Source: a bacterium
GTDB lineage: Bacteria > SAR324 > NAC60-12
Assembly: GCA_965205865.1 (NCBI GenBank)
Contig: CBDBHR010000025.1
Coordinates: 96,001-160,000, forward strand
Length of the DNA: 64,000 bases
Direction of reading: 5' to 3'
Below, one piece after another: positions 1-64,000 of this stretch. The translations under genes and the position numbers were made by a program. Each line of letters begins with the position of its first letter. Positions within the stretch are counted from its first letter, which is position 1. A model generated the notes under the pieces. That model worked only from the letters and a program-made list of their open reading frames with translations, searched no databases and had not been told where the DNA came from.

Positions 1-568
1 CGTCTTGGGGCAAATCCAACGCCGGTACATTCTTGTGGAAAAAAAAGACCGTATTATGCTGTTCGATCAACATGCGGCGTCGGAACAGGGCAACTATGTT
101 CTCTATTACGAGGAATTCCAAGTCGGTCGTATTCAAACAGAATCGTTCTTGGTGCCTCTTCTCATGGAACTCAGCCCACAAAATGCGATTTTACTGGAGC
201 AACATCTCTCCTTTTTTGAGAAATTGGGTTTTAACATCGACTCTTTTGGCAAGACGACTTATTCGATTCGCGGCATCCCCATGATTTTACCCAAGGCTGT
301 CTGTCAGGCGGCTATTTTATCGGTGTTGGAGGAATTGGTACTCTTCGGAAAAAGCAGGAGACCTGATGAGATAATCCAGCATATTCTCGAAAAAGTGGCC
401 TGCAATGCTGCCATTAAATCGGGAGAGGTACTAGAGATGGAGGTTATGCAGCAATTGGTTTTCGACTTGGAAAAAATGAATCCCCTGTCTTTCCGTCCTC
501 ATGGACGTCCGGTTGCGATAGAAATTTCCAAACAGGAACTGGAAAAACGTTTCAATCGTCCGATTTGA
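1..568 (+). CDS. mutL: DNA mismatch repair protein MutL, C-terminal domain (5' part outside window)
   Basis: GQ..YIL, DQHAAxE, ACxAAIKxG, xPHGRP and FxR motifs of MutL_C. Confidence 0.85.
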   Translation, partial: VLGQIQRRYILVEKKDRIMLFDQHAASEQGNYVLYYEEFQVGRIQTESFLVPLLMELSPQNAILLEQHLSFFEKLGFNIDSFGKTTYSIRGIPMILPKAVCQAAILSVLEELVLFGKSRRPDEIIQHILEKVACNAAIKSGEVLEMEVMQQLVFDLEKMNPLSFRPHGRPVAIEISKQELEKRFNRPI

Positions 569-667
569 TCAGAAATTCGTTTGTAGTTTTTCAAACGCGA
601 GCAACAATAAAAAGACGGGAGAAAGGATAGAGTGTGACGCCATCCTCCCCTTCCGGCATGTAAATAT

Positions 668-1210
668 TCAGTCGTCCAAATGTCCGGTTCCCTGCAGCGT
701 GTTGCAGTGCACCTGAAGGTTATGTGGATCAAGAAAGTATTTCTTCAACGCATATTCCACAGAACTGAAAGCCAGATTGTTCCAGTTAATTTCGTCCTCC
801 CGGCAAAGTTGCAATTCCAGGCTTTCAGGTCCGGGATAGAAGTCGAGATTCTTCAGATTTGCCAGGAAAAACATGTAGACCTGGTTGATATGCGGAATAC
901 TGGAAACCGTCAAAAGCCGAACAATTTCCACATCCGCATTGGCTTCCTCCCGGGTTTCCCGCAATGCCCCTTCCTCCACGGTTTCTTCATTTTCCAAAAA
1001 ACCTGCCGGCACCGTCCAATAGCCTTTCTGTGGCGCGATAGCACGCTTGCAGAGCAGGATCTTGTTTTCCCAGCGCGGCAAACAACCTGCGATGATATTC
1101 GGATTCTGATAATGGATACTGCCGCAAGCATCGCAGATGTAGCGCTCCCGGTTGTCATCCGGTGGGATGCCCAATCGGACGGGTGTTCCGCAGTGACTGC
1201 AATAATTCAT
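668..1210 (-). CDS. NUDIX hydrolase with N-terminal zinc ribbon
   Basis: CxxC..CxxC, YQNP and Nudix box [21 protein letters not shown]. Confidence 0.92.
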
Positions 1211-1642
1211 CCAATGTCTCCTTTTGTGGATTGGGGCAAGGTTTCAATGGAATGAGGACAACTATTACTAACACGATTCCGACTAAATTCCAGCGAAAAA
1301 TTCTATCTCTTGGAGTAGCCTTCAATACTGTGGGAAATAGCGAGGTCCGCCTTGCGCTTTCCGTAACAGGGCGGTATGCGTATTAGTTTTCGTATATGAA
1401 CTCCTTGAAATGGAAACCAGCAAGCTGCTTACTCTCGCCTGCTTAAAAAATCTGCGGACAGGTGCCATTTGCCAGGTCATTTGCGTGGTTTTTACCAACC
1501 GAATCACCGGTGAATTCATTGCAATGGAAAAGAGAGACGCCGCAGAAGATTTGTTGATTGAAAGCGGATTGCAAACTTTCATGCATCTGATCCGTAAAGA
1601 TCGGCGACAGAAAGATTGAGAACCTGAAAGCATTGTAATACG

Positions 1643-2371
1643 ATGAGCCTACTTGATGGCAACGGTGTTCGATCCGGCAAACAGAGAATAGGGAAAGTTT
1701 TTATACTGATGCGTCTCAATGCCTTTGAAAAGACTATGAATCAGAGAATGATGCGGAATATACCGCAAAAACTGGCGCAGTCTGAAAAATACCTTAACCT
1801 CATTTGGGCAACGATTGCTTTGGGACTTGCTTATGAAACGTTTCAGGATATACGGATCACTGCGGATGCCAATTTGATCATCTGGTTTCTACTGCACAGT
1901 ACTGCTGCCGTATTGTTTTTTATCCGTCATCCTCCCCTTGCCTTTTCTACTTCCCCATTTGCCTATGGAGTTGCCCTCGCCTCCGTCAATTATTATCTCT
2001 TGTATGACTTCACCATCGTTTCTGCCGCACCGGTCGCTGTTGGAGAAATTCTGATATTTTCAGGCGGGGTGATGGGGCTGGTTTCCACCCTTTCCCTTGG
2101 CAAATGTTTTGGCATCCTTCCCGTTTATCGCGGAATTCGCACCAAAGCCGCCTACCAGTTGATACGGCATCCTATTTATGCCTCTTATATCTTGCTTGAT
2201 TCCGGGATCGTCATCGCTTATCCGTCGTGGGACAACGGATTGATCTTTTGCATTGCAATCATGTTGTTTGTTCTGCGAATTCGCTATGAAGAAGAGGTTT
2301 TGGAACAGGCCTCCGAATATCAGGCATATCAAAAGAAAGTGAAATTCAAGTTGATTCCATTGATCTATTGA
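1643..2371 (+). CDS. Isoprenylcysteine carboxylmethyltransferase/PEMT family membrane protein (true start probably further downstream)
   Basis: Hydrophobic helices, Y.LIRHPIY motif, RI.YEE..L and Y.AY...V..KLIP ending. Confidence 0.8.
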   Translation: MSLLDGNGVRSGKQRIGKVFILMRLNAFEKTMNQRMMRNIPQKLAQSEKYLNLIWATIALGLAYETFQDIRITADANLIIWFLLHSTAAVLFFIRHPPLAFSTSPFAYGVALASVNYYLLYDFTIVSAAPVAVGEILIFSGGVMGLVSTLSLGKCFGILPVYRGIRTKAAYQLIRHPIYASYILLDSGIVIAYPSWDNGLIFCIAIMLFVLRIRYEEEVLEQASEYQAYQKKVKFKLIPLIY

Positions 2372-2401
2372 CCACTCCCACTCTCCAAACAAGAATAAAA
2401 C

Positions 2402-2719
2402 ATGGCGCGTCTTATCTTCCATGGGATCCTCCATTTTCTCGTTCCGGGAATTGTTGCTCGTTTTGCCTTCAAAGCACGTTGGTTGAGGGCTTGGTTGATC
2501 ATGAGCAGCACGATGCTGGTCGATCTGGATCATCTTTTTGCCATTCCCGTATTTGATGCCAATCGCTGCAGTATCCTTGTCCATCCCTTGCATTCATACG
2601 AAGCCATTGCGCTTTATGGAGTCCTTTGTTTTGTCCCTCTTCTGCGTCTGCCTGCTTTGGGTTTGTTGATTCATATGGCACTGGATGGAGTGGATTGCAT
2701 ATGGATGCGCTTGGAATAG
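2402..2719 (+). CDS. DUF6122-like small membrane protein
   Basis: H..LHFLVP, MLVDLDHL.A.P.FD.NRCSI..HPLH and HM.LD..DC pattern. Confidence 0.75.
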   Translation: MARLIFHGILHFLVPGIVARFAFKARWLRAWLIMSSTMLVDLDHLFAIPVFDANRCSILVHPLHSYEAIALYGVLCFVPLLRLPALGLLIHMALDGVDCIWMRLE

Positions 2720-2878
2720 CCGCGTTTGAACAATCCTTTCTGTTCATATTTCCCTTGAATTTTTCAAATAAGTCGAGTAGTTCTGGCACAGTTTTCTTCA
2801 ACCTTGCCCCAAAGGCATTGCAAACCTTCGTTGCAACTAGTAGCAGTGATTGACTTGGCAAATGACAGAAAAGGTAAG

Positions 2879-3082
2879 ATGGCACGAGGTAAAGTGAAGT
2901 GGTATAACGCCAGAAAAGGATATGGGTTCATCGAACAAGAAGAAGGTGAAGATCTCTTTGTCCACCACTCGGAAATCGAGGGCAGACGTCTGGAATCCGG
3001 TGCAGTTGTAGAATTCGAAATCGGAGAAGGACGCAAAGGCCCTTGTGCTACTAAAGTGAAAGTTATCGATCTGAATTCTTGA
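2879..3082 (+). CDS. Cold-shock protein (Csp family)
   Basis: GKVKWYN, RNP1 KGYGFI, RNP2 LFVH; ATG at 2879 after AAGGT. Confidence 0.93.
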
Positions 3083-3274
3083 TGCCCCTCACCACGAGTT
3101 CATTTTTTAATTCACGTATTGCCTCTTTTCGGCGCACCGTGGCTATTGATTTGTTCGCCGTTCCAGGAGATTGTCGCGGAAAAAAATCCCGGTCTGAGCG
3201 CAAAATTATCCGGTTCTCTACCCCATATCAACCCCGTCCGCAAGCCAACTTATTCTGGAACATAATTGAAAAAA

Positions 3275-3826
3275 ATGTTTGAGATTCTGCCTCACAAAAC
3301 GAAAAAAACTTTGATCTTACTGGCTGTATTTTCAGGTACTGCCATTCTGATTAACCTGATCATTCTTAAAATATTCAATCAAAATAGTCCCTATAGAGCA
3401 GAGCATGGTTTGATTGGAATCATCATACTGATGGCATTCGTTTTCACCTTTGTAGGGGTCAATACGTCCCGGTCGAAAATTGTTTCATTATTTCTTCTCT
3501 CATTGATTCCCTGTTATTTTGGTACTGTTTTCCCCGACTTGGATATAACGTTCTTGGGCATTGGCGGTCATCGCAATCCCTTGTTCCATAGTGGATCGTT
3601 GTTTTTTGTTTTGCTCTTTTTTGCCAGGCGATTCCATTCATTCATGCTGGCGGCAGTCATTACGGCGTTCGGAATCGGTTTAGGTTCGCATTTAATATGG
3701 GATTTTTTCGATCATGCCGACGTTCGATGGATTCCGGGTGGCACTTTGGATCGTCTCTGGCTTAGCGTGAATGGGGTATTGTGTCTTGTTCTGGCAAAGG
3801 TATTTATGTCTTCACGATTTAAATAA
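3275..3826 (+). CDS. Membrane-bound metal-dependent hydrolase (YdjM-like)
   Basis: FPDLD, HR...FHS and SHL..D motifs among transmembrane helices. Confidence 0.7.
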   Translation: MFEILPHKTKKTLILLAVFSGTAILINLIILKIFNQNSPYRAEHGLIGIIILMAFVFTFVGVNTSRSKIVSLFLLSLIPCYFGTVFPDLDITFLGIGGHRNPLFHSGSLFFVLLFFARRFHSFMLAAVITAFGIGLGSHLIWDFFDHADVRWIPGGTLDRLWLSVNGVLCLVLAKVFMSSRFK

Positions 3827-3987
3827 CTCATGTCACCTCCAGTGTTCGCGGCAGGAAAAATCCCTCCCGATTCGAGGAAAGACACTAACCCGAATGAGCG
3901 TTGCGGCCGTACGAAACAAGATCAACAAATTGCTCGAAGCAGCCGGACGGCGCTTCTTCCCCACCGCCTAATCCAGCCCATCCTGCT

Positions 3988-4753
3988 TCAGTTTGCTGCC
4001 ATACCATCTCTATCCGGTGTGCTAATCTGGCCTGATTTTCTTCGATTGTAGTAAGCATCATTCACCGCCTTCTTTTCTGTATCATTTAACGTATCCCAGA
4101 TTTTCTCTCGCATGTACCAGGGGATTGGCCCCCGGGAATCCTGCCACCCCCAGGGATCGTCATAGTTGAGCAATTCCCGGAACCGGGCATCATTGCGGTC
4201 CAGAATTTCTTCACTGATGCGGCCGTGAAAGTTTTCCTGAAGCCGGTAATGCGGCCCGGCATAATGGCTAGTGACCGAGAGGCGCAGACCGGGAGTGAGC
4301 TTGGGAAACGCCCCATGCCAGACATTGCCATGAAATACCAGCACCGAACCGGCCGGAGCTTCTACGGGAATTGCATCCTCCACCCCTTCCCCGGGTTCGG
4401 GATGGCGGCAGTATTTGTGGGAGCCCGGAACAATGCATAAGGCTCCATTCTCTTTCCTGTAGTCGGTGAGAATCCAATTCGTATTGAAGACGTGCGGAAT
4501 TGCCGGCAGTGAGCTATACCCCGGATACATCCCCGAATCGGTGCGCATCCCCAGGTTTTCTCCATAACCGTCAGCATCCTGCCATTTGATGAAACAAGTG
4601 AGCGAGGACAAATGGCAATCCTCCCCGAGATAGTATTCCATCAGCGGTAACGTCATCGGGTGTTGGATAATCTCCTCGAAGACCCGGTCTTTCTCCAGAA
4701 ATGCAAAGAGCAGATGCTGACCGTTATTGCTGTGTTGCTGAATCATCAGGCAT
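3988..4753 (-). pseudogene. Phytanoyl-CoA dioxygenase (PhyH) family, copy 1: N-terminally deleted, HxD changed to RxD
   Basis: Near-identical to 9506-10498 but lacks about 80 N-terminal codons; the RBS-preceded ATG (4753) is out of frame; GMRTD replaces GLHDD. Confidence 0.8.
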
Positions 4754-5387
4754 GGGTCTTCTCCTTTTTATATAGGGTCATATCCCTAACCCAAACTCAA
4801 AGGCGGTGTGGGACGCAATGGCGGCACCTTGGTAAAGCTCTGAGTTCAATTTGGTGATAGGATGCCTTTCTAGAGAGAATCGTTTATTTTGAGAAAGTTT
4901 GTCTATTCTGTTAAATTTTTCTGCGGTGCCAGTCGTAAAGTTCAGGCTTGTGAGGAGAAAGAAAAACAAGTCGCGGTCTTCATCAGGGTCTCTTGTTTTT
5001 CACAAGAGGGCCAACGATCAAAATAAGCCTTGAACCTTTATGAGGCCTCAAAGAGGGTTAAAAATAGCTGCTTGTCTTTCGTTTTTTTTTTGATAGACTT
5101 CAAGAAATCGCCTTTGGCTGAAGGTTTTATTTCCTAGTATGGCAATTATGTCGGGAAATTAAGAAATATGAAAAAAAATTGCTTTTAATGACAAATCGGA
5201 TTATTTTAAAAAATACGTTTATTTTTTTCTTGATATGAAATATTCTCAAAGAGCCGCTATCGCAGAATAGCTTTTAGCCCTCTGCTGTCAGCTTTCAGTT
5301 GCTGAATTATATTGACTTTACAGGTTTTTTGTAAGTGAAAACGCGCTTCGCGGGCCGCTGTATCAGAGAAAAGATTGCCATAAATGT

Positions 5388-5416
5388 TTGACAACCATTT
5401 GCAAAGCGATTATAAA
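5388..5416 (+). promoter_or_regulatory. Sigma70-type promoter for ABC operon 1
   Basis: TTGACA-17 nt-TATAAA. Confidence 0.6.
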
Positions 5417-5666
5417 ATACTCTCTTCCGGGAATGGAAGGTCAATATTGCGATCCTTAGTATAGCCGCTTCCGGTAGACTAGAGCGACCGTACCATCATT
5501 CCAAATCTCAAGAACGGAAGGGCAATGAGAAATTTGGAATATCATCGACGCATGAGTGTGTCATTTTTTGTTCATTATTTTTTATATGGAGAATCCTATG
5601 TCGAAATCACTTAAGCAGAAAATGAATTTTTATTCCTTCAACCTGAATAAATATAAAGGAGGACGT

Positions 5667-7398
5667 ATGTCTTTAAAAAAACTGTTGATCATTTTTGCAG
5701 GGCTGACCCTGGTGGGGGCCTTGTCTCATGTGTATGCGCAATCCTAATGGGGGCTACATCACTGTTGCGGGACGGAATGTTTCCGCTTGTTGGCAGCCCG
5801 TCCATCTCAGTGTTTGTATTGAGAAATTTGGCCCCATCACTGATTTCCTGTTAGAGTCGGACTTAACAAAGGGGCCGCGAGGTACCGGTGAATTTACATT
5901 CGCTAACATGTCGAACTATTCAATCGATGGTTTAAGAGGCTCTTTGCTGGAATCCTGGGAACAGCCGACTGCCCAAAGTCTGGTTTTTAAGGTGCGTAAG
6001 GGCGTCCGTTTCCATAATAAACCCCCCGCAAACGGCCGAGAATTGAATGCTCGGGATATTGTACGCGATTGGGAAATCCTCACCGCCGATACCAGAGCCG
6101 GCGGCTTGTATGAAGCACACAAACGCATTAAGTGGACCGCCCGGGATGACTGGACGATTGATGTGGAGATGGTCGAACCGGATGTTCCCGGAATCTGGGC
6201 GCAGGATCTCTTGCTGATATCCATTCCGGCACCCGAATGGAAGGAGATCGAAGACAAAATGGATGATTGGCAGACGGTGAAAAACAGTGGGATCTTCACG
6301 GGCCCCTTTATGCTGGAGGATCATGTCGACTTGAGTGTGACCACCTACATAAAGAACCCGGACTATTGGGGGAAGGACGTCTTCAACACGGACGATCAAG
6401 TCCCCTACGTGGACGGCATGAGGATCGTAGATTTTGCTGATGCGGCGGCAAAAATGGCAGCCTTGCGCTCCGGCAAGCTGGACATCATCAGTATGTTTGG
6501 TCTTAGTGGCGAGGAAAAAGATGCGTTAGAGAAGACGAACCCTGAAATAAAATTTATCCCCGGCTTCGTCATGGGCCTCTTCACTTTTGTGAGGGCCGAT
6601 TTGGCGCCTTGGAACGATATCAGGGTCCGCTATGCGGCCCATATGGCCATCAACTACGAAGAAGTTCGTGACGATTTTTACAAAGGCAACGCTTGTTTCC
6701 CCAGTATGCCTCAAAATTGTTCGGTTGGGGAACGCCTGGGAATGGATTGGCTGAAGAAATACCGCCCTGACCTGGCCAAGCTCTTTGAGTATCACCCCGA
6801 TGAGGCCAAAAAACTGCTGGCCGAAGCGGGCCATCCCAATGGCTTTGACACCGAATTGATTGTCTCCCATGACTGGGTCGAACATTTCGAATTGATGGCC
6901 ACTTACCTGGAAGAAGTCGGCATTCGTGTCACTTTGAAGCCGGGGGAGCAAACCATGATGTATTCCAGCATTCACCCGGGACCGGAAGGGCCGGATGATA
7001 AAGTCTACACCGGCATGGGTGCTCATGACTCTGGGTGTAATAACCTCAGCTTGGCGTGTTTGTCCAAGTGGCACGGGGCAGACGCCCCGTTCTTCGGCGC
7101 AGGTTTTGTCAAAGGCACGATCCCGGACAATAAGATGCGGGCCTTGCAGAACGCCTATAATAGCGAGACGGACCCCATCGAGTCCAGGCGTATCTGGACC
7201 GAGTTGTATCTCCTGTGGTATGAACTGGCCTGGGGGATTAATTGGATGGGCGTGAATACGTATAACCACTGGCAGCCGTGGGTTCAAGGATATGAAGGTG
7301 CCGGCGGGTACGAATCGCCCCGACTGAACCTGGTCAAGTACTACTGGATTGACACAGACATGAAGAAGCAAATGAGCGGGCGCGACCCGAATGAGTAA
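5667..7398 (+). pseudogene. ABC transporter family 5 solute-binding protein 1, frameshifted right after the signal peptide
   Basis: TCCTAATGGG here versus TCCTATGGG in the paralog at 12890: +1 A creates TAA at 5745-5747. Confidence 0.85.
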
Positions 7399-7426
7399 AC
7401 TCGTCTAACCGCTCGATCCACACCAA

Positions 7427-7459
7427 GGGGTTGGATGGATCCATCCAACTCCTTTTTTT
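7427..7459 (+). terminator. Rho-independent terminator/stabilising hairpin between SBP and permease
   Basis: GGGGTTGGATGG-AT-CCATCCAACTCC followed by T7. Confidence 0.75.
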
Positions 7460-7484
7460 GTGTTAGTTCAAAAGAAAAAATACC

Positions 7485-8438
7485 GTGCAGACCTATATCC
7501 TCCGAAGATTCCTCCTGGTCATCCCCACCCTGCTTATAGTCTCGGTCTTGGTGTTCTTCAGCCTGCGCTTCATCCCAGGGGATGCCATCGACGTCATGGT
7601 CAGTCATCAGCGATTTGTTGCCGATGACGATGCCAGGGCCATGATCCGGAAACATCTGGGGTTGGATTTGCCCATCCATGTACAGTATGGGCGCTGGTTC
7701 AACGGGGTGCTACAAGGAGACCTGGGCAGATCCATGTGGACAGACGCGCCGGTCACCCGAATCCTCCTGGAGGCGCTGCCCGTCTCCCTGGAAGTGGGCC
7801 TCCTGGCCATTTTCTTTTCATTGATCATCGCCTTGCCTGTCGGCGTCTATTCCGGGATACGGCCTGACACGAAGATGGATCATCTCATTCGCAGCCTTGC
7901 CATTTTCTTCATCTGTGTGCCCAGCTTCTGGATCGGGACGATGGTCATGATCTATCCCTCCATCTGGTGGCGCTGGTCGCCCCCGATGTTCTATGTGCCT
8001 TTTCTTAAGGACCCCCTGGACAACCTGGCCATGGTGATCATTCCGGCTCTCATTCTGGGGATGTGGCTCTCCGGGATGACCATGCGCTTGATGCGCAACA
8101 CGATGCTGGAGGTGCTCCGAGCGGACTACGTCCGGACCGCTTGGGCCAAGGGGCTCCGGGAACGGGTGGTGGTGACGCGGCACGTGTTGAAGAATTCGCT
8201 GATCCCGGTGGTCACCATGGTCGGTCTGCAACTCCCCGTCTTGATTGGCGGGGCGGTGGTGGTGGAATACATCTTTGGCCTGCCCGGCATCGGCCGGCTG
8301 GTCGTCGACTCGATTAAGATTCGCGACTATCCCATCATTACCGGCGTCAACGTCTATGCGGCCATCTTTGTGTTAGTGATCAATATCATCATCGACCTCA
8401 GCTACGCCTGGCTCGACCCGCGGATTCGGTTTAAATAG
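7485..8438 (+). CDS. Opp/Dpp-type ABC permease B
   Basis: PGD, QYGRW, GDLG.S and EAA-like loop DYVRTAWAKGL. Confidence 0.95.
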   Translation: MQTYILRRFLLVIPTLLIVSVLVFFSLRFIPGDAIDVMVSHQRFVADDDARAMIRKHLGLDLPIHVQYGRWFNGVLQGDLGRSMWTDAPVTRILLEALPVSLEVGLLAIFFSLIIALPVGVYSGIRPDTKMDHLIRSLAIFFICVPSFWIGTMVMIYPSIWWRWSPPMFYVPFLKDPLDNLAMVIIPALILGMWLSGMTMRLMRNTMLEVLRADYVRTAWAKGLRERVVVTRHVLKNSLIPVVTMVGLQLPVLIGGAVVVEYIFGLPGIGRLVVDSIKIRDYPIITGVNVYAAIFVLVINIIIDLSYAWLDPRIRFK

Positions 8439-8477
8439 CTGTCAGCTTTCTGCTCTCAGTTTTCGCTTAGCACTGAA

Positions 8478-9419
8478 ATGTTAGTCACGAAAGAGTCAAC
8501 ATACAAAAGAAGAAAACCCATTCGGGAATTCCTATCCCGGCTGTTTCGGGAGAAACCCTTAGGGGCGCTGGGTGGGATCATCGTTCTGGTCTTTTTGTTC
8601 ATCGGTATTTTTGCCGACGCCCTCGCCACCCATGGCATGCTCCAGCGCAACCTGAAGCACCGGCTGGAAGGCCCCTCTGTCCAATTCCCCCTGGGGACTG
8701 ACCAAATGGGCCGGGATCAGTACAGCCGTCTGGTTCAGGGAGCTCGCATTTCGATGGTTGTCGGGTTGGCCAGTTGCGCGATCGCTCTGCTAATTGCCAC
8801 GACCTTCGGCTTGATCTCGGGATACTGGGGTGGCAAATTTGACCTCATCCTGCAGCGCTTTGTCGACGCCTGGTTGAGCCTCCCAGCATTGTTTATCCTC
8901 TTGACGGTGATGGCGCTGCTGGGGCCAGGCTTGATCCAGATGATCAGCGTGTTAGGGGCGTTTTGGGGGATTGCCAACATCCGGACGGTCCGCGGAGTGG
9001 TGCTGAGCGCCAAGGAGAATTTGTATGTCGAGGCGGCCCGGGCGACCGGAGCTCGTCCCCCACGCGTACTCTTGCGGCACATCCTGCCCCAGATTGTCGC
9101 GCCCATCATCACCGTGTTCACCGTGGCTCTCGGGGGCATCATCCTCGATGAGGCCACCATCAGCTTCCTCGGTTTCGGCATTCCGCCGCCCCAGCCCAGT
9201 TGGGGGGGCATGTTGAGTCTGGAAGGCCGCAAGTACATGGAAAGCCAGCCCCTGCTGGCCCTCTTTCCCGGCCTCTGCCTGGCCATCGTCGTCTATGGGG
9301 TCAACATGTTTGGCGACGCCTTGCGCGATCTGCTCGATCCCCGCCTGCGAGGTGCCGGACGCATGGGCAGCGCCAAGATTCCCCTGAGACGAACCCTCCT
9401 CATCAACCCTGACAATTAG
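8478..9419 (+). CDS. Opp/Dpp-type ABC permease C
   Basis: LGTD..GRD, YVEAARA.GA, SFLGFG.PPP.PSWG, GDALRDLLDPR. Confidence 0.95.
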   Translation: MLVTKESTYKRRKPIREFLSRLFREKPLGALGGIIVLVFLFIGIFADALATHGMLQRNLKHRLEGPSVQFPLGTDQMGRDQYSRLVQGARISMVVGLASCAIALLIATTFGLISGYWGGKFDLILQRFVDAWLSLPALFILLTVMALLGPGLIQMISVLGAFWGIANIRTVRGVVLSAKENLYVEAARATGARPPRVLLRHILPQIVAPIITVFTVALGGIILDEATISFLGFGIPPPQPSWGGMLSLEGRKYMESQPLLALFPGLCLAIVVYGVNMFGDALRDLLDPRLRGAGRMGSAKIPLRRTLLINPDN

Positions 9420-9505
9420 TAGGGACGGTGTTCATATACAAAAATCGTTTAATATGGATTTCAGGCAGAAGGGTATCACTACCGCCTAATCCAGCCCATC
9501 CTGCT

Positions 9506-10498
9506 TCAGTTTGCTGCCATACCATCTCTATCCGGTGTGCTAATCTGGCCTGATTTTCTTCGATTGTAGTAAGCATCATTCACCGCCTTCTTTTCTGTAT
9601 CATTTAACGTATCCCAGATTTTCTCACGCATGTACCAGGGGATTGGCCCCCGGGAATCCCGCCATCCCCAGGGATCGTCATAGTTGAGCAATTCCCGGAA
9701 TCGGGCATCATGGCGTGCCAGCATTTCTTCACTGATACGTCCGTGAAAGTCTTCCTGAAGCCGGTAATGCGGCCCGGCATAATGAGCATTGACCGAGAGG
9801 CGTAAACTGGGAGTGAGCTTAGGAAACGCCCCATGCCAGACATTGCCATGAAATGCCAGCACTGAACCGGCCGGAGCTTCTACGGGAATCGCGTCCTCCA
9901 CCCCTTCCCCGGGTTCGGGATGGCGGCAGTATTTGTGAGAACCGGGCACAATGCATAAGGCGCCATTCGCTTTTGTGTAGCCGGTGAGAATCCAATTGGT
10001 GTTGACGGTATGTGGAATCGCCGGCAGTGAGCTATACCCCGGATACATCCCCGTATCGTCGTGCAGCCCCAGGTTTTCTCCATAACCGACAGGATCCTGC
10101 CATTTGATGAAACAAGTGAACGAGGACAAATGGCAATCCTCTCCGAGATAGTATTCCATCAGCGGTAACGTCATCGGGTGTTGGATAATCTCCTCGAAGA
10201 CCTGGTCTTTCTCCAGAAACGCCCAGAGCAGATGCTGACTGTTATTGGTGCCTTGATTCATTTGTGTGCCATGGGCGCCTGTCTCGATGTCATATTTCGT
10301 TCCCGTATCTTCCTCGGCAATCCGGAGGATCGCTTCGCGCATACGCTCTAAAATGCGATCCCCTCCTATCTTTTCAGGAGGAATCACTGTCAAGCCATAG
10401 GCATCCAGTTCTTCCAGATGTTCTGTCAAGCCCCGCTCTTTGATCACGTGGTAGGCTGGGGGGATATGTTTCAATTTTGTCCAATTTTGAGTGGTCAT
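9506..10498 (-). CDS. Phytanoyl-CoA dioxygenase (PhyH) family Fe(II)/2OG dioxygenase, copy 2
   Basis: H-D-D motif, NGAL..VPGSH, distal WHG, RBS AGGAG. Confidence 0.92.
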   Translation of the reverse strand: MTTQNWTKLKHIPPAYHVIKERGLTEHLEELDAYGLTVIPPEKIGGDRILERMREAILRIAEEDTGTKYDIETGAHGTQMNQGTNNSQHLLWAFLEKDQVFEEIIQHPMTLPLMEYYLGEDCHLSSFTCFIKWQDPVGYGENLGLHDDTGMYPGYSSLPAIPHTVNTNWILTGYTKANGALCIVPGSHKYCRHPEPGEGVEDAIPVEAPAGSVLAFHGNVWHGAFPKLTPSLRLSVNAHYAGPHYRLQEDFHGRISEEMLARHDARFRELLNYDDPWGWRDSRGPIPWYMREKIWDTLNDTEKKAVNDAYYNRRKSGQISTPDRDGMAAN

Positions 10499-10683
10499 AG
10501 TAGGCTCCTTTCTAGTTTTATTTTAGTTGACCATAATTTTATACTCTTCTGGATATTAATTGCAAACAAAAAATTTGACATCATTTTGCTTTCAAATTAG
10601 GGGATATGTTTCAATTTTGTCCAATTTTGAGTGGTCATAGTAGGCTCCTTTCTAGTTTTATTTTAGTTGACCATAATTTTATA

Positions 10684-12386
10684 CCTAAATCCTGCAATTA
10701 GATGACAATCAAACATGGAAATGGTAATATACTCAAATAGTTAACACCAGAATCAACATTTTAAGAGATCACCATTACCATGAAAAACAAAGGTAGCGCA
10801 AGATCGGCAAGAACGACAGCAAAAAACATCCATATCAGCCAGGGAGGCAGAGACCTGACCGCGCAAGCAGGCAAAAAACTTGATTCCGGTTGTCAAATTT
10901 TTTCACAAAGAAGGGATTGTTTCAAAGACAGAGCAGACCGTAGATCATCGGCGTGGCGCCACGGGTCTTTATGACGCGGTGGACATGGTCATTTTGTCGG
11001 TGGTCGGCATTGTTGGTGGCGCCCGTTCGATTCGTTCGATTGTGACAGTTTGGAACGACCGTGTTTTGAGTCGTGTGGCCGGTTGGCTGAGGATTCCGGA
11101 TGAAACCACATTCGGCCGGATACTGCGTACTTTCACACAGAAAAACATCAATGAGATGGAGAGCTTGAACCATCGGATTCGAGCCGGTATCTGGCGTAAG
11201 GCGCTTCGAAGTGGGACAAGCATCGTTGGGGTGTTACACTGTCTTGTGATTGACGTGGACTCCACTGTGAAAACGGCCTACGGCAAGCAGCAAGGAGTGT
11301 CTGTCGGATATAATCCCCACAAACGCGGTGCAGCTTCGTATCATCCTCTGCTGGCATTTTGCGCAGAGACAAAGGAGATTCTTCAGGGTTGGCTTCGTGA
11401 TGGGAGTGCCTATACCAGCAATGGAGTCGTTGAATTCATGCGGCAACTTCTCGCTCACCTTCCAAATCGGACTCGCACTCTGTTTCGTGGAGACAGTGGT
11501 TTTTTTGTGGGGGATTTGCTGGATTTCCTCGAAGAACGAGGCCATGGCTATCTGATCAAGGTCAAACTCAAGGGGCTTGTCTCGTTGTTGGAAACCCAAA
11601 AATGGCAAAAAGTGAAGGGGCAGCCCGCTTGGGAAGGGTGTGAGTTTTCCCACCAATGTGAAACTTGGAGGAGGTCAAGAAAATTCATGGCCGTACGCAG
11701 GGAGAAAGAGGAGGAACTCAAAGGGATGGCCACCCTCTTTGAGATGAAGGAGTACGATTATTTTTGTTATGTTCTCACTGACGCGCTCACTCCCTGGCAG
11801 GCTCACAAAGAGTATGGCCAAAGGGCGGTCGCTGAGACATGGATTGAGGAAGCAAAAAATCAAACTGCGCTGGCTCAGATTAAAACCGACGATTTTTGGG
11901 CCAACAGTGCCTTGTTCCAATGCGCGATACTCGCTTACAACACGCTGCGCTGGATGGCCCTTTGTAGTGGTAACGCAATACTGCGCCGTTGGGAACCGGC
12001 CACCATGCGCACCTATCTTGTCCGAATGGCAGGAAAATGGACGAGTGGCGCTCGTCAACAAAAACTGAGAGTTCCGGAAAGAACACTTTACAATGCTCAA
12101 TGGGATGCATGGGTCGCTGTTGGAGAGACCTGGATCCTTTGTTTCACTCCAGTGGATACATTTTGCTGAGATGTAGATTCCCAAATCCAGGGAGAAGTAC
12201 GTCTTGAATCTTGTGCCCGCGAAAGCGGGTATCAGATCATCACAAAATATGACGATCTAATGGAGGGCGGAAAAACCTTTATGAGCAAGGACTGATGGAA
12301 ATTCAACTCTCAAATCCTTTTTTTTAAAAAAACCTCTCAAAGAGTGGGGGGAAACTCAATCAAAATATTCAATTGCAGGATTTAGG
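10684..12386 (+). mobile_element. IS1380-family element, copy 1
   Basis: 16-bp IR CCTAAATCCTGCAATT; 5-bp TSD TTATA. Confidence 0.95.
10780..12169 (+). pseudogene. IS1380 transposase, frameshifted by a 7-nt insertion near 10873
   Basis: DVDST, YHPL, RGDSGF motifs; extra AAAAAAC relative to the intact copy. Confidence 0.85.
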
Positions 12387-12889
12387 TTATACTCTTTTGG
12401 ATATTAATTGCAATCAAAAAATTTGACATCATTTTGCTTTTAAAGTAAGAAAGGCGATTTTCTTTGAATCGATTTTATCATTTGTAGCCATGAGCTTGAG
12501 AAAAGTACTCTTGATTATCGAGACAGAATAGATGAAAATAATGAAAAATTTCTGTTCACTGTGACAAAAAGTATGCCAATACTTTGATTTTTCAAAAAAA
12601 TGTAGCCCCGCACGCGAAATTTTATTTCTGAGCTAAGCCAGTAAATACAAGGGGTTGATCCATTTTTAGTTCAGAAGGTGGGGCAAAAAAATCAAAAAAA
12701 AGGCCCCAGATGCATTTTTTGTATTGATTTATCTATAATAATTCACTAGGGTCACCATATAGGTTCTTGAGGGAAGAGGAAGTGAGTTGAAGTGAAACCG
12801 ATTCCGCTTCCTCAGGGAATCTTTCTGTATTTCATCCTATCTCAATGAATCAGATGGGGAATTTTATCCTTTAAATAATAGGAGAACAT

Positions 12890-14620
12890 ATGTCTTTAAA
12901 AAAATGGATAACTCTTTTGGTGGGGCTGACCCTGGTGGGGGTCTTGTCTCATGTGTATGCGCAATCCTATGGGGGCTACATCAATGTTGCGGGACGGAAT
13001 GTTTCCGCTTGTTGGCAGCCCGTCCATGTCAGTGTTTGTATTGAGAAACAAAGCCTACTCACTGATTACCTGTTAGAGTCGGACTTAACAAAGGGGCCGC
13101 GAGGTACCGGTGAATTTACATTCGCTAACCAGTCGAACTATTCACTCAAAGGATTAAGAGGCTCTTTGCTGGAATCCTGGGAACAGCCGACTGCCCATAG
13201 TCTGGTTTTTAAAGTGCGTAAGGGCATCCACTTCCATAATAAACCCCCCGCAAACGGCCGAGAACTGAATGCTCGGGATATTGTACGCGACTGGGAAATC
13301 CTTACCGCCGATACAAGAGCCGGCGGCTTGTATGAAGCGCACAAACTCTCCAAGTGGACTGCCCGGGATGACTGGACGATTGATGTGGAGATGGTCGAAC
13401 CGGATGTTCCCGGAATCTGGGCGCAGGATCTCTTGCTGATAGCCATTCCGGCACCCGAATGGAAGGAGATCGAAGACAAAATGGATGATTGGCAGACGGT
13501 GAAAAACAGTGGGATCTTCACGGGACCCTTTCTGCTGGAGGATCATGTCGACTTGAGTGTGACCACCTACAAAAAGAACCCGGACTATTGGGGGAAGGAC
13601 GTCTTCAACACGGACGATCAAGTCCCCTACGTGGACGGCATGAGGATCGTAGATTTTGCCGATTCGGCGGCAAAAACGGCAGCCTTGCGCTCCGGCAAGC
13701 TGGACATCATCAGTATGTTTGGTCTGAGTGGCGAGGAAAAAGATGCGGTGGAGAAGACGAACCCTGAAATAAAATATGTCCCCGGCTTCGTCATGGGCCT
13801 CTTCACTTTTGTGAGGGCCGATTTGCCGCCTTGGAACGATATCAGGGTCCGCTATGCGGCCCATATGGCCATCAACTACGAAGAAGTTCGTGACGATTTT
13901 TACAAAGGCAACGCTTGTTTCCCCAGTTTACCTCAAAATTGTTCGGTCGGGGAACGCCTGGGAATGGATTGGCTGAAGAAATACCGCCCTGACCTGGCCA
14001 AGCTGTTTGAGTATCACCCCGATGAGGCCAAAAAACTGCTGGCCGATGCGGGCTATCCCAATGGCTTTGACACCGAATTGATTGTCGCCCATAGCTGGGT
14101 CGAACATTTCGAATTGATGTCCACTTACCTTGAAGATGTCGACATTCGTGTTACTTTGAAGCCGGTGGAGCAAACCATGATGTATTCCAGCATTCACCCG
14201 GGACCGGAAGGGCCGGATGATAAAGTCTACACCGGTATGGGTGCTCATGACACCGGGTGTAATAACCTCAACTTGGCGTGCTTGTCCAAGTGGCACGGGG
14301 CAGACGCCCCGTTCTTCGGCCAAGGTTTTATCCAAGGCACGATCCCGGACAATAAGATGCGGGCCTTGCAGAACGCCTATAAAAGCGAGACGGACCCCAT
14401 CGAGTCCAGGCGTATCTGGACCGAATTGTATCTCCTGTGGTATGAACTGGCCTGGGGGATTAATTGGATGGGCGTGAATACGTATAACCACTGGCAGCCG
14501 TGGGTTCAAGGATATGAAGGTGCCGGCGGGTACGAATCGCCCAGACTTAACCTGGTCAAGTACTACTGGATTGACACAGACATGAAGAAGCAAATGAGCG
14601 GACGCGACCCGAATGAGTAA
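12890..14620 (+). CDS. ABC transporter family 5 solute-binding protein 2 (intact)
   Basis: Signal peptide, LLESWE, RKG..FH.KPP..GREL, GPF, KNPDYW, EAKKLLA.AGYPNGF. Confidence 0.95.
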   Translation: MSLKKWITLLVGLTLVGVLSHVYAQSYGGYINVAGRNVSACWQPVHVSVCIEKQSLLTDYLLESDLTKGPRGTGEFTFANQSNYSLKGLRGSLLESWEQPTAHSLVFKVRKGIHFHNKPPANGRELNARDIVRDWEILTADTRAGGLYEAHKLSKWTARDDWTIDVEMVEPDVPGIWAQDLLLIAIPAPEWKEIEDKMDDWQTVKNSGIFTGPFLLEDHVDLSVTTYKKNPDYWGKDVFNTDDQVPYVDGMRIVDFADSAAKTAALRSGKLDIISMFGLSGEEKDAVEKTNPEIKYVPGFVMGLFTFVRADLPPWNDIRVRYAAHMAINYEEVRDDFYKGNACFPSLPQNCSVGERLGMDWLKKYRPDLAKLFEYHPDEAKKLLADAGYPNGFDTELIVAHSWVEHFELMSTYLEDVDIRVTLKPVEQTMMYSSIHPGPEGPDDKVYTGMGAHDTGCNNLNLACLSKWHGADAPFFGQGFIQGTIPDNKMRALQNAYKSETDPIESRRIWTELYLLWYELAWGINWMGVNTYNHWQPWVQGYEGAGGYESPRLNLVKYYWIDTDMKKQMSGRDPNE

Positions 14621-14648
14621 ACTCGTCTAACCGCTCGATCCACACCAA

Positions 14649-14681
14649 GGGGTTGGATGGATCCGTCCAACCCCTTTTTTT
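14649..14681 (+). terminator. Rho-independent terminator/hairpin after SBP 2
   Basis: GGGGTTGGATGG-AT-CCGTCCAACCCC followed by T7. Confidence 0.75.
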
Positions 14682-14838
14682 GTTTTATGTGAGTTCACCT
14701 GAGTCCGGAGTAGAAAATCTCTTCCTGAAAATCCTTTCCTCTCTTGATGGGAGCCGTACGTGGAAGCGGCCGACGTGGAGCGGGCTGGGGTGGTGAGGGA
14801 AGGGGGGAACTTTTTCTTGACTACATAGGGAAAACAAC

Positions 14839-15833
14839 GTGCAGACCTATATCCTCCGAAGATTCCTCCTGGTCATCCCCACCCTGCTTATAGTCTCGGT
14901 CTTGGTGTTCTTCAGCCTGCGCTTCATCCCAGGGGATGCCATCGACGTCATGGTCAGTCATCAGCGATTTGTTGCCGATGACGATGCCAGGGCCATGATC
15001 CGGAAACATCTGGGGTTGGATTTGCCCATCCATGTACAGTATGGGCGCTGGTTCAACGGGGTGCTACAAGGAGACCTGGGCAGATCCATGTGGACAGACG
15101 CGCCGGTCACCCGAATCCTCCTGGAGGCGCTGCCTGTCTCCCTGGAAGTGGGCCTCTTGGCCATTTTCTTTTCATTGATCATCGCCTTGCCTGTCGGCGT
15201 CTATTCCGGGATACGGCCTGACACGAAGATGGATCATCTCATTCGCAGCCTTGCCATTTTCTTCATCTGTGTGCCCAGCTTCTGGATCGGGACGATGGTC
15301 ATGATCTATCCCTCCATCTGGTGGCGCTGGTCGCCCCCGATGTTCTATGTGCCTTTTCTTAAGGACCCCCTGGACAACCTGGCCATGGTGATCATTCCGG
15401 CTCTCATTCTGGGGATGTGGCTCTCCGGGATGACCATGCGCTTGATGCGCAACACGATGCTGGAGGTGCTCCGAGCGGACTACGTCCGGACCGCTTGGGC
15501 CAAGGGGCTCCGGGAACGGGTGGTGGTGACGCGGCACGTGTTGAAGAATTCGCTGATCCCGGTGGTCACGCGTTCAGCTGGGCTATTGGCCGCGCTGCGG
15601 CCGCCCAGCCTCTCTGCGGTCTGCAACTCCCCGTCTTGATTGGCGGGGCGGTGGTGGTGGAATACATCTTTGGCCTGCCCGGCATCGGCCGGCTGGTCGT
15701 CGACTCGATTAAGATTCGCGACTATCCCATCATTACCGGCGTCAACGTCTATGCGGCCATCTTTGTGTTAGTGATCAATATCATCATCGACCTCAGCTAC
15801 GCCTGGCTCGACCCGCGGATTCGGTTTAAATAG
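14839..15833 (+). pseudogene. ABC permease B copy 2, frameshifted by a net +41 nt insertion at 15570-15616
   Basis: Matches 7485-8438 except that a 47-nt hairpin replaces CATGGT. Confidence 0.88.
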
Positions 15834-15872
15834 CTGTCAGCTTTCTGCTCTCAGTTTTCGCTTAGCACTGAA

Positions 15873-16814
15873 ATGTTAGTCACGAAAGAGTCAACATACA
15901 AAAGAAGAAAACCCATTCGGGAATTCCTATCCCGGCTGTTTCGGGAGAAACCCTTAGGGGCGCTGGGTGGGATCATCGTTCTGGTCTTTTTGTTCATCGG
16001 TATTTTTGCCGACGCCCTCGCCACCCATGGCATGCTCCAGCGCAACCTGAAGCACCGGCTGGAAGGCCCCTCTGTCCAATTCCCCCTGGGGACTGACCAA
16101 ATGGGCCGGGATCAGTACAGCCGTCTGGTTCAGGGAGCTCGCATTTCGATGGTTGTCGGGTTGGCTAGTTGCGCGATCGCTCTGCTAATTGCCACGACCT
16201 TCGGCTTGATCTCGGGATACTGGGGTGGCAAATTTGACCTCATCCTGCAGCGCTTTGTCGACGCCTGGTTGAGCCTCCCAGCATTGTTTATCCTCTTGAC
16301 GGTGATGGCGCTGCTGGGGCCAGGCTTGATCCAGATGATCAGCGTGTTAGGGGCGTTTTGGGGGATTGCCAACATCCGGACGGTCCGCGGAGTGGTGCTG
16401 AGCGCCAAGGAGAATTTGTATGTCGAGGCGGCCCGGGCGACCGGAGCTCGTCCCCCACGCGTACTCTTGCGGCACATCCTGCCCCAGATTGTCGCGCCCA
16501 TCATCACCGTGTTCACCGTGGCTCTCGGGGGCATCATCCTCGATGAGGCCACCATTAGTTTCCTCGGCTTCGGTATTCCGCCGCCCCAGCCCAGTTGGGG
16601 GGGCATGTTGAGTCTGGAAGGCCGCAAGTACATGGAAAGCCAGCCCCTGCTGGCCCTCTTTCCCGGCCTCTGCCTGGCCATCGTCGTCTATGGGGTCAAC
16701 ATGTTTGGCGACGCCTTGCGCGATCTGCTCGATCCCCGCCTGCGAGGTGCCGGACGCATGGGCAGCGCCAAGATTCCCCTGAGACGAACCCTCCTCATCA
16801 ACCCTGACAAATAG
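15873..16814 (+). CDS. ABC permease C copy 2
   Basis: Protein identical to 8478-9419 except the last residue. Confidence 0.95.
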   Translation: MLVTKESTYKRRKPIREFLSRLFREKPLGALGGIIVLVFLFIGIFADALATHGMLQRNLKHRLEGPSVQFPLGTDQMGRDQYSRLVQGARISMVVGLASCAIALLIATTFGLISGYWGGKFDLILQRFVDAWLSLPALFILLTVMALLGPGLIQMISVLGAFWGIANIRTVRGVVLSAKENLYVEAARATGARPPRVLLRHILPQIVAPIITVFTVALGGIILDEATISFLGFGIPPPQPSWGGMLSLEGRKYMESQPLLALFPGLCLAIVVYGVNMFGDALRDLLDPRLRGAGRMGSAKIPLRRTLLINPDK

Positions 16815-16942
16815 TAGGGACGGTGTTCGTATACAAAAATCGTTTAATGTGGGTCGCAGGCGGAATGGGATTCTTGGATTGACATAACTGCAGAGTTTCC
16901 GTAGTATTTGAAAATGATGGAATTTGAGCGGGATGAAAATAA

Positions 16943-17107
16943 GAATCTGAATCTATCAGAGATTGGAAGCAGAAGCGAATTCAACCCGATCAAGCTGCAA
17001 CAACATTGCTTCGAGTGATTGAACACAATCCCAAAGCCGTAGAAAAAGCTTTAAAAATTGCGCAAATAACGGAGCCCCATGAGCCAAAAACGACAGGTGA
17101 CCAATGA
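16943..17107 (+). pseudogene. C-terminal remnant of a HigA/XRE-type antitoxin
   Basis: Translates SIRDWKQKRIQPDQAATTLLRVIEHNPKAVEKAL; no start codon. Confidence 0.6.
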
Positions 17108-18110
17108 GCACAGAAAACAACAAGATTGGCATGAATGGAAGATACAATCACTGGCCTATCAGCAGATCCAGGAGCGCGGCCTTATCCAAAACCTCAAGGA
17201 ACTCGAGGAGGAGGGATACACGGTGCTCACCCCGGAGCAAATCGGGAATCCCCGTATTCTCGGGCGAGCCCGAGCGGCCATCCTGCGTCTTCTGGAAGAA
17301 CATACCGGCGTGAAGCACGATATCGAAACCGGTGCGCATGGCGCCATAGATACCTGGGCTCACAGCCAAGGTCAGTATTTGCTCTATGGATTTCTTGAGA
17401 AGGATCCGGTCTTTGAAGAAATCATCCAGCATCCCATGACGCTGCCCTTCATGGAATACTTCCTGGGCCCGGATTGCCTGCTCTCTTCACTGACGTGCTT
17501 CATCAAATGGCAGAATGCGGAGGGCTATGGTGCTGGACTGGGCCTTCATGCTGATGATGGGATGCCTTTCTTTGCTCCCCTCCCTGACCCACCTCAGGTG
17601 TTCAATTCTAACTGGTTTCTCACCGACTACACCAAAGACAATGGCGCCTTTTGTGTTGTCCCCGGATCCCACAAACTTCGCCGTCAGCCCAATACGGGGG
17701 AGGGAGTGGAAGATGCCATCCCGGTCGAAGGACCTGCCGGCTCCGTTGTGGTCTTCCACGGTAATCTCTGGCATGGGGCCTTTCCCCGCCTGAATCCCGG
17801 CTTACGGATCAGCATTAATCCTTTTATGGTAGGGTATCACTACCGCGTCCAGGAGAACTTCCAGGGCCGGATCAGTGATGTGATGCTGGCGCGCAACGGG
17901 GTGCGGTTTCGCAAACTACTCAACATCGATGATATCTGGGGACATGACGATTGGCGTGGCCCGATTCCCTGGCATGAGCGTGCCTCCGGAAAGACCTGGT
18001 CGGAACTCATGAGGGATCCCGTCCAAATCAATGGCAAGGACTATCGCATCGTTTTAGATCGCAACAAACGGCCTTCAGAGTTGGCCTATGTTACCGTCGA
18101 GGCGGATTGA
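17079..18110 (+). CDS. Phytanoyl-CoA dioxygenase (PhyH) family, divergent copy 3
   Basis: GLHADD, NGAF.VVPGSH, WHG; paralog of 9506-10498. Confidence 0.92.
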   Translation: MSQKRQVTNEHRKQQDWHEWKIQSLAYQQIQERGLIQNLKELEEEGYTVLTPEQIGNPRILGRARAAILRLLEEHTGVKHDIETGAHGAIDTWAHSQGQYLLYGFLEKDPVFEEIIQHPMTLPFMEYFLGPDCLLSSLTCFIKWQNAEGYGAGLGLHADDGMPFFAPLPDPPQVFNSNWFLTDYTKDNGAFCVVPGSHKLRRQPNTGEGVEDAIPVEGPAGSVVVFHGNLWHGAFPRLNPGLRISINPFMVGYHYRVQENFQGRISDVMLARNGVRFRKLLNIDDIWGHDDWRGPIPWHERASGKTWSELMRDPVQINGKDYRIVLDRNKRPSELAYVTVEAD

Positions 18111-18681
18111 CCATCCAGGCCAGCGGGCGGTGCTTTTCCAACTCCCGACATTTTTTTGTAGCATACTTCTCTCCGGGATAGGGGACTGCAATGACCTTCA
18201 TCTCAAAACCCCTGGCTCGCTGGGCCATATGCCGTCCAATACCTCCCATGCCCACAATGCCAATGGTTATCCCGCCAATTTCAATTATCATGGGACTGAG
18301 TTGCGCCAGGTGCCACTCGTGTTTATCCTGGTATCGCGTCGAATAATGGAGATACCGTGTTAACCCGAGCAGGAGGGCAAAACCATGGTCGGCGACTTGG
18401 GAGGCGTACACGCCGGCAGCATTCGTGAGGAGGACATCGCTGTCCCGCATGGCGGGAAATAATTGTATCTCCACTCCGGCACCAGAGAACAGAATCCATT
18501 TTAAATGGGGAAGGTGCGGGAAAGTCTCTGCCGAACAAAAACCATAATAGACTTCTGCGTCTTTTCCTGCGGCAAGGCGTTCTTCCTGGTTCGAGACAAA
18601 AACAACCGGATTTTCTCCTGCCGCCTGCAAAATCAATTCGCGCAGTTCTTGTGATAAAGGGCAATCAATCAGAATTTTCAT
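18091..18681 (-). pseudogene. D-isomer 2-hydroxyacid dehydrogenase, C-terminally truncated
   Basis: LTNAAG..A..VADH and GIVGMGGIG; homology ends at MKVIAV. Confidence 0.8.
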
Positions 18682-18738
18682 AGGCTCATCTTTTTTTTAT
18701 GTTCATTGGTACATGTCATTTGAGTGTCCCATAGCTTC

Positions 18739-19455
18739 CTATTCCACCAGGTGCGACTTGAGCACGTCTGGGTCAAACTCAATGCCGAGCCCCGGACCCG
18801 TGGGAGGAAGGATATAGCCGTTCTCGAACACCAGGGGCTCCTTGAAGATTTTCTTGTGTAAGGGGCCCAGGTTGGCTTCCTGAATGAGGAAGTTGGGGGA
18901 ACAGGTATCGATCTGAATGGCGGCGGCAAAGGCGACCGGCCCACAATACATGTGCGGGGTGATCATGGCATAATGGGCTTCAGCCATGCCGGCAATCTTC
19001 TTCGCCTCGGTGATGCCTCCACACTGACCGACATCGAGCTGCAGGATCTGTGCGGCCTGTTTTTCCAGAACTTGAGCGAATTCATACTTGGTCACCAGCA
19101 GTTGGTAGATGGGCAGGTTTGCCGCCTTGCCCTTGATGTCCCAGAGGGCCATGTCAATGGCACTGATCACCGGGGTTGCGTACAGACTGGGATGTCGCAG
19201 ATCGTGCCAGGCGCCGTACATCTTGTCCCAGATGAGTTCACTATTGAGCGGGTTCTCGCCGAGGACAAACTAGCCGACCAACTCCTCGATCAGGCTGACC
19301 TGAGACTTCAGATCCCGGAGGCGATTGGAATAGGAGGCGCCAGCAATGCGCTCTCCGATCCCCGTAATCCCTTCGTCGGTCTTCAGCTCCAGGAAGAGGA
19401 AATATTTAACGCCGATGTAGGGCGCTTCCGCCTTGACGACCATGGTTTTCAGTCA
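18739..19455 (-). pseudogene. Mandelate racemase/galactonate dehydratase-like enolase superfamily gene with internal deletion and stop
   Basis: LELKTDEGITGIGE, SAIDMALWDIKGK joined directly to the C-terminal barrel, PTGPGLG; in-frame TAG near 19271. Confidence 0.85.
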
Positions 19456-19856
19456 CTGAGCTGGTGTGGGTAGCGGCCGAGGGTCTCATCCGGTCGCAGC
19501 CCCACCTCCTCTAACGCATTGACCACCATCGCGTGCGCCTCTCGGTCCGAGCGCGTCAGTCCGTACTTCTTGATCGGGGTTGTGAGAACGTGATCGACCT
19601 TGTAGGCGGTGTCCTCTGGCTGCCCCCACCGGGTCGTAGTGCGGATGACACGACACAAGGTGCCCGTCGCTCAGGACCTGCAGTTGTGGCGCCACCTGCG
19701 GACATACGTTCAATACTTTTGACTGCTTCCACCGGCTCGGCACCACCCCCGGTGAGGCCGGTGTCCGTCGCGGCAGCGGTTGGCAGCTGCAGCTCGTGGT
19801 GCAGATGACGCGATACCAGGAGTCCGTCGCTCAGAGCCTGCAGTTGCGACCACATA
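19452..19856 (-). pseudogene. Shuffled fragments of an OppD/F-type ABC ATPase
   Basis: ALEEVGLRPDETLGRYPHQLS and two copies of a C-terminal LQ.LSDG.LVS.H piece. Confidence 0.65.
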
Positions 19857-20106
19857 GGAAAATCAAAAATTACACAAAACGATAGCACCTGGGAATAAGT
19901 TTGTAAAGGCAATTTTTGGGAGTCTTTTTTTGATTTTTTGGTAGGTTTCTTGACGGGATGGGTGGTCTGGAATGTTTCGCCGCTGGGCGGACCGGAAATG
20001 CTGGATTTGAGACAAGGGGATCCCTGAGGTTTAAAGGCCCCATTCTGCATCACAAAAATAAGCTTCATCTGGAGGAAAGTCCCCCTAGTCATAGGAGTCT
20101 TCAAAC

Positions 20107-20660
20107 TCATAGCGCATGATAGCAGGGAGAGGAGGAGCCCTTTCGGTTTCTTCTTCGATATGTTTTAAAATTTTTTTGACTTCTCGATGATTGGTAATAA
20201 AAGCGATGCTTTTCATTGCTTTGCCACAATTGGGACACAAGAGAGGATCCACTGAAGATTTTATGGATCAGGCGTGCCCAACTTGCGCTGGTTTTAGCCT
20301 TCCCTTTAATCTTTTCCATTTCCATCGGTCTTTCCCCTCTTTTTTCTTTTTTTCCTTGCCTCGATAAGAACTGCTATAGATGCCATAATAAAATGTGATC
20401 GTTTCGTAGGGTGAGGGAAGATGTCCTGCCAAAAGGGCCATAAACTCAAAGACCTCGTAGTGAGCTTTTTTGGTGGAGGAGGTTCTATTTTGTTTCTCAT
20501 AAACCGTCACCGTGTTGTCCTCGAGATTAAACTCAACCCTTTCCACAGAGATCGCTGCCCGGCTCATATATCTGGCGATGGTTTCAAGGCGATCCCCATG
20601 ACGCCCGTTTACTTTTTGTTTTCCATGGACTTGGAAACCGGAGTTATGATTCCAGGACAT
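20107..20660 (-). mobile_element. IS91-family (Y2) transposase C-terminal relic, frameshifted
   Basis: SGFQVH, ARYMSRAAIS..R, YYGIYS..RG, WARLI.KIF..DPL.CP.C. Confidence 0.75.
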
Positions 20661-20810
20661 TAAAAGATTAAAAGGTCGATAAGTTCATCAAAATATATCA
20701 ATTCAGGTGATTGCAATTGAAACAAAGCTAATAAAAAACTGAACCGAAGCCTGAACACCGCGCATTTTGCTCCGATTGTTGTGGATTACAAGCACGTAAT
20801 TTATCTTTCA

Positions 20811-22506
20811 CCTAAATCCTGCAATTGAATATTTTGATTGAGTTTCCCCCCACTCTTTGAGAGGTTTTTTTAAAAAAAAGGATTTGAGAGTTGAATTTCC
20901 ATCAGTCCTTGCTCATAAAGGTTTTTCCGCCCTCCATTAGATCGTCATATTTTGTGATGATCTGATACCCGCTTTCGCGGGCACAAGATTCAAGACGTAC
21001 TTCTCCCTGGATTTGGGAATCTACATCTCAGCAAAATGTATCCACTGGAGTGAAACAAAGGATCCAGGTCTCTCCAACAGCGACCCATGCATCCCATTGA
21101 GCATTGTAAAGTGTTCTTTCCGGAACTCTCAGTTTTTGTTGACGAGCGCCACTCGTCCATTTTCCTGCCATTCGGACAAGATAGGTGCGCATGGTGGCCG
21201 GTTCCCAACGGCGCAGTATTGCGTTACCACTACAAAGGGCCATCCAGCGCAGCGTGTTGTAAGCGAGTATCGCGCATTGGAACAAGGCACTGTTGGCCCA
21301 AAAATCGTCGGTTTTAATCTGAGCCAGCGCAGTTTGATTTTTTGCTTCCTCAATCCATGTCTCAGCGACCGCCCTTTGGCCATACTCTTTGTGAGCCTGC
21401 CAGGGAGTGAGCGCGTCAGTGAGAACATAACAAAAATAATCGTACTCCTTCATCTCAAAGAGGGTGGCCATCCCTTTGAGTTCCTCCTCTTTCTCCCTGC
21501 GTACGGCCATGAATTTTCTTGACCTCCTCCAAGTTTCACATTGGTGGGAAAACTCACACCCTTCCCAAGCGGGCTGCCCCTTCACTTTTTGCCATTTTTG
21601 GGTTTCCAACAACGAGACAAGCCCCTTGAGTTTGACCTTGATCAGATAGCCATGGCCTCGTTCTTCGAGGAAATCCAGCAAATCCCCCACAAAAAAACCA
21701 CTGTCTCCACGAAACAGAGTGCGAGTCCGATTTGGAAGGTGAGCGAGAAGTTGCCGCATGAATTCAACGACTCCATTGCTGGTATAGGCACTCCCATCAC
21801 GAAGCCAACCCTGAAGAATCTCCTTTGTCTCTGCGCAAAATGCCAGCAGAGGATGATACGAAGCTGCACCGCGTTTGTGGGGATTATATCCGACAGACAC
21901 TCCTTGCTGCTTGCCGTAGGCCGTTTTCACAGTGGAGTCCACGTCAATCACAAGACAGTGTAACACCCCAACGATGCTTGTCCCACTTCGAAGCGCCTTA
22001 CGCCAGATACCGGCTCGAATCCGATGGTTCAAGCTCTCCATCTCATTGATGTTTTTCTGTGTGAAAGTACGCAGTATCCGGCCGAATGTGGTTTCATCCG
22101 GAATCCTCAGCCAACCGGCCACACGACTCAAAACACGGTCGTTCCAAACTGTCACAATCGAACGAATCGAACGGGCGCCACCAACAATGCCGACCACCGA
22201 CAAAATGACCATGTCCACCGCGTCATAAAGACCCGTGGCGCCACGCCGATGATCTACGGTCTGCTCTGTCTTTGAAACAATCCCTTCTTTGTGAAAAAAT
22301 TTGACAACCGGAATCAAGCCTGCTTGCGCGGTCAGGTCTCTGCCTCCCTGGCTGATATGGATGTTTTTTGCTGTCGTTCTTGCCGATCTTGCGCTACGTT
22401 TGTTTTTCATGGTAATGGTGATCTCTTAAAATGTTGATTCTGGTGTTAACTATTTGAGTATATTACCATTTCCATGTTTGATTGTCATCTAATTGCAGGA
22501 TTTAGG
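20811..22506 (-). mobile_element. IS1380-family element, copy 2 (intact)
   Basis: Both IRs perfect; TSD TTTCA. Confidence 0.95.
21028..22410 (-). CDS. IS1380-family DDE transposase (460 aa, intact)
   Basis: Uninterrupted ORF with DVDST, RGDSGF, QRAVAE..IEE.K. Confidence 0.93.
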   Translation of the reverse strand: MKNKRSARSARTTAKNIHISQGGRDLTAQAGLIPVVKFFHKEGIVSKTEQTVDHRRGATGLYDAVDMVILSVVGIVGGARSIRSIVTVWNDRVLSRVAGWLRIPDETTFGRILRTFTQKNINEMESLNHRIRAGIWRKALRSGTSIVGVLHCLVIDVDSTVKTAYGKQQGVSVGYNPHKRGAASYHPLLAFCAETKEILQGWLRDGSAYTSNGVVEFMRQLLAHLPNRTRTLFRGDSGFFVGDLLDFLEERGHGYLIKVKLKGLVSLLETQKWQKVKGQPAWEGCEFSHQCETWRRSRKFMAVRREKEEELKGMATLFEMKEYDYFCYVLTDALTPWQAHKEYGQRAVAETWIEEAKNQTALAQIKTDDFWANSALFQCAILAYNTLRWMALCSGNAILRRWEPATMRTYLVRMAGKWTSGARQQKLRVPERTLYNAQWDAWVAVGETWILCFTPVDTFC

Positions 22507-22544
22507 TTTCAATTTAACATTAACACGGCCCGGTTATTTCGGTC

Positions 22545-22789
22545 GTTAGCGCAGCGAGCGAAGACTGACACATTTTGCGGGGGCTAGCTGTCCGAATGAG
22601 TTCTCCGTCTGGTCAGACCCAGCCAGTCTGACGAAGCGGCATTCCACGACAACTAAGGAGTGGGAATGTCGGACCCCTCGTGAGAGAAAACCTCAGATAG
22701 TGATCTGGATGAGGTGGGAGGGAAATGGTATTTCACCGCATCGCTTCCCAATGAAAATAAACCGAAGCGAGGAAAATGAACCATTTTGA
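22545..22789 (+). mobile_element. Putative left non-coding end of an IS110-family element, truncated just after RBS and ATG
   Basis: Several hairpins (GTCAGAC/GTCTGAC, CATTCC/GGAATG, ACCTCA/TGAGGT), then GAGG-AAA-ATG AAC CAT TTT; resemblance to cassette-borne IS110 leaders is recalled, not computed. Confidence 0.4.
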
Positions 22790-22854
22790 CTGTGGCCCCT
22801 TTGCAGAACATGATGGGGATAATGGGGCACTATTACTCTCCCTTGACGAGGCAT
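22790..22854 (-). pseudogene. N-terminal remnant of a REP-associated tyrosine transposase (RAYT/Y1)
   Basis: MPRQGRVIVPHYPHHVLQRGH with AAGGA RBS. Confidence 0.65.
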
Positions 22855-23189
22855 CGCATTCCTTCTAAAGGATTCATCATTGATGTGAGAGAAAATGATC
22901 TCACATTTTTAAATAAATCTGTCCCCTTTTTTACACTCTTTTCCTCCACCTGCCTGGCCACTTTGTGCCATTCTGAGTCCCAGGAAATACTGCTGAAAAT
23001 CCGCATCATTTGAGCAATGCGGCCTTTTTAGGCAGATGCTTCTTGAGCAAGCAGAAGGAAAAAAAGATAAATGATCAGCTTCAACCTAATTACAAACAAT
23101 TTAGGTATCGTCTAAATATTGCAATTTATGCCATATGGCTTTATTATTATGGAAATGTGTCTTTATTATCAAGACGTTAGAGAAGAGAA

Positions 23190-23618
23190 ATGCAAAAAAA
23201 AATTCAGAACCGCCTCATGTATGGTGCCGTGATTGGGATTACGACCGCTGACAATCATAAAGTGATTCAGTTTCTCAAAGAAGGGTTACCCATTTCCTCA
23301 TTTACCAAACTTCAGAATGCGTTGGCCATCTCCAGTAAACAACTGGCGAGCGTGGTCAACATTTCCCTACGGACAATCAATCGACGTCAAAAGGAAGGGA
23401 ATTTACGTCCTGATGAATCTGAAAGGGTCCTGAGAATTGCCAGACTTTTTGATATGGCCAGAGAGTTGTTTGAGGATGACCAATTGGCCCGGCAGTGGTT
23501 CAAGTCTCCGAAACGAGCATTGGATGGGAAGACTCCTCTGGATTTTGCTGTTACCGAGCCGGGGGCTCAGGAAGTCGCAGATTTACTGGGGCGACTGAAG
23601 CATGGAGTGTTCTCTTGA
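23190..23618 (+). CDS. Xre/MbcA/ParS-type antitoxin (DUF2384)
   Basis: HTH, ESER..RIA, W...P.RALDG.TPL, L.RL.HGVFS; GCCATATGGC palindrome upstream. Confidence 0.92.
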   Translation: MQKKIQNRLMYGAVIGITTADNHKVIQFLKEGLPISSFTKLQNALAISSKQLASVVNISLRTINRRQKEGNLRPDESERVLRIARLFDMARELFEDDQLARQWFKSPKRALDGKTPLDFAVTEPGAQEVADLLGRLKHGVFS

Positions 23619-23880
23619 AAAAAGCCTGGCGCATGGTGGCTCCTCAATATGTGGATCAGGCATTTGATGGAGAAGGCGCGAGGATTTATGGGAGACGGTG
23701 CAACAGTAAAGGAACTTCCATGGTCTATACTGCGAGTTCTTTATCGCTTGCTGCAATGGAAATTTTAGTCCACTTGGATTCAGATGAAATATTGAACCGT
23801 TATGTTTGTATTCCAATCGAGTTCCCCTCTAAACTGTCGCTCCTATTCAATCAGCAGGCTCTTCCCAAAAATTGGAGGAA
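23615..23880 (+). pseudogene. RES-domain toxin, C-terminally truncated
   Basis: AFDGEGAR.YG.R.NSKG..MVY.ASSLSLA.ME..VH; TTGA overlap with antitoxin; homology ends at LPKNW. Confidence 0.85.
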
Positions 23881-23894
23881 CAGGGTCGCGCCTC

Positions 23895-23984
23895 TTCACA
23901 TCCTCCCGGGGTATTGTTCAATCGATCGAGCGGGAACCCTCCCACAGCTAATTTTGAATCAAACGAGCGGAAGTCCTCTCCTTC
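23895..23984 (-). repeat. Partial copy of the IS66-end hairpin motif
   Basis: Reverse complement of about 26354-26445 and 36225-36310. Confidence 0.85.
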
Positions 23985-24178
23985 GGGTTCAAGGTTGGCG
24001 CGCAATGCCTCCGAACTCCCTTGTCCGTTACCTCTTCCGCGACTCGCGCCGCGTTGTCGAGGTCGATGTCCGCGACGATCAGGTTTGCGCCCGCATCGGC
24101 GAATGCCAGGCAGTTGCCGCGACAGATCCCGCTGCCCCCGCCCGTCACGAGCCCGACCTTCCCTTCGAAACTGTCCAT
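23985..24178 (-). pseudogene. SDR oxidoreductase N-terminal fragment
   Basis: GKVGLVTGGGSGI...LAFA..GA...VADID. Confidence 0.75.
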
Positions 24179-24247
24179 AACCCCTTTCTTGTCTTTATGA
24201 AAAAAAGCGCATTAAGTGATTTTTTCAATTAATTATCTCTTCACAAC

Positions 24248-25318
24248 TCAGAGTGTGGGGAGTCCAGCTTTTACTCGGGCGTCATTGTTCAGCGGTGTGT
24301 CCGCACCACCGTTGGTGATCTCCCAGCTGATTTCAGGAGCCTCCTCGAGGATATCTCCAATTTCCGCAAGATCTTTCTCAGAGAAATCATTGACGTACCG
24401 CGTATTGGCTTCCACCTGTTCAGGAGACTTGCCGCCTACCAGCGCCACCGATATTTCCGGACGACGAAGTACCCACCCGGTAGCAAGTTCGGTCATAGTC
24501 GCTCCCTTCCGATCTGCTACCAGCTTTAGCTGACTGACTGCATGGCAGAACCGTTCAAATTTCTCCCCATGAAAGTCCACGAAGTCAGAGCGTTCATCGT
24601 TGTCAGCAAACACGTGCCCCGGTTGGTACCGTCCACTAAGCAGACCCTTGCCCAGCACCGAGTGCGCCAAGATGCCGACACCGCGTACCGCGCACCAAGG
24701 CAGGATGTGAGCTTCGACGTATCGCCTGGAAAACATCGAGTACCGGATCTGCAGGGTGTGAATGCGCACACCCGTGGCCCATGCCTCTTCCAGCTGTTCC
24801 ACGGTCGTATTGTTGAGGCCGATGTATTGGATGAGGCCTTCTTCCTGGAGCGTCTTCAGAGCCCCCATGCGCTCTTGTATCGGAGTGCTCTCGTCATAGA
24901 AGTGCAGCTGATAGAGCGGGATAGCGTCCAACTGCAGGTTGCGCAGCGACTCTCCGCACTTGGTACGGATCCTCTCTGCCGTGTGCGGCGGCATCGAGAC
25001 CTTCGTCGTCACAAATCCCTCAAGCGTGGGATCATTCTTCAACGCCAGCCCGATAACCGTTTCGGATCCGCCCTGATGATTGGTCTTGCTTCCATAGGTG
25101 GGGGCGTTTTCGTAGTAGTCGGCCGTGTCGATGAAGGTCACTCCAAGTTTAACTGCAGCCTGCACCGTTTCGATGCCCTTCTGGCGCTCAACCTCCCCAA
25201 AGGCGCCGCCGATCGGCCATGCCCCAAAACCTATCTCGCTGACGAACGGACCATCCGGATAAAATAGCCGGCGTTGCGCGACTGTGGCCGCCGTTTTTTG
25301 ATTCCCGTTTGTTTCCAT
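24248..25318 (-). CDS. Aldo/keto reductase
   Basis: SEIGFGAW, FIDTADYY, TKV, LYQLH, GLLSG; RBS AGGAG before ATG at 25318. Confidence 0.93.
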   Translation of the reverse strand: METNGNQKTAATVAQRRLFYPDGPFVSEIGFGAWPIGGAFGEVERQKGIETVQAAVKLGVTFIDTADYYENAPTYGSKTNHQGGSETVIGLALKNDPTLEGFVTTKVSMPPHTAERIRTKCGESLRNLQLDAIPLYQLHFYDESTPIQERMGALKTLQEEGLIQYIGLNNTTVEQLEEAWATGVRIHTLQIRYSMFSRRYVEAHILPWCAVRGVGILAHSVLGKGLLSGRYQPGHVFADNDERSDFVDFHGEKFERFCHAVSQLKLVADRKGATMTELATGWVLRRPEISVALVGGKSPEQVEANTRYVNDFSEKDLAEIGDILEEAPEISWEITNGGADTPLNNDARVKAGLPTL

Positions 25319-26569
25319 AGGTGCTCCTAAATTTATAGAATTTAAATTTTGGATGGTCTCCCTCTTGAGTGTTGTTACCCTGAAAACCAGGGGAAACGCA
25401 CCGGAAAACACCGTCTATTTGCAAAATACCAACACTCCGGAGGGTGAATTTTGCTGAGAACAGGCACCAACACTCCAGAGGGTGACTACCGAAATTTTGG
25501 GGATACGGTAACGGTTTCCATATTAGGCTCCTGTGATCGATATTAGAATGGTATTACTAATAATCTATCACCATATCATAATACGTTCAATCTTAAAAAG
25601 ATTAAGGGATCAAATATTAAATTTTCTTTTGAAAAAGACAATTTAATATTTGATCCCTTTTGACCCCTTTTCAAACCGTTTAGTTTTGAGAAAATTCCCC
25701 TGAAAATATAGTTTTCTGTCAGGCGCTAACTCCAATCATTTCTAATACTTTCTATCCATTTCTTGATTTGGAACCTATTCTGAGATATTTTGAATACTGG
25801 GATAATATTCAAATCTTTGTTTGAGTTTCAGAGGGCTCACTTATTTTACAGATTAAATTTTTAATGTTGGATTGAGAATTGAAGCTCTCGAAGCAGAAAA
25901 TAAGCAACTCCGGGACCGGCTGGCTCTCAACAGCCAAAACTCGAGTAAGCCACCATCCACCGATGTAAGTCGCAAGAGCAAAAGTTTTTGATTTCCCCTC
26001 TCTGCAATGAGAGGTTACCGAACACCAAGTGGAACAAAAAATTTACTCGATCGTTTGATCCTCTATGAAAAGGAAAGCTTGTTATTCATGCATGACTTTC
26101 AAGTTCCTTTTGACAACAACCAAGGAGCATGCTTACCCATGATTTACCTCCCTGGCAAAGCGTTTACGATCATGATCGCCGTTGGAAAAAACGCTGGACT
26201 GTGGAGCGAACATTCGCTTTTTGGCTCATGCCGGAGATGGACCACAATATATTTTTATAGCTGATCACCATTGTTGCGCAATTCTCCTGATCCAAACTTG
26301 CTATAGGCTTTGCGCCGCGTAGTAGTGCTGAAATCATGCCTTGTTGTTTCAGGGAAGGAGAGGACTTCCGCTCGTTTGATTCAAAATTAGCTGTGGAAGG
26401 ATTCCCGCTCGATCGATTGAACAATACCCCGGGAGGATGTGAAAACGATGGATCCTTGCCGGGAATCTTTTTTCAACGTTATTGAACTGAACGGCTTCTG
26501 ACTGTCCCCGGATTTGAGCAGATTTATTGTTTTTTTTTGCGAATCCTGCATTTATTTTATATTAGGGGG

Positions 26570-26598
26570 TTGACATTGCGTTGTTGTTGTACTACAAT
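26570..26598 (+). promoter_or_regulatory. Sigma70-type promoter within the IS66-end module upstream of operon 3
   Basis: TTGACA-17 nt-TACAAT. Confidence 0.65.
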
Positions 26599-26599
26599 C

Positions 26600-26715
26600 A
26601 TGCCATCATTGAGTTGTTTTAGTGAATGAGAAGGTTCCCGATCGATTGAACAATATCGTGGGAGGACTTAAAAACGATTGATCTTCCCCGGGAATCTTTT
26701 TTAATGATATTGATC
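26600..26715 (+). ncRNA. Candidate structured RNA/leader (IS66-end motif)
   Basis: Long stem with compensatory changes relative to copies at 36478 and 32960. Confidence 0.4.
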
Positions 26716-26852
26716 TAAACGGGTTTTTCAGAGACCTGAATAGTTACCATATTTTTTATTCATTTTTTCATAAGGAGAGTACCATGTTGAAATCACGCAA
26801 GCGGAAATGGTCCGCCTATTTTCCCCAATCATTCTCTATAAATGGAGGACAT

Positions 26853-28613
26853 ATGAGTAATATCTTTAAAAAAATGATGACCTTGTTGGTTGTGTTGTTG
26901 GTAGCAGGCGTGGTGTCTGCTGCGGAAATGGTGACGTTGAAACTGAAGAAGCTCGATGGCACAGAGATCACCAAAGAAGTGGAGAAACCGCAATATGGCG
27001 GTTCCATTACCGATCTCATGAGAGCGGGAGAACCCTCCTTTGACCCGCTGCTTTTGGTGGCGATGGCCCATGCCGTCCCACCGATGTATGACGGGCAATT
27101 CGATACGAACTGGTATCGAGGGCCTGCCGGCACTGGCGAGTTCACCTATAACACCACAGTGACGCCCCCAGCGTCCCTCAAAGGCGGTGTCATCGAGACT
27201 TGGGAACAGCCCTCGCTCACTAATATGATCTTTCATATTAGAAAGGGTATTCACTACTGGAACAAAAGTGACGTGCTGCACCCCAATGATCTATTGGAAT
27301 CGGCCTATGGCCGGGAGTTAGATGCGTCTGATGTCGAATATAGCTGCAATAATATGTTTGTGAATGATAAGTCCCCCCTGAATGGGTATGGTGGGGGAAA
27401 ATGCAAGGCTACGGACAAATGGACGGTGGAATTCACATGGGATGAACCGGACGGCCTCGGGAAAATGATCCGTTTTTATACCTTTCAACACGGAGTATAC
27501 CCGAAGGAAACCGAGGGCATCAACCTGGGTGACTGGCAGAATGCCATCGGGTCCGGCCCCTTCATCCCGACAGGCTTTACCGCTGGCAGTATTGCCACCT
27601 ACAAAAAGAACCCGAACTACTGGGACCATGACCCCCTTCATCCCGAAAATCAGTTGCCCTATCTCGACGGCATGAAAATGATTGTGTTTTCAGATTGGCC
27701 GACGCACATCGCGGCCCTGCGCGCCGGCAAGATTGACAAAATTGCCCCCTGGTATGGGGTCATGCCGAATTATGTGGCAGAGCTGTCAGAGAGCAACCCT
27801 GAGTTGATGCACGTCCCAACCACAGGAGATCAAAGGCCGATCGAGGTGCGGCTCGATGTCAAGCCGTGGGACGATATCCGGATACGAAAAGCCGCCATGC
27901 TTGCCCTCGATCACCAGGGTATCGTCGACGAATTCTTCGAAGGCAGCGGGGAGATACTAACCAGCTACAGCTTCAAGGTGAGCGACCCCTTTCACCATTC
28001 ATTAGAGGAACTCCCTCCGGATCTCCAGGAAAATTACGGGTATGACCCGGAAAGAGCCAAAAAGCTACTTGCCGAAGCCGGCTTTCCCAATGGGTTTGAT
28101 ACCTCCATCACCTGCAAGGACGACCAGTGTGAGTTGGTTGAATTGTATGCAGCCTACCTTTCCGCTGTCGGGATTCGGGCCGAAGTGATACAAATGGAAG
28201 CCGCTGAGCATAACTCCATGTGGAATCAATATAAGTGGCCCGAGTTGGCCAGTCAGGACTCAGGAAGCCCAGGAATCGCAGAGTGGTTGGCTTTCGCCGG
28301 AGAGATCAACCCAGGCCAGGGCCATGTGAGGCCCATCGAAGACCCGGAATGGGAAAAAATGTGGCAGAGCTATTCCACAGATACGGACCGTGACAGCCAA
28401 CTGGTGAAATGGAAAGAGTTGAATATCTACACGCTCCGCAAACTGTGGAATATCCAGACAGTAGCCGCAGTTCCACACAACTACTGGCAGCAATGGCTGA
28501 GGAATTACAGTGGGGAACAGGGCGTCCATGAGACCTTCTGGTATATTAACAAGTTCATCTGGATTGACTGCGACATGAAGAAAGAAAGAAGTGGCCGGGA
28601 CTGCAACGATTAG
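26853..28613 (+). CDS. ABC transporter family 5 solute-binding protein 3 (alternative start 26784)
   Basis: Signal peptide, KPQYGG, GSGPF, KNPNYW, AKKLLAEAGFPNGF. Confidence 0.95.
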   Translation: MSNIFKKMMTLLVVLLVAGVVSAAEMVTLKLKKLDGTEITKEVEKPQYGGSITDLMRAGEPSFDPLLLVAMAHAVPPMYDGQFDTNWYRGPAGTGEFTYNTTVTPPASLKGGVIETWEQPSLTNMIFHIRKGIHYWNKSDVLHPNDLLESAYGRELDASDVEYSCNNMFVNDKSPLNGYGGGKCKATDKWTVEFTWDEPDGLGKMIRFYTFQHGVYPKETEGINLGDWQNAIGSGPFIPTGFTAGSIATYKKNPNYWDHDPLHPENQLPYLDGMKMIVFSDWPTHIAALRAGKIDKIAPWYGVMPNYVAELSESNPELMHVPTTGDQRPIEVRLDVKPWDDIRIRKAAMLALDHQGIVDEFFEGSGEILTSYSFKVSDPFHHSLEELPPDLQENYGYDPERAKKLLAEAGFPNGFDTSITCKDDQCELVELYAAYLSAVGIRAEVIQMEAAEHNSMWNQYKWPELASQDSGSPGIAEWLAFAGEINPGQGHVRPIEDPEWEKMWQSYSTDTDRDSQLVKWKELNIYTLRKLWNIQTVAAVPHNYWQQWLRNYSGEQGVHETFWYINKFIWIDCDMKKERSGRDCND

Positions 28614-28794
28614 GACTGGCCTGAACCTTTCCCCCCTCACCCTCCAGGGGCCATGCGTGTCGGGTTAAGGCGTAATCCTCATATTTTCCCCCTTTTGCAA
28701 AAAGGGGACTTTCTCTTAACCTGACACCAATATCCCTGGTAAAAGAGGGAGAAAATAAGACAGGTGTTCGTCACTTTCAGAAGAGAAAAATCGG

Positions 28795-29829
28795 ATGCAA
28801 TCGTATATTATCAGAAGACTGCTCCTGGTGATCCCCACCCTCCTCATTGCATCGGTGGTCGTCTTCTTCAGCGTGCGTTTCATCCCAGGCGATGCCATCG
28901 ACTTGATGGTGCCCAATTTTGCCCAGTTCAATACAGGACGTGAGGATGTGTGCGGGGGCTCTTTCATTAGCGATAAAAAGAAGGAGACGGATTCGACAGA
29001 CAGTGAGGACTGCAAGGACCCCCGTGACGCGCTGAGGAGCCATCTGGGGTTGGACCAGCCCAGTCATGTTCAGTACGGGCGGTGGTTGGCCGGGTTGATG
29101 CAAGGGGACCTGGGAAAATCCATCTGGACCAATATTCCCGTCCTGGAAGATATCCTGATCCGACTTCCTGTTTCCATTGAATTGACCCTCCTGACCATCA
29201 TATTGTCCTTAGTAATTGCGTTGCCCGTGGGGATCTATTCCGGGATTCGGCCTGAGACCAACTCGGATTATCTTTTGCGGAGTTTTGCCATCCTCCTGAT
29301 CACCGTGCCCTCATTCTGGGTGGCGACGTTGGTCGTGGTACTCCCGGCCCTCTGGTGGCAATGGACGCCCCCGATTGCCTACATCCCGTTTTTTGACGAC
29401 CCCATCGGGCACCTGAAAATGATGCTCCTCCCGGCGGTCGTCATGGGGATGTTGTTCTCCGGAGGGACCATGCGTATGACCCGCACCATGATGCTGGAGG
29501 TGCTCCGGCAGGACTATGTGAGGACCGCCTGGTCCAAAGGGCTTCGGGAGCGGGTGGTGGTCTTGAGGCATGCGCTGAAGAATACCCTCATCCCGCTGGT
29601 CACCATCCTGGGATTGCAGATCCCCTACATGATTGGCAGTGCGGTGATCATCGAGCAGATTTTTTCGCTTCCCGGCATCGGCCAACTCATGTTCAACGCA
29701 CTGACGCGTCGCGATTATCCGATGGTTTCCGGCATCAATATCACCCTGGCGTGCATGGTACTCCTCATCAACCTGCTCGTGGACCTCAGCTACGCCTGGC
29801 TGGACCCGCGGATCCGGTTAAATAAATAA
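28795..29829 (+). CDS. Opp/Dpp-type ABC permease B
   Basis: PGDAID, DYVRTAWSKGL, RDYP. Confidence 0.95.
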   Translation: MQSYIIRRLLLVIPTLLIASVVVFFSVRFIPGDAIDLMVPNFAQFNTGREDVCGGSFISDKKKETDSTDSEDCKDPRDALRSHLGLDQPSHVQYGRWLAGLMQGDLGKSIWTNIPVLEDILIRLPVSIELTLLTIILSLVIALPVGIYSGIRPETNSDYLLRSFAILLITVPSFWVATLVVVLPALWWQWTPPIAYIPFFDDPIGHLKMMLLPAVVMGMLFSGGTMRMTRTMMLEVLRQDYVRTAWSKGLRERVVVLRHALKNTLIPLVTILGLQIPYMIGSAVIIEQIFSLPGIGQLMFNALTRRDYPMVSGINITLACMVLLINLLVDLSYAWLDPRIRLNK

Positions 29830-29895
29830 CGGCTAGTTTTTTATCGTAGGAAGTCCTCTCCTGGGAGGGGAATCCCTCTTAATTAGAAAAAACAT

Positions 29896-30858
29896 ATGGC
29901 CTTAGAAACTGAATTGTTGAGCGCCGAAATAAGCACCTCTACGAAAATAAGTGGGCTGCGGGTTTTTTTTATCCGGTTGTTCCGTGAGAAAAAAATAGGA
30001 GCCCTCGGGGGCTTGCTGGTCTTGATATTTCTGCTCGTCGGCATTTTTGCGGACTTTTTGGCCCCTCACAGTATCGATAAATTCAGTATTCGCCACAGAC
30101 TGGACGCACCCTCCGCGGAATTCATCCTGGGGGCAGACCAACTCGGACGAGACGTTTTCAGCCGGGTCATCCACGGTGCCCGAATCTCGATGACTGTGGG
30201 GTTGGGCGCCAGTGGTCTCCATATTGTGATTGCGGTGCTGCTCGGCCTGATTTCCGGCTACTGGGGCGGGAAGTTTGACATCCTCCTGCAACGGCTGGTC
30301 GATGCCTTTATGACCTTTCCCGCGCTGTTCATCATCATCACCTTCATGGCGGTTTTGCCCCGGGGGATGGTGTCGGTCATCATTGTGATCGGAGTGTGGT
30401 GGGGGATCAACGGGACTCGCATCATTCGAGGCGTGGTGCTCAGTGCTAAGGAAAATGTGTATGTGGAGGCAGCCCGGGCGGTGGGCTGTGGCACCTGGCG
30501 CATCCTCTGGCGGCATATCCTGCCTCAATTGGTCGCACCCATCATTGTCATGTTCACCATTGCCCTCGGTGGCGCCATTCTCACCGAAGCCGAAATCAGT
30601 TTCCTCGGATTCGGCATTCCGCCACCCCAGCCCAGTTGGGGCGGCATGCTCAGTCTGGAAGGCCGCAAATATATGCTGCGAGCCCCCTGGTTGGCCTTGT
30701 GGCCCGGGGTCTGTCTGGCCATTGTGGTCTTTGGCATCAACATGTTCGGCGATGCTGTGCGCGACCTGATCGACCCCCGACTCAAAGGGGGTTCCGGACG
30801 CTTCGGCGCTGCGAAGAAAGCTGTCCGAAAGTTTTATAAGCAATTGCAAAAGATCTAA
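29896..30858 (+). CDS. Opp/Dpp-type ABC permease C
   Basis: LGADQLGRD, YVEAARAVG, SFLGFG. Confidence 0.95.
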   Translation: MALETELLSAEISTSTKISGLRVFFIRLFREKKIGALGGLLVLIFLLVGIFADFLAPHSIDKFSIRHRLDAPSAEFILGADQLGRDVFSRVIHGARISMTVGLGASGLHIVIAVLLGLISGYWGGKFDILLQRLVDAFMTFPALFIIITFMAVLPRGMVSVIIVIGVWWGINGTRIIRGVVLSAKENVYVEAARAVGCGTWRILWRHILPQLVAPIIVMFTIALGGAILTEAEISFLGFGIPPPQPSWGGMLSLEGRKYMLRAPWLALWPGVCLAIVVFGINMFGDAVRDLIDPRLKGGSGRFGAAKKAVRKFYKQLQKI

Positions 30859-31318
30859 TAAAATGAAAGGAACCCCATGACTACCCAAGATTGGAAAAGC
30901 CTAATTGATCAAAAGAGTCTCGGTGATAAAAAGGGATAAATCATGAATAAGAAACTAAGGTTCGGAATAGTCGGAACCGGCTTAATCGCTGGTTTCATTG
31001 CTAAATCGATAACCACATCGAAGGGGGCCACGCTTACAGCAGTTTCTAGTCGCAAGCAGGAAAGCGCTCAGGCTTTCGTGAGCGATATTGAGGGTGCTGC
31101 AGCGGTCGAAGGGGTTGAAAACCTGCTAGCTCGACCCTAGCCGAAAAGGGTTTCGAAAATAGTAAATGTAACCAATTTGATTCTATTTGATTCAATATGA
31201 CGAGAAAACGATTTTTTTGTTTTTTATTCGCCCACAGCACAGTTTTTATAGGGAAAAAATCTTTTTTGGACATACTTTCCTCGCCCCTGCTCATATTTCA
31301 CACTCCCCCATTGAATAT

Positions 31319-32848
31319 TTAGGCCGCTTGTTTGAGTTGTCTTTTTTTCAACTCAATCATTTTGCAAAAATTATAGGTTAATGCTTTTTCCAGCAACTCT
31401 GCCCGAACGTTTTCAATCCCTCTGCGCATAACTTGTCCGAAATGGAAACGATGCTTAAGATGAAACATCAACGACTCTGCAGCAGATCTTCCATTTCGTG
31501 ATTCCAAATAGATTTCACTTTCCCATTCTTCAATCGGGGTCATCTTTTTTCCCTTTGCCCCACTAATACTAAAAACCTTAACGCCTTTGCCCATCCACTT
31601 TTCTCTGATCGCCTGATTGGCATATCCATCATCAAGGCTCACTTCAGAGGGAATGGTGATGGTGCATCGCAAATGTTCAACAAGGGCAGGGTCGAGTTGC
31701 CCTGAATCAGCAGCATTGCCCTCCGGAGTAATTAACACGGAAATAAAACCATTTCCGCTCCTTCCTAATTGAGGCTTATATCCGATAAGCGCTTCTCGAT
31801 CTCCCTTTTGAATATAAGCCGAGCTCTGATCGGAAAGACTCAATACTTTCTCAGTAGAAGGAACCTTCTTTTCTTCAAAAACTCTTTGATGACAGTAGAT
31901 GATTACCCGTTGCAAATTAGAAATATCTTCATTCATCATTTCAATGAGGCGAATCAAACGCGTTTTCCGAGAAGGGGGGAGAAGAGCTTTTTGGGCACGG
32001 ATATCCACCTTTGCCATTTCTTTTAAAAATTTCCCATGAGCGCTTTGAGCTTTCTTCAATAGGGTTTTGTAATGTTTTTTTCGCTTCGTTTTACTGTCCT
32101 TTTTACCTGTCTCAAAAGCAATCATCTTAGAGAGCTTATTCATCTCCTTGATGAGGAAATCAAAATTTCTTTCACTGATCTCAGCGATTCCAAATGTATC
32201 AAGGGAACGCCCTCGATGGTAGCTTCGCTCCACGAGACGAGTCAATATCGACGAATCAGTAGGCCAAGCTGTATTTCCTTTTACAGAGGTGCTATCCAGT
32301 TTTAAAATATCAAAATCGTCCAACTCTTCATCGAGAACCATTCGAATTTGAGCATCGAAAATAAACTGTCTGCTCTCGTTGCTGACAGCATTGACATTAT
32401 CAAGGATTGTACTCGCTCCCGGCATTTTCAATCCACGGTTGAGCAGAAGCAGATGCAGTGTGATTGACTCTGAAAGAAATATTTGGGCCGTTTGGGATTT
32501 GATACTTCCTAAATATCCCCGAATCATCATAAAAAGGTAGACTAAAAAAGCCGACATCCGAGGACACCCTATTTCCAGCCTCAGTTCTTCCGGCTTCAAT
32601 TCCTCATCTTCTACGGGAAGATGAGGAAGCCATGGATTCCGGGCTTCCTGCCATCGTTTATCCTCTAAACGCTCTTTCTTTTTATTTCTTGCGTATTTCT
32701 CCAAATCCTGTTCAATTTTGTCCAATATCTCCGGCTCTCGCTCAGACAATTGATCAAGTTCTGATAAGAAATTTTCAAATTCTGTATCAGGAGCGCTTAA
32801 AAAAAGATGTTTTTCTGCTCGAATGAATGGTTTCATTTTGGGTGCCAT
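31319..32848 (-). CDS. DDE transposase (ISNCY/IS5-like), 509 aa
   Basis: LDST.V..N..WPTD, LDDGY, R...ES....LK motifs. Confidence 0.85.
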   Translation of the reverse strand: MAPKMKPFIRAEKHLFLSAPDTEFENFLSELDQLSEREPEILDKIEQDLEKYARNKKKERLEDKRWQEARNPWLPHLPVEDEELKPEELRLEIGCPRMSAFLVYLFMMIRGYLGSIKSQTAQIFLSESITLHLLLLNRGLKMPGASTILDNVNAVSNESRQFIFDAQIRMVLDEELDDFDILKLDSTSVKGNTAWPTDSSILTRLVERSYHRGRSLDTFGIAEISERNFDFLIKEMNKLSKMIAFETGKKDSKTKRKKHYKTLLKKAQSAHGKFLKEMAKVDIRAQKALLPPSRKTRLIRLIEMMNEDISNLQRVIIYCHQRVFEEKKVPSTEKVLSLSDQSSAYIQKGDREALIGYKPQLGRSGNGFISVLITPEGNAADSGQLDPALVEHLRCTITIPSEVSLDDGYANQAIREKWMGKGVKVFSISGAKGKKMTPIEEWESEIYLESRNGRSAAESLMFHLKHRFHFGQVMRRGIENVRAELLEKALTYNFCKMIELKKRQLKQAA

Positions 32849-32938
32849 AATTCTTAATATTGAAGTTATTCAGAGTTATTTCAATGAATTATGGCACTTT
32901 TTAACCTCAAGTTTAAAGATATAATTCTAAAAAATACC

Positions 32939-34900
32939 GTAACTATTTAGGTCTCTGAAAAACCCGTTTATTAAATATCGTTAAAAAAGATTCCCGGAGA
33001 GGATCGATCGTTTTCAAGTCCTCCCACGATATTGTTCAATCGATCGGAAACCCTCTTCTTTCATAAACACAACTTAACGAAGACGTGATTATAACACAAT
33101 AATAATGTCAACCCCCCAAGGCAAAATAAATGCGGGATTCAAAAAAAAAGTAACTATACTCTGAACGGGTTTAAATTTCACTTTTCAAAATTCCTGTTAT
33201 TCCGAGCTAAAGGGGCTGCCTAAGCAAGAATCTCATGGGAATCAAGAAGATCCTTCGGTTCCCTCAGGATGACAAAAAAATGAAGAAATCATATGTTCAC
33301 AGTATATTTAGGTCCTTTATGGGGACCTTAATTATAAAGGAGTTGCCAGAGGATGCAAAGCCTGAGTGAGCAAATCGAGGATGGATTTTCCCTGTTTTCT
33401 GGTAGTGGAAATGGCTCCCCGGATGATACAAAAAGCCTGAGATCCTTCAGCCGTTCGAAAGCCGCCGGAGATTTTTTGTTTCAGTTTAACCATGCGCACA
33501 TCTCGCTCGGCTTGGTTGTTGTCAAAAGGAACCCGGAAGTCATCCATGAATAACAAGTTTTCCTTTTCATAGAGGATCAAGCGATCGAGTAAATTTTTGG
33601 CTTTGCTCTGTTTGGGGCGTCCTCGTTTCTTTGTTTGAGGAGGGGGAGGATAGAGCTCAAGGGCTTCTTGGGTGATATCACGATAGCGTTGCCGGAAGTG
33701 ATCTAGTTGGACTGGACTCAAAGCAGATTGTTCTTTGAACTTGGCTTGGTCTACTTGCTTTTTGATCTCTACCAGTAAGTCGCTCATCTCCTGAGCCCAC
33801 AAGGCCTTTTCTTGTTGATAGGCCCGAGAGAGTTCACGTAAATGATGCGCATTGCAAAAGCCATGATCACACTCATAATGCTGGTAGCTCTCCCAGTGAT
33901 CATGAATGGCTGTCTTTTCAAACTGAGGCAGGATACCGGCGGCATCCATTCCGGCTTGACCCCGTTTGTCGTGGATAAAATAAAAGGTCAGCTCTTCGGT
34001 AGAGGCTGAATGAAGCCAGCGACGTTGTTTGTTTTCAAACAGAGAGGTTTCATCAAAATGAACCACCTCCGATTGAATCAGAGCTTCAGCCACTTGTTGT
34101 TGGAAGGGATAAAGCCTATGGGCGGCTTGCTGGAGGCTAGCATAAATCGTGGCCGCATTGAGCGGCTGGCCGAACAGATCCTCAAAAAATTGCTGGCATC
34201 GATCAAAGGGCAGAAACTGATATTGATTGAGATAAACCGCTAAGCCTTTGATCCGGGGACCATATTGAGTGGGTGCCTTTATCCCTGCTGGAAAGCTCGA
34301 GTGATTCAGATGCCGGCAGCAGGGACAAATTTTTTGTTCCACCTGGTGCTCGGTGACCTCTAATTGGAGCGGGGGAAGATCAAACACTTGGCGTTTATGC
34401 CTCGCCTCAACCACAACCTGGGATAAATCTTCTCCACAGGTTTCACAGGTGCTGGGAGAATGGGACTCCACCTGATCCGGTGATTCACTGAAAGCCAAAT
34501 GATGGCCTCTATGACCGGGTTGACCTCCGCGAGAGCGACCCCTGCTTTTACGTAAGCTTTTGTTCTTTCGACTTTGATCGGTGGAAGGAGGTTTACTTGA
34601 GTTTTGGCTGTTGAGAGCCAACTGATCCCGAAGTTGCTTATTTTCTGTTTCGAGAGCTTCAATACGCTTATTTTCTATTTCGAGACGTTCGAGGAGTTTT
34701 AATCGCTCTTTCTTCCATTGATCCCGTTCTTCTTCAAAGAGTTGACAGGCTTCTTGAAGAGCCTCAAGGAGGGAAGTCGATGAAATGGAATTAATATATT
34801 TTTTTTGAAATTTCGAGAGCATAAAATCCTTCCTGAATTTTATGCTATGCAAATTCCGTGCTTAAATCGAAGGGGTCTCTAAAGAAACCTAAATAGTTAC
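32939..34900 (-). mobile_element. IS66-family element (single-gene, ISBst12-like) with an extended right end
   Basis: GTAACTATTTAGGT IRs; 8-bp TSD AAAATACC. Confidence 0.92.
33332..34852 (-). CDS. IS66-family transposase
   Basis: NSSKPPS, GGQPGH.G, zinc finger, HFDET, C.AH.LREL, FDNNQAER. Confidence 0.93.
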   Translation of the reverse strand: MHSIKFRKDFMLSKFQKKYINSISSTSLLEALQEACQLFEEERDQWKKERLKLLERLEIENKRIEALETENKQLRDQLALNSQNSSKPPSTDQSRKNKSLRKSRGRSRGGQPGHRGHHLAFSESPDQVESHSPSTCETCGEDLSQVVVEARHKRQVFDLPPLQLEVTEHQVEQKICPCCRHLNHSSFPAGIKAPTQYGPRIKGLAVYLNQYQFLPFDRCQQFFEDLFGQPLNAATIYASLQQAAHRLYPFQQQVAEALIQSEVVHFDETSLFENKQRRWLHSASTEELTFYFIHDKRGQAGMDAAGILPQFEKTAIHDHWESYQHYECDHGFCNAHHLRELSRAYQQEKALWAQEMSDLLVEIKKQVDQAKFKEQSALSPVQLDHFRQRYRDITQEALELYPPPPQTKKRGRPKQSKAKNLLDRLILYEKENLLFMDDFRVPFDNNQAERDVRMVKLKQKISGGFRTAEGSQAFCIIRGAISTTRKQGKSILDLLTQALHPLATPL

Positions 34901-36445
34901 AAAATACCTTAAAATACCTTTTCGGCTAGGATCTAGCTCGTGAGGACGTGGATGCCGTGTATGTGGCCACTCCAACCTCTGCGAAAGAAAGCATCACCCT
35001 TGCCGCGATTGCGGCAGGGAAGCATGTTCTCGTTGAAAAGGCATTCATTAATTGTGATTCGGTGAAACGAATGGCCGCAGCGGCGTCGTCCCAAAACGTG
35101 CTGTTCATGGATGCAACTCACTTTGTGCACCACCCCCGCACTGAAGCGATCCGGCAGGAGATCTCCAACTTGATTGCATCCCCTCTGTCGCTTCACACGA
35201 CCTTCTGCTTTCCATTCTCAGATCGAAGTAACATCCGCTTTGACCCCACCCAGGAACCGGCAGGTGCTCTTGGCGACATGGCATGGTACCCGATGCGGGC
35301 TGTTGTGGAATACCTGCAGCCGCCAGGAGAATTGACTACGGTTGCTGCGGTGGCGGAGCGAGACGCCGAGACCAAGTCGGTTATCCGCCTCACAGGTCTA
35401 GTCGGTTTCGCAAGCGGTGAAGCATCGACATTTGATGTTGGTTACACTGCTGGCGCAGTAGTATATGATCTTAGTTTGCTGGGAACGGCAGGCATGATCG
35501 TGTTGGATGATTTTGTGCTGGATTGGAACAACAGTTTTTTATTCCAGAACCCGGACATCAAGTGCGGTTACATTCACCGAAAGGGAATGGCTACTCGTCA
35601 GGATTTTACCTTTATCGAGACCCCTTCGAAAGTTCCAGCAGATGTGTTGATGATCGAATGCTTCACCGATCTCGCAAACTCAAATGACCGCTCCGCTCAG
35701 ACCATTTTCACAGACGCCTCACTGCAAACCCAGAGTTATCTCGATGCAATATGGGAGGCAATTAACCAAGAGTGACAGCTACTCATGTGGAATTGCCAAC
35801 ACCTGTGAAGCCTGTGGGAAAGATTTATCCAAGGTGACGGTTGAGGCCACGCTCAAACGTCAGGTGTTTGATCTCCCCTCTCTGCAATGAGAGGTTACCG
35901 AACACCAACCCCTGCGTGGCCAAAAGTATTCATAGCAAACATAGCATCGTCAATGCGATTTTGTATGTCCTGAAAACGGCTTGTCAGTGGAGAATGCTTG
36001 GCCATGATTTACCTCCCTGGCAAAGCCTTTACGATCATTATCGCCGTTGGAAAAAACGCTGGACTGTGGAGCGAACATTCGCTTTTTGGCTCATGCCGAA
36101 GATGGACCGCAATATATTTTTTTATAGCTGACCTCCATTGTTTCGCAATTCTCCTGATCCAAACTTGCTATAGGCTTTGCGCCGCCTAGTAGTGCTGAAA
36201 TCATGCCTTGTTGTTTTAGGGTAAGGAGTGGATTTTCGCTCGTTTGATTCAAAATTAGCTGTGGGAGGGTTCCCGCTCGATCGAATGAACAATACCGTGA
36301 GAGGACTTGAAAACGATGGATTCTTCCCGAGAATCTTTTTTCAATGTTATTGAACTGAACGGCTTCTGACTGTCCACGGATTTGAGTAGATTTATTGATT
36401 TTTTGTTTTTTTTTGCGAATCCCGAATTTATTTTACATCAGGGGA

Positions 36446-36473
36446 TTGACATTGCATTTTATTGTATTATAAT
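36446..36473 (+). promoter_or_regulatory. Sigma70-type promoter within the IS66-end module upstream of operon 4
   Basis: TTGACA-16 nt-TATAAT. Confidence 0.7.
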
Positions 36474-36477
36474 ATGT

Positions 36478-36585
36478 CTTCGTTAAGGTGTTTTTAAAGA
36501 AGAGGGTTTCCGATCGATTGAACAATATCGTGGGAGGACTTGAAAACGATCGATCCTCTCCGGGAATCTTTTTTAACGATATTTA
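36478..36585 (+). ncRNA. Candidate structured RNA/leader (IS66-end motif)
   Basis: CGTTAA/TTAACG, GAGG/CCTC and CGATCG/CGATCG nested stems. Confidence 0.4.
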
Positions 36586-36693
36586 ATAAACGGGTTTTTC
36601 AGAGACCTAAATAGTTACAGGATATTTAACTAAACGGGTTTTTCAGAGACCTGAATAGTTACCTTCAACCTAAATAAAATTAAAGGAGAAATT

Positions 36694-39600
36694 ATGTGGA
36701 ATACGAAAAAAATGGCAGCCCTTTTAGGAGGACTGATGCTGGCAGGCGCTTTTCAGACGGTGCAGGCCAAAGATTGGACGGGTGAGGATATGACTGCGTA
36801 CGCAAAGAGTCAGGGGAAGCCCGTCTATGGTGGGATCGTGGTGGATTCTGGCAGGGGGTATACCTCCAGCTTTGATCCGCTCATTCATCCTTCCGAGAAT
36901 GAGGTGACCTGGGGTATTTATGAAGCCTTTTATGCTCCTGATATCACCAAGGGACCGCGGGGTAGCAACGAACAACGGTGGTCGACTGAATTCATTAGCA
37001 AGGATACATCCATGGGCATTTTGGCCGAGTCTTGGGAACAAGTGGATCCCACCCATTCGAGGTGGAAGATCCGCAAGGGAATCCGCTTTTGGACGAAAGA
37101 TAGTGTGGTGAGCCCCAATCCCAATCTGGAGTCGGCCTATGGGAGAGAGCTCAATGCCCGTGATATATTGAAAATCTGGGAGGTCTCGAAAAATGAGGAG
37201 AGAACCCAATGGTACCTAAATCCTGCAATTGAATATTTTGATTGAGTTTCCCCCCACTCTTTGAGAGGTTTTTTTAAAAAAAAGGATTTGAGAGTTGAAT
37301 TTCCATCAGTCCTTGCTCATAAAGGTTTTTCCGCCCTCCATTAGATCGTTATATTTTGTGATGATCTGATACCCGCTTTCGCGGGCACAAGATTCAAGAC
37401 GTACTTCTCCCTGGATTTGGGAATCTACATCTCAGCAAAATGTATCCACTGGAGTGAAACAAAGGTTCTAGGTCTCTCCAACAGCGACCCATGCATCCCA
37501 TTGAGCATTGTAAAGTGTTCTTTCCGGAACTCTCAGTTTTTGTTGACGAGCGCCACTCGTCCATTTTCCTGCCATTCGGACAAGATAGGTGCGCATGGTG
37601 GCCGGTTCCCAACGGCGCAGTATTGCGTTACCACTACAAAGGGCCATCCAGCGCAGCGTGTTGTAAGCGAGTATCGCGCATTGGAACAAGGCACTGTTGG
37701 CCCAAAAATCGTCGGTTTTAATCTGAGCCAGCGCAGTTTGATTTTTTGCTTCCTCAATCCATGTCTCAGCGACCGCCCTTTGGCCATACTCTTTGTGAGC
37801 CTGCCAGGGAGTGAGCGCGTCAGTGAGAACATAACAAAAATAATCGTACTCCTTCATCTCAAAGAGGGTGGCCATCCCTTTGAGTTCCTCCTCTTTCTCC
37901 CTGCGTACGGCCATGAATTTTCTTGACCTCCTCCAAGTTTCACATTGGTGGGAAAACTCACACCCTTCCCAAGCGGGCTGCCCCTTCACTTTTTGCCATT
38001 TTTGGGTTTCCAACAACGAGACAAGCCCCTTGAGTTTGACCTTGATCAGATAGCCATGGCCTCGTTCTTCGAGGAAATCCAGCAAATCCCCCACAAAAAA
38101 ACCACTGTCTCCACGAAACAGAGTGCGAGTCCGATTTGGAAGGTGAGCGAGAAGTTGCCGCATGAATTCAACGACTCCATTGCTGGTATAGGCACTCCCA
38201 TCACGAAGCCAACCCTGAAGAATCTCCTTTGTCTCTGCGCAAAATGCCAGCAGAGGATGATACGAAGCTGCACCGCGTTTGTGGGGATTATATCCGACAG
38301 ACACTCCTTGCTGCTTGCCGTAGGCCGTTTTCACAGTGGAGTCCACGTCAATCACAAGACAGTGTAACACCCCAACGATGCTTGTCCCACTTCGAAGCGC
38401 CTTACGCCAGATACCGGCTCGAATCCGATGGTTCAAGCTCTCCATCTCATTGATGTTTTTCTGTGTGAAAGTACGCAGTATCCGGCCGAATGTGGTTTCA
38501 TCCGGAATCCTCAGCCAACCGGCCACACGACTCAAAACACGGTCGTTCCAAACTGTCACAATCGAACGAATCGAACGGGCGCCACCAACAATGCCGACCA
38601 CCGACAAAATGACCATGTCCACCGCGTCATAAAGACCCGTGGCGCCACGCCGATGATCTACGGTCTGCTCTGTCTTTGAAACAATCCCTTCTTTGTGAAA
38701 AAATTTGACAACCGGAATCAAGCCTGCTTGCGCGGTCAGGTCTCTGCCTCCCTGGCTGATATGGATGTTTTTTGCTGTCGTTCTTGCCGATCTTGCGCTA
38801 CATGGTAATGGTGATCTCTTAAAATTTGTTTTTCATGGTAATGGTGATCTCTTAAAATGTTGATTCTGATGCTGTTAACTATTTGAGTATATTACCATTT
38901 CCAGGGGGTGTTTGATTGTCATCTAATTGCAGGATTTAGGTGGTATAATTCCGAAAAGGATTGGGTATGGAAAGCTCCGGATGATTGGACCATCGAAGTG
39001 GAGTGGAAGGTACCGGATGCGACGGGATGGTTATGGAAGATTTCAGCATTGATGCGCATCACGGCCCCTGAAATGTATGAGAATGACATCAACACCGAGG
39101 ACTTTAGAAATGCCTTGGGCACAGGTGCCTTTATTCCAACAGAAGATCTCCCGGGCAGTGTCACCACCTTCAAAAAGAACCCGAACTACTGGAACGTGGA
39201 TCCCTTTTACCCTGAAAACAAATTACCTTACCTGGACGGGATGAAGATTGTCCAGTTCGCTGAGAGTCCGGCAAAGGTAGCGGCCGTACGTGCCGGCAAG
39301 CTTGACCTGGTAAAACAATTTCCCATTATTCAGCCGGATGTCTCGAGCCTGGAGCAGTCCCACCCCCAGGTAAACCACATCGCATTACGAGGGTGGCAGC
39401 GCAGCTTTTTTGTGAGGGTCGACTTGCCACCCTGGAGCGACCTCAGGGTCCGGCGTGCCGCCATGCTGGCCGTCAACCACGAAGAAGCGTTGCAGGAGTT
39501 TTACCAAGGGTATGCCCATTATCCCTCTTATCCTTCGGAAAAAGGGATGGCACCTCAATACCTTGGCATGGATTACTTGAAAGAGCACCGCCCGGACCTG

Positions 39601-40239
39601 GCCAAGCTGTTTGAGTATCACCCCGAGGAGGCCAAGGCGCTGCTCACCGAAGCCGGCTATCCTGATGGTTTCGAGACCACCATGATCATCCCTGCGGATT
39701 GGCAGGAAGATGCGGAACTGTTTGCCGGCTATCTCGAGGAAGTGGGCATTCGGGTGACATTCAATGTGATGGATATGAGTGTTTATTACTCCTCAACGAT
39801 GACCCCAACTCCGGATGATTCTATTTATACCGGGATGGCGATTACTGATTCCGGCGCGCCTGGTGGTGGCTTGACAGATACCATGAAGTGGCACCATGAC
39901 CCCCGGGCCCCGCTGCCCTGGTATGGCGATCCTGATGCACCAACCGCACCTTCTGAGACACGGTGGCAGGCTGAGAAAATGAAGGCATTGCATGATTCTC
40001 TGAAGCTCGCTCCGAATCGAGAGGAGTATCAGCGCGTCTGGTACGAACTGTACCACCATGTCTACGAAACGTTGTGGAATTTGCCCTTTATGGCCCTGGA
40101 CCAGCATTTATACTGGCAACCCTGGGTCAAGGGCTTCATGGGGGATATCGGTTTTGGGGCTGGCTACTACAACAACTACTACATGTGGATTGATGCCGAT
40201 GAGAAGAAGCGGCTCAGCGGACGAGATGCGAACGAGTAA
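36694..40239 (+). pseudogene. ABC transporter family 5 solute-binding protein 4, interrupted by IS1380
   Basis: 36694-37214 and 38941-40239 rejoin across TSD TGGTA. Confidence 0.92.
37215..38940 (-). mobile_element. IS1380-family element, copy 3 (damaged 5' end, premature TAG)
   Basis: IRs; TSD TGGTA; duplicated CATGGTAATGGTGATCTCTTAAAA; ORF 37468-38721. Confidence 0.93.
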
Positions 40240-40251
40240 CTAAAGAGCGTC

Positions 40252-41217
40252 GTGCAAACCTATATCATCCGAAGATTGCTGCTGGTTGTCCCCACGATGC
40301 TCATTGTGTCGCTGATCGTCTTCTTCAGCTTGCGCCTTATTCCCGGCGATGCTATCGACTTGATGGTGGCTCAGAGTACGCATTTCGGCGGTACCAAATC
40401 CGATGAAACGCCCCGGGACATTATACGACGTGCCCTGGGGCTGGATTTGCCAGCCCATGTCCAGTATGGAAAGTGGATGGCCGGACTGCTGCAGGGAGAT
40501 CTGGGAGAATCCTTATGGACCAAAATCTCTGTAAGCGAAACCATTTTGACGCGATTGCCCATCTCCCTGGAATTGGGTTTCCTGGCCATTGTCATTTCGT
40601 TGACCATCGCCCTCCCGGTGGGCATGATTTCGGGGATCCGACCGGAGTCCAAGCTGGATCTGGTTCTGCGGAGTATGGCAATCCTCTTCATCTGCATTCC
40701 CGAGTTCTGGCTGGGGACGATGGTCTTGCTCTATCCCGCCCTTTGGTGGGATTGGGCGCCGCGGATGTTCTACATTTCTTTCTTTGAGGACCCCCTGGCC
40801 AACCTGGGCATGATGATCCTCCCGGCAGCCATCCTGGGGTTGTGGCTCTCGGGGTTTACCATGCGCTTTACACGCACCATGATGCTGGAAGTGCTCGGGC
40901 AGGATTACGTGAGAACCGCCTGGGCCAAAGGACTCCGTGAGCGGGTGGTGGTGACGCGGCATGTGATGAAGAATGCGCTGATCCCGGTAGTCACCATGAT
41001 CGGATTGCAATTACCGGTCATGATTGGCGGGGCCGTGATCGTGGAGTATCTGTTTCAAATTCCCGGAATGGGTGCGCTCATTGTGGAAGCGGTCAACATT
41101 CGAGACTATCCCGTCGTCTCCGGAGCCAATTTGGTCATGGCCGCCTTCGTCCTGGTGATCAACATCGGCGTCGACCTCAGCTACGCCTGGCTCGATCCCC
41201 GCATTCGGTATCAGTAG
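40252..41217 (+). CDS. Opp/Dpp-type ABC permease B
   Basis: PGDAID, DYVRTAWAKGL. Confidence 0.95.
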   Translation: MQTYIIRRLLLVVPTMLIVSLIVFFSLRLIPGDAIDLMVAQSTHFGGTKSDETPRDIIRRALGLDLPAHVQYGKWMAGLLQGDLGESLWTKISVSETILTRLPISLELGFLAIVISLTIALPVGMISGIRPESKLDLVLRSMAILFICIPEFWLGTMVLLYPALWWDWAPRMFYISFFEDPLANLGMMILPAAILGLWLSGFTMRFTRTMMLEVLGQDYVRTAWAKGLRERVVVTRHVMKNALIPVVTMIGLQLPVMIGGAVIVEYLFQIPGMGALIVEAVNIRDYPVVSGANLVMAAFVLVINIGVDLSYAWLDPRIRYQ

Positions 41218-41298
41218 TTTTGGCGCGGTCCGGCATTCCGGTTTCGCCCCCGCCAGAGAAGGTAAAAAACACTTTCAATCAAGACCAACAAGAATAAA

Positions 41299-42261
41299 AT
41301 GGAAATCAGTTCCGAAACCCCAACCACCACAGTCGCCATACCGGCCAAACGAAAAGGAGCCCTTCGCGTGTTCTTCTCGAGGCTGTTTCGGGAGAAGAAA
41401 CTGGGGGCGGCCGGGGCGGTCATCGTCCTGTTATTTTTCATAGTCGGGGTGTTTGCCGATGTCCTGGCCCCCCGCGGCATGACGGAGCGGAAACTGCGGG
41501 ACCGGTTGGACGGCCCCTCCCTCAAATATCCGCTGGGGACAGACCATCTGGGACGAGATCTGCTCAGCCGAGTGATCTATGGGGCGCAAATTTCGATGAT
41601 CGTGGGAGTCGCCGCTAGTGCGCTTCAGGTGGTCATTGCCACGATTTTCGGTCTGCTCTCCGGCTACTTTAGCGGGAAGTTTGACCTCCTCCTGCAACGG
41701 CTGGTCGATGCCTGGCTTTCCTTTCCGGGGCTGTTTGTGATCTTGACGGTGATGTCCCTGCTGGGACCCGGGATGGTGCAGATCATCATTGTGTTGGGCG
41801 CGTTTTGGGGGATCGGCAATATCCGCTTGATCCGGGGCGTGGTGCTCAGTGCCAAGGAGAACCAATTTGTCGAGGCAGCCCGGGCAGTGGGCTGCCCCAC
41901 TTGGCGCATCATCCTGCGGCATATCCTGCCCCAGATTGGGGCACCGATCATTGTGATCTTTACCGTTTCTCTCGGAGGCATCATTATCTCTGAGGCCACG
42001 ATCAGTTTTCTGGGATTCGGAATTCCTCCGCCTCGGCCCAGTTGGGGCAGCATGCTGAGCGCTGAAGGCCGCCGGTATATGGAACAAGCCCCCTGGCTGG
42101 CCCTCTGGCCCGGTCTGTTCCTGGCCATCGTCGTCTTCGGCATCAACGTGTTTGGCGACGCCCTGCGGGACCTGCTCGACCCCCGGCTTAAAAACCTCGG
42201 ACGCTTTGGTGACGCCAAGAAGCTTGCCAAAAAACTCAAAACCCAGTTGATCGGGAAATAG
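41299..42261 (+). CDS. Opp/Dpp-type ABC permease C
   Basis: LGTDHLGRD, FVEAARAVG, SFLGFG. Confidence 0.95.
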   Translation: MEISSETPTTTVAIPAKRKGALRVFFSRLFREKKLGAAGAVIVLLFFIVGVFADVLAPRGMTERKLRDRLDGPSLKYPLGTDHLGRDLLSRVIYGAQISMIVGVAASALQVVIATIFGLLSGYFSGKFDLLLQRLVDAWLSFPGLFVILTVMSLLGPGMVQIIIVLGAFWGIGNIRLIRGVVLSAKENQFVEAARAVGCPTWRIILRHILPQIGAPIIVIFTVSLGGIIISEATISFLGFGIPPPRPSWGSMLSAEGRRYMEQAPWLALWPGLFLAIVVFGINVFGDALRDLLDPRLKNLGRFGDAKKLAKKLKTQLIGK

Positions 42262-42304
42262 AAAAAAGAAAAAAAAGATCCCTCGATTGTTCGGGATGAC
42301 ACTA

Positions 42305-42823
42305 AGAACCTGTTTGAAATAAGTTGAGCTTCCTATTGGAAGTGTTCCATGTCACATTCATTTTAAGAGAAATGAAGCCTTAATAACAAGTAGTGAACAT
42401 GGAACGTTCAGGTTATAACAGTGATGTCAGTGATAAACAATATCTCGGGAATTCCTCTCATGGTTAAAGTCACTGATGCCAATGCCTCCGATTCCAAAAG
42501 TGCTTACGATCTTTTGGAATCGATGTTTAGCTGGTTCTTTTCGATTCAGATGATTTGGGCCGACGGAGGTTATCGAGGGGAATTAGCCCAATGGTTATGG
42601 AATCGATTTCAATGTGAACTTGAGATCACTCTAAACCTCCAAGGAACGGGCTTTCAGGTCCTACCGAAAAGGTGGATCGTCGAAAGAACCTTTTCCTGGT
42701 TTGGATGGTATCGAAGACTCAACATCGATTATGAAAGAAAAACAAAAAACTCTGAAAACATGATCTATGTCGCTATGATTTGCTTGATGTTAAAGAGAAT
42801 TAAATGACTTTCAAACAGGTTCT
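42305..42823 (+). mobile_element. Internally deleted IS5-family element (transposase C-terminal half at 42421-42807)
   Basis: IR AGAACCTGTTTGAAA flanked by TA; WADGGY and KRWIVERTFSW. Confidence 0.85.
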
Positions 42824-42911
42824 TAATCTTTTGTGAATGGTTTGCTTGAGTCGGAGTCGGGGGCAGACTTCGCTGTGCAACCTGCAAAGTCTTACCCGGT
42901 TTTTTAAAACG

Positions 42912-43193
42912 CTAATAGTCACGAAAATTATTCAATCGATGCAGTCTCTCTTTTAGCATTGAAATTTTGTCATCAATCGAAGACCAGTCATCAAAGAGAT
43001 TTGCAGCAAGTTCTCTCAATGAATTCCGGTACTTTTGAAAGATTTGTGTTTCTTTTTCTTTAGGGGAAGCTACTTGAAGATCTCGGAGATAACTTTGGAT
43101 ACCTGTAAGCAGTCTTTCGCCAGCTTGAGATTCTATTTCTAAAACCGTGAGTTCCTTTTGACGATTGCGTTTGAAATCCTCTATGCTCATCAA
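42912..43193 (-). CDS. Hypothetical protein (93 aa)
   Basis: Overlaps the upstream ORF (TTGA); no recognised motif. Confidence 0.55.
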   Translation of the reverse strand: MMSIEDFKRNRQKELTVLEIESQAGERLLTGIQSYLRDLQVASPKEKETQIFQKYRNSLRELAANLFDDWSSIDDKISMLKERLHRLNNFRDY

Positions 43194-43381
43194 GAACTCA
43201 ATTCAGCAAATTTACGTTTTGCAATCTCCCGCTTTTTTTCTAATGTTTCAATTCTTAATTTCATTTCTTCCATGAATTCATCATCATTTGCCACTTGAGA
43301 AAACTCTTGTTCTGTCAGTTCTTCCAGTTTTTCTTGAGAAGGTGTTTCTTTCTGTTTAGCTTTTTTTTGTAGATTTCCCAT
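43190..43381 (-). CDS. Hypothetical charged protein (63 aa)
   Basis: RBS GGAGA before ATG; coupled to the next ORF. Confidence 0.55.
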   Translation of the reverse strand: MGNLQKKAKQKETPSQEKLEELTEQEFSQVANDDEFMEEMKLRIETLEKKREIAKRKFAELSS

Positions 43382-43649
43382 GTATTCTCCCGAAATACAA
43401 TTCTATTTTTTGAATATGGTCTCGACTCTCTTTTACCGCGAGCTGTCAAAGCTTATACCGTTTATGTATTGAAAATATACATTGTATGTCATCTCGACGA
43501 ATGAGAGATTTTTAAGAACTACAGTGGTTTAAACAGATCTCTCACTTGGTTTGAGATGAAACATAATGTTGGGTTTCAACTCATAAACCATATTATATTC
43601 TCTATATTACCACATACCTACTAGCAAGACACGTTTTTAACCGGTTCAA

Positions 43650-43750
43650 GTGCAAGTGATCGTTTTCGTCTGCAAACCCGTTATTTTATTGATTCGGGAG
43701 TGATTGGTTCCAAAATGTTTGTTGAGCAGCACTACCAAGAATTCCAGAGA
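43650..43750 (+). pseudogene. C-terminal remnant of a Y1/RAYT-like transposase
   Basis: DRFRLQTRYFIDSGVIGSKMFV. Confidence 0.5.
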
Positions 43751-43774
43751 AAAGAAAAGGGAAATGTTTTTGAA

Positions 43775-44028
43775 AAAAAAAGGGGGCAGATTTATTTTAC
43801 ACAGCACCTTGCATCGTTTTGGCTTGCCGATAGGAACCTATTGATTGCAGCCCAATGGGTTTGTATTTTCAGACGCAATGCTTGCGTCCCTCTTTCGTGA
43901 GGAGAAGGAGGCACCGGAATATTAGGGAAGGGGCGTTTTAAATATCGAGAAAAAAAGCAGGATTGAGAATGCAATGGCAGGCACAAGGACGACCAAAAAG
44001 CAGAAAATAAATCTGTCCCCTTTTTTTC
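43775..44028. repeat. Inverted pair of the AAATAAATCTGTCCCCTTTT motif (third copy near 22911)
   Basis: AAAAGGGGGCAGATTTATTT at about 43777 and AAATAAATCTGTCCCCTTTT at about 44006. Confidence 0.7.
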
Positions 44029-44416
44029 CATGGGAACAAAAAAGGCATAGAAAAAATGATATCAATGAGAATGAATATTTGGAGTTTTGGTTAAGCAAAT
44101 CTCCCCGTGGAACGAATAGAAGCCGTCGAATTTTTGCGTAGACAGTATCATGGAAATCAATACTCGCACCCTGGCAAACTAAATCATCTTTATGCAATTC
44201 TATGATTATTTGAAATTATTTGAAATTATAACCTATTTATATTATTATTTTTAGTCAATTTATTCACAAAAAAATCGGATCGGTCTTAAAAAAGTATTGA
44301 TTTATTTCTGGATATAAAATATTTTCCCCAAATAGTCGCTATTGAGAAATAGCTTTTCGCCGTCTGCGGTCAGCTATCAGTCAGGATGACATGAAGGTCT
44401 AAAATTAACCCGTTTC

Positions 44417-45370
44417 GTAACTATTCAGGTATCTTCAGAGAGCCCTTCGATTTAAGCACGGATTTTTCATTGCATGAAATACAGAAAGGATTTTATGCTC
44501 TCGAAAGTTCAAAAATATATTGATTCCATTTCATCGACTCCCCAGCTCGAGGCTCTTCAAGAAGCCTGTCAACTCTTTGAAAAAGAACGAGAGCAATGGA
44601 AGCAAGAGCGCTTAGAACTCCTCAAACGTATTGAAGTTCTCGAGACAGAAAATAAGCGTATTGAAGCGCTCGAAGTAGAAAATAAGCAACTTCGGGACCG
44701 GCTGGCTCTCAACAGCCAAAACTTGAGCAAGCCACCATCCACCGATGCAAGTCGCAAGAGTAAAAGTTCAGGTAAAAACAGGGGTCGCTCTCGCGGAGGG
44801 TTCCCACACGATCGATTAAACTATATCGTGGGAGGTCAACCCGGTCATAAAGGCCATCATTTGGCTTTCAGTGAATCGCCAGCTCGTATGGAACCTCATT
44901 TTGTCAACACCTGTGAAGCCTGTGGGAAAGACTTATCCAAGGTCTCGGTTGAGTCCACGCTTAAACGTCAGGTGTTTGATCTCCCCTCTCTGCAATGAGA
45001 GGTTACCGAACACCAAGTGGAACAAAAAATTTGTCCCTGCTGCGAGCATTTGAATCACTCGACGTTTCCGGCAGGGGTGTCAGCACCGACTCAATATGGT
45101 GCGAGAATCAAAGGCTTAGCCGTTTATCCGTAGCACTATCAATTTCTCCCCTTTGAGCGATGCCGTTAATGCTTTGAAGATCTTTTCGGCCAGTCTCCCA
45201 GCGTAGCCACGATTCATGAAAGCCTCCGGCAAGCAGCCCATTCGCCGCATCCCTTGCAACAACAAGTGGCTTTGATTCAATCCCCGCTCGTTCATTTTGA
45301 TGAAACGTCTCTGTTTGAAAACAAACAACGTCGCTGGCTTCGCTCGGCCTCGAGCAAGCAGATGACTTTT
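44417..45370 (+). mobile_element. Degenerate IS66 copy (left IR plus broken transposase)
   Basis: GTAACTATTCAGG; homology to 33332-34852 with stops and frameshifts. Confidence 0.88.
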
Positions 45371-45371
45371 T

Positions 45372-45909
45372 CCTAAGTTGAGCGATTCGTAATAAAAAAG
45401 CTCCCAACCTTGGGGAAAATGTGTTATATTTCAGTGAGTAAAAACAATATCACGACAAAATCTAACACAACCCAACAGGTAGAGAGCTTTATGGGAAAAA
45501 ATATAACAGTTCAGGATAAAAAGAAACAGATAATTGATGCCATTCAGCCAACCGATGAACACTTGACAAGTCGTGCCGGATTGGCCTTGTTTGCCCAGTA
45601 TCCGCAAAACATTCGGCTGATGCCGATCATCGAAAGGATGTTTGGTTCGATGCCTCCTCGCATGCCGTGAAAAGATTTTTTGGAAAGTTCTCTTTTGTAC
45701 GAGTCTACCTGTTCCGTCATCTGCTGCAGATACTGTTTATCCGGAGACTGAAGAAGACTTTCCACATCTGAAAACAGCATATTGATGCTCATTCTCACTC
45801 AAACATCCATGGATTTGATGATCAAAATCTGATTTCAGAATGATTGCCTTTCTCAGGCAAAAAAATCATCTTGAAAATCTGATCCTTTTTTAGAATCGCT
45901 CAATTTAGG
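45372..45909 (+). mobile_element. Deleted derivative of a second IS1380-type element
   Basis: IR CCTAAGTTGAGCGATTC / GAATCGCTCAATTTAGG; N-terminal LTSRAGL fragment; related end at about 57425-57441. Confidence 0.7.
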
Positions 45910-46270
45910 CTACTATAAGGGGTATGGAGACACCACACCCCGGGGGATGTACGGTCTTGAATTCACCGGGTATTATGTCCCCTTTGAAGAGTGGCCCGAA
46001 GAGGTCAAAAAAGCCCATACCTATGACCCGGAAGGGGCGAAAAAGCTGCTGGCGGAGGCGGGCTACCCCGATGGATTCAAGACCGATTTTCTCTACGGTG
46101 CGCGCTACGATCCGAGTTACGCAGAATTTGCCGCCGAATATTGGCGTCAGGTTGGGATTGATCCCTCGATTAGATTCAATGTAAGTGCTGCCGATCTTTA
46201 CGCTGATGTAAGAGCTGGTAATTTTGGAACCTTGCTAAACTTAGCGGGCGTGAGGGCGGATCCCATGACT
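45910..46270 (+). pseudogene. Internal fragment of a sixth family 5 SBP
   Basis: YYVPFEEWPEEVKK..TYDPEGAKKLLAEAGYPDGF, similar to SBP 5. Confidence 0.8.
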
Positions 46271-46289
46271 CAAAGTGAATGCCTTATTT

Positions 46290-48400
46290 TTAAATCCAAT
46301 TCTCTATTCTCAATCCTTTAACTCTTTGAAATTCAGCTTCATTGTTTGTAACTAGCGTCGAATTTAAACTCAAAGCATGTGCTGCTATTAATAAATCTTT
46401 ATTTCCTGTTATTTTCCCTTTTTTCTCTAAAGCCGTTTTAATTATACCATATATATCCGCTGCTTTTTCTCCAAATTGAAGAATTTCAATGGGAGCAATA
46501 AAGTGATTTAATTTTTCTTTATTTTTTTTTACATACTGACTCTTATACACACCATGACTTAATTCCGCATAAGTGATTGAAGAAACCCCGATTTGCCCAA
46601 CATCATATCTTTTAAACTCTTGACTAAGACACTGAGTGGCTTTCTGCAATTAGTCATATATCCTAAATCCTGCAGGTTTAGATGATCAATCAAACATGGA
46701 AATGGTATTTATACTCAAATAGTTAACACCAGAATCAACATTTTAAGAGATCACCATTACCATGAAAAACAAACGTAGCGCAAGATCGGCAAGAACGACA
46801 GCAAAAAACATCCATATCAGCCAGGGAGGCAGCAGACCTGACCGCGCAAGCAGGCTTGATTCCGGTTGTCAAATTTTTTCACAAAGAAGGGATTGTTTCA
46901 AAGACAGAGCAGACCGTAGATCATCGGCGTGGCGCCACGGGTCTTTATGACGCGTGTGGACATGGTCATTTTGTCGGTGGTCGGCATTGTTGGTGGCGCC
47001 AACAGTTCGATTCGTTCGATTGTGACAGTTTGGAACGACCGTGTTTTGAGTCGTGTGGCCGGTTGGCTGAGGATTCCGGATGAAACCACATTCGGCCGGA
47101 TACTGCGTACTTTCACACAGAAAAACATCAATGAGATGGAGAGCTTGAACCATCGGATTCGAGCCGGTATCTGGCGTAAGGCGCTTCGAAGTGGGACAAG
47201 CATCGTTGGGGTGTTACACTGTCTTGTGATTGACGTGGACTCCACTGTGAAAACGGCCTACGGCAAGCAGCAAGGAGTGTCTGTCGGATATAATCCCCAC
47301 AAACGCGGTGCAGCTTCGTATCATCCTCTGCTGGCATTTTGCGCAGAGACAAAGGAGATTCTTCAGGGTTGGCTTCGTGATGGGAGTGCCTATACCAGCA
47401 ATGGAGTCGTTGAATTCATGCGGCAACTTCTCGCTCACCTTCCAAATCGGACTCGCACTCTGTTTCGTGGAGACAGTGGTTTTTTTGTGGGGGATTTGCT
47501 GGATTTCCTCGAAGAACGAGGCCATGGCTATCTGATCAAGGTCAAACTCAAGGGGCTTGTCTCGTTGTTGGAAACCCAAAAATGGCAAAAAGTGAAGGGG
47601 CAGCCCGCTTGGGAAGGGTGTGAGTTTTCCCACCAATGTGAAACTTGGAGGAGGTCAAGAAAATTCATGGCCGTACGCAGGGAGAAAGAGGAGGAACTCA
47701 AAGGGATGGCCACCCTCTTTGAGATGAAGGAGTACGATTATTTTTGTTATGTTCTCACTGACGCGCTCACTCCCTGGCAGGCTCACAAAGAGTATGGCCA
47801 AAGGGCGGTCGCTGAGACATGGATTGAGGAAGCAAAAAATCAAACTGCGCTGGCTCAGATTAAAACCGACGATTTTTGGGCCAACAGTGCCTTGTTCCAA
47901 TGCGCGATACTCGCTTACAACACGCTGCGCTGGATGGCCCTTTGTAGTGGTAACGCAATACTGCGCCGTTGGGAACCGGCCACCATGCGCACCTATCTTG
48001 TCCGAATGGCAGGAAAATGGACGAGTGGCGCTCGTCAACAAAAACTGAGAGTTCCGGAAAGAACACTTTACAATGCTCAATGGGATGCATGGGTCGCTGT
48101 TGGAGAGACCTGGATCCTTTGTTTCACTCCAGTGGATACATTTTGCTGAGATGTAGATTCCCAAATCCAGGGAGAAGTACGTCTTGAATCTTGTGCCCGC
48201 GAAAGCGGGTATCAGATCATCACAAAATATGACGATCTAATGGAGGGCGGAAAAACCTTTATGAGCAAGGACTGATGGAAATTCAACTCTCAAATCCTTT
48301 TTTTTAAAAAAACCTCTCAAAGAGTGGGGGGAAACTCAATCAAAATATTCAATTGCAGGATTTAGGTATATATACAAATATTGGTATCCAACAGAATCAT
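46290..48400 (-). pseudogene. vapC: VapC PIN-domain toxin interrupted by IS1380
   Basis: MILLDTNICIY at 48400-48367; SSITYAEL, DLLIAAHA, LVTNN..EF, IENW at 46290-46660. Confidence 0.92.
46662..48366 (+). mobile_element. IS1380-family element, copy 4 (indels in the 5' part)
   Basis: IRs (left imperfect); TSD TATAT; transposase 46762-48149 frameshifted. Confidence 0.93.
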
Positions 48401-48627
48401 TCGATTTCTTCTCTTATTTTAAATTCCATAGAATCACGTTTTACCATGAAATCATCACTAACTGTTTCTAAAGATTCCCACATTTCTTCCCATGGGTTTT
48501 TTTCAGGAATAATAACTACCATATTTCCCATTTTTTTTAAGAAGACTTTTTTACCTTCAAAACGGAATTCACTCGGTAATCGAATTGCTTGTGATCCACC
48601 GTTTTGAAAAAGTTTTGCTGTTTTCAT
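48397..48627 (-). CDS. vapB: VapB antitoxin (AbrB/SpoVT type)
   Basis: KTAKLFQNGGSQAIRLP.EFRF; ATGA overlap with vapC; GTATATA/TATATAC operator-like repeat upstream. Confidence 0.93.
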   Translation of the reverse strand: MKTAKLFQNGGSQAIRLPSEFRFEGKKVFLKKMGNMVVIIPEKNPWEEMWESLETVSDDFMVKRDSMEFKIREEIE

Positions 48628-49039
48628 TTTCACCTCATTGATTTTAAGTATATATAGTATAGTATATACATTTTTAATTGTCAATACTCTATTTTGGCTA
48701 ACAAGTCGTTAACTCGTTTCTGTATAATTTGATATTCTGAAAACCGCTTGACAAGCCATAGGGCGATGCAGTCCAATTTTCTAACTGGATAATATCACAG
48801 AATGATTAGTTATACAGAAAAATGGATCATGTTCATGATAAAGGTCCCTTCTCAAATGACACGCTTATTAGAAACGGTTTCAGATCAGATACTTCCTCTG
48901 CTTCCGCTCGTTCCATAAAGGGGGTGGCATACTCCATCATGGCTTGAGAGATAGAAATGGGGCGAAATCCATCCGGCAGCCGTTTTTTCCCCTAACCGCC
49001 CCCTGGACTCAAACAGGTCGCGGCCAGAGCAACCCCTAA

Positions 49040-49150
49040 GGAAATCCGCGCTCCATGGATCAGGCGGCTCAATAAGTCCCGCCCGACGTGGTCGATCCCG
49101 AGGATATACTGGGCCGAGGCCTCCTGCATCCGGTCTCTCAAGTGGATTTT
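49040..49150 (-). pseudogene. Remnant of permease C of operon 5
   Basis: HLRDRMQEASAQYILGIDHVGRDLLSRLIHGARIS. Confidence 0.75.
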
Positions 49151-49212
49151 ATTATGAGGACTGAAGTTTAGACTGATGCCCTAACAGCCTTCCCCCTTCA
49201 GCCTAATCCCCT

Positions 49213-50169
49213 TCACTCATACCTTACCCTCGGGTCCAAATAGGCATAAATGAGGTCGATGATGAGATTGTTCAACAAAACGATGCAGGCGAAAAACAGG
49301 TTGACCCCGGAGACCACCGGGTAATCCCGGTCCGAGAGGGCATCCACCAGGAGACGACCTAAGCCCGGAAGGTTAAAGAGGTTCTCCATGATGACGGCGC
49401 CCCCGACCACGAGAGGCAACTGCAAGCCGACCAGGGTGACGACCTGGATGAGGGCATTTTTGATGGCGTGTCTCAGCACGACCGTTTGTTCCTTGAGCCC
49501 CTTGGCCCAGGCGGTGCGGATATAGTCCTGCCGGAGTACCTCCAACATCATGGTGCGCGTCATGCGCATGGTGCCGGCCGAGAGAGCCGTCCCCAGAATC
49601 AGGCTGGGAATGACCAGGATCCCCAGGTGGCCCCACGGGTCTTCGGCAAAAGGCACCAGCTCCATCGGGGGCGACCAGCCCCACCAGATGGCCGGGTAGA
49701 TCATCACCATAATGCCCAGCCAGAAATTGGGAGTGGCCAAGCCGAGGATAGCGAGGATGCGGCCCGTGTAGTCCGCGACCGTATCCTGGCGAATCGCCGA
49801 GTAAATGCCGACGGGCAGCGCGATCACCAGCCCAATGAGGATGGCCAGGACACCCAGCTCCAGGGTGACGGGCAAGCGATCGAATAGCCGCTCCTCTACC
49901 GGCCAACCCCCCATCAGGGATTCGCCCAGGCTGCCGCGCAGGAAGATCCCTCCCATCCAGCGGCCATATTGTACCCAGACCGGCACGTCTAATCCCAGCC
50001 TCCGCTCGACAGCTTCACGGTCAACCTCGCCCCCCGCAAAATCCATCCGACTGACCATGACATCGATGACATCGCCTGGGAGGAAACGCACCGAGAGAAA
50101 GACCAGGACGGACAAGAGAAACAGGGTGGGGATGAGCAGCAAGAGCCGCCTGGTGAGATAGGCACTCAT
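49213..50169 (-). CDS. Opp/Dpp-type ABC permease B
   Basis: PGDVID, DYIRTAWAKGL; RBS GAGGAGG before ATG at 50169. Confidence 0.93.
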   Translation of the reverse strand: MSAYLTRRLLLLIPTLFLLSVLVFLSVRFLPGDVIDVMVSRMDFAGGEVDREAVERRLGLDVPVWVQYGRWMGGIFLRGSLGESLMGGWPVEERLFDRLPVTLELGVLAILIGLVIALPVGIYSAIRQDTVADYTGRILAILGLATPNFWLGIMVMIYPAIWWGWSPPMELVPFAEDPWGHLGILVIPSLILGTALSAGTMRMTRTMMLEVLRQDYIRTAWAKGLKEQTVVLRHAIKNALIQVVTLVGLQLPLVVGGAVIMENLFNLPGLGRLLVDALSDRDYPVVSGVNLFFACIVLLNNLIIDLIYAYLDPRVRYE

Positions 50170-50239
50170 CAGACACACCTCCTCAGGTATAGGGACTTCT
50201 CCAGTTTTTGGATAAACCATTTTGGCCGATTGTGACGGC

Positions 50240-52300
50240 CTACTTCAGATCCTGATCAATCCAGAGGCGGGTGAGAACCTGTGTATACTCCTCTGTCAGG
50301 TGCCATTCACCGTTCCAGCCTTTGACCCACGGATTGGCCGCTTGAAACGCTGTCTGTAACGGGCCCCAGACCTGAAACTGATTGCGTATCAAGAACATAT
50401 CGTACAATTTAGAGAACCTCTGCCGTTGCTCAATGGTGGCCGCGGCATAGTAGCCCTCATACGCGGCGTCCAACTCCGGTTCGGGAAGTCCGCCGGCCTG
50501 CTCTCGCTGAAACACGGAGGTATGCCGATAATAACTAAACGCGTATTTAGGAGCTGAGCCCAGTTGTCCGCTGGACATCTCGTACGTATGGTCTCCTCTA
50601 CCAGCGACCCACGTAGGCGTATCAACTGCATTGATCTCTACATCAACACCAATCGCATCCCAGTAGCCTACAGCTATTTCTACATAGCCCAGATCGTAAA
50701 GGTCGCGGAACTGCAGGGTGGTCTTAAATCGAACGCCGTCCGCACCACGCGGATATCCAGCCGCATCGAGCAACGCTTCTGCCCCTTTCGGGTCATAGGT
50801 GTAGGTTTTCTTGACCTCTTCGGGCCACTCGTCAAACGGCACATAATATCCCTTCACAGCAACGCCGACGAGTCCCTGGGGTTTCCACATTGCCCAACCG
50901 CTATAATAGGTCTCGTTGATCGTTTCCAGGTCCAGTGCCATCTGCATGGCCTGGCGTACCCCGATGTCGTCAAAGGGCGGGTTACGCCTGTTCAGATTAA
51001 TACTGTTATTGGAAAAGAGGGGGACAGGGTGTATCTGGAGCTCGGGGTTGGTCTTCTGGAGGCTCTTTACCACGTCGACGGATTGTATCCAAGCGAAGCC
51101 GCACAGTAGATCAATCTTGCCCGAGCGAAGTGCCGCCAGGCGTGTTGCTTTTTCCTTTATGAACAGGCTCTTGAGCTCGTCGACATAAGGCAAGCGGTTC
51201 TCCGGGTATTTTTCGTCGTGGCCCCAGTAGTCAGGTATCTTGGTGTGGGTTATGGAAACGCCTTCGCTCCAGTCAGTCAGCATGAACGGCCCGGTGCCGA
51301 CCATGTTTCGCCAATCCTTGTAGTCGCCATGTTTTTCGATTACCTCAGGGGGTAGTATCCAAGCGTTGAGATCGCTAAGGGAACTAGTTAGCGCATCGAG
51401 GGATGGCCGCTCCAGCTTGAAAACAACCGTATGTTTGTCGGTGGCCGTGATCGATTCGACTGGCAGGCTGGCCATCGTGTATTTCCAGTCTGAAGTTTCG
51501 AACTCGCCGAAACCCGCAGCACGCTGAAGGCTATACACGACGTCATCGGCGGTGAGCTCGCGACCGGACATCGGTGGCTTGTCGTGTCAGCGCACGCCGC
51601 GGCGGATGTGGAAGATGATCGTTGTGGCGTCAGGAGTTTCCCAGCTTTCTGCCAGATTACCTCTTAGGGCAGATGCATCGGGGACCACACTCTTGTAGTC
51701 AGATATGTCCCTATCCAGTACCCAGTCCGAGATGCCGAGCTTCTCATTAACGGGACCTATGAGATGTCGGATAGTGTGGCCCGAATAGAACGGGTCAGTA
51801 TTCTCAACGAGATTGGGATGAACAACGGTCAGAGTCCCGCCATACTCGGGCGCGGTCACCATTTTGCCAGTGCTGGGGTCCGTCACCATCTTTTTATCAG
51901 CCGCGACGGCTGCCGGGCTGACCCAGAAGGCGACCACCATCAGGGTGAGCAACAAGGATTGCATTTTTGCAGCAGACCAGAAGCCTGCAGGGTTCAGCCC
52001 CACGACGGAGGCGACAAGTTTATTTACAATACTCATAATAACCTCGTTTAATTGAGGGTGGCGAGAACGATTCACCCACCATGGGGCGAATCCGATTTTC
52101 GCGGCAGACACGACGTCTGCCACGATCAGCCCCACGACGGGGGCGAAAAGTTTCTTCAAATACAAATGGACTCCTTTACAAGAAATTGAAAATAATTCAC
52201 CCCACCATGGAGCGAATCGGTTTTTTGCGGCAGACAAGGCGCCTGCCACGGTCAGCCCCACGATGGAGGCAACGATTTTCTTCATAATAATTTTTTTCAT
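50240..52300 (-). pseudogene. ABC transporter family 5 solute-binding protein 5, in-frame TGA at 51587-51589
   Basis: RRGVR*HDKPPMSGREL, where an aromatic residue is expected; both ORFs are in the same frame. Confidence 0.88.
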
Positions 52301-52312
52301 TTTATCCTCATT
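51960..52312 (-). repeat. Three tandem RBS plus signal-peptide-like units of about 125 bp
   Basis: Repeated CAGCCCCACGA(C/T)GG core; V(A/P)..VGL..A...SAAK three times. Confidence 0.8.
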
Positions 52313-52640
52313 GATTTAAAATTAGAAAAAACAAATCCAAACAATCTGCAGAAAAATGCAATAACAATTAATGATTGGGAAAAATAGGCGAATCGTTTCC
52401 GCTTTATGTTGATCTCCTGATGAAAAAATGAACGAAAAAAGGACAGGGATCCATGATTTTCCAAATTCCCCCTTGCCCTTCTTTTCCCGGAATTTGGAAC
52501 TTGGAATTTAGAACTTGGAACAAGGAATCTCAAGGATCTCTCCCTGAGGTCGAGATAACATAAGAGGGTAGAACCCAATGAACCTGTACAGTTGGGCCTT
52601 GGGCCTTGGGACTTGAAATTCGGGCCTTAGAACCTAATAC

Positions 52641-52910
52641 TTGGGACTTGGGACTTGGGACTTGGGACTTGGGACTTGGGACTTGGGACTTGGGACTTGG
52701 GACTTGGGACTTGGGACTTGGGACTTGGGACTTGGGACTTGGGACTTGGGACTTGGGACTTGGGGGACTTGGGACTTGGGACTTGGGACTTGGGACTTGG
52801 GACTTGGGACTTGGGACTTGGGACTTGGGACTTGGGACTTGGGACTTGGGACTTGGGACTTGGGACTTGGGACTTGGGACTTGGGACTTGGGACTTGGGA
52901 CTTGGGACTT
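52641..52910 (+). repeat. Heptamer tandem repeat (TTGGGAC) x about 38, one unit with +GG
   Basis: Direct reading; degenerate heptamers at about 52490-52520 and 52592-52640. Confidence 0.97.
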
Positions 52911-53085
52911 ACTTGGGAATTAATTTTACTCGCATATCAACCTCTTTTCAAGATTTTTTTAAATTTGACTACTCACCTGATTGCCCTTCGCTTCTTGGGA
53001 ATAGATATTTAGAAGCTATTTGGATAAAAAATTGCATTTCTTCTAATTTTCATTTTTTTTAAAAAGAGATTCAGAGACTATCTTG

Positions 53086-53400
53086 GAAAAAATTAACATT
53101 GAATCTTTCTCAGGTCAAACACTTTTTGTTGCAATCGATGCCCATAAGAAGAGATTTGCCTCAATTCCACGGACTTTCATGATTTTGCCTGCTCTTTTTT
53201 AAAACCCCGTAAACCAATGTCAACACTTTTTTTCAGTGATTCATATGGTCAACGCATGAAACAGACAGTTTGCGAGGGCTTGATAAAAATGAAGATTCAC
53301 AAACAAACAACCCTTACGCAGGAGAATGTTATGGAAAAATTAACACTGAATCTTTCTCAGGTCAAACACTTTTTGTTGCAATTGATGCGCATAAGAAACC
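53086..53400 (+). pseudogene. Two copies of a probable IS110 transposase N-terminal remnant
   Basis: About 65 bp repeat (53086 and 53333) translating FSGQTLFVAIDAHKK. Confidence 0.5.
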
Positions 53401-53617
53401 GTTTGGTTAAATAATTCATTATAAAGCAAAATGAATTTTGTTCTTGAAAATGCGGTGGGGGGAGGGTAAGATGCGTGAATTGATGCAGTGCTCCAATCCT
53501 GGAGCGACTGACTCAGTTTTTTGTTCATTGCCCAATCCTGGAGCCAATGGATCGGTATTTTTATATTGTAATAATCGTGAATATTGCTTATTTTAAATCC
53601 TTATATCAAAGGTTCAA

Positions 53618-55240
53618 ATGAAAATAAACACCAAAACGAAGTCGTTAGCCAAGGTCCAAACCCACCTCGTTGCCGAGTGCTTCAATAAGCTCTTCATCGG
53701 CGGACAGTTCGTTGACCCCATCGACGGCGAGAAGTTTCCAACGTACTACCCTGCAACAGGCGATTTTTTGCACGAGTTCCCGAGGGGCAAAGCCAACGAT
53801 GTCGAGGCCGCCATTGCGGCGGCTGAGGTTGCCTGGGCAGAGGGTAAGTGGGCGGGCATGGCCGCTGCCAAGCGTGCGGAGATTGTTGCCAAGATGGCGC
53901 AAGGTATTGAGGACAACGTCGAGATGCTCGCCGAGATTGAGGCCGCGGATGTCGGCAAGCCCTTCCGCCAAGCGGCTATGGCGCTCGGTGGTGCCGCTGG
54001 CGAGGGCAAGTACTGGTGCTCGCTCGGTGCGGCGCTGGATGCGGAGCAGGACACGCCTGTCAATTCCGGTGGCGGTGAGGGTGGAGTGCCGCCCGCAGAG
54101 TGGGATGTGGTCTACAGACGAGATCCCATCGGCGTCATCGGCCTGATTTCCGCCTGGAATTATCCTATGAATGTGGCATTTCGCAAAGTTGCGCCAGCCT
54201 TGGTCGCCGGCAACTGTGCCATCCTGAAGCCCTCCGAAATTGCGGGTCTCTCCTGCATGTTCATCGGCAAACTAGCGCAAGACGCCGGCATCCCTGCCGG
54301 TGTCTTCAGTGTCGTCACCGGCGATCGTGACGCGGGCGCTGCTCTGGCATCCGCTCCCACTGTCTCCATGATCTCTTTCACAGGCTCGTCATTGACGGGT
54401 AGCAAGATTATGGAGGCCTGCGCCTCGAAGCTGTCTCAGTGCGCCCTTGAGTTAGGGGGCAAATCGGCGTTGGTGGTGTTTGACGACACGGATCTCGATC
54501 AAGCTGTCGAGACTACAATGAAGGGATTCCTCACTAACGGCGGGCAGATCTGCACCGCACACACGCGTCTCGTGGTCCAGGATGGCCTCAAGGCTCCTCT
54601 ATTGGACAAACTGAAGGAGGAACTCGAGAAGCTTCCATTCTGCAATGACCCGATCACGGAAAAAGATCGTGGTGACAGGGCCTGGGAGGCGGGAATGACC
54701 GACGTGGTCCAGCCTGTGGTCTGCGATTCGCAACACAAGAAGATTCTGGGATTCCTTGATGCAGCCAAGGCTGAGGGTGTCGAGGTTCTAACTGGTGGCA
54801 GCGTTCCGGATGCCGAAGCTGTTGGAAATGCGGGAGGATATTTCATACAGCCCACGGTGCTGCTCAACGTGGCACGCGATGCGGACGTGTGGCAAAAGGA
54901 GGTCTTTGGTCCCGTTCTCTCAGTCCGCTCGTTCTCGACTGAGCAAGAGGCCGTGCTCGAGGCGAACTCTACAGCTTTTGGGCTGGCATCGACGGTCATG
55001 TCCTCGGACCCGGCCAAGGCAATGCGGGTCGCCAACCACATCCGCGCGGGCGCCGTCTACGCCACCTCAACGGGTGAAGGCATATTGGCAGAGCACCCGG
55101 CAGTGTCGCGTGGCGGTTTTGGTTGCTCTGGTGTTGGTCGGGAGCTTGGAATTGGTGGCTTACACGAATACACGGAGCTGAAAAGCGTCAACTACACGGG
55201 ATTTTCGCTTGCCGATGCCAAGAAGCAGCGCACCGGGTAG
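53618..55240 (+). CDS. Aldehyde dehydrogenase (betaine/aminoaldehyde dehydrogenase-like)
   Basis: WNYP, LKPSE, FTGS, LELGGKS, GQIC, EVFGP, GRELG. Confidence 0.93.
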   Translation: MKINTKTKSLAKVQTHLVAECFNKLFIGGQFVDPIDGEKFPTYYPATGDFLHEFPRGKANDVEAAIAAAEVAWAEGKWAGMAAAKRAEIVAKMAQGIEDNVEMLAEIEAADVGKPFRQAAMALGGAAGEGKYWCSLGAALDAEQDTPVNSGGGEGGVPPAEWDVVYRRDPIGVIGLISAWNYPMNVAFRKVAPALVAGNCAILKPSEIAGLSCMFIGKLAQDAGIPAGVFSVVTGDRDAGAALASAPTVSMISFTGSSLTGSKIMEACASKLSQCALELGGKSALVVFDDTDLDQAVETTMKGFLTNGGQICTAHTRLVVQDGLKAPLLDKLKEELEKLPFCNDPITEKDRGDRAWEAGMTDVVQPVVCDSQHKKILGFLDAAKAEGVEVLTGGSVPDAEAVGNAGGYFIQPTVLLNVARDADVWQKEVFGPVLSVRSFSTEQEAVLEANSTAFGLASTVMSSDPAKAMRVANHIRAGAVYATSTGEGILAEHPAVSRGGFGCSGVGRELGIGGLHEYTELKSVNYTGFSLADAKKQRTG

Positions 55241-55357
55241 ACGACAGGAAGGAGAACGGTTAGGAGCAGGAGATGGTTCTGTGGCGGATTACTTACGCGA
55301 GGCTGACAAATTCATAAACGACCCCCTGTTTTTTGGGATTTCTAATGAACCACAACT

Positions 55358-56365
55358 ATGAAGATAACTCCTATAAAAAATAAAAATTTTGGAGCAGTTG
55401 TTACTAATGTAAAACTCAAGAACATTGGTGAAGCCGAATTCTCAGAGATAAAAGAGGCCTTCCTCAAGTTTGGTTTCCTGCTGTTTCCTCGCCAGTTTTT
55501 AACTGAGGAAGAGAACATTCATTTTGGGGAACGGTTCGGTACGATAGAGTTTGGTGCCCGTCCAATTGCCAATCAGAAGAAATACGAGGACGGCACATAC
55601 GGTGAAATTTTAGGGCAAAATATGCAACGCATGCGCACTAATGTTGGCAACGAGTTTTGGCATACGGATTCAAGCTACAGACCTATAAGCAGCAAATGCG
55701 CTATACTTTCTGCGGTCAGAGTGACGGAGAAAGGCGGTGAAACCGAATTGGCTGATATGCGCTCGGGCTATGCTGATCTGAAAGAGTCCATTAAGCACCG
55801 CATCAGTGATCTCAGCGCATACCATTCAAATCAGTATTCTCAGGCAAACGACTTGGGAGATTTTCCACCTGCGGTTATCAACAGTTTTAACTATCACGGT
55901 GAGGCATATCTGCGACCTTTGGTCAAAATCCATCCGGAGACAGGGATAAAAAACTTGTTTATCGGGCGCCATGCGTTTGGCATTCATGGCCTTGGCAGGA
56001 AAGAAAGCCGGGAGTTGTTGAATTTCCTTCTCGTCTTTGTCGTATCAGATAAAACCCGTGTTTTTAAACACAAATGGGAGGTTGGTGACACGTTAATATG
56101 GGACAATAGAGCACTCCTTCACCGCGCAAAAGCCTACGACTACAGTAATCCCCGAGTCCTTACCGGTACTCGGGTAGCCGGTGAGGCAGAGTCAGAGCTT
56201 GCATACTATCCATCAGACCCAAAAGCTCAATCAGGGCGTGACGCATTAGAATCTGAATTGGCTTTATTGCGAGAAGAAGCAGGAGGAAAGAAATTTGGGG
56301 GGTCAACCGCACCAACGTCTTCAATGTCTTTAGATAATCTTAGTGATGGAACTGTCATCCACTAA
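55358..56365 (+). CDS. TauD/TfdA family Fe(II)/2OG dioxygenase
   Basis: WHTDSSY, GGET..AD, PLV..HPETG, WDNR.LLHR. Confidence 0.93.
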   Translation: MKITPIKNKNFGAVVTNVKLKNIGEAEFSEIKEAFLKFGFLLFPRQFLTEEENIHFGERFGTIEFGARPIANQKKYEDGTYGEILGQNMQRMRTNVGNEFWHTDSSYRPISSKCAILSAVRVTEKGGETELADMRSGYADLKESIKHRISDLSAYHSNQYSQANDLGDFPPAVINSFNYHGEAYLRPLVKIHPETGIKNLFIGRHAFGIHGLGRKESRELLNFLLVFVVSDKTRVFKHKWEVGDTLIWDNRALLHRAKAYDYSNPRVLTGTRVAGEAESELAYYPSDPKAQSGRDALESELALLREEAGGKKFGGSTAPTSSMSLDNLSDGTVIH

Positions 56366-56401
56366 GGCTAATTCCGAGTATATATCTTTGGATCAGGAAT
56401 G

Positions 56402-57286
56402 CGCTCATACTGAGCAGAGCGGATAACCACTGGTTTTTTTTCATAAAAACAGTTCATAATCAGGACTCACCCTTTAATTATCCCTTCTGAATTTGAAGAT
56501 TCAAAACTTAGTTTGACGAAGTGGTTTTATGCGATCAGTTTGTTGAAGAACAAGGTCAGCAGCAATGAAATGGCCAAAGAGTTACAGGTCGATGGCAATA
56601 CGGCTCGTCGCATGAGCATGCTGCTGAGAGGCGAAATTCTCTTCTCCAATCAATCCGACAGCGAGCCTTTGAAGGAGGAGGTCGAAGCTGATGAAGTCCA
56701 TATTACCGCTGGATCGAAAGACAATAATGGCACGCGTCCGGAGGATCGGGCTCCCCGTCGTCGCGGATTAAAAAAAGGACGCGGCACTTATGAGACGGAC
56801 AAAACGCCCGTGTCAGGTCTCGTCGAGCGTGAGGGCGGTCCGGATTTATCCGTGGTCAAAAATGAGCAAATCCAAACGATTCAAGCGATTATGGAGGGAA
56901 TGATTGCGCCCAACACGACGATTTATAGCGATGGCTATGACATTTATAATTTTGTCGATCGCTCCCCGAATTACAGAGCGCAAGTCTGTCATAGTGCCGT
57001 AGAACATGCGCTGGATTTAAATCACGACGGCATTTATGAAACGCATGTCAATACGCAAGAAGGGGCCTGCTCCTTATTACGCCCCTGGATTCGGCCCTTT
57101 CGAGGGGTCAACAAACAATATCTCCCGCTCTATGTGGCTCCATGTCGGTTTTTCTACAAACGACGGCAACAATCGCCAACTCAGAGTATCCGAAATATGA
57201 TCGCTATAGCCGTTTCTTGCATTGGTCACACCGTTAAGGAACTATGGAAAGGGAACAGGCTACTTTCACTCTGTTCAGTATGAGCG
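56402..57286 (+). mobile_element. IS1595-family element, transposase 5'-deleted (ORF 56513-57283)
   Basis: IR CGCTCATACTGA(G/A)CAGAG; VEADE, IYSDGY, HVNTQEG. Confidence 0.85.
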
Positions 57287-57569
57287 TTCTTTTTGTCCTG
57301 AATTGTTGTATCTTTTTCCATAAAGCTCTCTACTTGTCGGGTTGTGTCAGATTTTGTGGTTTTTTTTGTGTCAGCCACTGAAATATAATACATTTTTCCC
57401 ACGCTTGAGAGCTTTTTGTATTATGAATCGCTCAACTTGGGTAAATGTTGTTTTGCAGGGGTCTGAGTAAGCAAATCGAAAATGTTGACAATTCTTCAAA
57501 TAATCATCTATATTTGCTTATTAATAAAAACCAACAGAGGAATAAAATAAAAACCAACAGAGGAATAAA

Positions 57570-59297
57570 ATGAGTAGCAAACTATTATTAGATGAAGAGG
57601 TTTCGGTTGCGGAAGCAATTATGCGCGCCATCGAAACAATGGGTGTTGATCTGGCAATTGGCATCCCGGGTGGGAACACTGGAATTTTGTTTGACGCGTT
57701 GAGGGATCATCAATCCACAATCCGCACCGTACTTGTACGACAGGAATCGCTGGCAAGTATTATGGCGGAAGTGTATGGGCGACTGACGGGAAAGCCAGCG
57801 GTGGCCATGGGGCAGGGGATGTTCATGCTTTCCAATGCCATGCTCGGGACCTTGGAGGCCTATTGTGGTAGTTCTCCCATGTTGATTTTTTCCGATCTTT
57901 CCGATGGGACACCGTTCTCCCACCATGCCCCTTATCAATCCGGAACCGGAGATTACCGCACATGGGATGCAAAATCGGTTTTCAAGGGTGTCACGAAAGC
58001 GACTTTTCTTCCACATGGGCCTGCTGAAACCGTACAAAGTACGCAACTGGCCGTCAAGCATGCCCTAACGGGGGAGCGTGGACCGGTAGCATTGCTTTAT
58101 CATAGTGCAGCGCTGAGGAGTCGGGTAGGTCCGGATTCCGTGCCTAAACTGTATGCGAGCCAATCTTATCTTCCACCTCCAGCGGCACCTGCAGATCCGG
58201 AGTGTATCAAGAATGCCGCGCAGGCACTTTTGTCTGCCGAAGCTCCAGTGATTCTTGCCGGAAATGGAATACGCATCAGCGGCGCTTACAGCCCCTTGCA
58301 GGAATTGGCAGAATTGATCGCCGCTCCTGTGGCCACCACGGCCTCCGGCAAAGGAGTTTTCCCCGAAAACCACCACTTGGCACTTGGTGTTTTCGGTAAT
58401 TTCGGCCAACGTGTGGCAAATCGGACGATGGCGGTGGCTGACACAATTTTTGTCATCGGCTCGAAACTATCACCAAGTGATACGGTCGGTCAAAACCCTC
58501 AATTTCTCGATGCGACGCTTCAGCATTTCATTCAGTTGGATATTGAAGCGAAAAATGCCAGTTGGACCTTCCCATGTGATCATGTCGTGATCGGAGACGC
58601 CAGCCTTGCGTTACAACAGCTTTGCCAATGCATCCGGGAGCTTGGACCTCCCTCTGAGGAAGTTCTGCAGGCAAGGAAGGCCCAGCATACCAACAACCGA
58701 AAAGAATATGGTTTCTTCGACAGCCAAGAAGCGGTTTCTGAAGAAATTCCCTTGCTACCACAACGCATAATCAACGAGATCCGCAATGGACTTGACGATG
58801 ACGCAATCGTGACCTGCGATGCGGGTGAGAATCGGCTGTTTATGACCCATTGGTTTCAAACGCGACAAGCCGGAACATTGATATCTCCGGCAGCCACCGG
58901 AGGTATGGGATATGCTATTCCTGCAGCGATGGGGGCCAAACTGGCAAAACCATCTCGCCGGACCGTCGCCGTGTGCGGGGATGGAGGTTTTCCAATGTCG
59001 ATGAATGGACTGATCACTTGCTGTGAGGAAAATATTCCTATTACTGTGATTATTTTTAACAATAGTGCCCTGGGATGGGTTCGTAGTGGTCAGGGGGAAC
59101 GACGGATTGCTTCTGAATTTTCAGATATCAATTACGCAGACATTGCGGAAAGTTTGGGTTGTCGGGGGTTCCACATTGAACAGCCCGGTACCTTACAAAC
59201 GGCATTGAAAGAAACAGCGGAGAGTGAGGTCCCGGTCGTTCTGGATGTTATCACTTCGAAGAAGTTTACATTCATGGATGTATCCTCGCAATTTTAA
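57570..59297 (+). CDS. Thiamine diphosphate-binding enzyme (acetolactate synthase large subunit-like)
   Basis: GIPGG, LVRQE, GGMGYAIPAAMG, GDGGF...NN; 23-bp tandem duplication of the RBS region upstream. Confidence 0.92.
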   Translation: MSSKLLLDEEVSVAEAIMRAIETMGVDLAIGIPGGNTGILFDALRDHQSTIRTVLVRQESLASIMAEVYGRLTGKPAVAMGQGMFMLSNAMLGTLEAYCGSSPMLIFSDLSDGTPFSHHAPYQSGTGDYRTWDAKSVFKGVTKATFLPHGPAETVQSTQLAVKHALTGERGPVALLYHSAALRSRVGPDSVPKLYASQSYLPPPAAPADPECIKNAAQALLSAEAPVILAGNGIRISGAYSPLQELAELIAAPVATTASGKGVFPENHHLALGVFGNFGQRVANRTMAVADTIFVIGSKLSPSDTVGQNPQFLDATLQHFIQLDIEAKNASWTFPCDHVVIGDASLALQQLCQCIRELGPPSEEVLQARKAQHTNNRKEYGFFDSQEAVSEEIPLLPQRIINEIRNGLDDDAIVTCDAGENRLFMTHWFQTRQAGTLISPAATGGMGYAIPAAMGAKLAKPSRRTVAVCGDGGFPMSMNGLITCCEENIPITVIIFNNSALGWVRSGQGERRIASEFSDINYADIAESLGCRGFHIEQPGTLQTALKETAESEVPVVLDVITSKKFTFMDVSSQF

Positions 59298-59428
59298 TCA
59301 CTTGTCTATAAAAATTCCTCATGCTGGCGTGTGGTTACAATGAAGAACGGTTCGGAGGGCTTTATACCAAAAATCGAGTCTGACGGAACAATTCCATGAC
59401 CTTCAATTTTTAATATCAAAGATAAAAA

Positions 59429-60409
59429 ATGAAAGCAGTATTGTTAAAAGAACCAGGAGGTCCCGAAGAACTTTATTTGGGCGAAGCACCTTTGCCGGAA
59501 TGCCATGACGATGAAATCAGGGTCAAAGTCAGGGCTACCGCGATCAATCGCGCCGATACGGTACAACGTCGGGGAATGTACCCTCCTCCCCCTGGTGCCA
59601 GCCCTATTTTGGGACTAGAAATGGCAGGTGAAGTTGAAGCCGTCGGCGCAAAAGTCAAAAAATGGAAAGTGGGCGACCGTGTTTTTGCTCTGTTACCCGG
59701 CGGTGGCTATGCGGAATATGCGGTTGTCCCTGAAGAAATGGTGATGCCGATTCCTGACAATTTGAGCTTTGAAGAAGGCGCCGGAATCGCGGAAGTGTAT
59801 CTCACCTCATACCAAGCCCTTGTCTGGTTAGGAGAACTGCATCCCAAAGAAAACGTCTTGATCCATGCAGGGGCCAGTGGAGTGGGTACGGCAGCGATCC
59901 AAATGGCTAAATTGGAGCAATGCTCCGTCATAGCCACCGCAGGTTCCGAGGCAAAAATACAAGTTTGTCGTGATCTTGGGGCAGACTTTGCCTTTAATTA
60001 TCGAGAATCTGAATTTGTAGAAAAGGTGCTGGATGCCACCAAGGGTCATGGCGCTGATGTGATCATCGATTTTGTAGGAGAACCTCATTTCCGTCAAAAC
60101 ATGAATTGCATCGCGCAAGATGGCCGTCTTGTTTTTTTGGCGTTGCTCGGCGGTACTACAATAAATTCGTTCAAACTCGATTTATTGATGCAAAAGCGTG
60201 TCAAATTGATGGGGTCCACCTTACGTAATCGCTCTGACGCATACAAGATTTCCCTGTCCCAGTCATTCGCTCAATCCTACCTGCGCAAATTTGAAACCGC
60301 TGAACTGAAAGTGGTAATCGATCGAGTTATGCCTTGGGAAGAGGTGGCAGCGGCCCATACCACTATCGAATCGAATCTGAATATAGGGAAAATCATCCTG
60401 ACGTTATAA
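59429..60409 (+). CDS. NAD(P)H:quinone oxidoreductase, PIG3/zeta-crystallin family
   Basis: NRAD..QR.G.YPPPPGAS.ILGLE, HAGASGVG, GSTLR.R. Confidence 0.94.
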   Translation: MKAVLLKEPGGPEELYLGEAPLPECHDDEIRVKVRATAINRADTVQRRGMYPPPPGASPILGLEMAGEVEAVGAKVKKWKVGDRVFALLPGGGYAEYAVVPEEMVMPIPDNLSFEEGAGIAEVYLTSYQALVWLGELHPKENVLIHAGASGVGTAAIQMAKLEQCSVIATAGSEAKIQVCRDLGADFAFNYRESEFVEKVLDATKGHGADVIIDFVGEPHFRQNMNCIAQDGRLVFLALLGGTTINSFKLDLLMQKRVKLMGSTLRNRSDAYKISLSQSFAQSYLRKFETAELKVVIDRVMPWEEVAAAHTTIESNLNIGKIILTL

Positions 60410-60422
60410 AAAAAGAGGAATT

Positions 60423-61118
60423 ATGGAGGAAAAAAAGCTCAAAGCCGTCATTGAAGCGCATCGGCAATGGTTAGAAACGGAAAAAATGGAAGGATGTCAG
60501 GCTGACTTCAGTGGCGTCGATTTGAAAAAGGCGGATTTGCATCTGATGAATCTCCAGGAAGCCAATCTGCAAAAAGCCGATCTCAAAGGAGCGAACCTGA
60601 CCCAAACCGATCTCAACCATGCCAACTTACGCGAAGCCGATCTGAGCCATACTAATTTGGAAAGCGCCAACCTGCGTAAAGCCAATCTCGCTCATGCTGA
60701 TTTGAGGGGCGCCGTTCTCAAAAACACAAATCTGCGATTTGCAAATCTCAACGGTACCAACCTCAGTGGGGTGCATTTTGTCGGTGTTGATCTGAATAAC
60801 GCGAACCTTGAAGAAGCCAATCTCAATGGCGCCAATCTCAACAAAGTCAACTTGAGCAATGCGGATCTCAAAGGGGCGAAACTGCAGCAAGCCGATCTCA
60901 GTCAGGCCTATCTCAGCGACGCCTATTTGGGACAGGCGGAATTGCAGGGAGCGAATCTCAGTGGGACTTTTCTCAGAAGAGCAGACCTCAGTGGCGCCAA
61001 ACTTCAAGGGGCGGATCTCAAAGGCGCCGATTTGGAAGAAGTGGACCTGCACCAGGTGGAATTGGTGGATGTTGATCTCAGCAACGCTGTCAGCCTCGAA
61101 ACCACAAAGCAGGATTGA
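60423..61118 (+). CDS. Pentapeptide repeat protein
   Basis: Tandem A(D/N)L.. pentapeptides after an H..WL N-terminus. Confidence 0.94.
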   Translation: MEEKKLKAVIEAHRQWLETEKMEGCQADFSGVDLKKADLHLMNLQEANLQKADLKGANLTQTDLNHANLREADLSHTNLESANLRKANLAHADLRGAVLKNTNLRFANLNGTNLSGVHFVGVDLNNANLEEANLNGANLNKVNLSNADLKGAKLQQADLSQAYLSDAYLGQAELQGANLSGTFLRRADLSGAKLQGADLKGADLEEVDLHQVELVDVDLSNAVSLETTKQD

Positions 61119-61174
61119 TGCTGCCTCGAGTTAACCATCAAAAAACGCGGATTCATTCCATGTACTTCACTCTT

Positions 61175-62731
61175 TCAGTTCACCTGCTTTTCTTTCCCCA
61201 TCCAATAAGGTTCCCTCAGTTTGCTTTTAAGGATTTTGCCTGCCCCACTGAGGGGTAAGGGTTCACTTTGGAAACTAATGCTGCGTGGACATTTGTAACC
61301 CGCCAATCGTTCTTTGCAGAAAGTAATGAGTTCCTCTTCTGTTGTAGAAGCACTTTTCTTGAGATCGACGATGGCATGTACTTTTTCTCCCCATTTATCA
61401 TCCGGGATTCCGATGACAGCGCAGGATTCGACGGCAGGGTGTTCGTAGATCTTATTTTCTACCTCCGTAGAATAAATGTTTTCTCCACCGGAAATAATCA
61501 TGTCCTTCATACGGTCCGTGATATAGATAAAACCGTCTTCGTCCATATAGCCCGCATCTTGGGTGCGCATCCAACCATCTCTCACTGCTTTGGCAGTGTC
61601 TTGGGGCCGATTCCAATATCCGAGCATGACATTGTCTCCACGCACCACCACTTCTCCCACTGTATTTCGAGGAACTTCTTGATCCTTTTCGTCCACAATG
61701 CGCATTTCGACAGCCGGAACAGCCTTGCCTACAGATTTCATCTTTTGAGAAGGATTTTCCAACTGATGGTATTTTTCTTCAAGTATAGTGGCCAAAGGAG
61801 AAAGCTCGGTCATACCGTAACTCTGGGCAAACTGGCAGTCCGGGATGATTTCCATGGACTTTTTCATGATCTCCATAGGCATGGAGGAAGCGCCATACCA
61901 GATTCTTTTCAGAGTAGACAAATCGTAGTCTGCAACCCGTGAAAAATTCACCAGCATATTGATCATGGTTGGCACCAAGGTGACATTGGTTATTTTTTCT
62001 GCCGCAATTACTCGCAAGGTAGTTTCCGGGTTGTATTTGGGAATAAAGACGTGGGTTCCCTGGACCATCGTGAGTCCACAGACGGAAGTGGCATCCGCCA
62101 TATGAAACATGGGGGCAGCGTGTAAATAGAGGGAGTCTGCATTATAGCCACTCACGATCAAAGCGTTCAATGCATTGAATATCAAGTTGTCATGGCTGAG
62201 CATGACGCCTTTGGGCAGTCCGGTGGTTCCCCCCGTGTAGAAGATGCCTGCCAATTCCGCACCTCCGGCAATAGCATCGGGAATCGGATCTGCCGCCTCC
62301 AGGATGGTTTCATAATCGAGGGTGTCTGCCTGAGGGGCATGATCGCTGATGCGCACGATATGCCGTACTGTCTCCAATTTATCTACTAGTGCAGGCAACG
62401 TGGATGCAAATTCGTCGTCCACCAGAAGAATTTCCGTGCCGGAATCGTTTAACAGGAATATCAACTCGGGGGGAGCCAGACGGATGTTCAAGGGGACAAA
62501 GACACCTCCGGCCCAAGGCACGGCATAGTAATACTCGAAATAGCGGTCGCTGTTCAAAGCCAGGATAGCCGCGCGGCCTCCTGCTGGCAATCCCAGCGTT
62601 TTGAGGGCCCCTGCCAGTTTGGCGACACGGCCCCCTAATTCCTTCCATGTCTGTCTGCGTTTGCCGTCAATGGTCGCAATCGCATTGCTTTTCAATTGGA
62701 TTGCGTTCTTGAGCCCTTGCGTGAAATACAC
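61175..62731 (-). CDS. Long-chain fatty-acid--CoA ligase
   Basis: YTGGTTGLPKG, YGMTE, DR.KDMIISGGENIY, GKILK. Confidence 0.95.
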   Translation of the reverse strand: MYFTQGLKNAIQLKSNAIATIDGKRRQTWKELGGRVAKLAGALKTLGLPAGGRAAILALNSDRYFEYYYAVPWAGGVFVPLNIRLAPPELIFLLNDSGTEILLVDDEFASTLPALVDKLETVRHIVRISDHAPQADTLDYETILEAADPIPDAIAGGAELAGIFYTGGTTGLPKGVMLSHDNLIFNALNALIVSGYNADSLYLHAAPMFHMADATSVCGLTMVQGTHVFIPKYNPETTLRVIAAEKITNVTLVPTMINMLVNFSRVADYDLSTLKRIWYGASSMPMEIMKKSMEIIPDCQFAQSYGMTELSPLATILEEKYHQLENPSQKMKSVGKAVPAVEMRIVDEKDQEVPRNTVGEVVVRGDNVMLGYWNRPQDTAKAVRDGWMRTQDAGYMDEDGFIYITDRMKDMIISGGENIYSTEVENKIYEHPAVESCAVIGIPDDKWGEKVHAIVDLKKSASTTEEELITFCKERLAGYKCPRSISFQSEPLPLSGAGKILKSKLREPYWMGKEKQVN

Positions 62732-62774
62732 AATTTCCCCAATTTGCGTGTAATCAAGAAACTATTTTCAAGAA

Positions 62775-63971
62775 CTAGGCGGCGCCGATAATGCAGACTG
62801 CCGCTACATTTTGATGGGGTGCTCCTCCCAAATTGTGGGTCAATCCTATTGAGGGATCAGGTAACTGGCGTTTGTCGGCAAGACCATTGAGTTGCAGATA
62901 CATTTCATAGAGCATGCGCAGACCGGATGCGCCAATCGGATGTCCAAAGCATTTCAAGCCACCATCAATTTGGCAGGGAAGCTTTCCATCGGCATCATAG
63001 AATCCTTCCATCACATCTTTGATAGCTCCGCCTTCGGAGGAGATATAAAGGTCTTCCATGGTCACCATTTCAGTAATGGAAAAGCAATCATGTACTTCGA
63101 ACATGCTGATTTCTTCACGTGGATTTTCAATACCGGCTTCCTTGTAGGCTTTTTTTGCCGCAATTCTCGTAGTATGGAAATAGCTGCCATCCCAGGAATT
63201 GTGCCCGGTTTCGCTTCCACTGGACAAGGCAAGCTGCAACGCCTTCACGGTGATAATATTTTCCTTTCCCATACTGCGGGCGATTGCGGGAGTGGTGACA
63301 ATGGCCGCTGCCGCACCATCACTGACCCCACAACAATCAAAGAGTCCCAAAGGCTCGGCAATCATGGGAGCATTGATGACTTGTTCTTCGGTGATCTCTT
63401 TCTGCAGGTGCGCCTTCGAATTTTTGGCGCCATTAGCATGACTCTTCACCGAGACATGGGCAATAGCCCGTTTGAGATCTTCTTTCTTTACACCGTGTTT
63501 CGCTCGGTACGCACTGGCTAATTGAGCAAAATTTCCAGGGGCGGATCCAGTGGCTTGCCATTGGGGCGAGAGGGTGCCGACACCACTGGCAGGCAGGCCA
63601 CCATAACCGGTGTCCTTGAGTTTCTCGACACCCAGGGCCAAGGCAATATCAGCTGCGCCGGAGGCTACGGCATAAACCGCGCCTCGGAAGGCTTCGGAGC
63701 CGCTGGCGCAAAAATTTTCCACTCGGGTTACGGCAATATTGGGCAGTCGCAGGGCCATGGAAAGAGGCAGACCGGATTTACCAACATGCGCGTCTTCAAT
63801 GGCGGTGGAAAACCAGGCGGCATCCAGTTGAGTGGATTCAATACCTGCATCCGACATAGCTTCCAAATAAGCCTCCACCATCAATTCATCCGCGCCTTTG
63901 TCCCAGCGCTCTCCAAATTTTGAACATCCCATCCCTAAAATGGCCACTTTGTCTTTTATTCCGCTTGCCAT
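62775..63971 (-). CDS. Acetyl-CoA acetyltransferase (SCP2-type thiolase)
   Basis: VENFCASG, EVHDCF, GHPIGASG, HNLGG. Confidence 0.94.
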   Translation of the reverse strand: MASGIKDKVAILGMGCSKFGERWDKGADELMVEAYLEAMSDAGIESTQLDAAWFSTAIEDAHVGKSGLPLSMALRLPNIAVTRVENFCASGSEAFRGAVYAVASGAADIALALGVEKLKDTGYGGLPASGVGTLSPQWQATGSAPGNFAQLASAYRAKHGVKKEDLKRAIAHVSVKSHANGAKNSKAHLQKEITEEQVINAPMIAEPLGLFDCCGVSDGAAAAIVTTPAIARSMGKENIITVKALQLALSSGSETGHNSWDGSYFHTTRIAAKKAYKEAGIENPREEISMFEVHDCFSITEMVTMEDLYISSEGGAIKDVMEGFYDADGKLPCQIDGGLKCFGHPIGASGLRMLYEMYLQLNGLADKRQLPDPSIGLTHNLGGAPHQNVAAVCIIGAA

Positions 63972-64000
63972 TGTTTTCTCCTTGATTGAGATTAAAATTA

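Follow-up and report, generated by a model that had tools for sequence, protein, structure and literature searches.

An IS66-family insertion sequence with a putative promoter and structured leader in its right end, a tail repeated ahead of solute-binding protein genes in a sponge-associated bacterium

Insertion sequences (IS) such as ISEcp1, ISAba1 and IS10 (pOUT) carry outward-facing promoters that activate neighbouring genes. The Correia elements (NEMIS) of Neisseria are short, high-copy intergenic repeats that contain promoter elements, are co-transcribed with the genes downstream and place an RNA hairpin in the 5′ leader; they belong to the MITEs, being bounded by terminal inverted repeats on both sides and encoding no transposase. 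In Streptococcus pneumoniae, the BOX elements (boxA-boxB(n)-boxC) are modular intergenic repeats in which the number of internal units varies, and neither a parent IS nor a consensus promoter is known for them. Members of the IS3, IS5 and IS21 families with outward promoters that activate their neighbours have been captured with trap plasmids in Paracoccus (excerpt of PMC3281130). In the literature that we searched, we found no account of an IS66-family member with an outward promoter.

Here we describe a module that is probably the non-coding right-end tail of an IS66-family IS confined to one genus. Like the outward-promoter elements above, its carrier belongs to a standard DDE family and has near one end a complete sigma-70-type promoter pointing out of the element, from which a co-oriented insertion would supply transcription. 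Outward promoters of IS are as such already known; what differs here is that a structured leader of ~110 nt and a U-run follow the promoter while still inside the IS, and that the tail is modular and accretes, with about 40 loci at one paralogous gene family. With Correia elements the module shares the character of a high-copy intergenic repeat with a promoter and a leader hairpin, but the tails belong to a full IS and decay intermediates are present. A Correia-like MITE reading was discarded, as the modules end in a right inverted repeat (IRR) only, without two terminal inverted repeats; on their 5′ side there is a T-run that follows an older IRR-like end or transposase remnants. An internal unit of variable number recalls BOX, here 36 nt long, bordered by GGGAGG and occurring one to four times, but in this case the parent IS is present. 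The features in the window, by which we mean the whole 64,000-nt stretch of DNA analysed, are as follows.

12700..12890, plus strand: IS-free "mini-leader" of SBP2, with promoter-like boxes, a purine-rich arm, a hairpin and "...CAGGGAATCTTTCTG"
23882..23984, minus strand: A-type copy, truncated and directly next to a RES-domain ORF (92% identity to 26354-26456)
25875..26126, plus strand: IS66 transposase gene fragments (amino acids 63-99 and 405-448; tblastn), upstream of the SBP3 A-B tail
26340..26540, plus strand: SBP3 A module, a homologue of B with a degenerate promoter and two 36-nt core units, then hairpin, U-run and a degenerate IR-like tail
26541..26747, plus strand: SBP3 B module, with −35 box 26570-26575, 17-nt spacer and TACAAT 26593-26598, then hairpin (fold z −3.66), U-run and IRR 26716-26747
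26784..28613, plus strand: SBP3, a family-5 solute-binding protein (Pfam)
28795-29829 and 29896-30858: permease genes downstream of SBP3
32931-32938 and 34901-34908: 8-bp target duplication AAAATACC, identical outside IRL and IRR
32939..34900, minus strand: intact IS66-family (ISBst12-like) element of 1962 bp (Pfam, sequence and target-duplication check), with IRL 34869-34900, transposase ORF 33332-34852 and inner pseudo-IRR 33149-33178
32939..33148, minus strand: B module of the intact IS, ~210 nt at its right end, with T9 33148-33140, −35 box TTGACA 33111-33106, 12-nt spacer, TGt-TATAAT 33093-33088, a 5′ hairpin, a GGGAGGA-containing three-way-junction hairpin at ~33059-32989, six T (the U-run) 32988-32983 and the 32-nt IRR 32970-32939
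36208..36410, plus strand: SBP4 A module, homologous to B and promoter-less
36411..36662, plus strand: SBP4 B module, with −35 box at 36446, 16-nt spacer, TATAAT 36468-36473 and two tandem IRRs, 36587-36618 and 36631-36662
36694..40239, plus strand: SBP4 gene, in pieces 36694-37245 and 38908-40239
37214-38722: 1.5-kb DDE_Tnp_1_4 IS that splits the SBP4 gene
44419..45371, plus strand: decayed IS66 of a second subfamily

A preliminary description had placed TTGACA/TATAAT boxes, a structured GGGAGG motif and an inverted repeat at the right end of the IS66 element, and all of them lie on the minus strand within 32939-33148. The same module was said to recur ahead of SBP3 and SBP4 with a second tandem copy before each, and so it does, the second copies (A) being promoter-less. 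The implied count of five copies in the window has to be raised to six with the one at 23882-23984 (minus strand), and the implied feature of three loci was too narrow: the genome has 93. Moreover, a 36-nt module core (~44796-44831), flanked by GGAGG, lies in frame within the transposase of the decayed element at 44419-45371. The most likely start of SBP3 is ATG 26854, judging from the sister-species ortholog, and the transposase fragments at 25875-26126 represent the decayed carrier of the SBP3 A-B tail.

The transposase of the carrier matches DDE_Tnp_IS66 (PF03050, 8.4e-47), zf-IS66 (PF13005, 2.9e-09) and DUF6444 (PF20042, 4.2e-11) in Pfam, and among frames of at least 60 aa it is the single long ORF (506 aa) of the element, the others (66-100 aa) overlapping its frame. 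A single ORF between the inverted repeats, without TnpA/TnpB accessory genes, is the mark of the ISBst12 group, and the carrier is a member of the IS66 family in this single-ORF, ISBst12-like group; the ISsaga label "IS66 / ISBst12 / DDE" appears in table 4 of PMC8024623 (excerpt). IRL and IRR of the intact element have GTAACTATTTAGGT and further positions in common, and the 32-nt inverted repeat was found four times at no more than one mismatch, against none in 100 shuffles. In six of the eight intact copies whose IRL is recognisable, the same 8 bp stand just outside both IRL and the outermost IRR, and in the sister species copy L011 shows the duplication TCCCAGAC around the same layout. The tail unit transposes together with the IS, and the proposed association with an ISBst12-like element holds, as the module lies inside the IS and is enclosed by the duplication.

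The promoter boxes match the consensus at 12 of 12 positions in the copy before SBP4 (36446) and at 11 of 12 in that before SBP3 (26570), and TTGACA with TAnnnT is present in 32 of the 38 distinct modules of this genome. These 32 scorable modules have spacers of 16-17 nt (16 modules), 12-14 nt (11) or 20 nt (5), the range of 12-20 nt being due to trinucleotide repeats; in the sister species, 21 nt is the commonest length. An extended −10 (TGnTAnnAT) was found in 24 of the 32, and in 11 of 14 modules of the sister species. With only half of the scorable modules at 16-17 nt, promoter activity may be low in many copies if the extended −10 cannot make up for the spacing. The spacers of 12, 17 and 16 nt reported for the three copies in the window are correct, but the contrast drawn from them does not extend to the other copies: spacers measure 12-16 nt in intact IS copies and 13-20 nt next to SBP genes, ranges that overlap and do not bear out a tuning of the spacing on domestication. 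In four metatranscriptome runs there are contigs that include the module and continue beyond the IRR (26747) to reach ribosome-binding sites at other SBP loci; being contigs, they show neither starts, ends nor levels, and DNA carry-over is possible.

A small 5′ hairpin together with a three-way junction is a possible fold of the ~110-nt leader. The outer stem of the junction (GGGUUCCCG/CGGGAAUC) is directly followed by six U in a terminator-like layout; a simple terminator scan (loop 3-8) misses this stem because it encloses a branched interior of 50 nt. Folding z-scores range from −1.2 to −3.7. In the three-way junction, 98.0% of 1817 cells pair against 97.5% in shuffles; the covariation score is 0.141 against 0.132 (0/500), with 5 double-change pairs against 3.4 (86/500). 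Covariation is weak and without significance on robust measures, and the high pairing may simply mirror recent common descent. Only as RNA, and only on the sense strand, does the fold work, five of its pairs being G-U in the majority of sequences. The compensatory changes that had been reported for two helices did not survive the larger alignment: the CGTTAA/TTAACG helix pairs at 83.4% in 59 sequences against 82.8% when shuffled (107/500 as high), with one pair broken in 38 of the 59, and GAGG/CCTC pairs at 91.1% against 90.3% (44/500) and is not register-specific. A long-hairpin alternative was also tried and performed worse, its helix pairing at 93.8% with one pair disrupted in 21/59. The claim that no known Rfam family is involved stood, with no match at the gathering score across the window and, in 26000-37000 with E up to 5, one unrelated weak match only.

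A profile search returned 158 module matches in the 93 loci of this genome, and the sister species has at least 73. The module is known from one genus: blastn found it in 2 of 41 genomes and a covariance model (R1) in 2 of 45 genomes of the family, with no match in the other 43; the covariance model also found no module beside 76 IS66 transposase loci of other phyla. The target duplications are T-rich (GATTTTTT, GGTATTTT, CTCAATTT, ATGATATT, GTTGTGTT), and three of the six duplication-bearing copies have landed in an older module: one in its T-run, one in its 5′ hairpin and one in ATGATATT, directly ahead of a resident IRR. The IS often inserts into T-rich 8-mers, some of them within older tails, and the tandem A-B, A-B-B and IR-IR arrays are built in this way; tandem IRRs result from a copy inserting into a ATGATATT-type site directly before the resident IRR, as seen at contig C29:143k.

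The loci are concentrated at one gene family. Forty-one of the 93 lie at most 600 nt upstream of a same-strand family-5 SBP gene, where 1.2% would be expected (20,000 random placements, counting an SBP homolog start at most 600 nt downstream on the same strand); among loci with an IRR, the proportion is 32 of 53. Counted by gene, a co-oriented module precedes 31 of 117 large SBP ORFs; none of the 117 has an upstream module on the opposite strand, and none has a module downstream. At SBP loci the distance between IRR and ribosome-binding site is often in the tens of nt. Junctions and flanks are unlike between loci, that is, the insertions are independent; the SBP3 orthologs of the two species have tails inserted at different points, and one SBP gene is preceded by an intact IS in this genome and by an IS-free leader in the sister species. 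In the window, the junction between inverted repeat and homologous native leader differs as had been described, falling before the "ataaggagagtaccATGttgaaatca" segment at SBP3 and between ttcc and cttcaacc at SBP4. At the 41 SBP-adjacent loci the transposase is intact in 5, in fragments in 12 and absent in 24, and 31 of them retain a full-length proximal module, compared with 18 of 52 loci elsewhere. Sequence comparison thus supports that the tail was kept ahead of SBP genes while the transposase decayed, the part of the proposed domestication that stands; the tuning of the spacing does not.

The explanation that we favour, and hold to be reasonably probable, is that of a portable promoter-leader cassette of the IS right end, kept ahead of SBP genes and accumulating by nested self-insertion. 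An insertion would separate the SBP gene from its own promoter, and only co-oriented insertions, in which the tail promoter is supplied, would keep the importer expressed and be retained, so that the tail would become promoter and 5′ leader of the operon. The hairpin and U-run would probably attenuate or incompletely terminate transcription, or else form a structure that stabilises the 5′ end, and in the promoter-less A unit they would probably block read-through from the transposase gene, while the trinucleotide repeats of the spacer may vary promoter strength from copy to copy. Efficient termination at the hairpin and U-run would block expression of the gene supposedly driven, which counts against the cassette. 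Moreover, selection alone may not suffice as the cause of a ~35-fold enrichment at one gene family: five of the nine intact copies, recent because they are intact, are already ahead of SBP genes, which points to target preference or homing into older tails.

This last observation also fits a selfish repeat without host function, the debris of a prolific IS that inserts by preference into its older copies and into T-rich DNA just ahead of genes. The promoter-like boxes would then serve the element, for example to express the transposase across an IRR-IRL junction in a tandem or circular intermediate, and the association with SBP genes would reflect target choice. The T-rich duplications, half of them in older tails, the seemingly unconstrained spacer lengths and the 52 of 93 loci that are not beside an SBP gene agree with it. 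The transposase ATG is only ~80 nt inside IRL, so the outward promoter of IRR could read into the gene after end-joining, and the principle of a junction promoter is described for other IS families. We nevertheless consider the selfish repeat unlikely, as target choice alone would hardly produce an orientation bias of 31 to 0 at SBP genes, and complete modules prevail at these genes despite the loss of the transposase.

We judge it rather unlikely that the module is a native cis-regulatory RNA of the SBP/ABC-importer family, riboswitch-like or a protein-dependent attenuator with the outer stem as terminator, that IS66 captured after inserting beside such a leader and has since spread. The order of promoter, structured RNA, U-run and gene is that of the classic attenuators and riboswitches of ABC importers, with the closing stem of the three-way junction abutting the U-run; this junction is predicted in most copies, and the stem substitutions are mostly G-U compatible. 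The IS-free leaders of both species have a purine-rich 5′ arm, a "CCGGGAATCUUUU" 3′ arm and an upstream "AATCC...ATTTAT", and lack the IRR and the 36-nt core; the SBP2 mini-leader has the outer stem in common with the module and likewise lacks core and IRR. Unlike those regulators, however, the module is IS-borne, matches no Rfam family even with E raised to 5, shows no significant covariation and is limited to one genus, as is the mini-leader pattern (2 of 45 genomes). One aptamer for some 40 importers of diverged specificity would also be unusual. The outer stem and U-run shared with the IS-free leaders could reflect descent in either direction, from IS to leader or from leader to IS, but in mafft columns the stretch after the U-run of these leaders resembles, by eye, a decayed IRR, and descent from old IS ends therefore fits better than capture. 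A bolder version, which we regard as speculative and quite unlikely, would make the tail a mobile attenuator in which the three-way-junction RNA, with its closing stem as terminator, answers one cellular signal (a ligand or protein), the IS wiring some 40 otherwise unrelated ABC-importer operons into a single regulon and the spacer repeats varying the output of each copy.

Finally, a multicopy small RNA gene, in which the tail promoter would yield a terminated RNA of ~105 nt that acts in trans, for example via its exposed GGGAGG or CCUCC stretches or on the transposase mRNA, is very unlikely: promoter, structured RNA and U-run do make a self-contained unit and in all 4 RNA-library runs the depth is higher over the module than over its flanks, but this depth is summed from contigs over a ~90-copy repeat and says nothing about level, and the contigs continue past the U-run and IRR into SBP genes.

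With the tail as a portable cassette, it looks as though a mobile element has donated promoters unusually widely, to dozens of nutrient-binding-protein genes.

The intact IS66-family element of the window lies on the minus strand, and the 8-bp duplication AAAATACC abuts both of its outer ends. We mapped its parts as follows.

Features of the intact IS66 element at 32939-34900 (minus strand throughout)
34900 inwards, minus: left end, GTAACTATTTAGGTTTCTTTAGAGACC...
33332-34852, minus: single-ORF IS66-family transposase gene with domains DUF6444, zf-IS66 and DDE_Tnp_IS66
33178-33149, minus: inner sequence resembling an inverted repeat (IR), closing the ~185 nt that follow the transposase stop
Between this inner IR-like sequence and TTGACA, minus: T9 run
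33111-33106, minus: TTGACA, followed after 12 nt by TGtTATAAT (hexamer 33093-33088)
Downstream of the boxes, minus: leader of ~105 nt, then six T at 32988-32983, then the 32-nt right inverted repeat (IRR)
32939 inwards, minus: right end, GTAACTATTTAGGTCTCTGAAAAACCCG...

Because the promoter boxes and the leader motif stand in this order between the transposase stop and the IRR, the block is inside the mobile unit, as the preliminary description had claimed. It forms the right-end tail of a single-ORF element of the ISBst12-like type, the association that the same description had suggested. The window is rich in repeats, and holds several insertion sequences as well as several paralogous ABC-importer cassettes, each composed of a family-5 solute-binding protein (SBP) gene and two permease genes. 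The tail module recurs in front of two of these SBP genes, and each of these copies (B, with promoter boxes) is preceded by a second, homologous one (A), as had been noticed at the outset.

Further copies of the module and a neighbouring insertion sequence
26541-26747: B block upstream of SBP3
36411-36662: B block upstream of SBP4
Ahead of each of these B blocks: A block with a degenerate promoter, two 36-nt core units and a degenerate IR-like tail
23882-23984, minus: sixth copy of the module, truncated
10879-12387, 20810-22318, 37214-38722 and 46990-48368: 1.5-kb DDE_Tnp_1_4 insertion sequence, four copies 99-100% identical; the copy at 37214-38722 interrupts the SBP4 gene

Fragments of IS66 transposase genes lie upstream of both A-B pairs, which identifies the pairs as decayed IS copies with surviving tails. 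In the stretch that separates the transposase gene from the tail modules we also found matches to DUF4096, the N-terminus of IS4/IS5-type transposases (35841-36131, 26007-26264 and, in the sister species, L011:4200-4270), so that the IS66 tail also holds remnants of another IS. Tandem repeats with a period of 14 nt form a long array at 52538-52966 (19 overlapping register copies in the repeat search).

On the scale of the genome, 158 matches of the core profile merged into 93 loci, 53 of which have a recognisable IRR. Nine transposase copies are full length or almost so, with 94-100% amino-acid identity, and fragments are far more numerous. The tail varies in length among intact copies, being B alone, A-B, A-B-B or A-B'-A'-B. 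Of the intact copies, eight have a recognisable left inverted repeat (IRL) and the ninth has no detectable one; in six of the eight, matching 8-mers stand outside the IRL and the outermost IRR. Three of the six copies bearing duplications lie within older modules, one in the T-run (GATTTTTT), one in the 5′ hairpin (GTTGTGTT) and one in ATGATATT, immediately ahead of the resident IRR, an insertion that yields the same tandem IR-IR layout as is found upstream of SBP4. These insertions inside older modules show how the arrays arose: nested self-insertion explains the tandem tails. Single modules can also contain head-to-tail arrays of up to four 36-nt core units with a period of 36 (contig positions C30:1020217-1020418, C28:462329-462482 and C30:672718-672933), which recall the multiplication of boxB in BOX elements. 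In a second, more diverged IS66 subfamily (~70-75% protein identity), every copy of which is truncated where seen, the 36-nt core sits in frame inside the transposase gene, bordered at either end by GGAGG, and puts 12 extra residues into the GGQPGH stretch (window 44796-44831; C17:4394-4436, C23:611-653, C25:257557-257599, C28:64486-64528, C28:116481-116522 and C30:489679-489721). A template switch between GGAGG repeats is one way in which this part of the tail may have come into the transposase frame.

The genome has 161 ORFs homologous to SBP3, and the modules are strongly associated with them. At 41 of the 93 loci an SBP homolog starts within 600 nt downstream on the same strand, as against 1.2% of random placements (n = 20,000), and among the loci bearing an IRR the count is 32 of 53. 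A count by gene puts a module within 400 nt upstream of 31 of the 117 large SBP ORFs, on the same strand in every case; no such ORF has one on the opposite strand or downstream. Of the 41 SBP-adjacent loci, 31 have a full-length proximal module but just 5 an intact transposase; at 12 the transposase is in fragments, and at 24 none was detected. Among the 52 remaining loci, 18 have a full-length module; this class takes in weak partial matches, including those in the second-subfamily transposase genes. The end of the IRR is commonly tens of nucleotides from the ribosome-binding site of the SBP gene, and the flanks vary between loci. Before many SBP genes there are also two conserved short reading frames, which may be leader peptides or N-terminal extensions (window 5590-5670 and 26784-26856; further loci of this genome; L172:2300-2440, minus, in the sister species). 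One starts M-(L/S)-K-S; the other, MY(L/F)K(K/R)FLARFVGL..VSAAK, ends after ~29 codons at one locus and is in frame with the SBP at another.

Inheritance of the tails through duplication of the SBP genes is not what the junctions suggest. As the preliminary description had it, the IR joins the homologous native leader at different points at SBP3 and SBP4. In addition, the position of the tail differs between the SBP3 orthologs of the two species, and the sister species has an older, decayed IR closer to the gene. Another SBP gene is preceded by an intact IS in this genome and by an IS-free leader in the sister species. On these comparisons of sequence, the tails at SBP genes are independent insertions. 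Around the tail before the SBP3 ortholog of the sister species, another short repeat, the palindrome tcattcctggcttgaccaggaatcc, occurs three times (L092:740-1040 and 1320-1440) and is probably a separate small mobile repeat.

We also compared the module with the IS-free SBP leaders (SBP2, ~12700-12890; eight further loci; the IS-free sister-species ortholog named above). Common to both are 'AATCC...ATTTAT' before the −35 box, a purine-rich arm and CCGGGAATCTTTT; the 36-nt core and a good IRR are absent from the IS-free leaders. The stretch past their U-run is still IRR-like in alignment columns inspected by eye, which hints that these leaders derive from old IS tails. The same shared features may be read in the opposite direction, as a native SBP leader captured by the IS, and this course is still conceivable beside descent from old tails.

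In an 11-kb scan for sigma-70 promoters, the B copies at SBP4 and SBP3 scored highest (12/12 and 11/12 consensus matches, respectively). It had been proposed that spacing differs between IS and operon copies (12 versus 16-17 nt), a contrast that failed to generalise. In the intact IS copies the spacer measures 12-16 nt. Boxes were scorable in 32 of 38 distinct B modules of this genome, with spacers of 12 nt (2 modules), 13 (2), 14 (7), 16 (12), 17 (4) and 20 (5). The differences stem from short repeats, (GTT)2-4 giving a 14/17/20 series here and (GTA)n giving 18, 21 or 24 nt in the sister species. With spacers varying in IS and operon copies alike, we rejected an optimisation of spacing in domesticated copies. 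An extended −10 (TGn), present in 24 of the 32 scorable modules and in 11 of 14 from the sister species, could lower the dependence of the promoter on spacing. IS-free SBP leaders have (GAT)3-5 between −35-like and −10-like boxes (C29:461300-461412, C29:468370-468478, C30:808950-809062 and C30:705738-705850), so trinucleotide spacer repeats are common to SBP leaders here and not confined to IS tails. Upstream of one sister-species SBP ortholog, ~13 copies of the heptamer CACCCGG stand right behind a TTGACA/TATCAT promoter-like site (L170:2640-2760, minus).

The leader had been described as an undescribed, covarying structured RNA, and Rfam indeed gave no relevant match to the module, either at the gathering score or with E up to 5. 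RNAalifold, run on 59 B leaders of both species, predicted a small 5′ hairpin and a three-way junction, whose closing stem GGGUUCCCG/CGGGAAUC, lengthened by purine/U-run pairing, would abut the six U. In this fold 98.0% of 1817 cells pair, versus 97.5% with shuffled columns; the covariation score is 0.141 versus 0.132 (as high in 0 of 500 shuffles), double-change cells number 15 versus 6.0 (0 of 500) and pairs with a double change 5 versus 3.4 (86 of 500), in a test where kinship among the sequences can by itself lift them above all shuffles, with no structure present. Compensatory change is clearest at pair 16-30 of the 5′ hairpin (CG 37, UA 9, UG 9). Five pairs are mostly G-U across the sequences, so the fold is sensible as sense-strand RNA only, not as a DNA cruciform. 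Given the weak covariation and folding energies modestly under those of shuffles (z −1.2 to −3.7), the leader structure is at most plausible. The three-way junction gives a better fit than one long hairpin in which GAUCGAUUG pairs with CGAUCGAUC, chiefly on account of sister-species variants. The covariation originally ascribed to helices CGTTAA/TTAACG and GAGG/CCTC was unsupported on the 59 sequences, and we rejected both helices; the local 5′ hairpin accounts better for the region of the first, the outer helix. A coding reading of the module was dismissed, since its short frames change among variants through indels (judged by eye).

The module is present in all four metatranscriptome runs examined, as contigs only. 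In each run, contigs extend past the IRR (26747) into sequence matching the ribosome-binding regions of other SBP loci of the genome. These contigs show no start or end and could come from DNA; they fit co-transcription of tail and SBP gene, and their depth figures and the uncovered parts of SBP3 are not readable as expression.

In a sister species of the same genus, represented by one closed contig, the IS copies show 91% protein identity and the same layout, and one of them is flanked by the duplication TCCCAGAC. A covariance model derived from the 59 modules gave at least 73 matches in that species. We did not find the module by blastn in the other 39 of 41 relatives, nor with the covariance model in the other 43 of 45 genomes of the family, many genomes in both sets being incomplete, nor with that model beside 76 IS66 transposase genes from other phyla. 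Matches of the pattern of the IS-free leaders (mini-leaders) in the 45 family genomes, many incomplete, were likewise confined to this genus. A wider distribution was accordingly set aside for the genomes searched.

The best-supported reading is that a portable, putative promoter-leader cassette constitutes the tail at the right end of an ISBst12-like IS66 element specific to this genus, is kept at SBP genes after the transposase decays, and has been multiplied by nested insertion. The domesticated IS66 cassette first proposed stands as portable, IS-borne and retained while its transposase decays; the covarying structured RNA and the tuned spacing are unsupported in the form proposed. Promoter donation by insertion sequences is known mostly from single events, such as resistance genes activated by an IS. 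The present case stands out by its scale, its strict orientation, a putatively structured leader with a U-run carried within the element, and modular accretion. Insertion sequences with outward promoters are well documented, for example in the IS3, IS5 and IS21 families (PMC3281130); in the literature covered by our search, including PMC3281130 and PMC8024623, we found no account of such a cassette in an IS66-family element. One IS lineage appears to be the source of the promoter and 5′ leader for 31 of the 117 large SBP genes, about a quarter of this very large family of importers, with the carrier visible in every stage of decay and a built-in accretion of units through nested self-insertion. 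If transcription from the tails is borne out, this would be a clear natural case of an IS rewiring expression across a whole paralogous family, and would offer a compact, portable promoter-leader unit to study; if the hairpin is regulated, it would be a mobile regulatory RNA.
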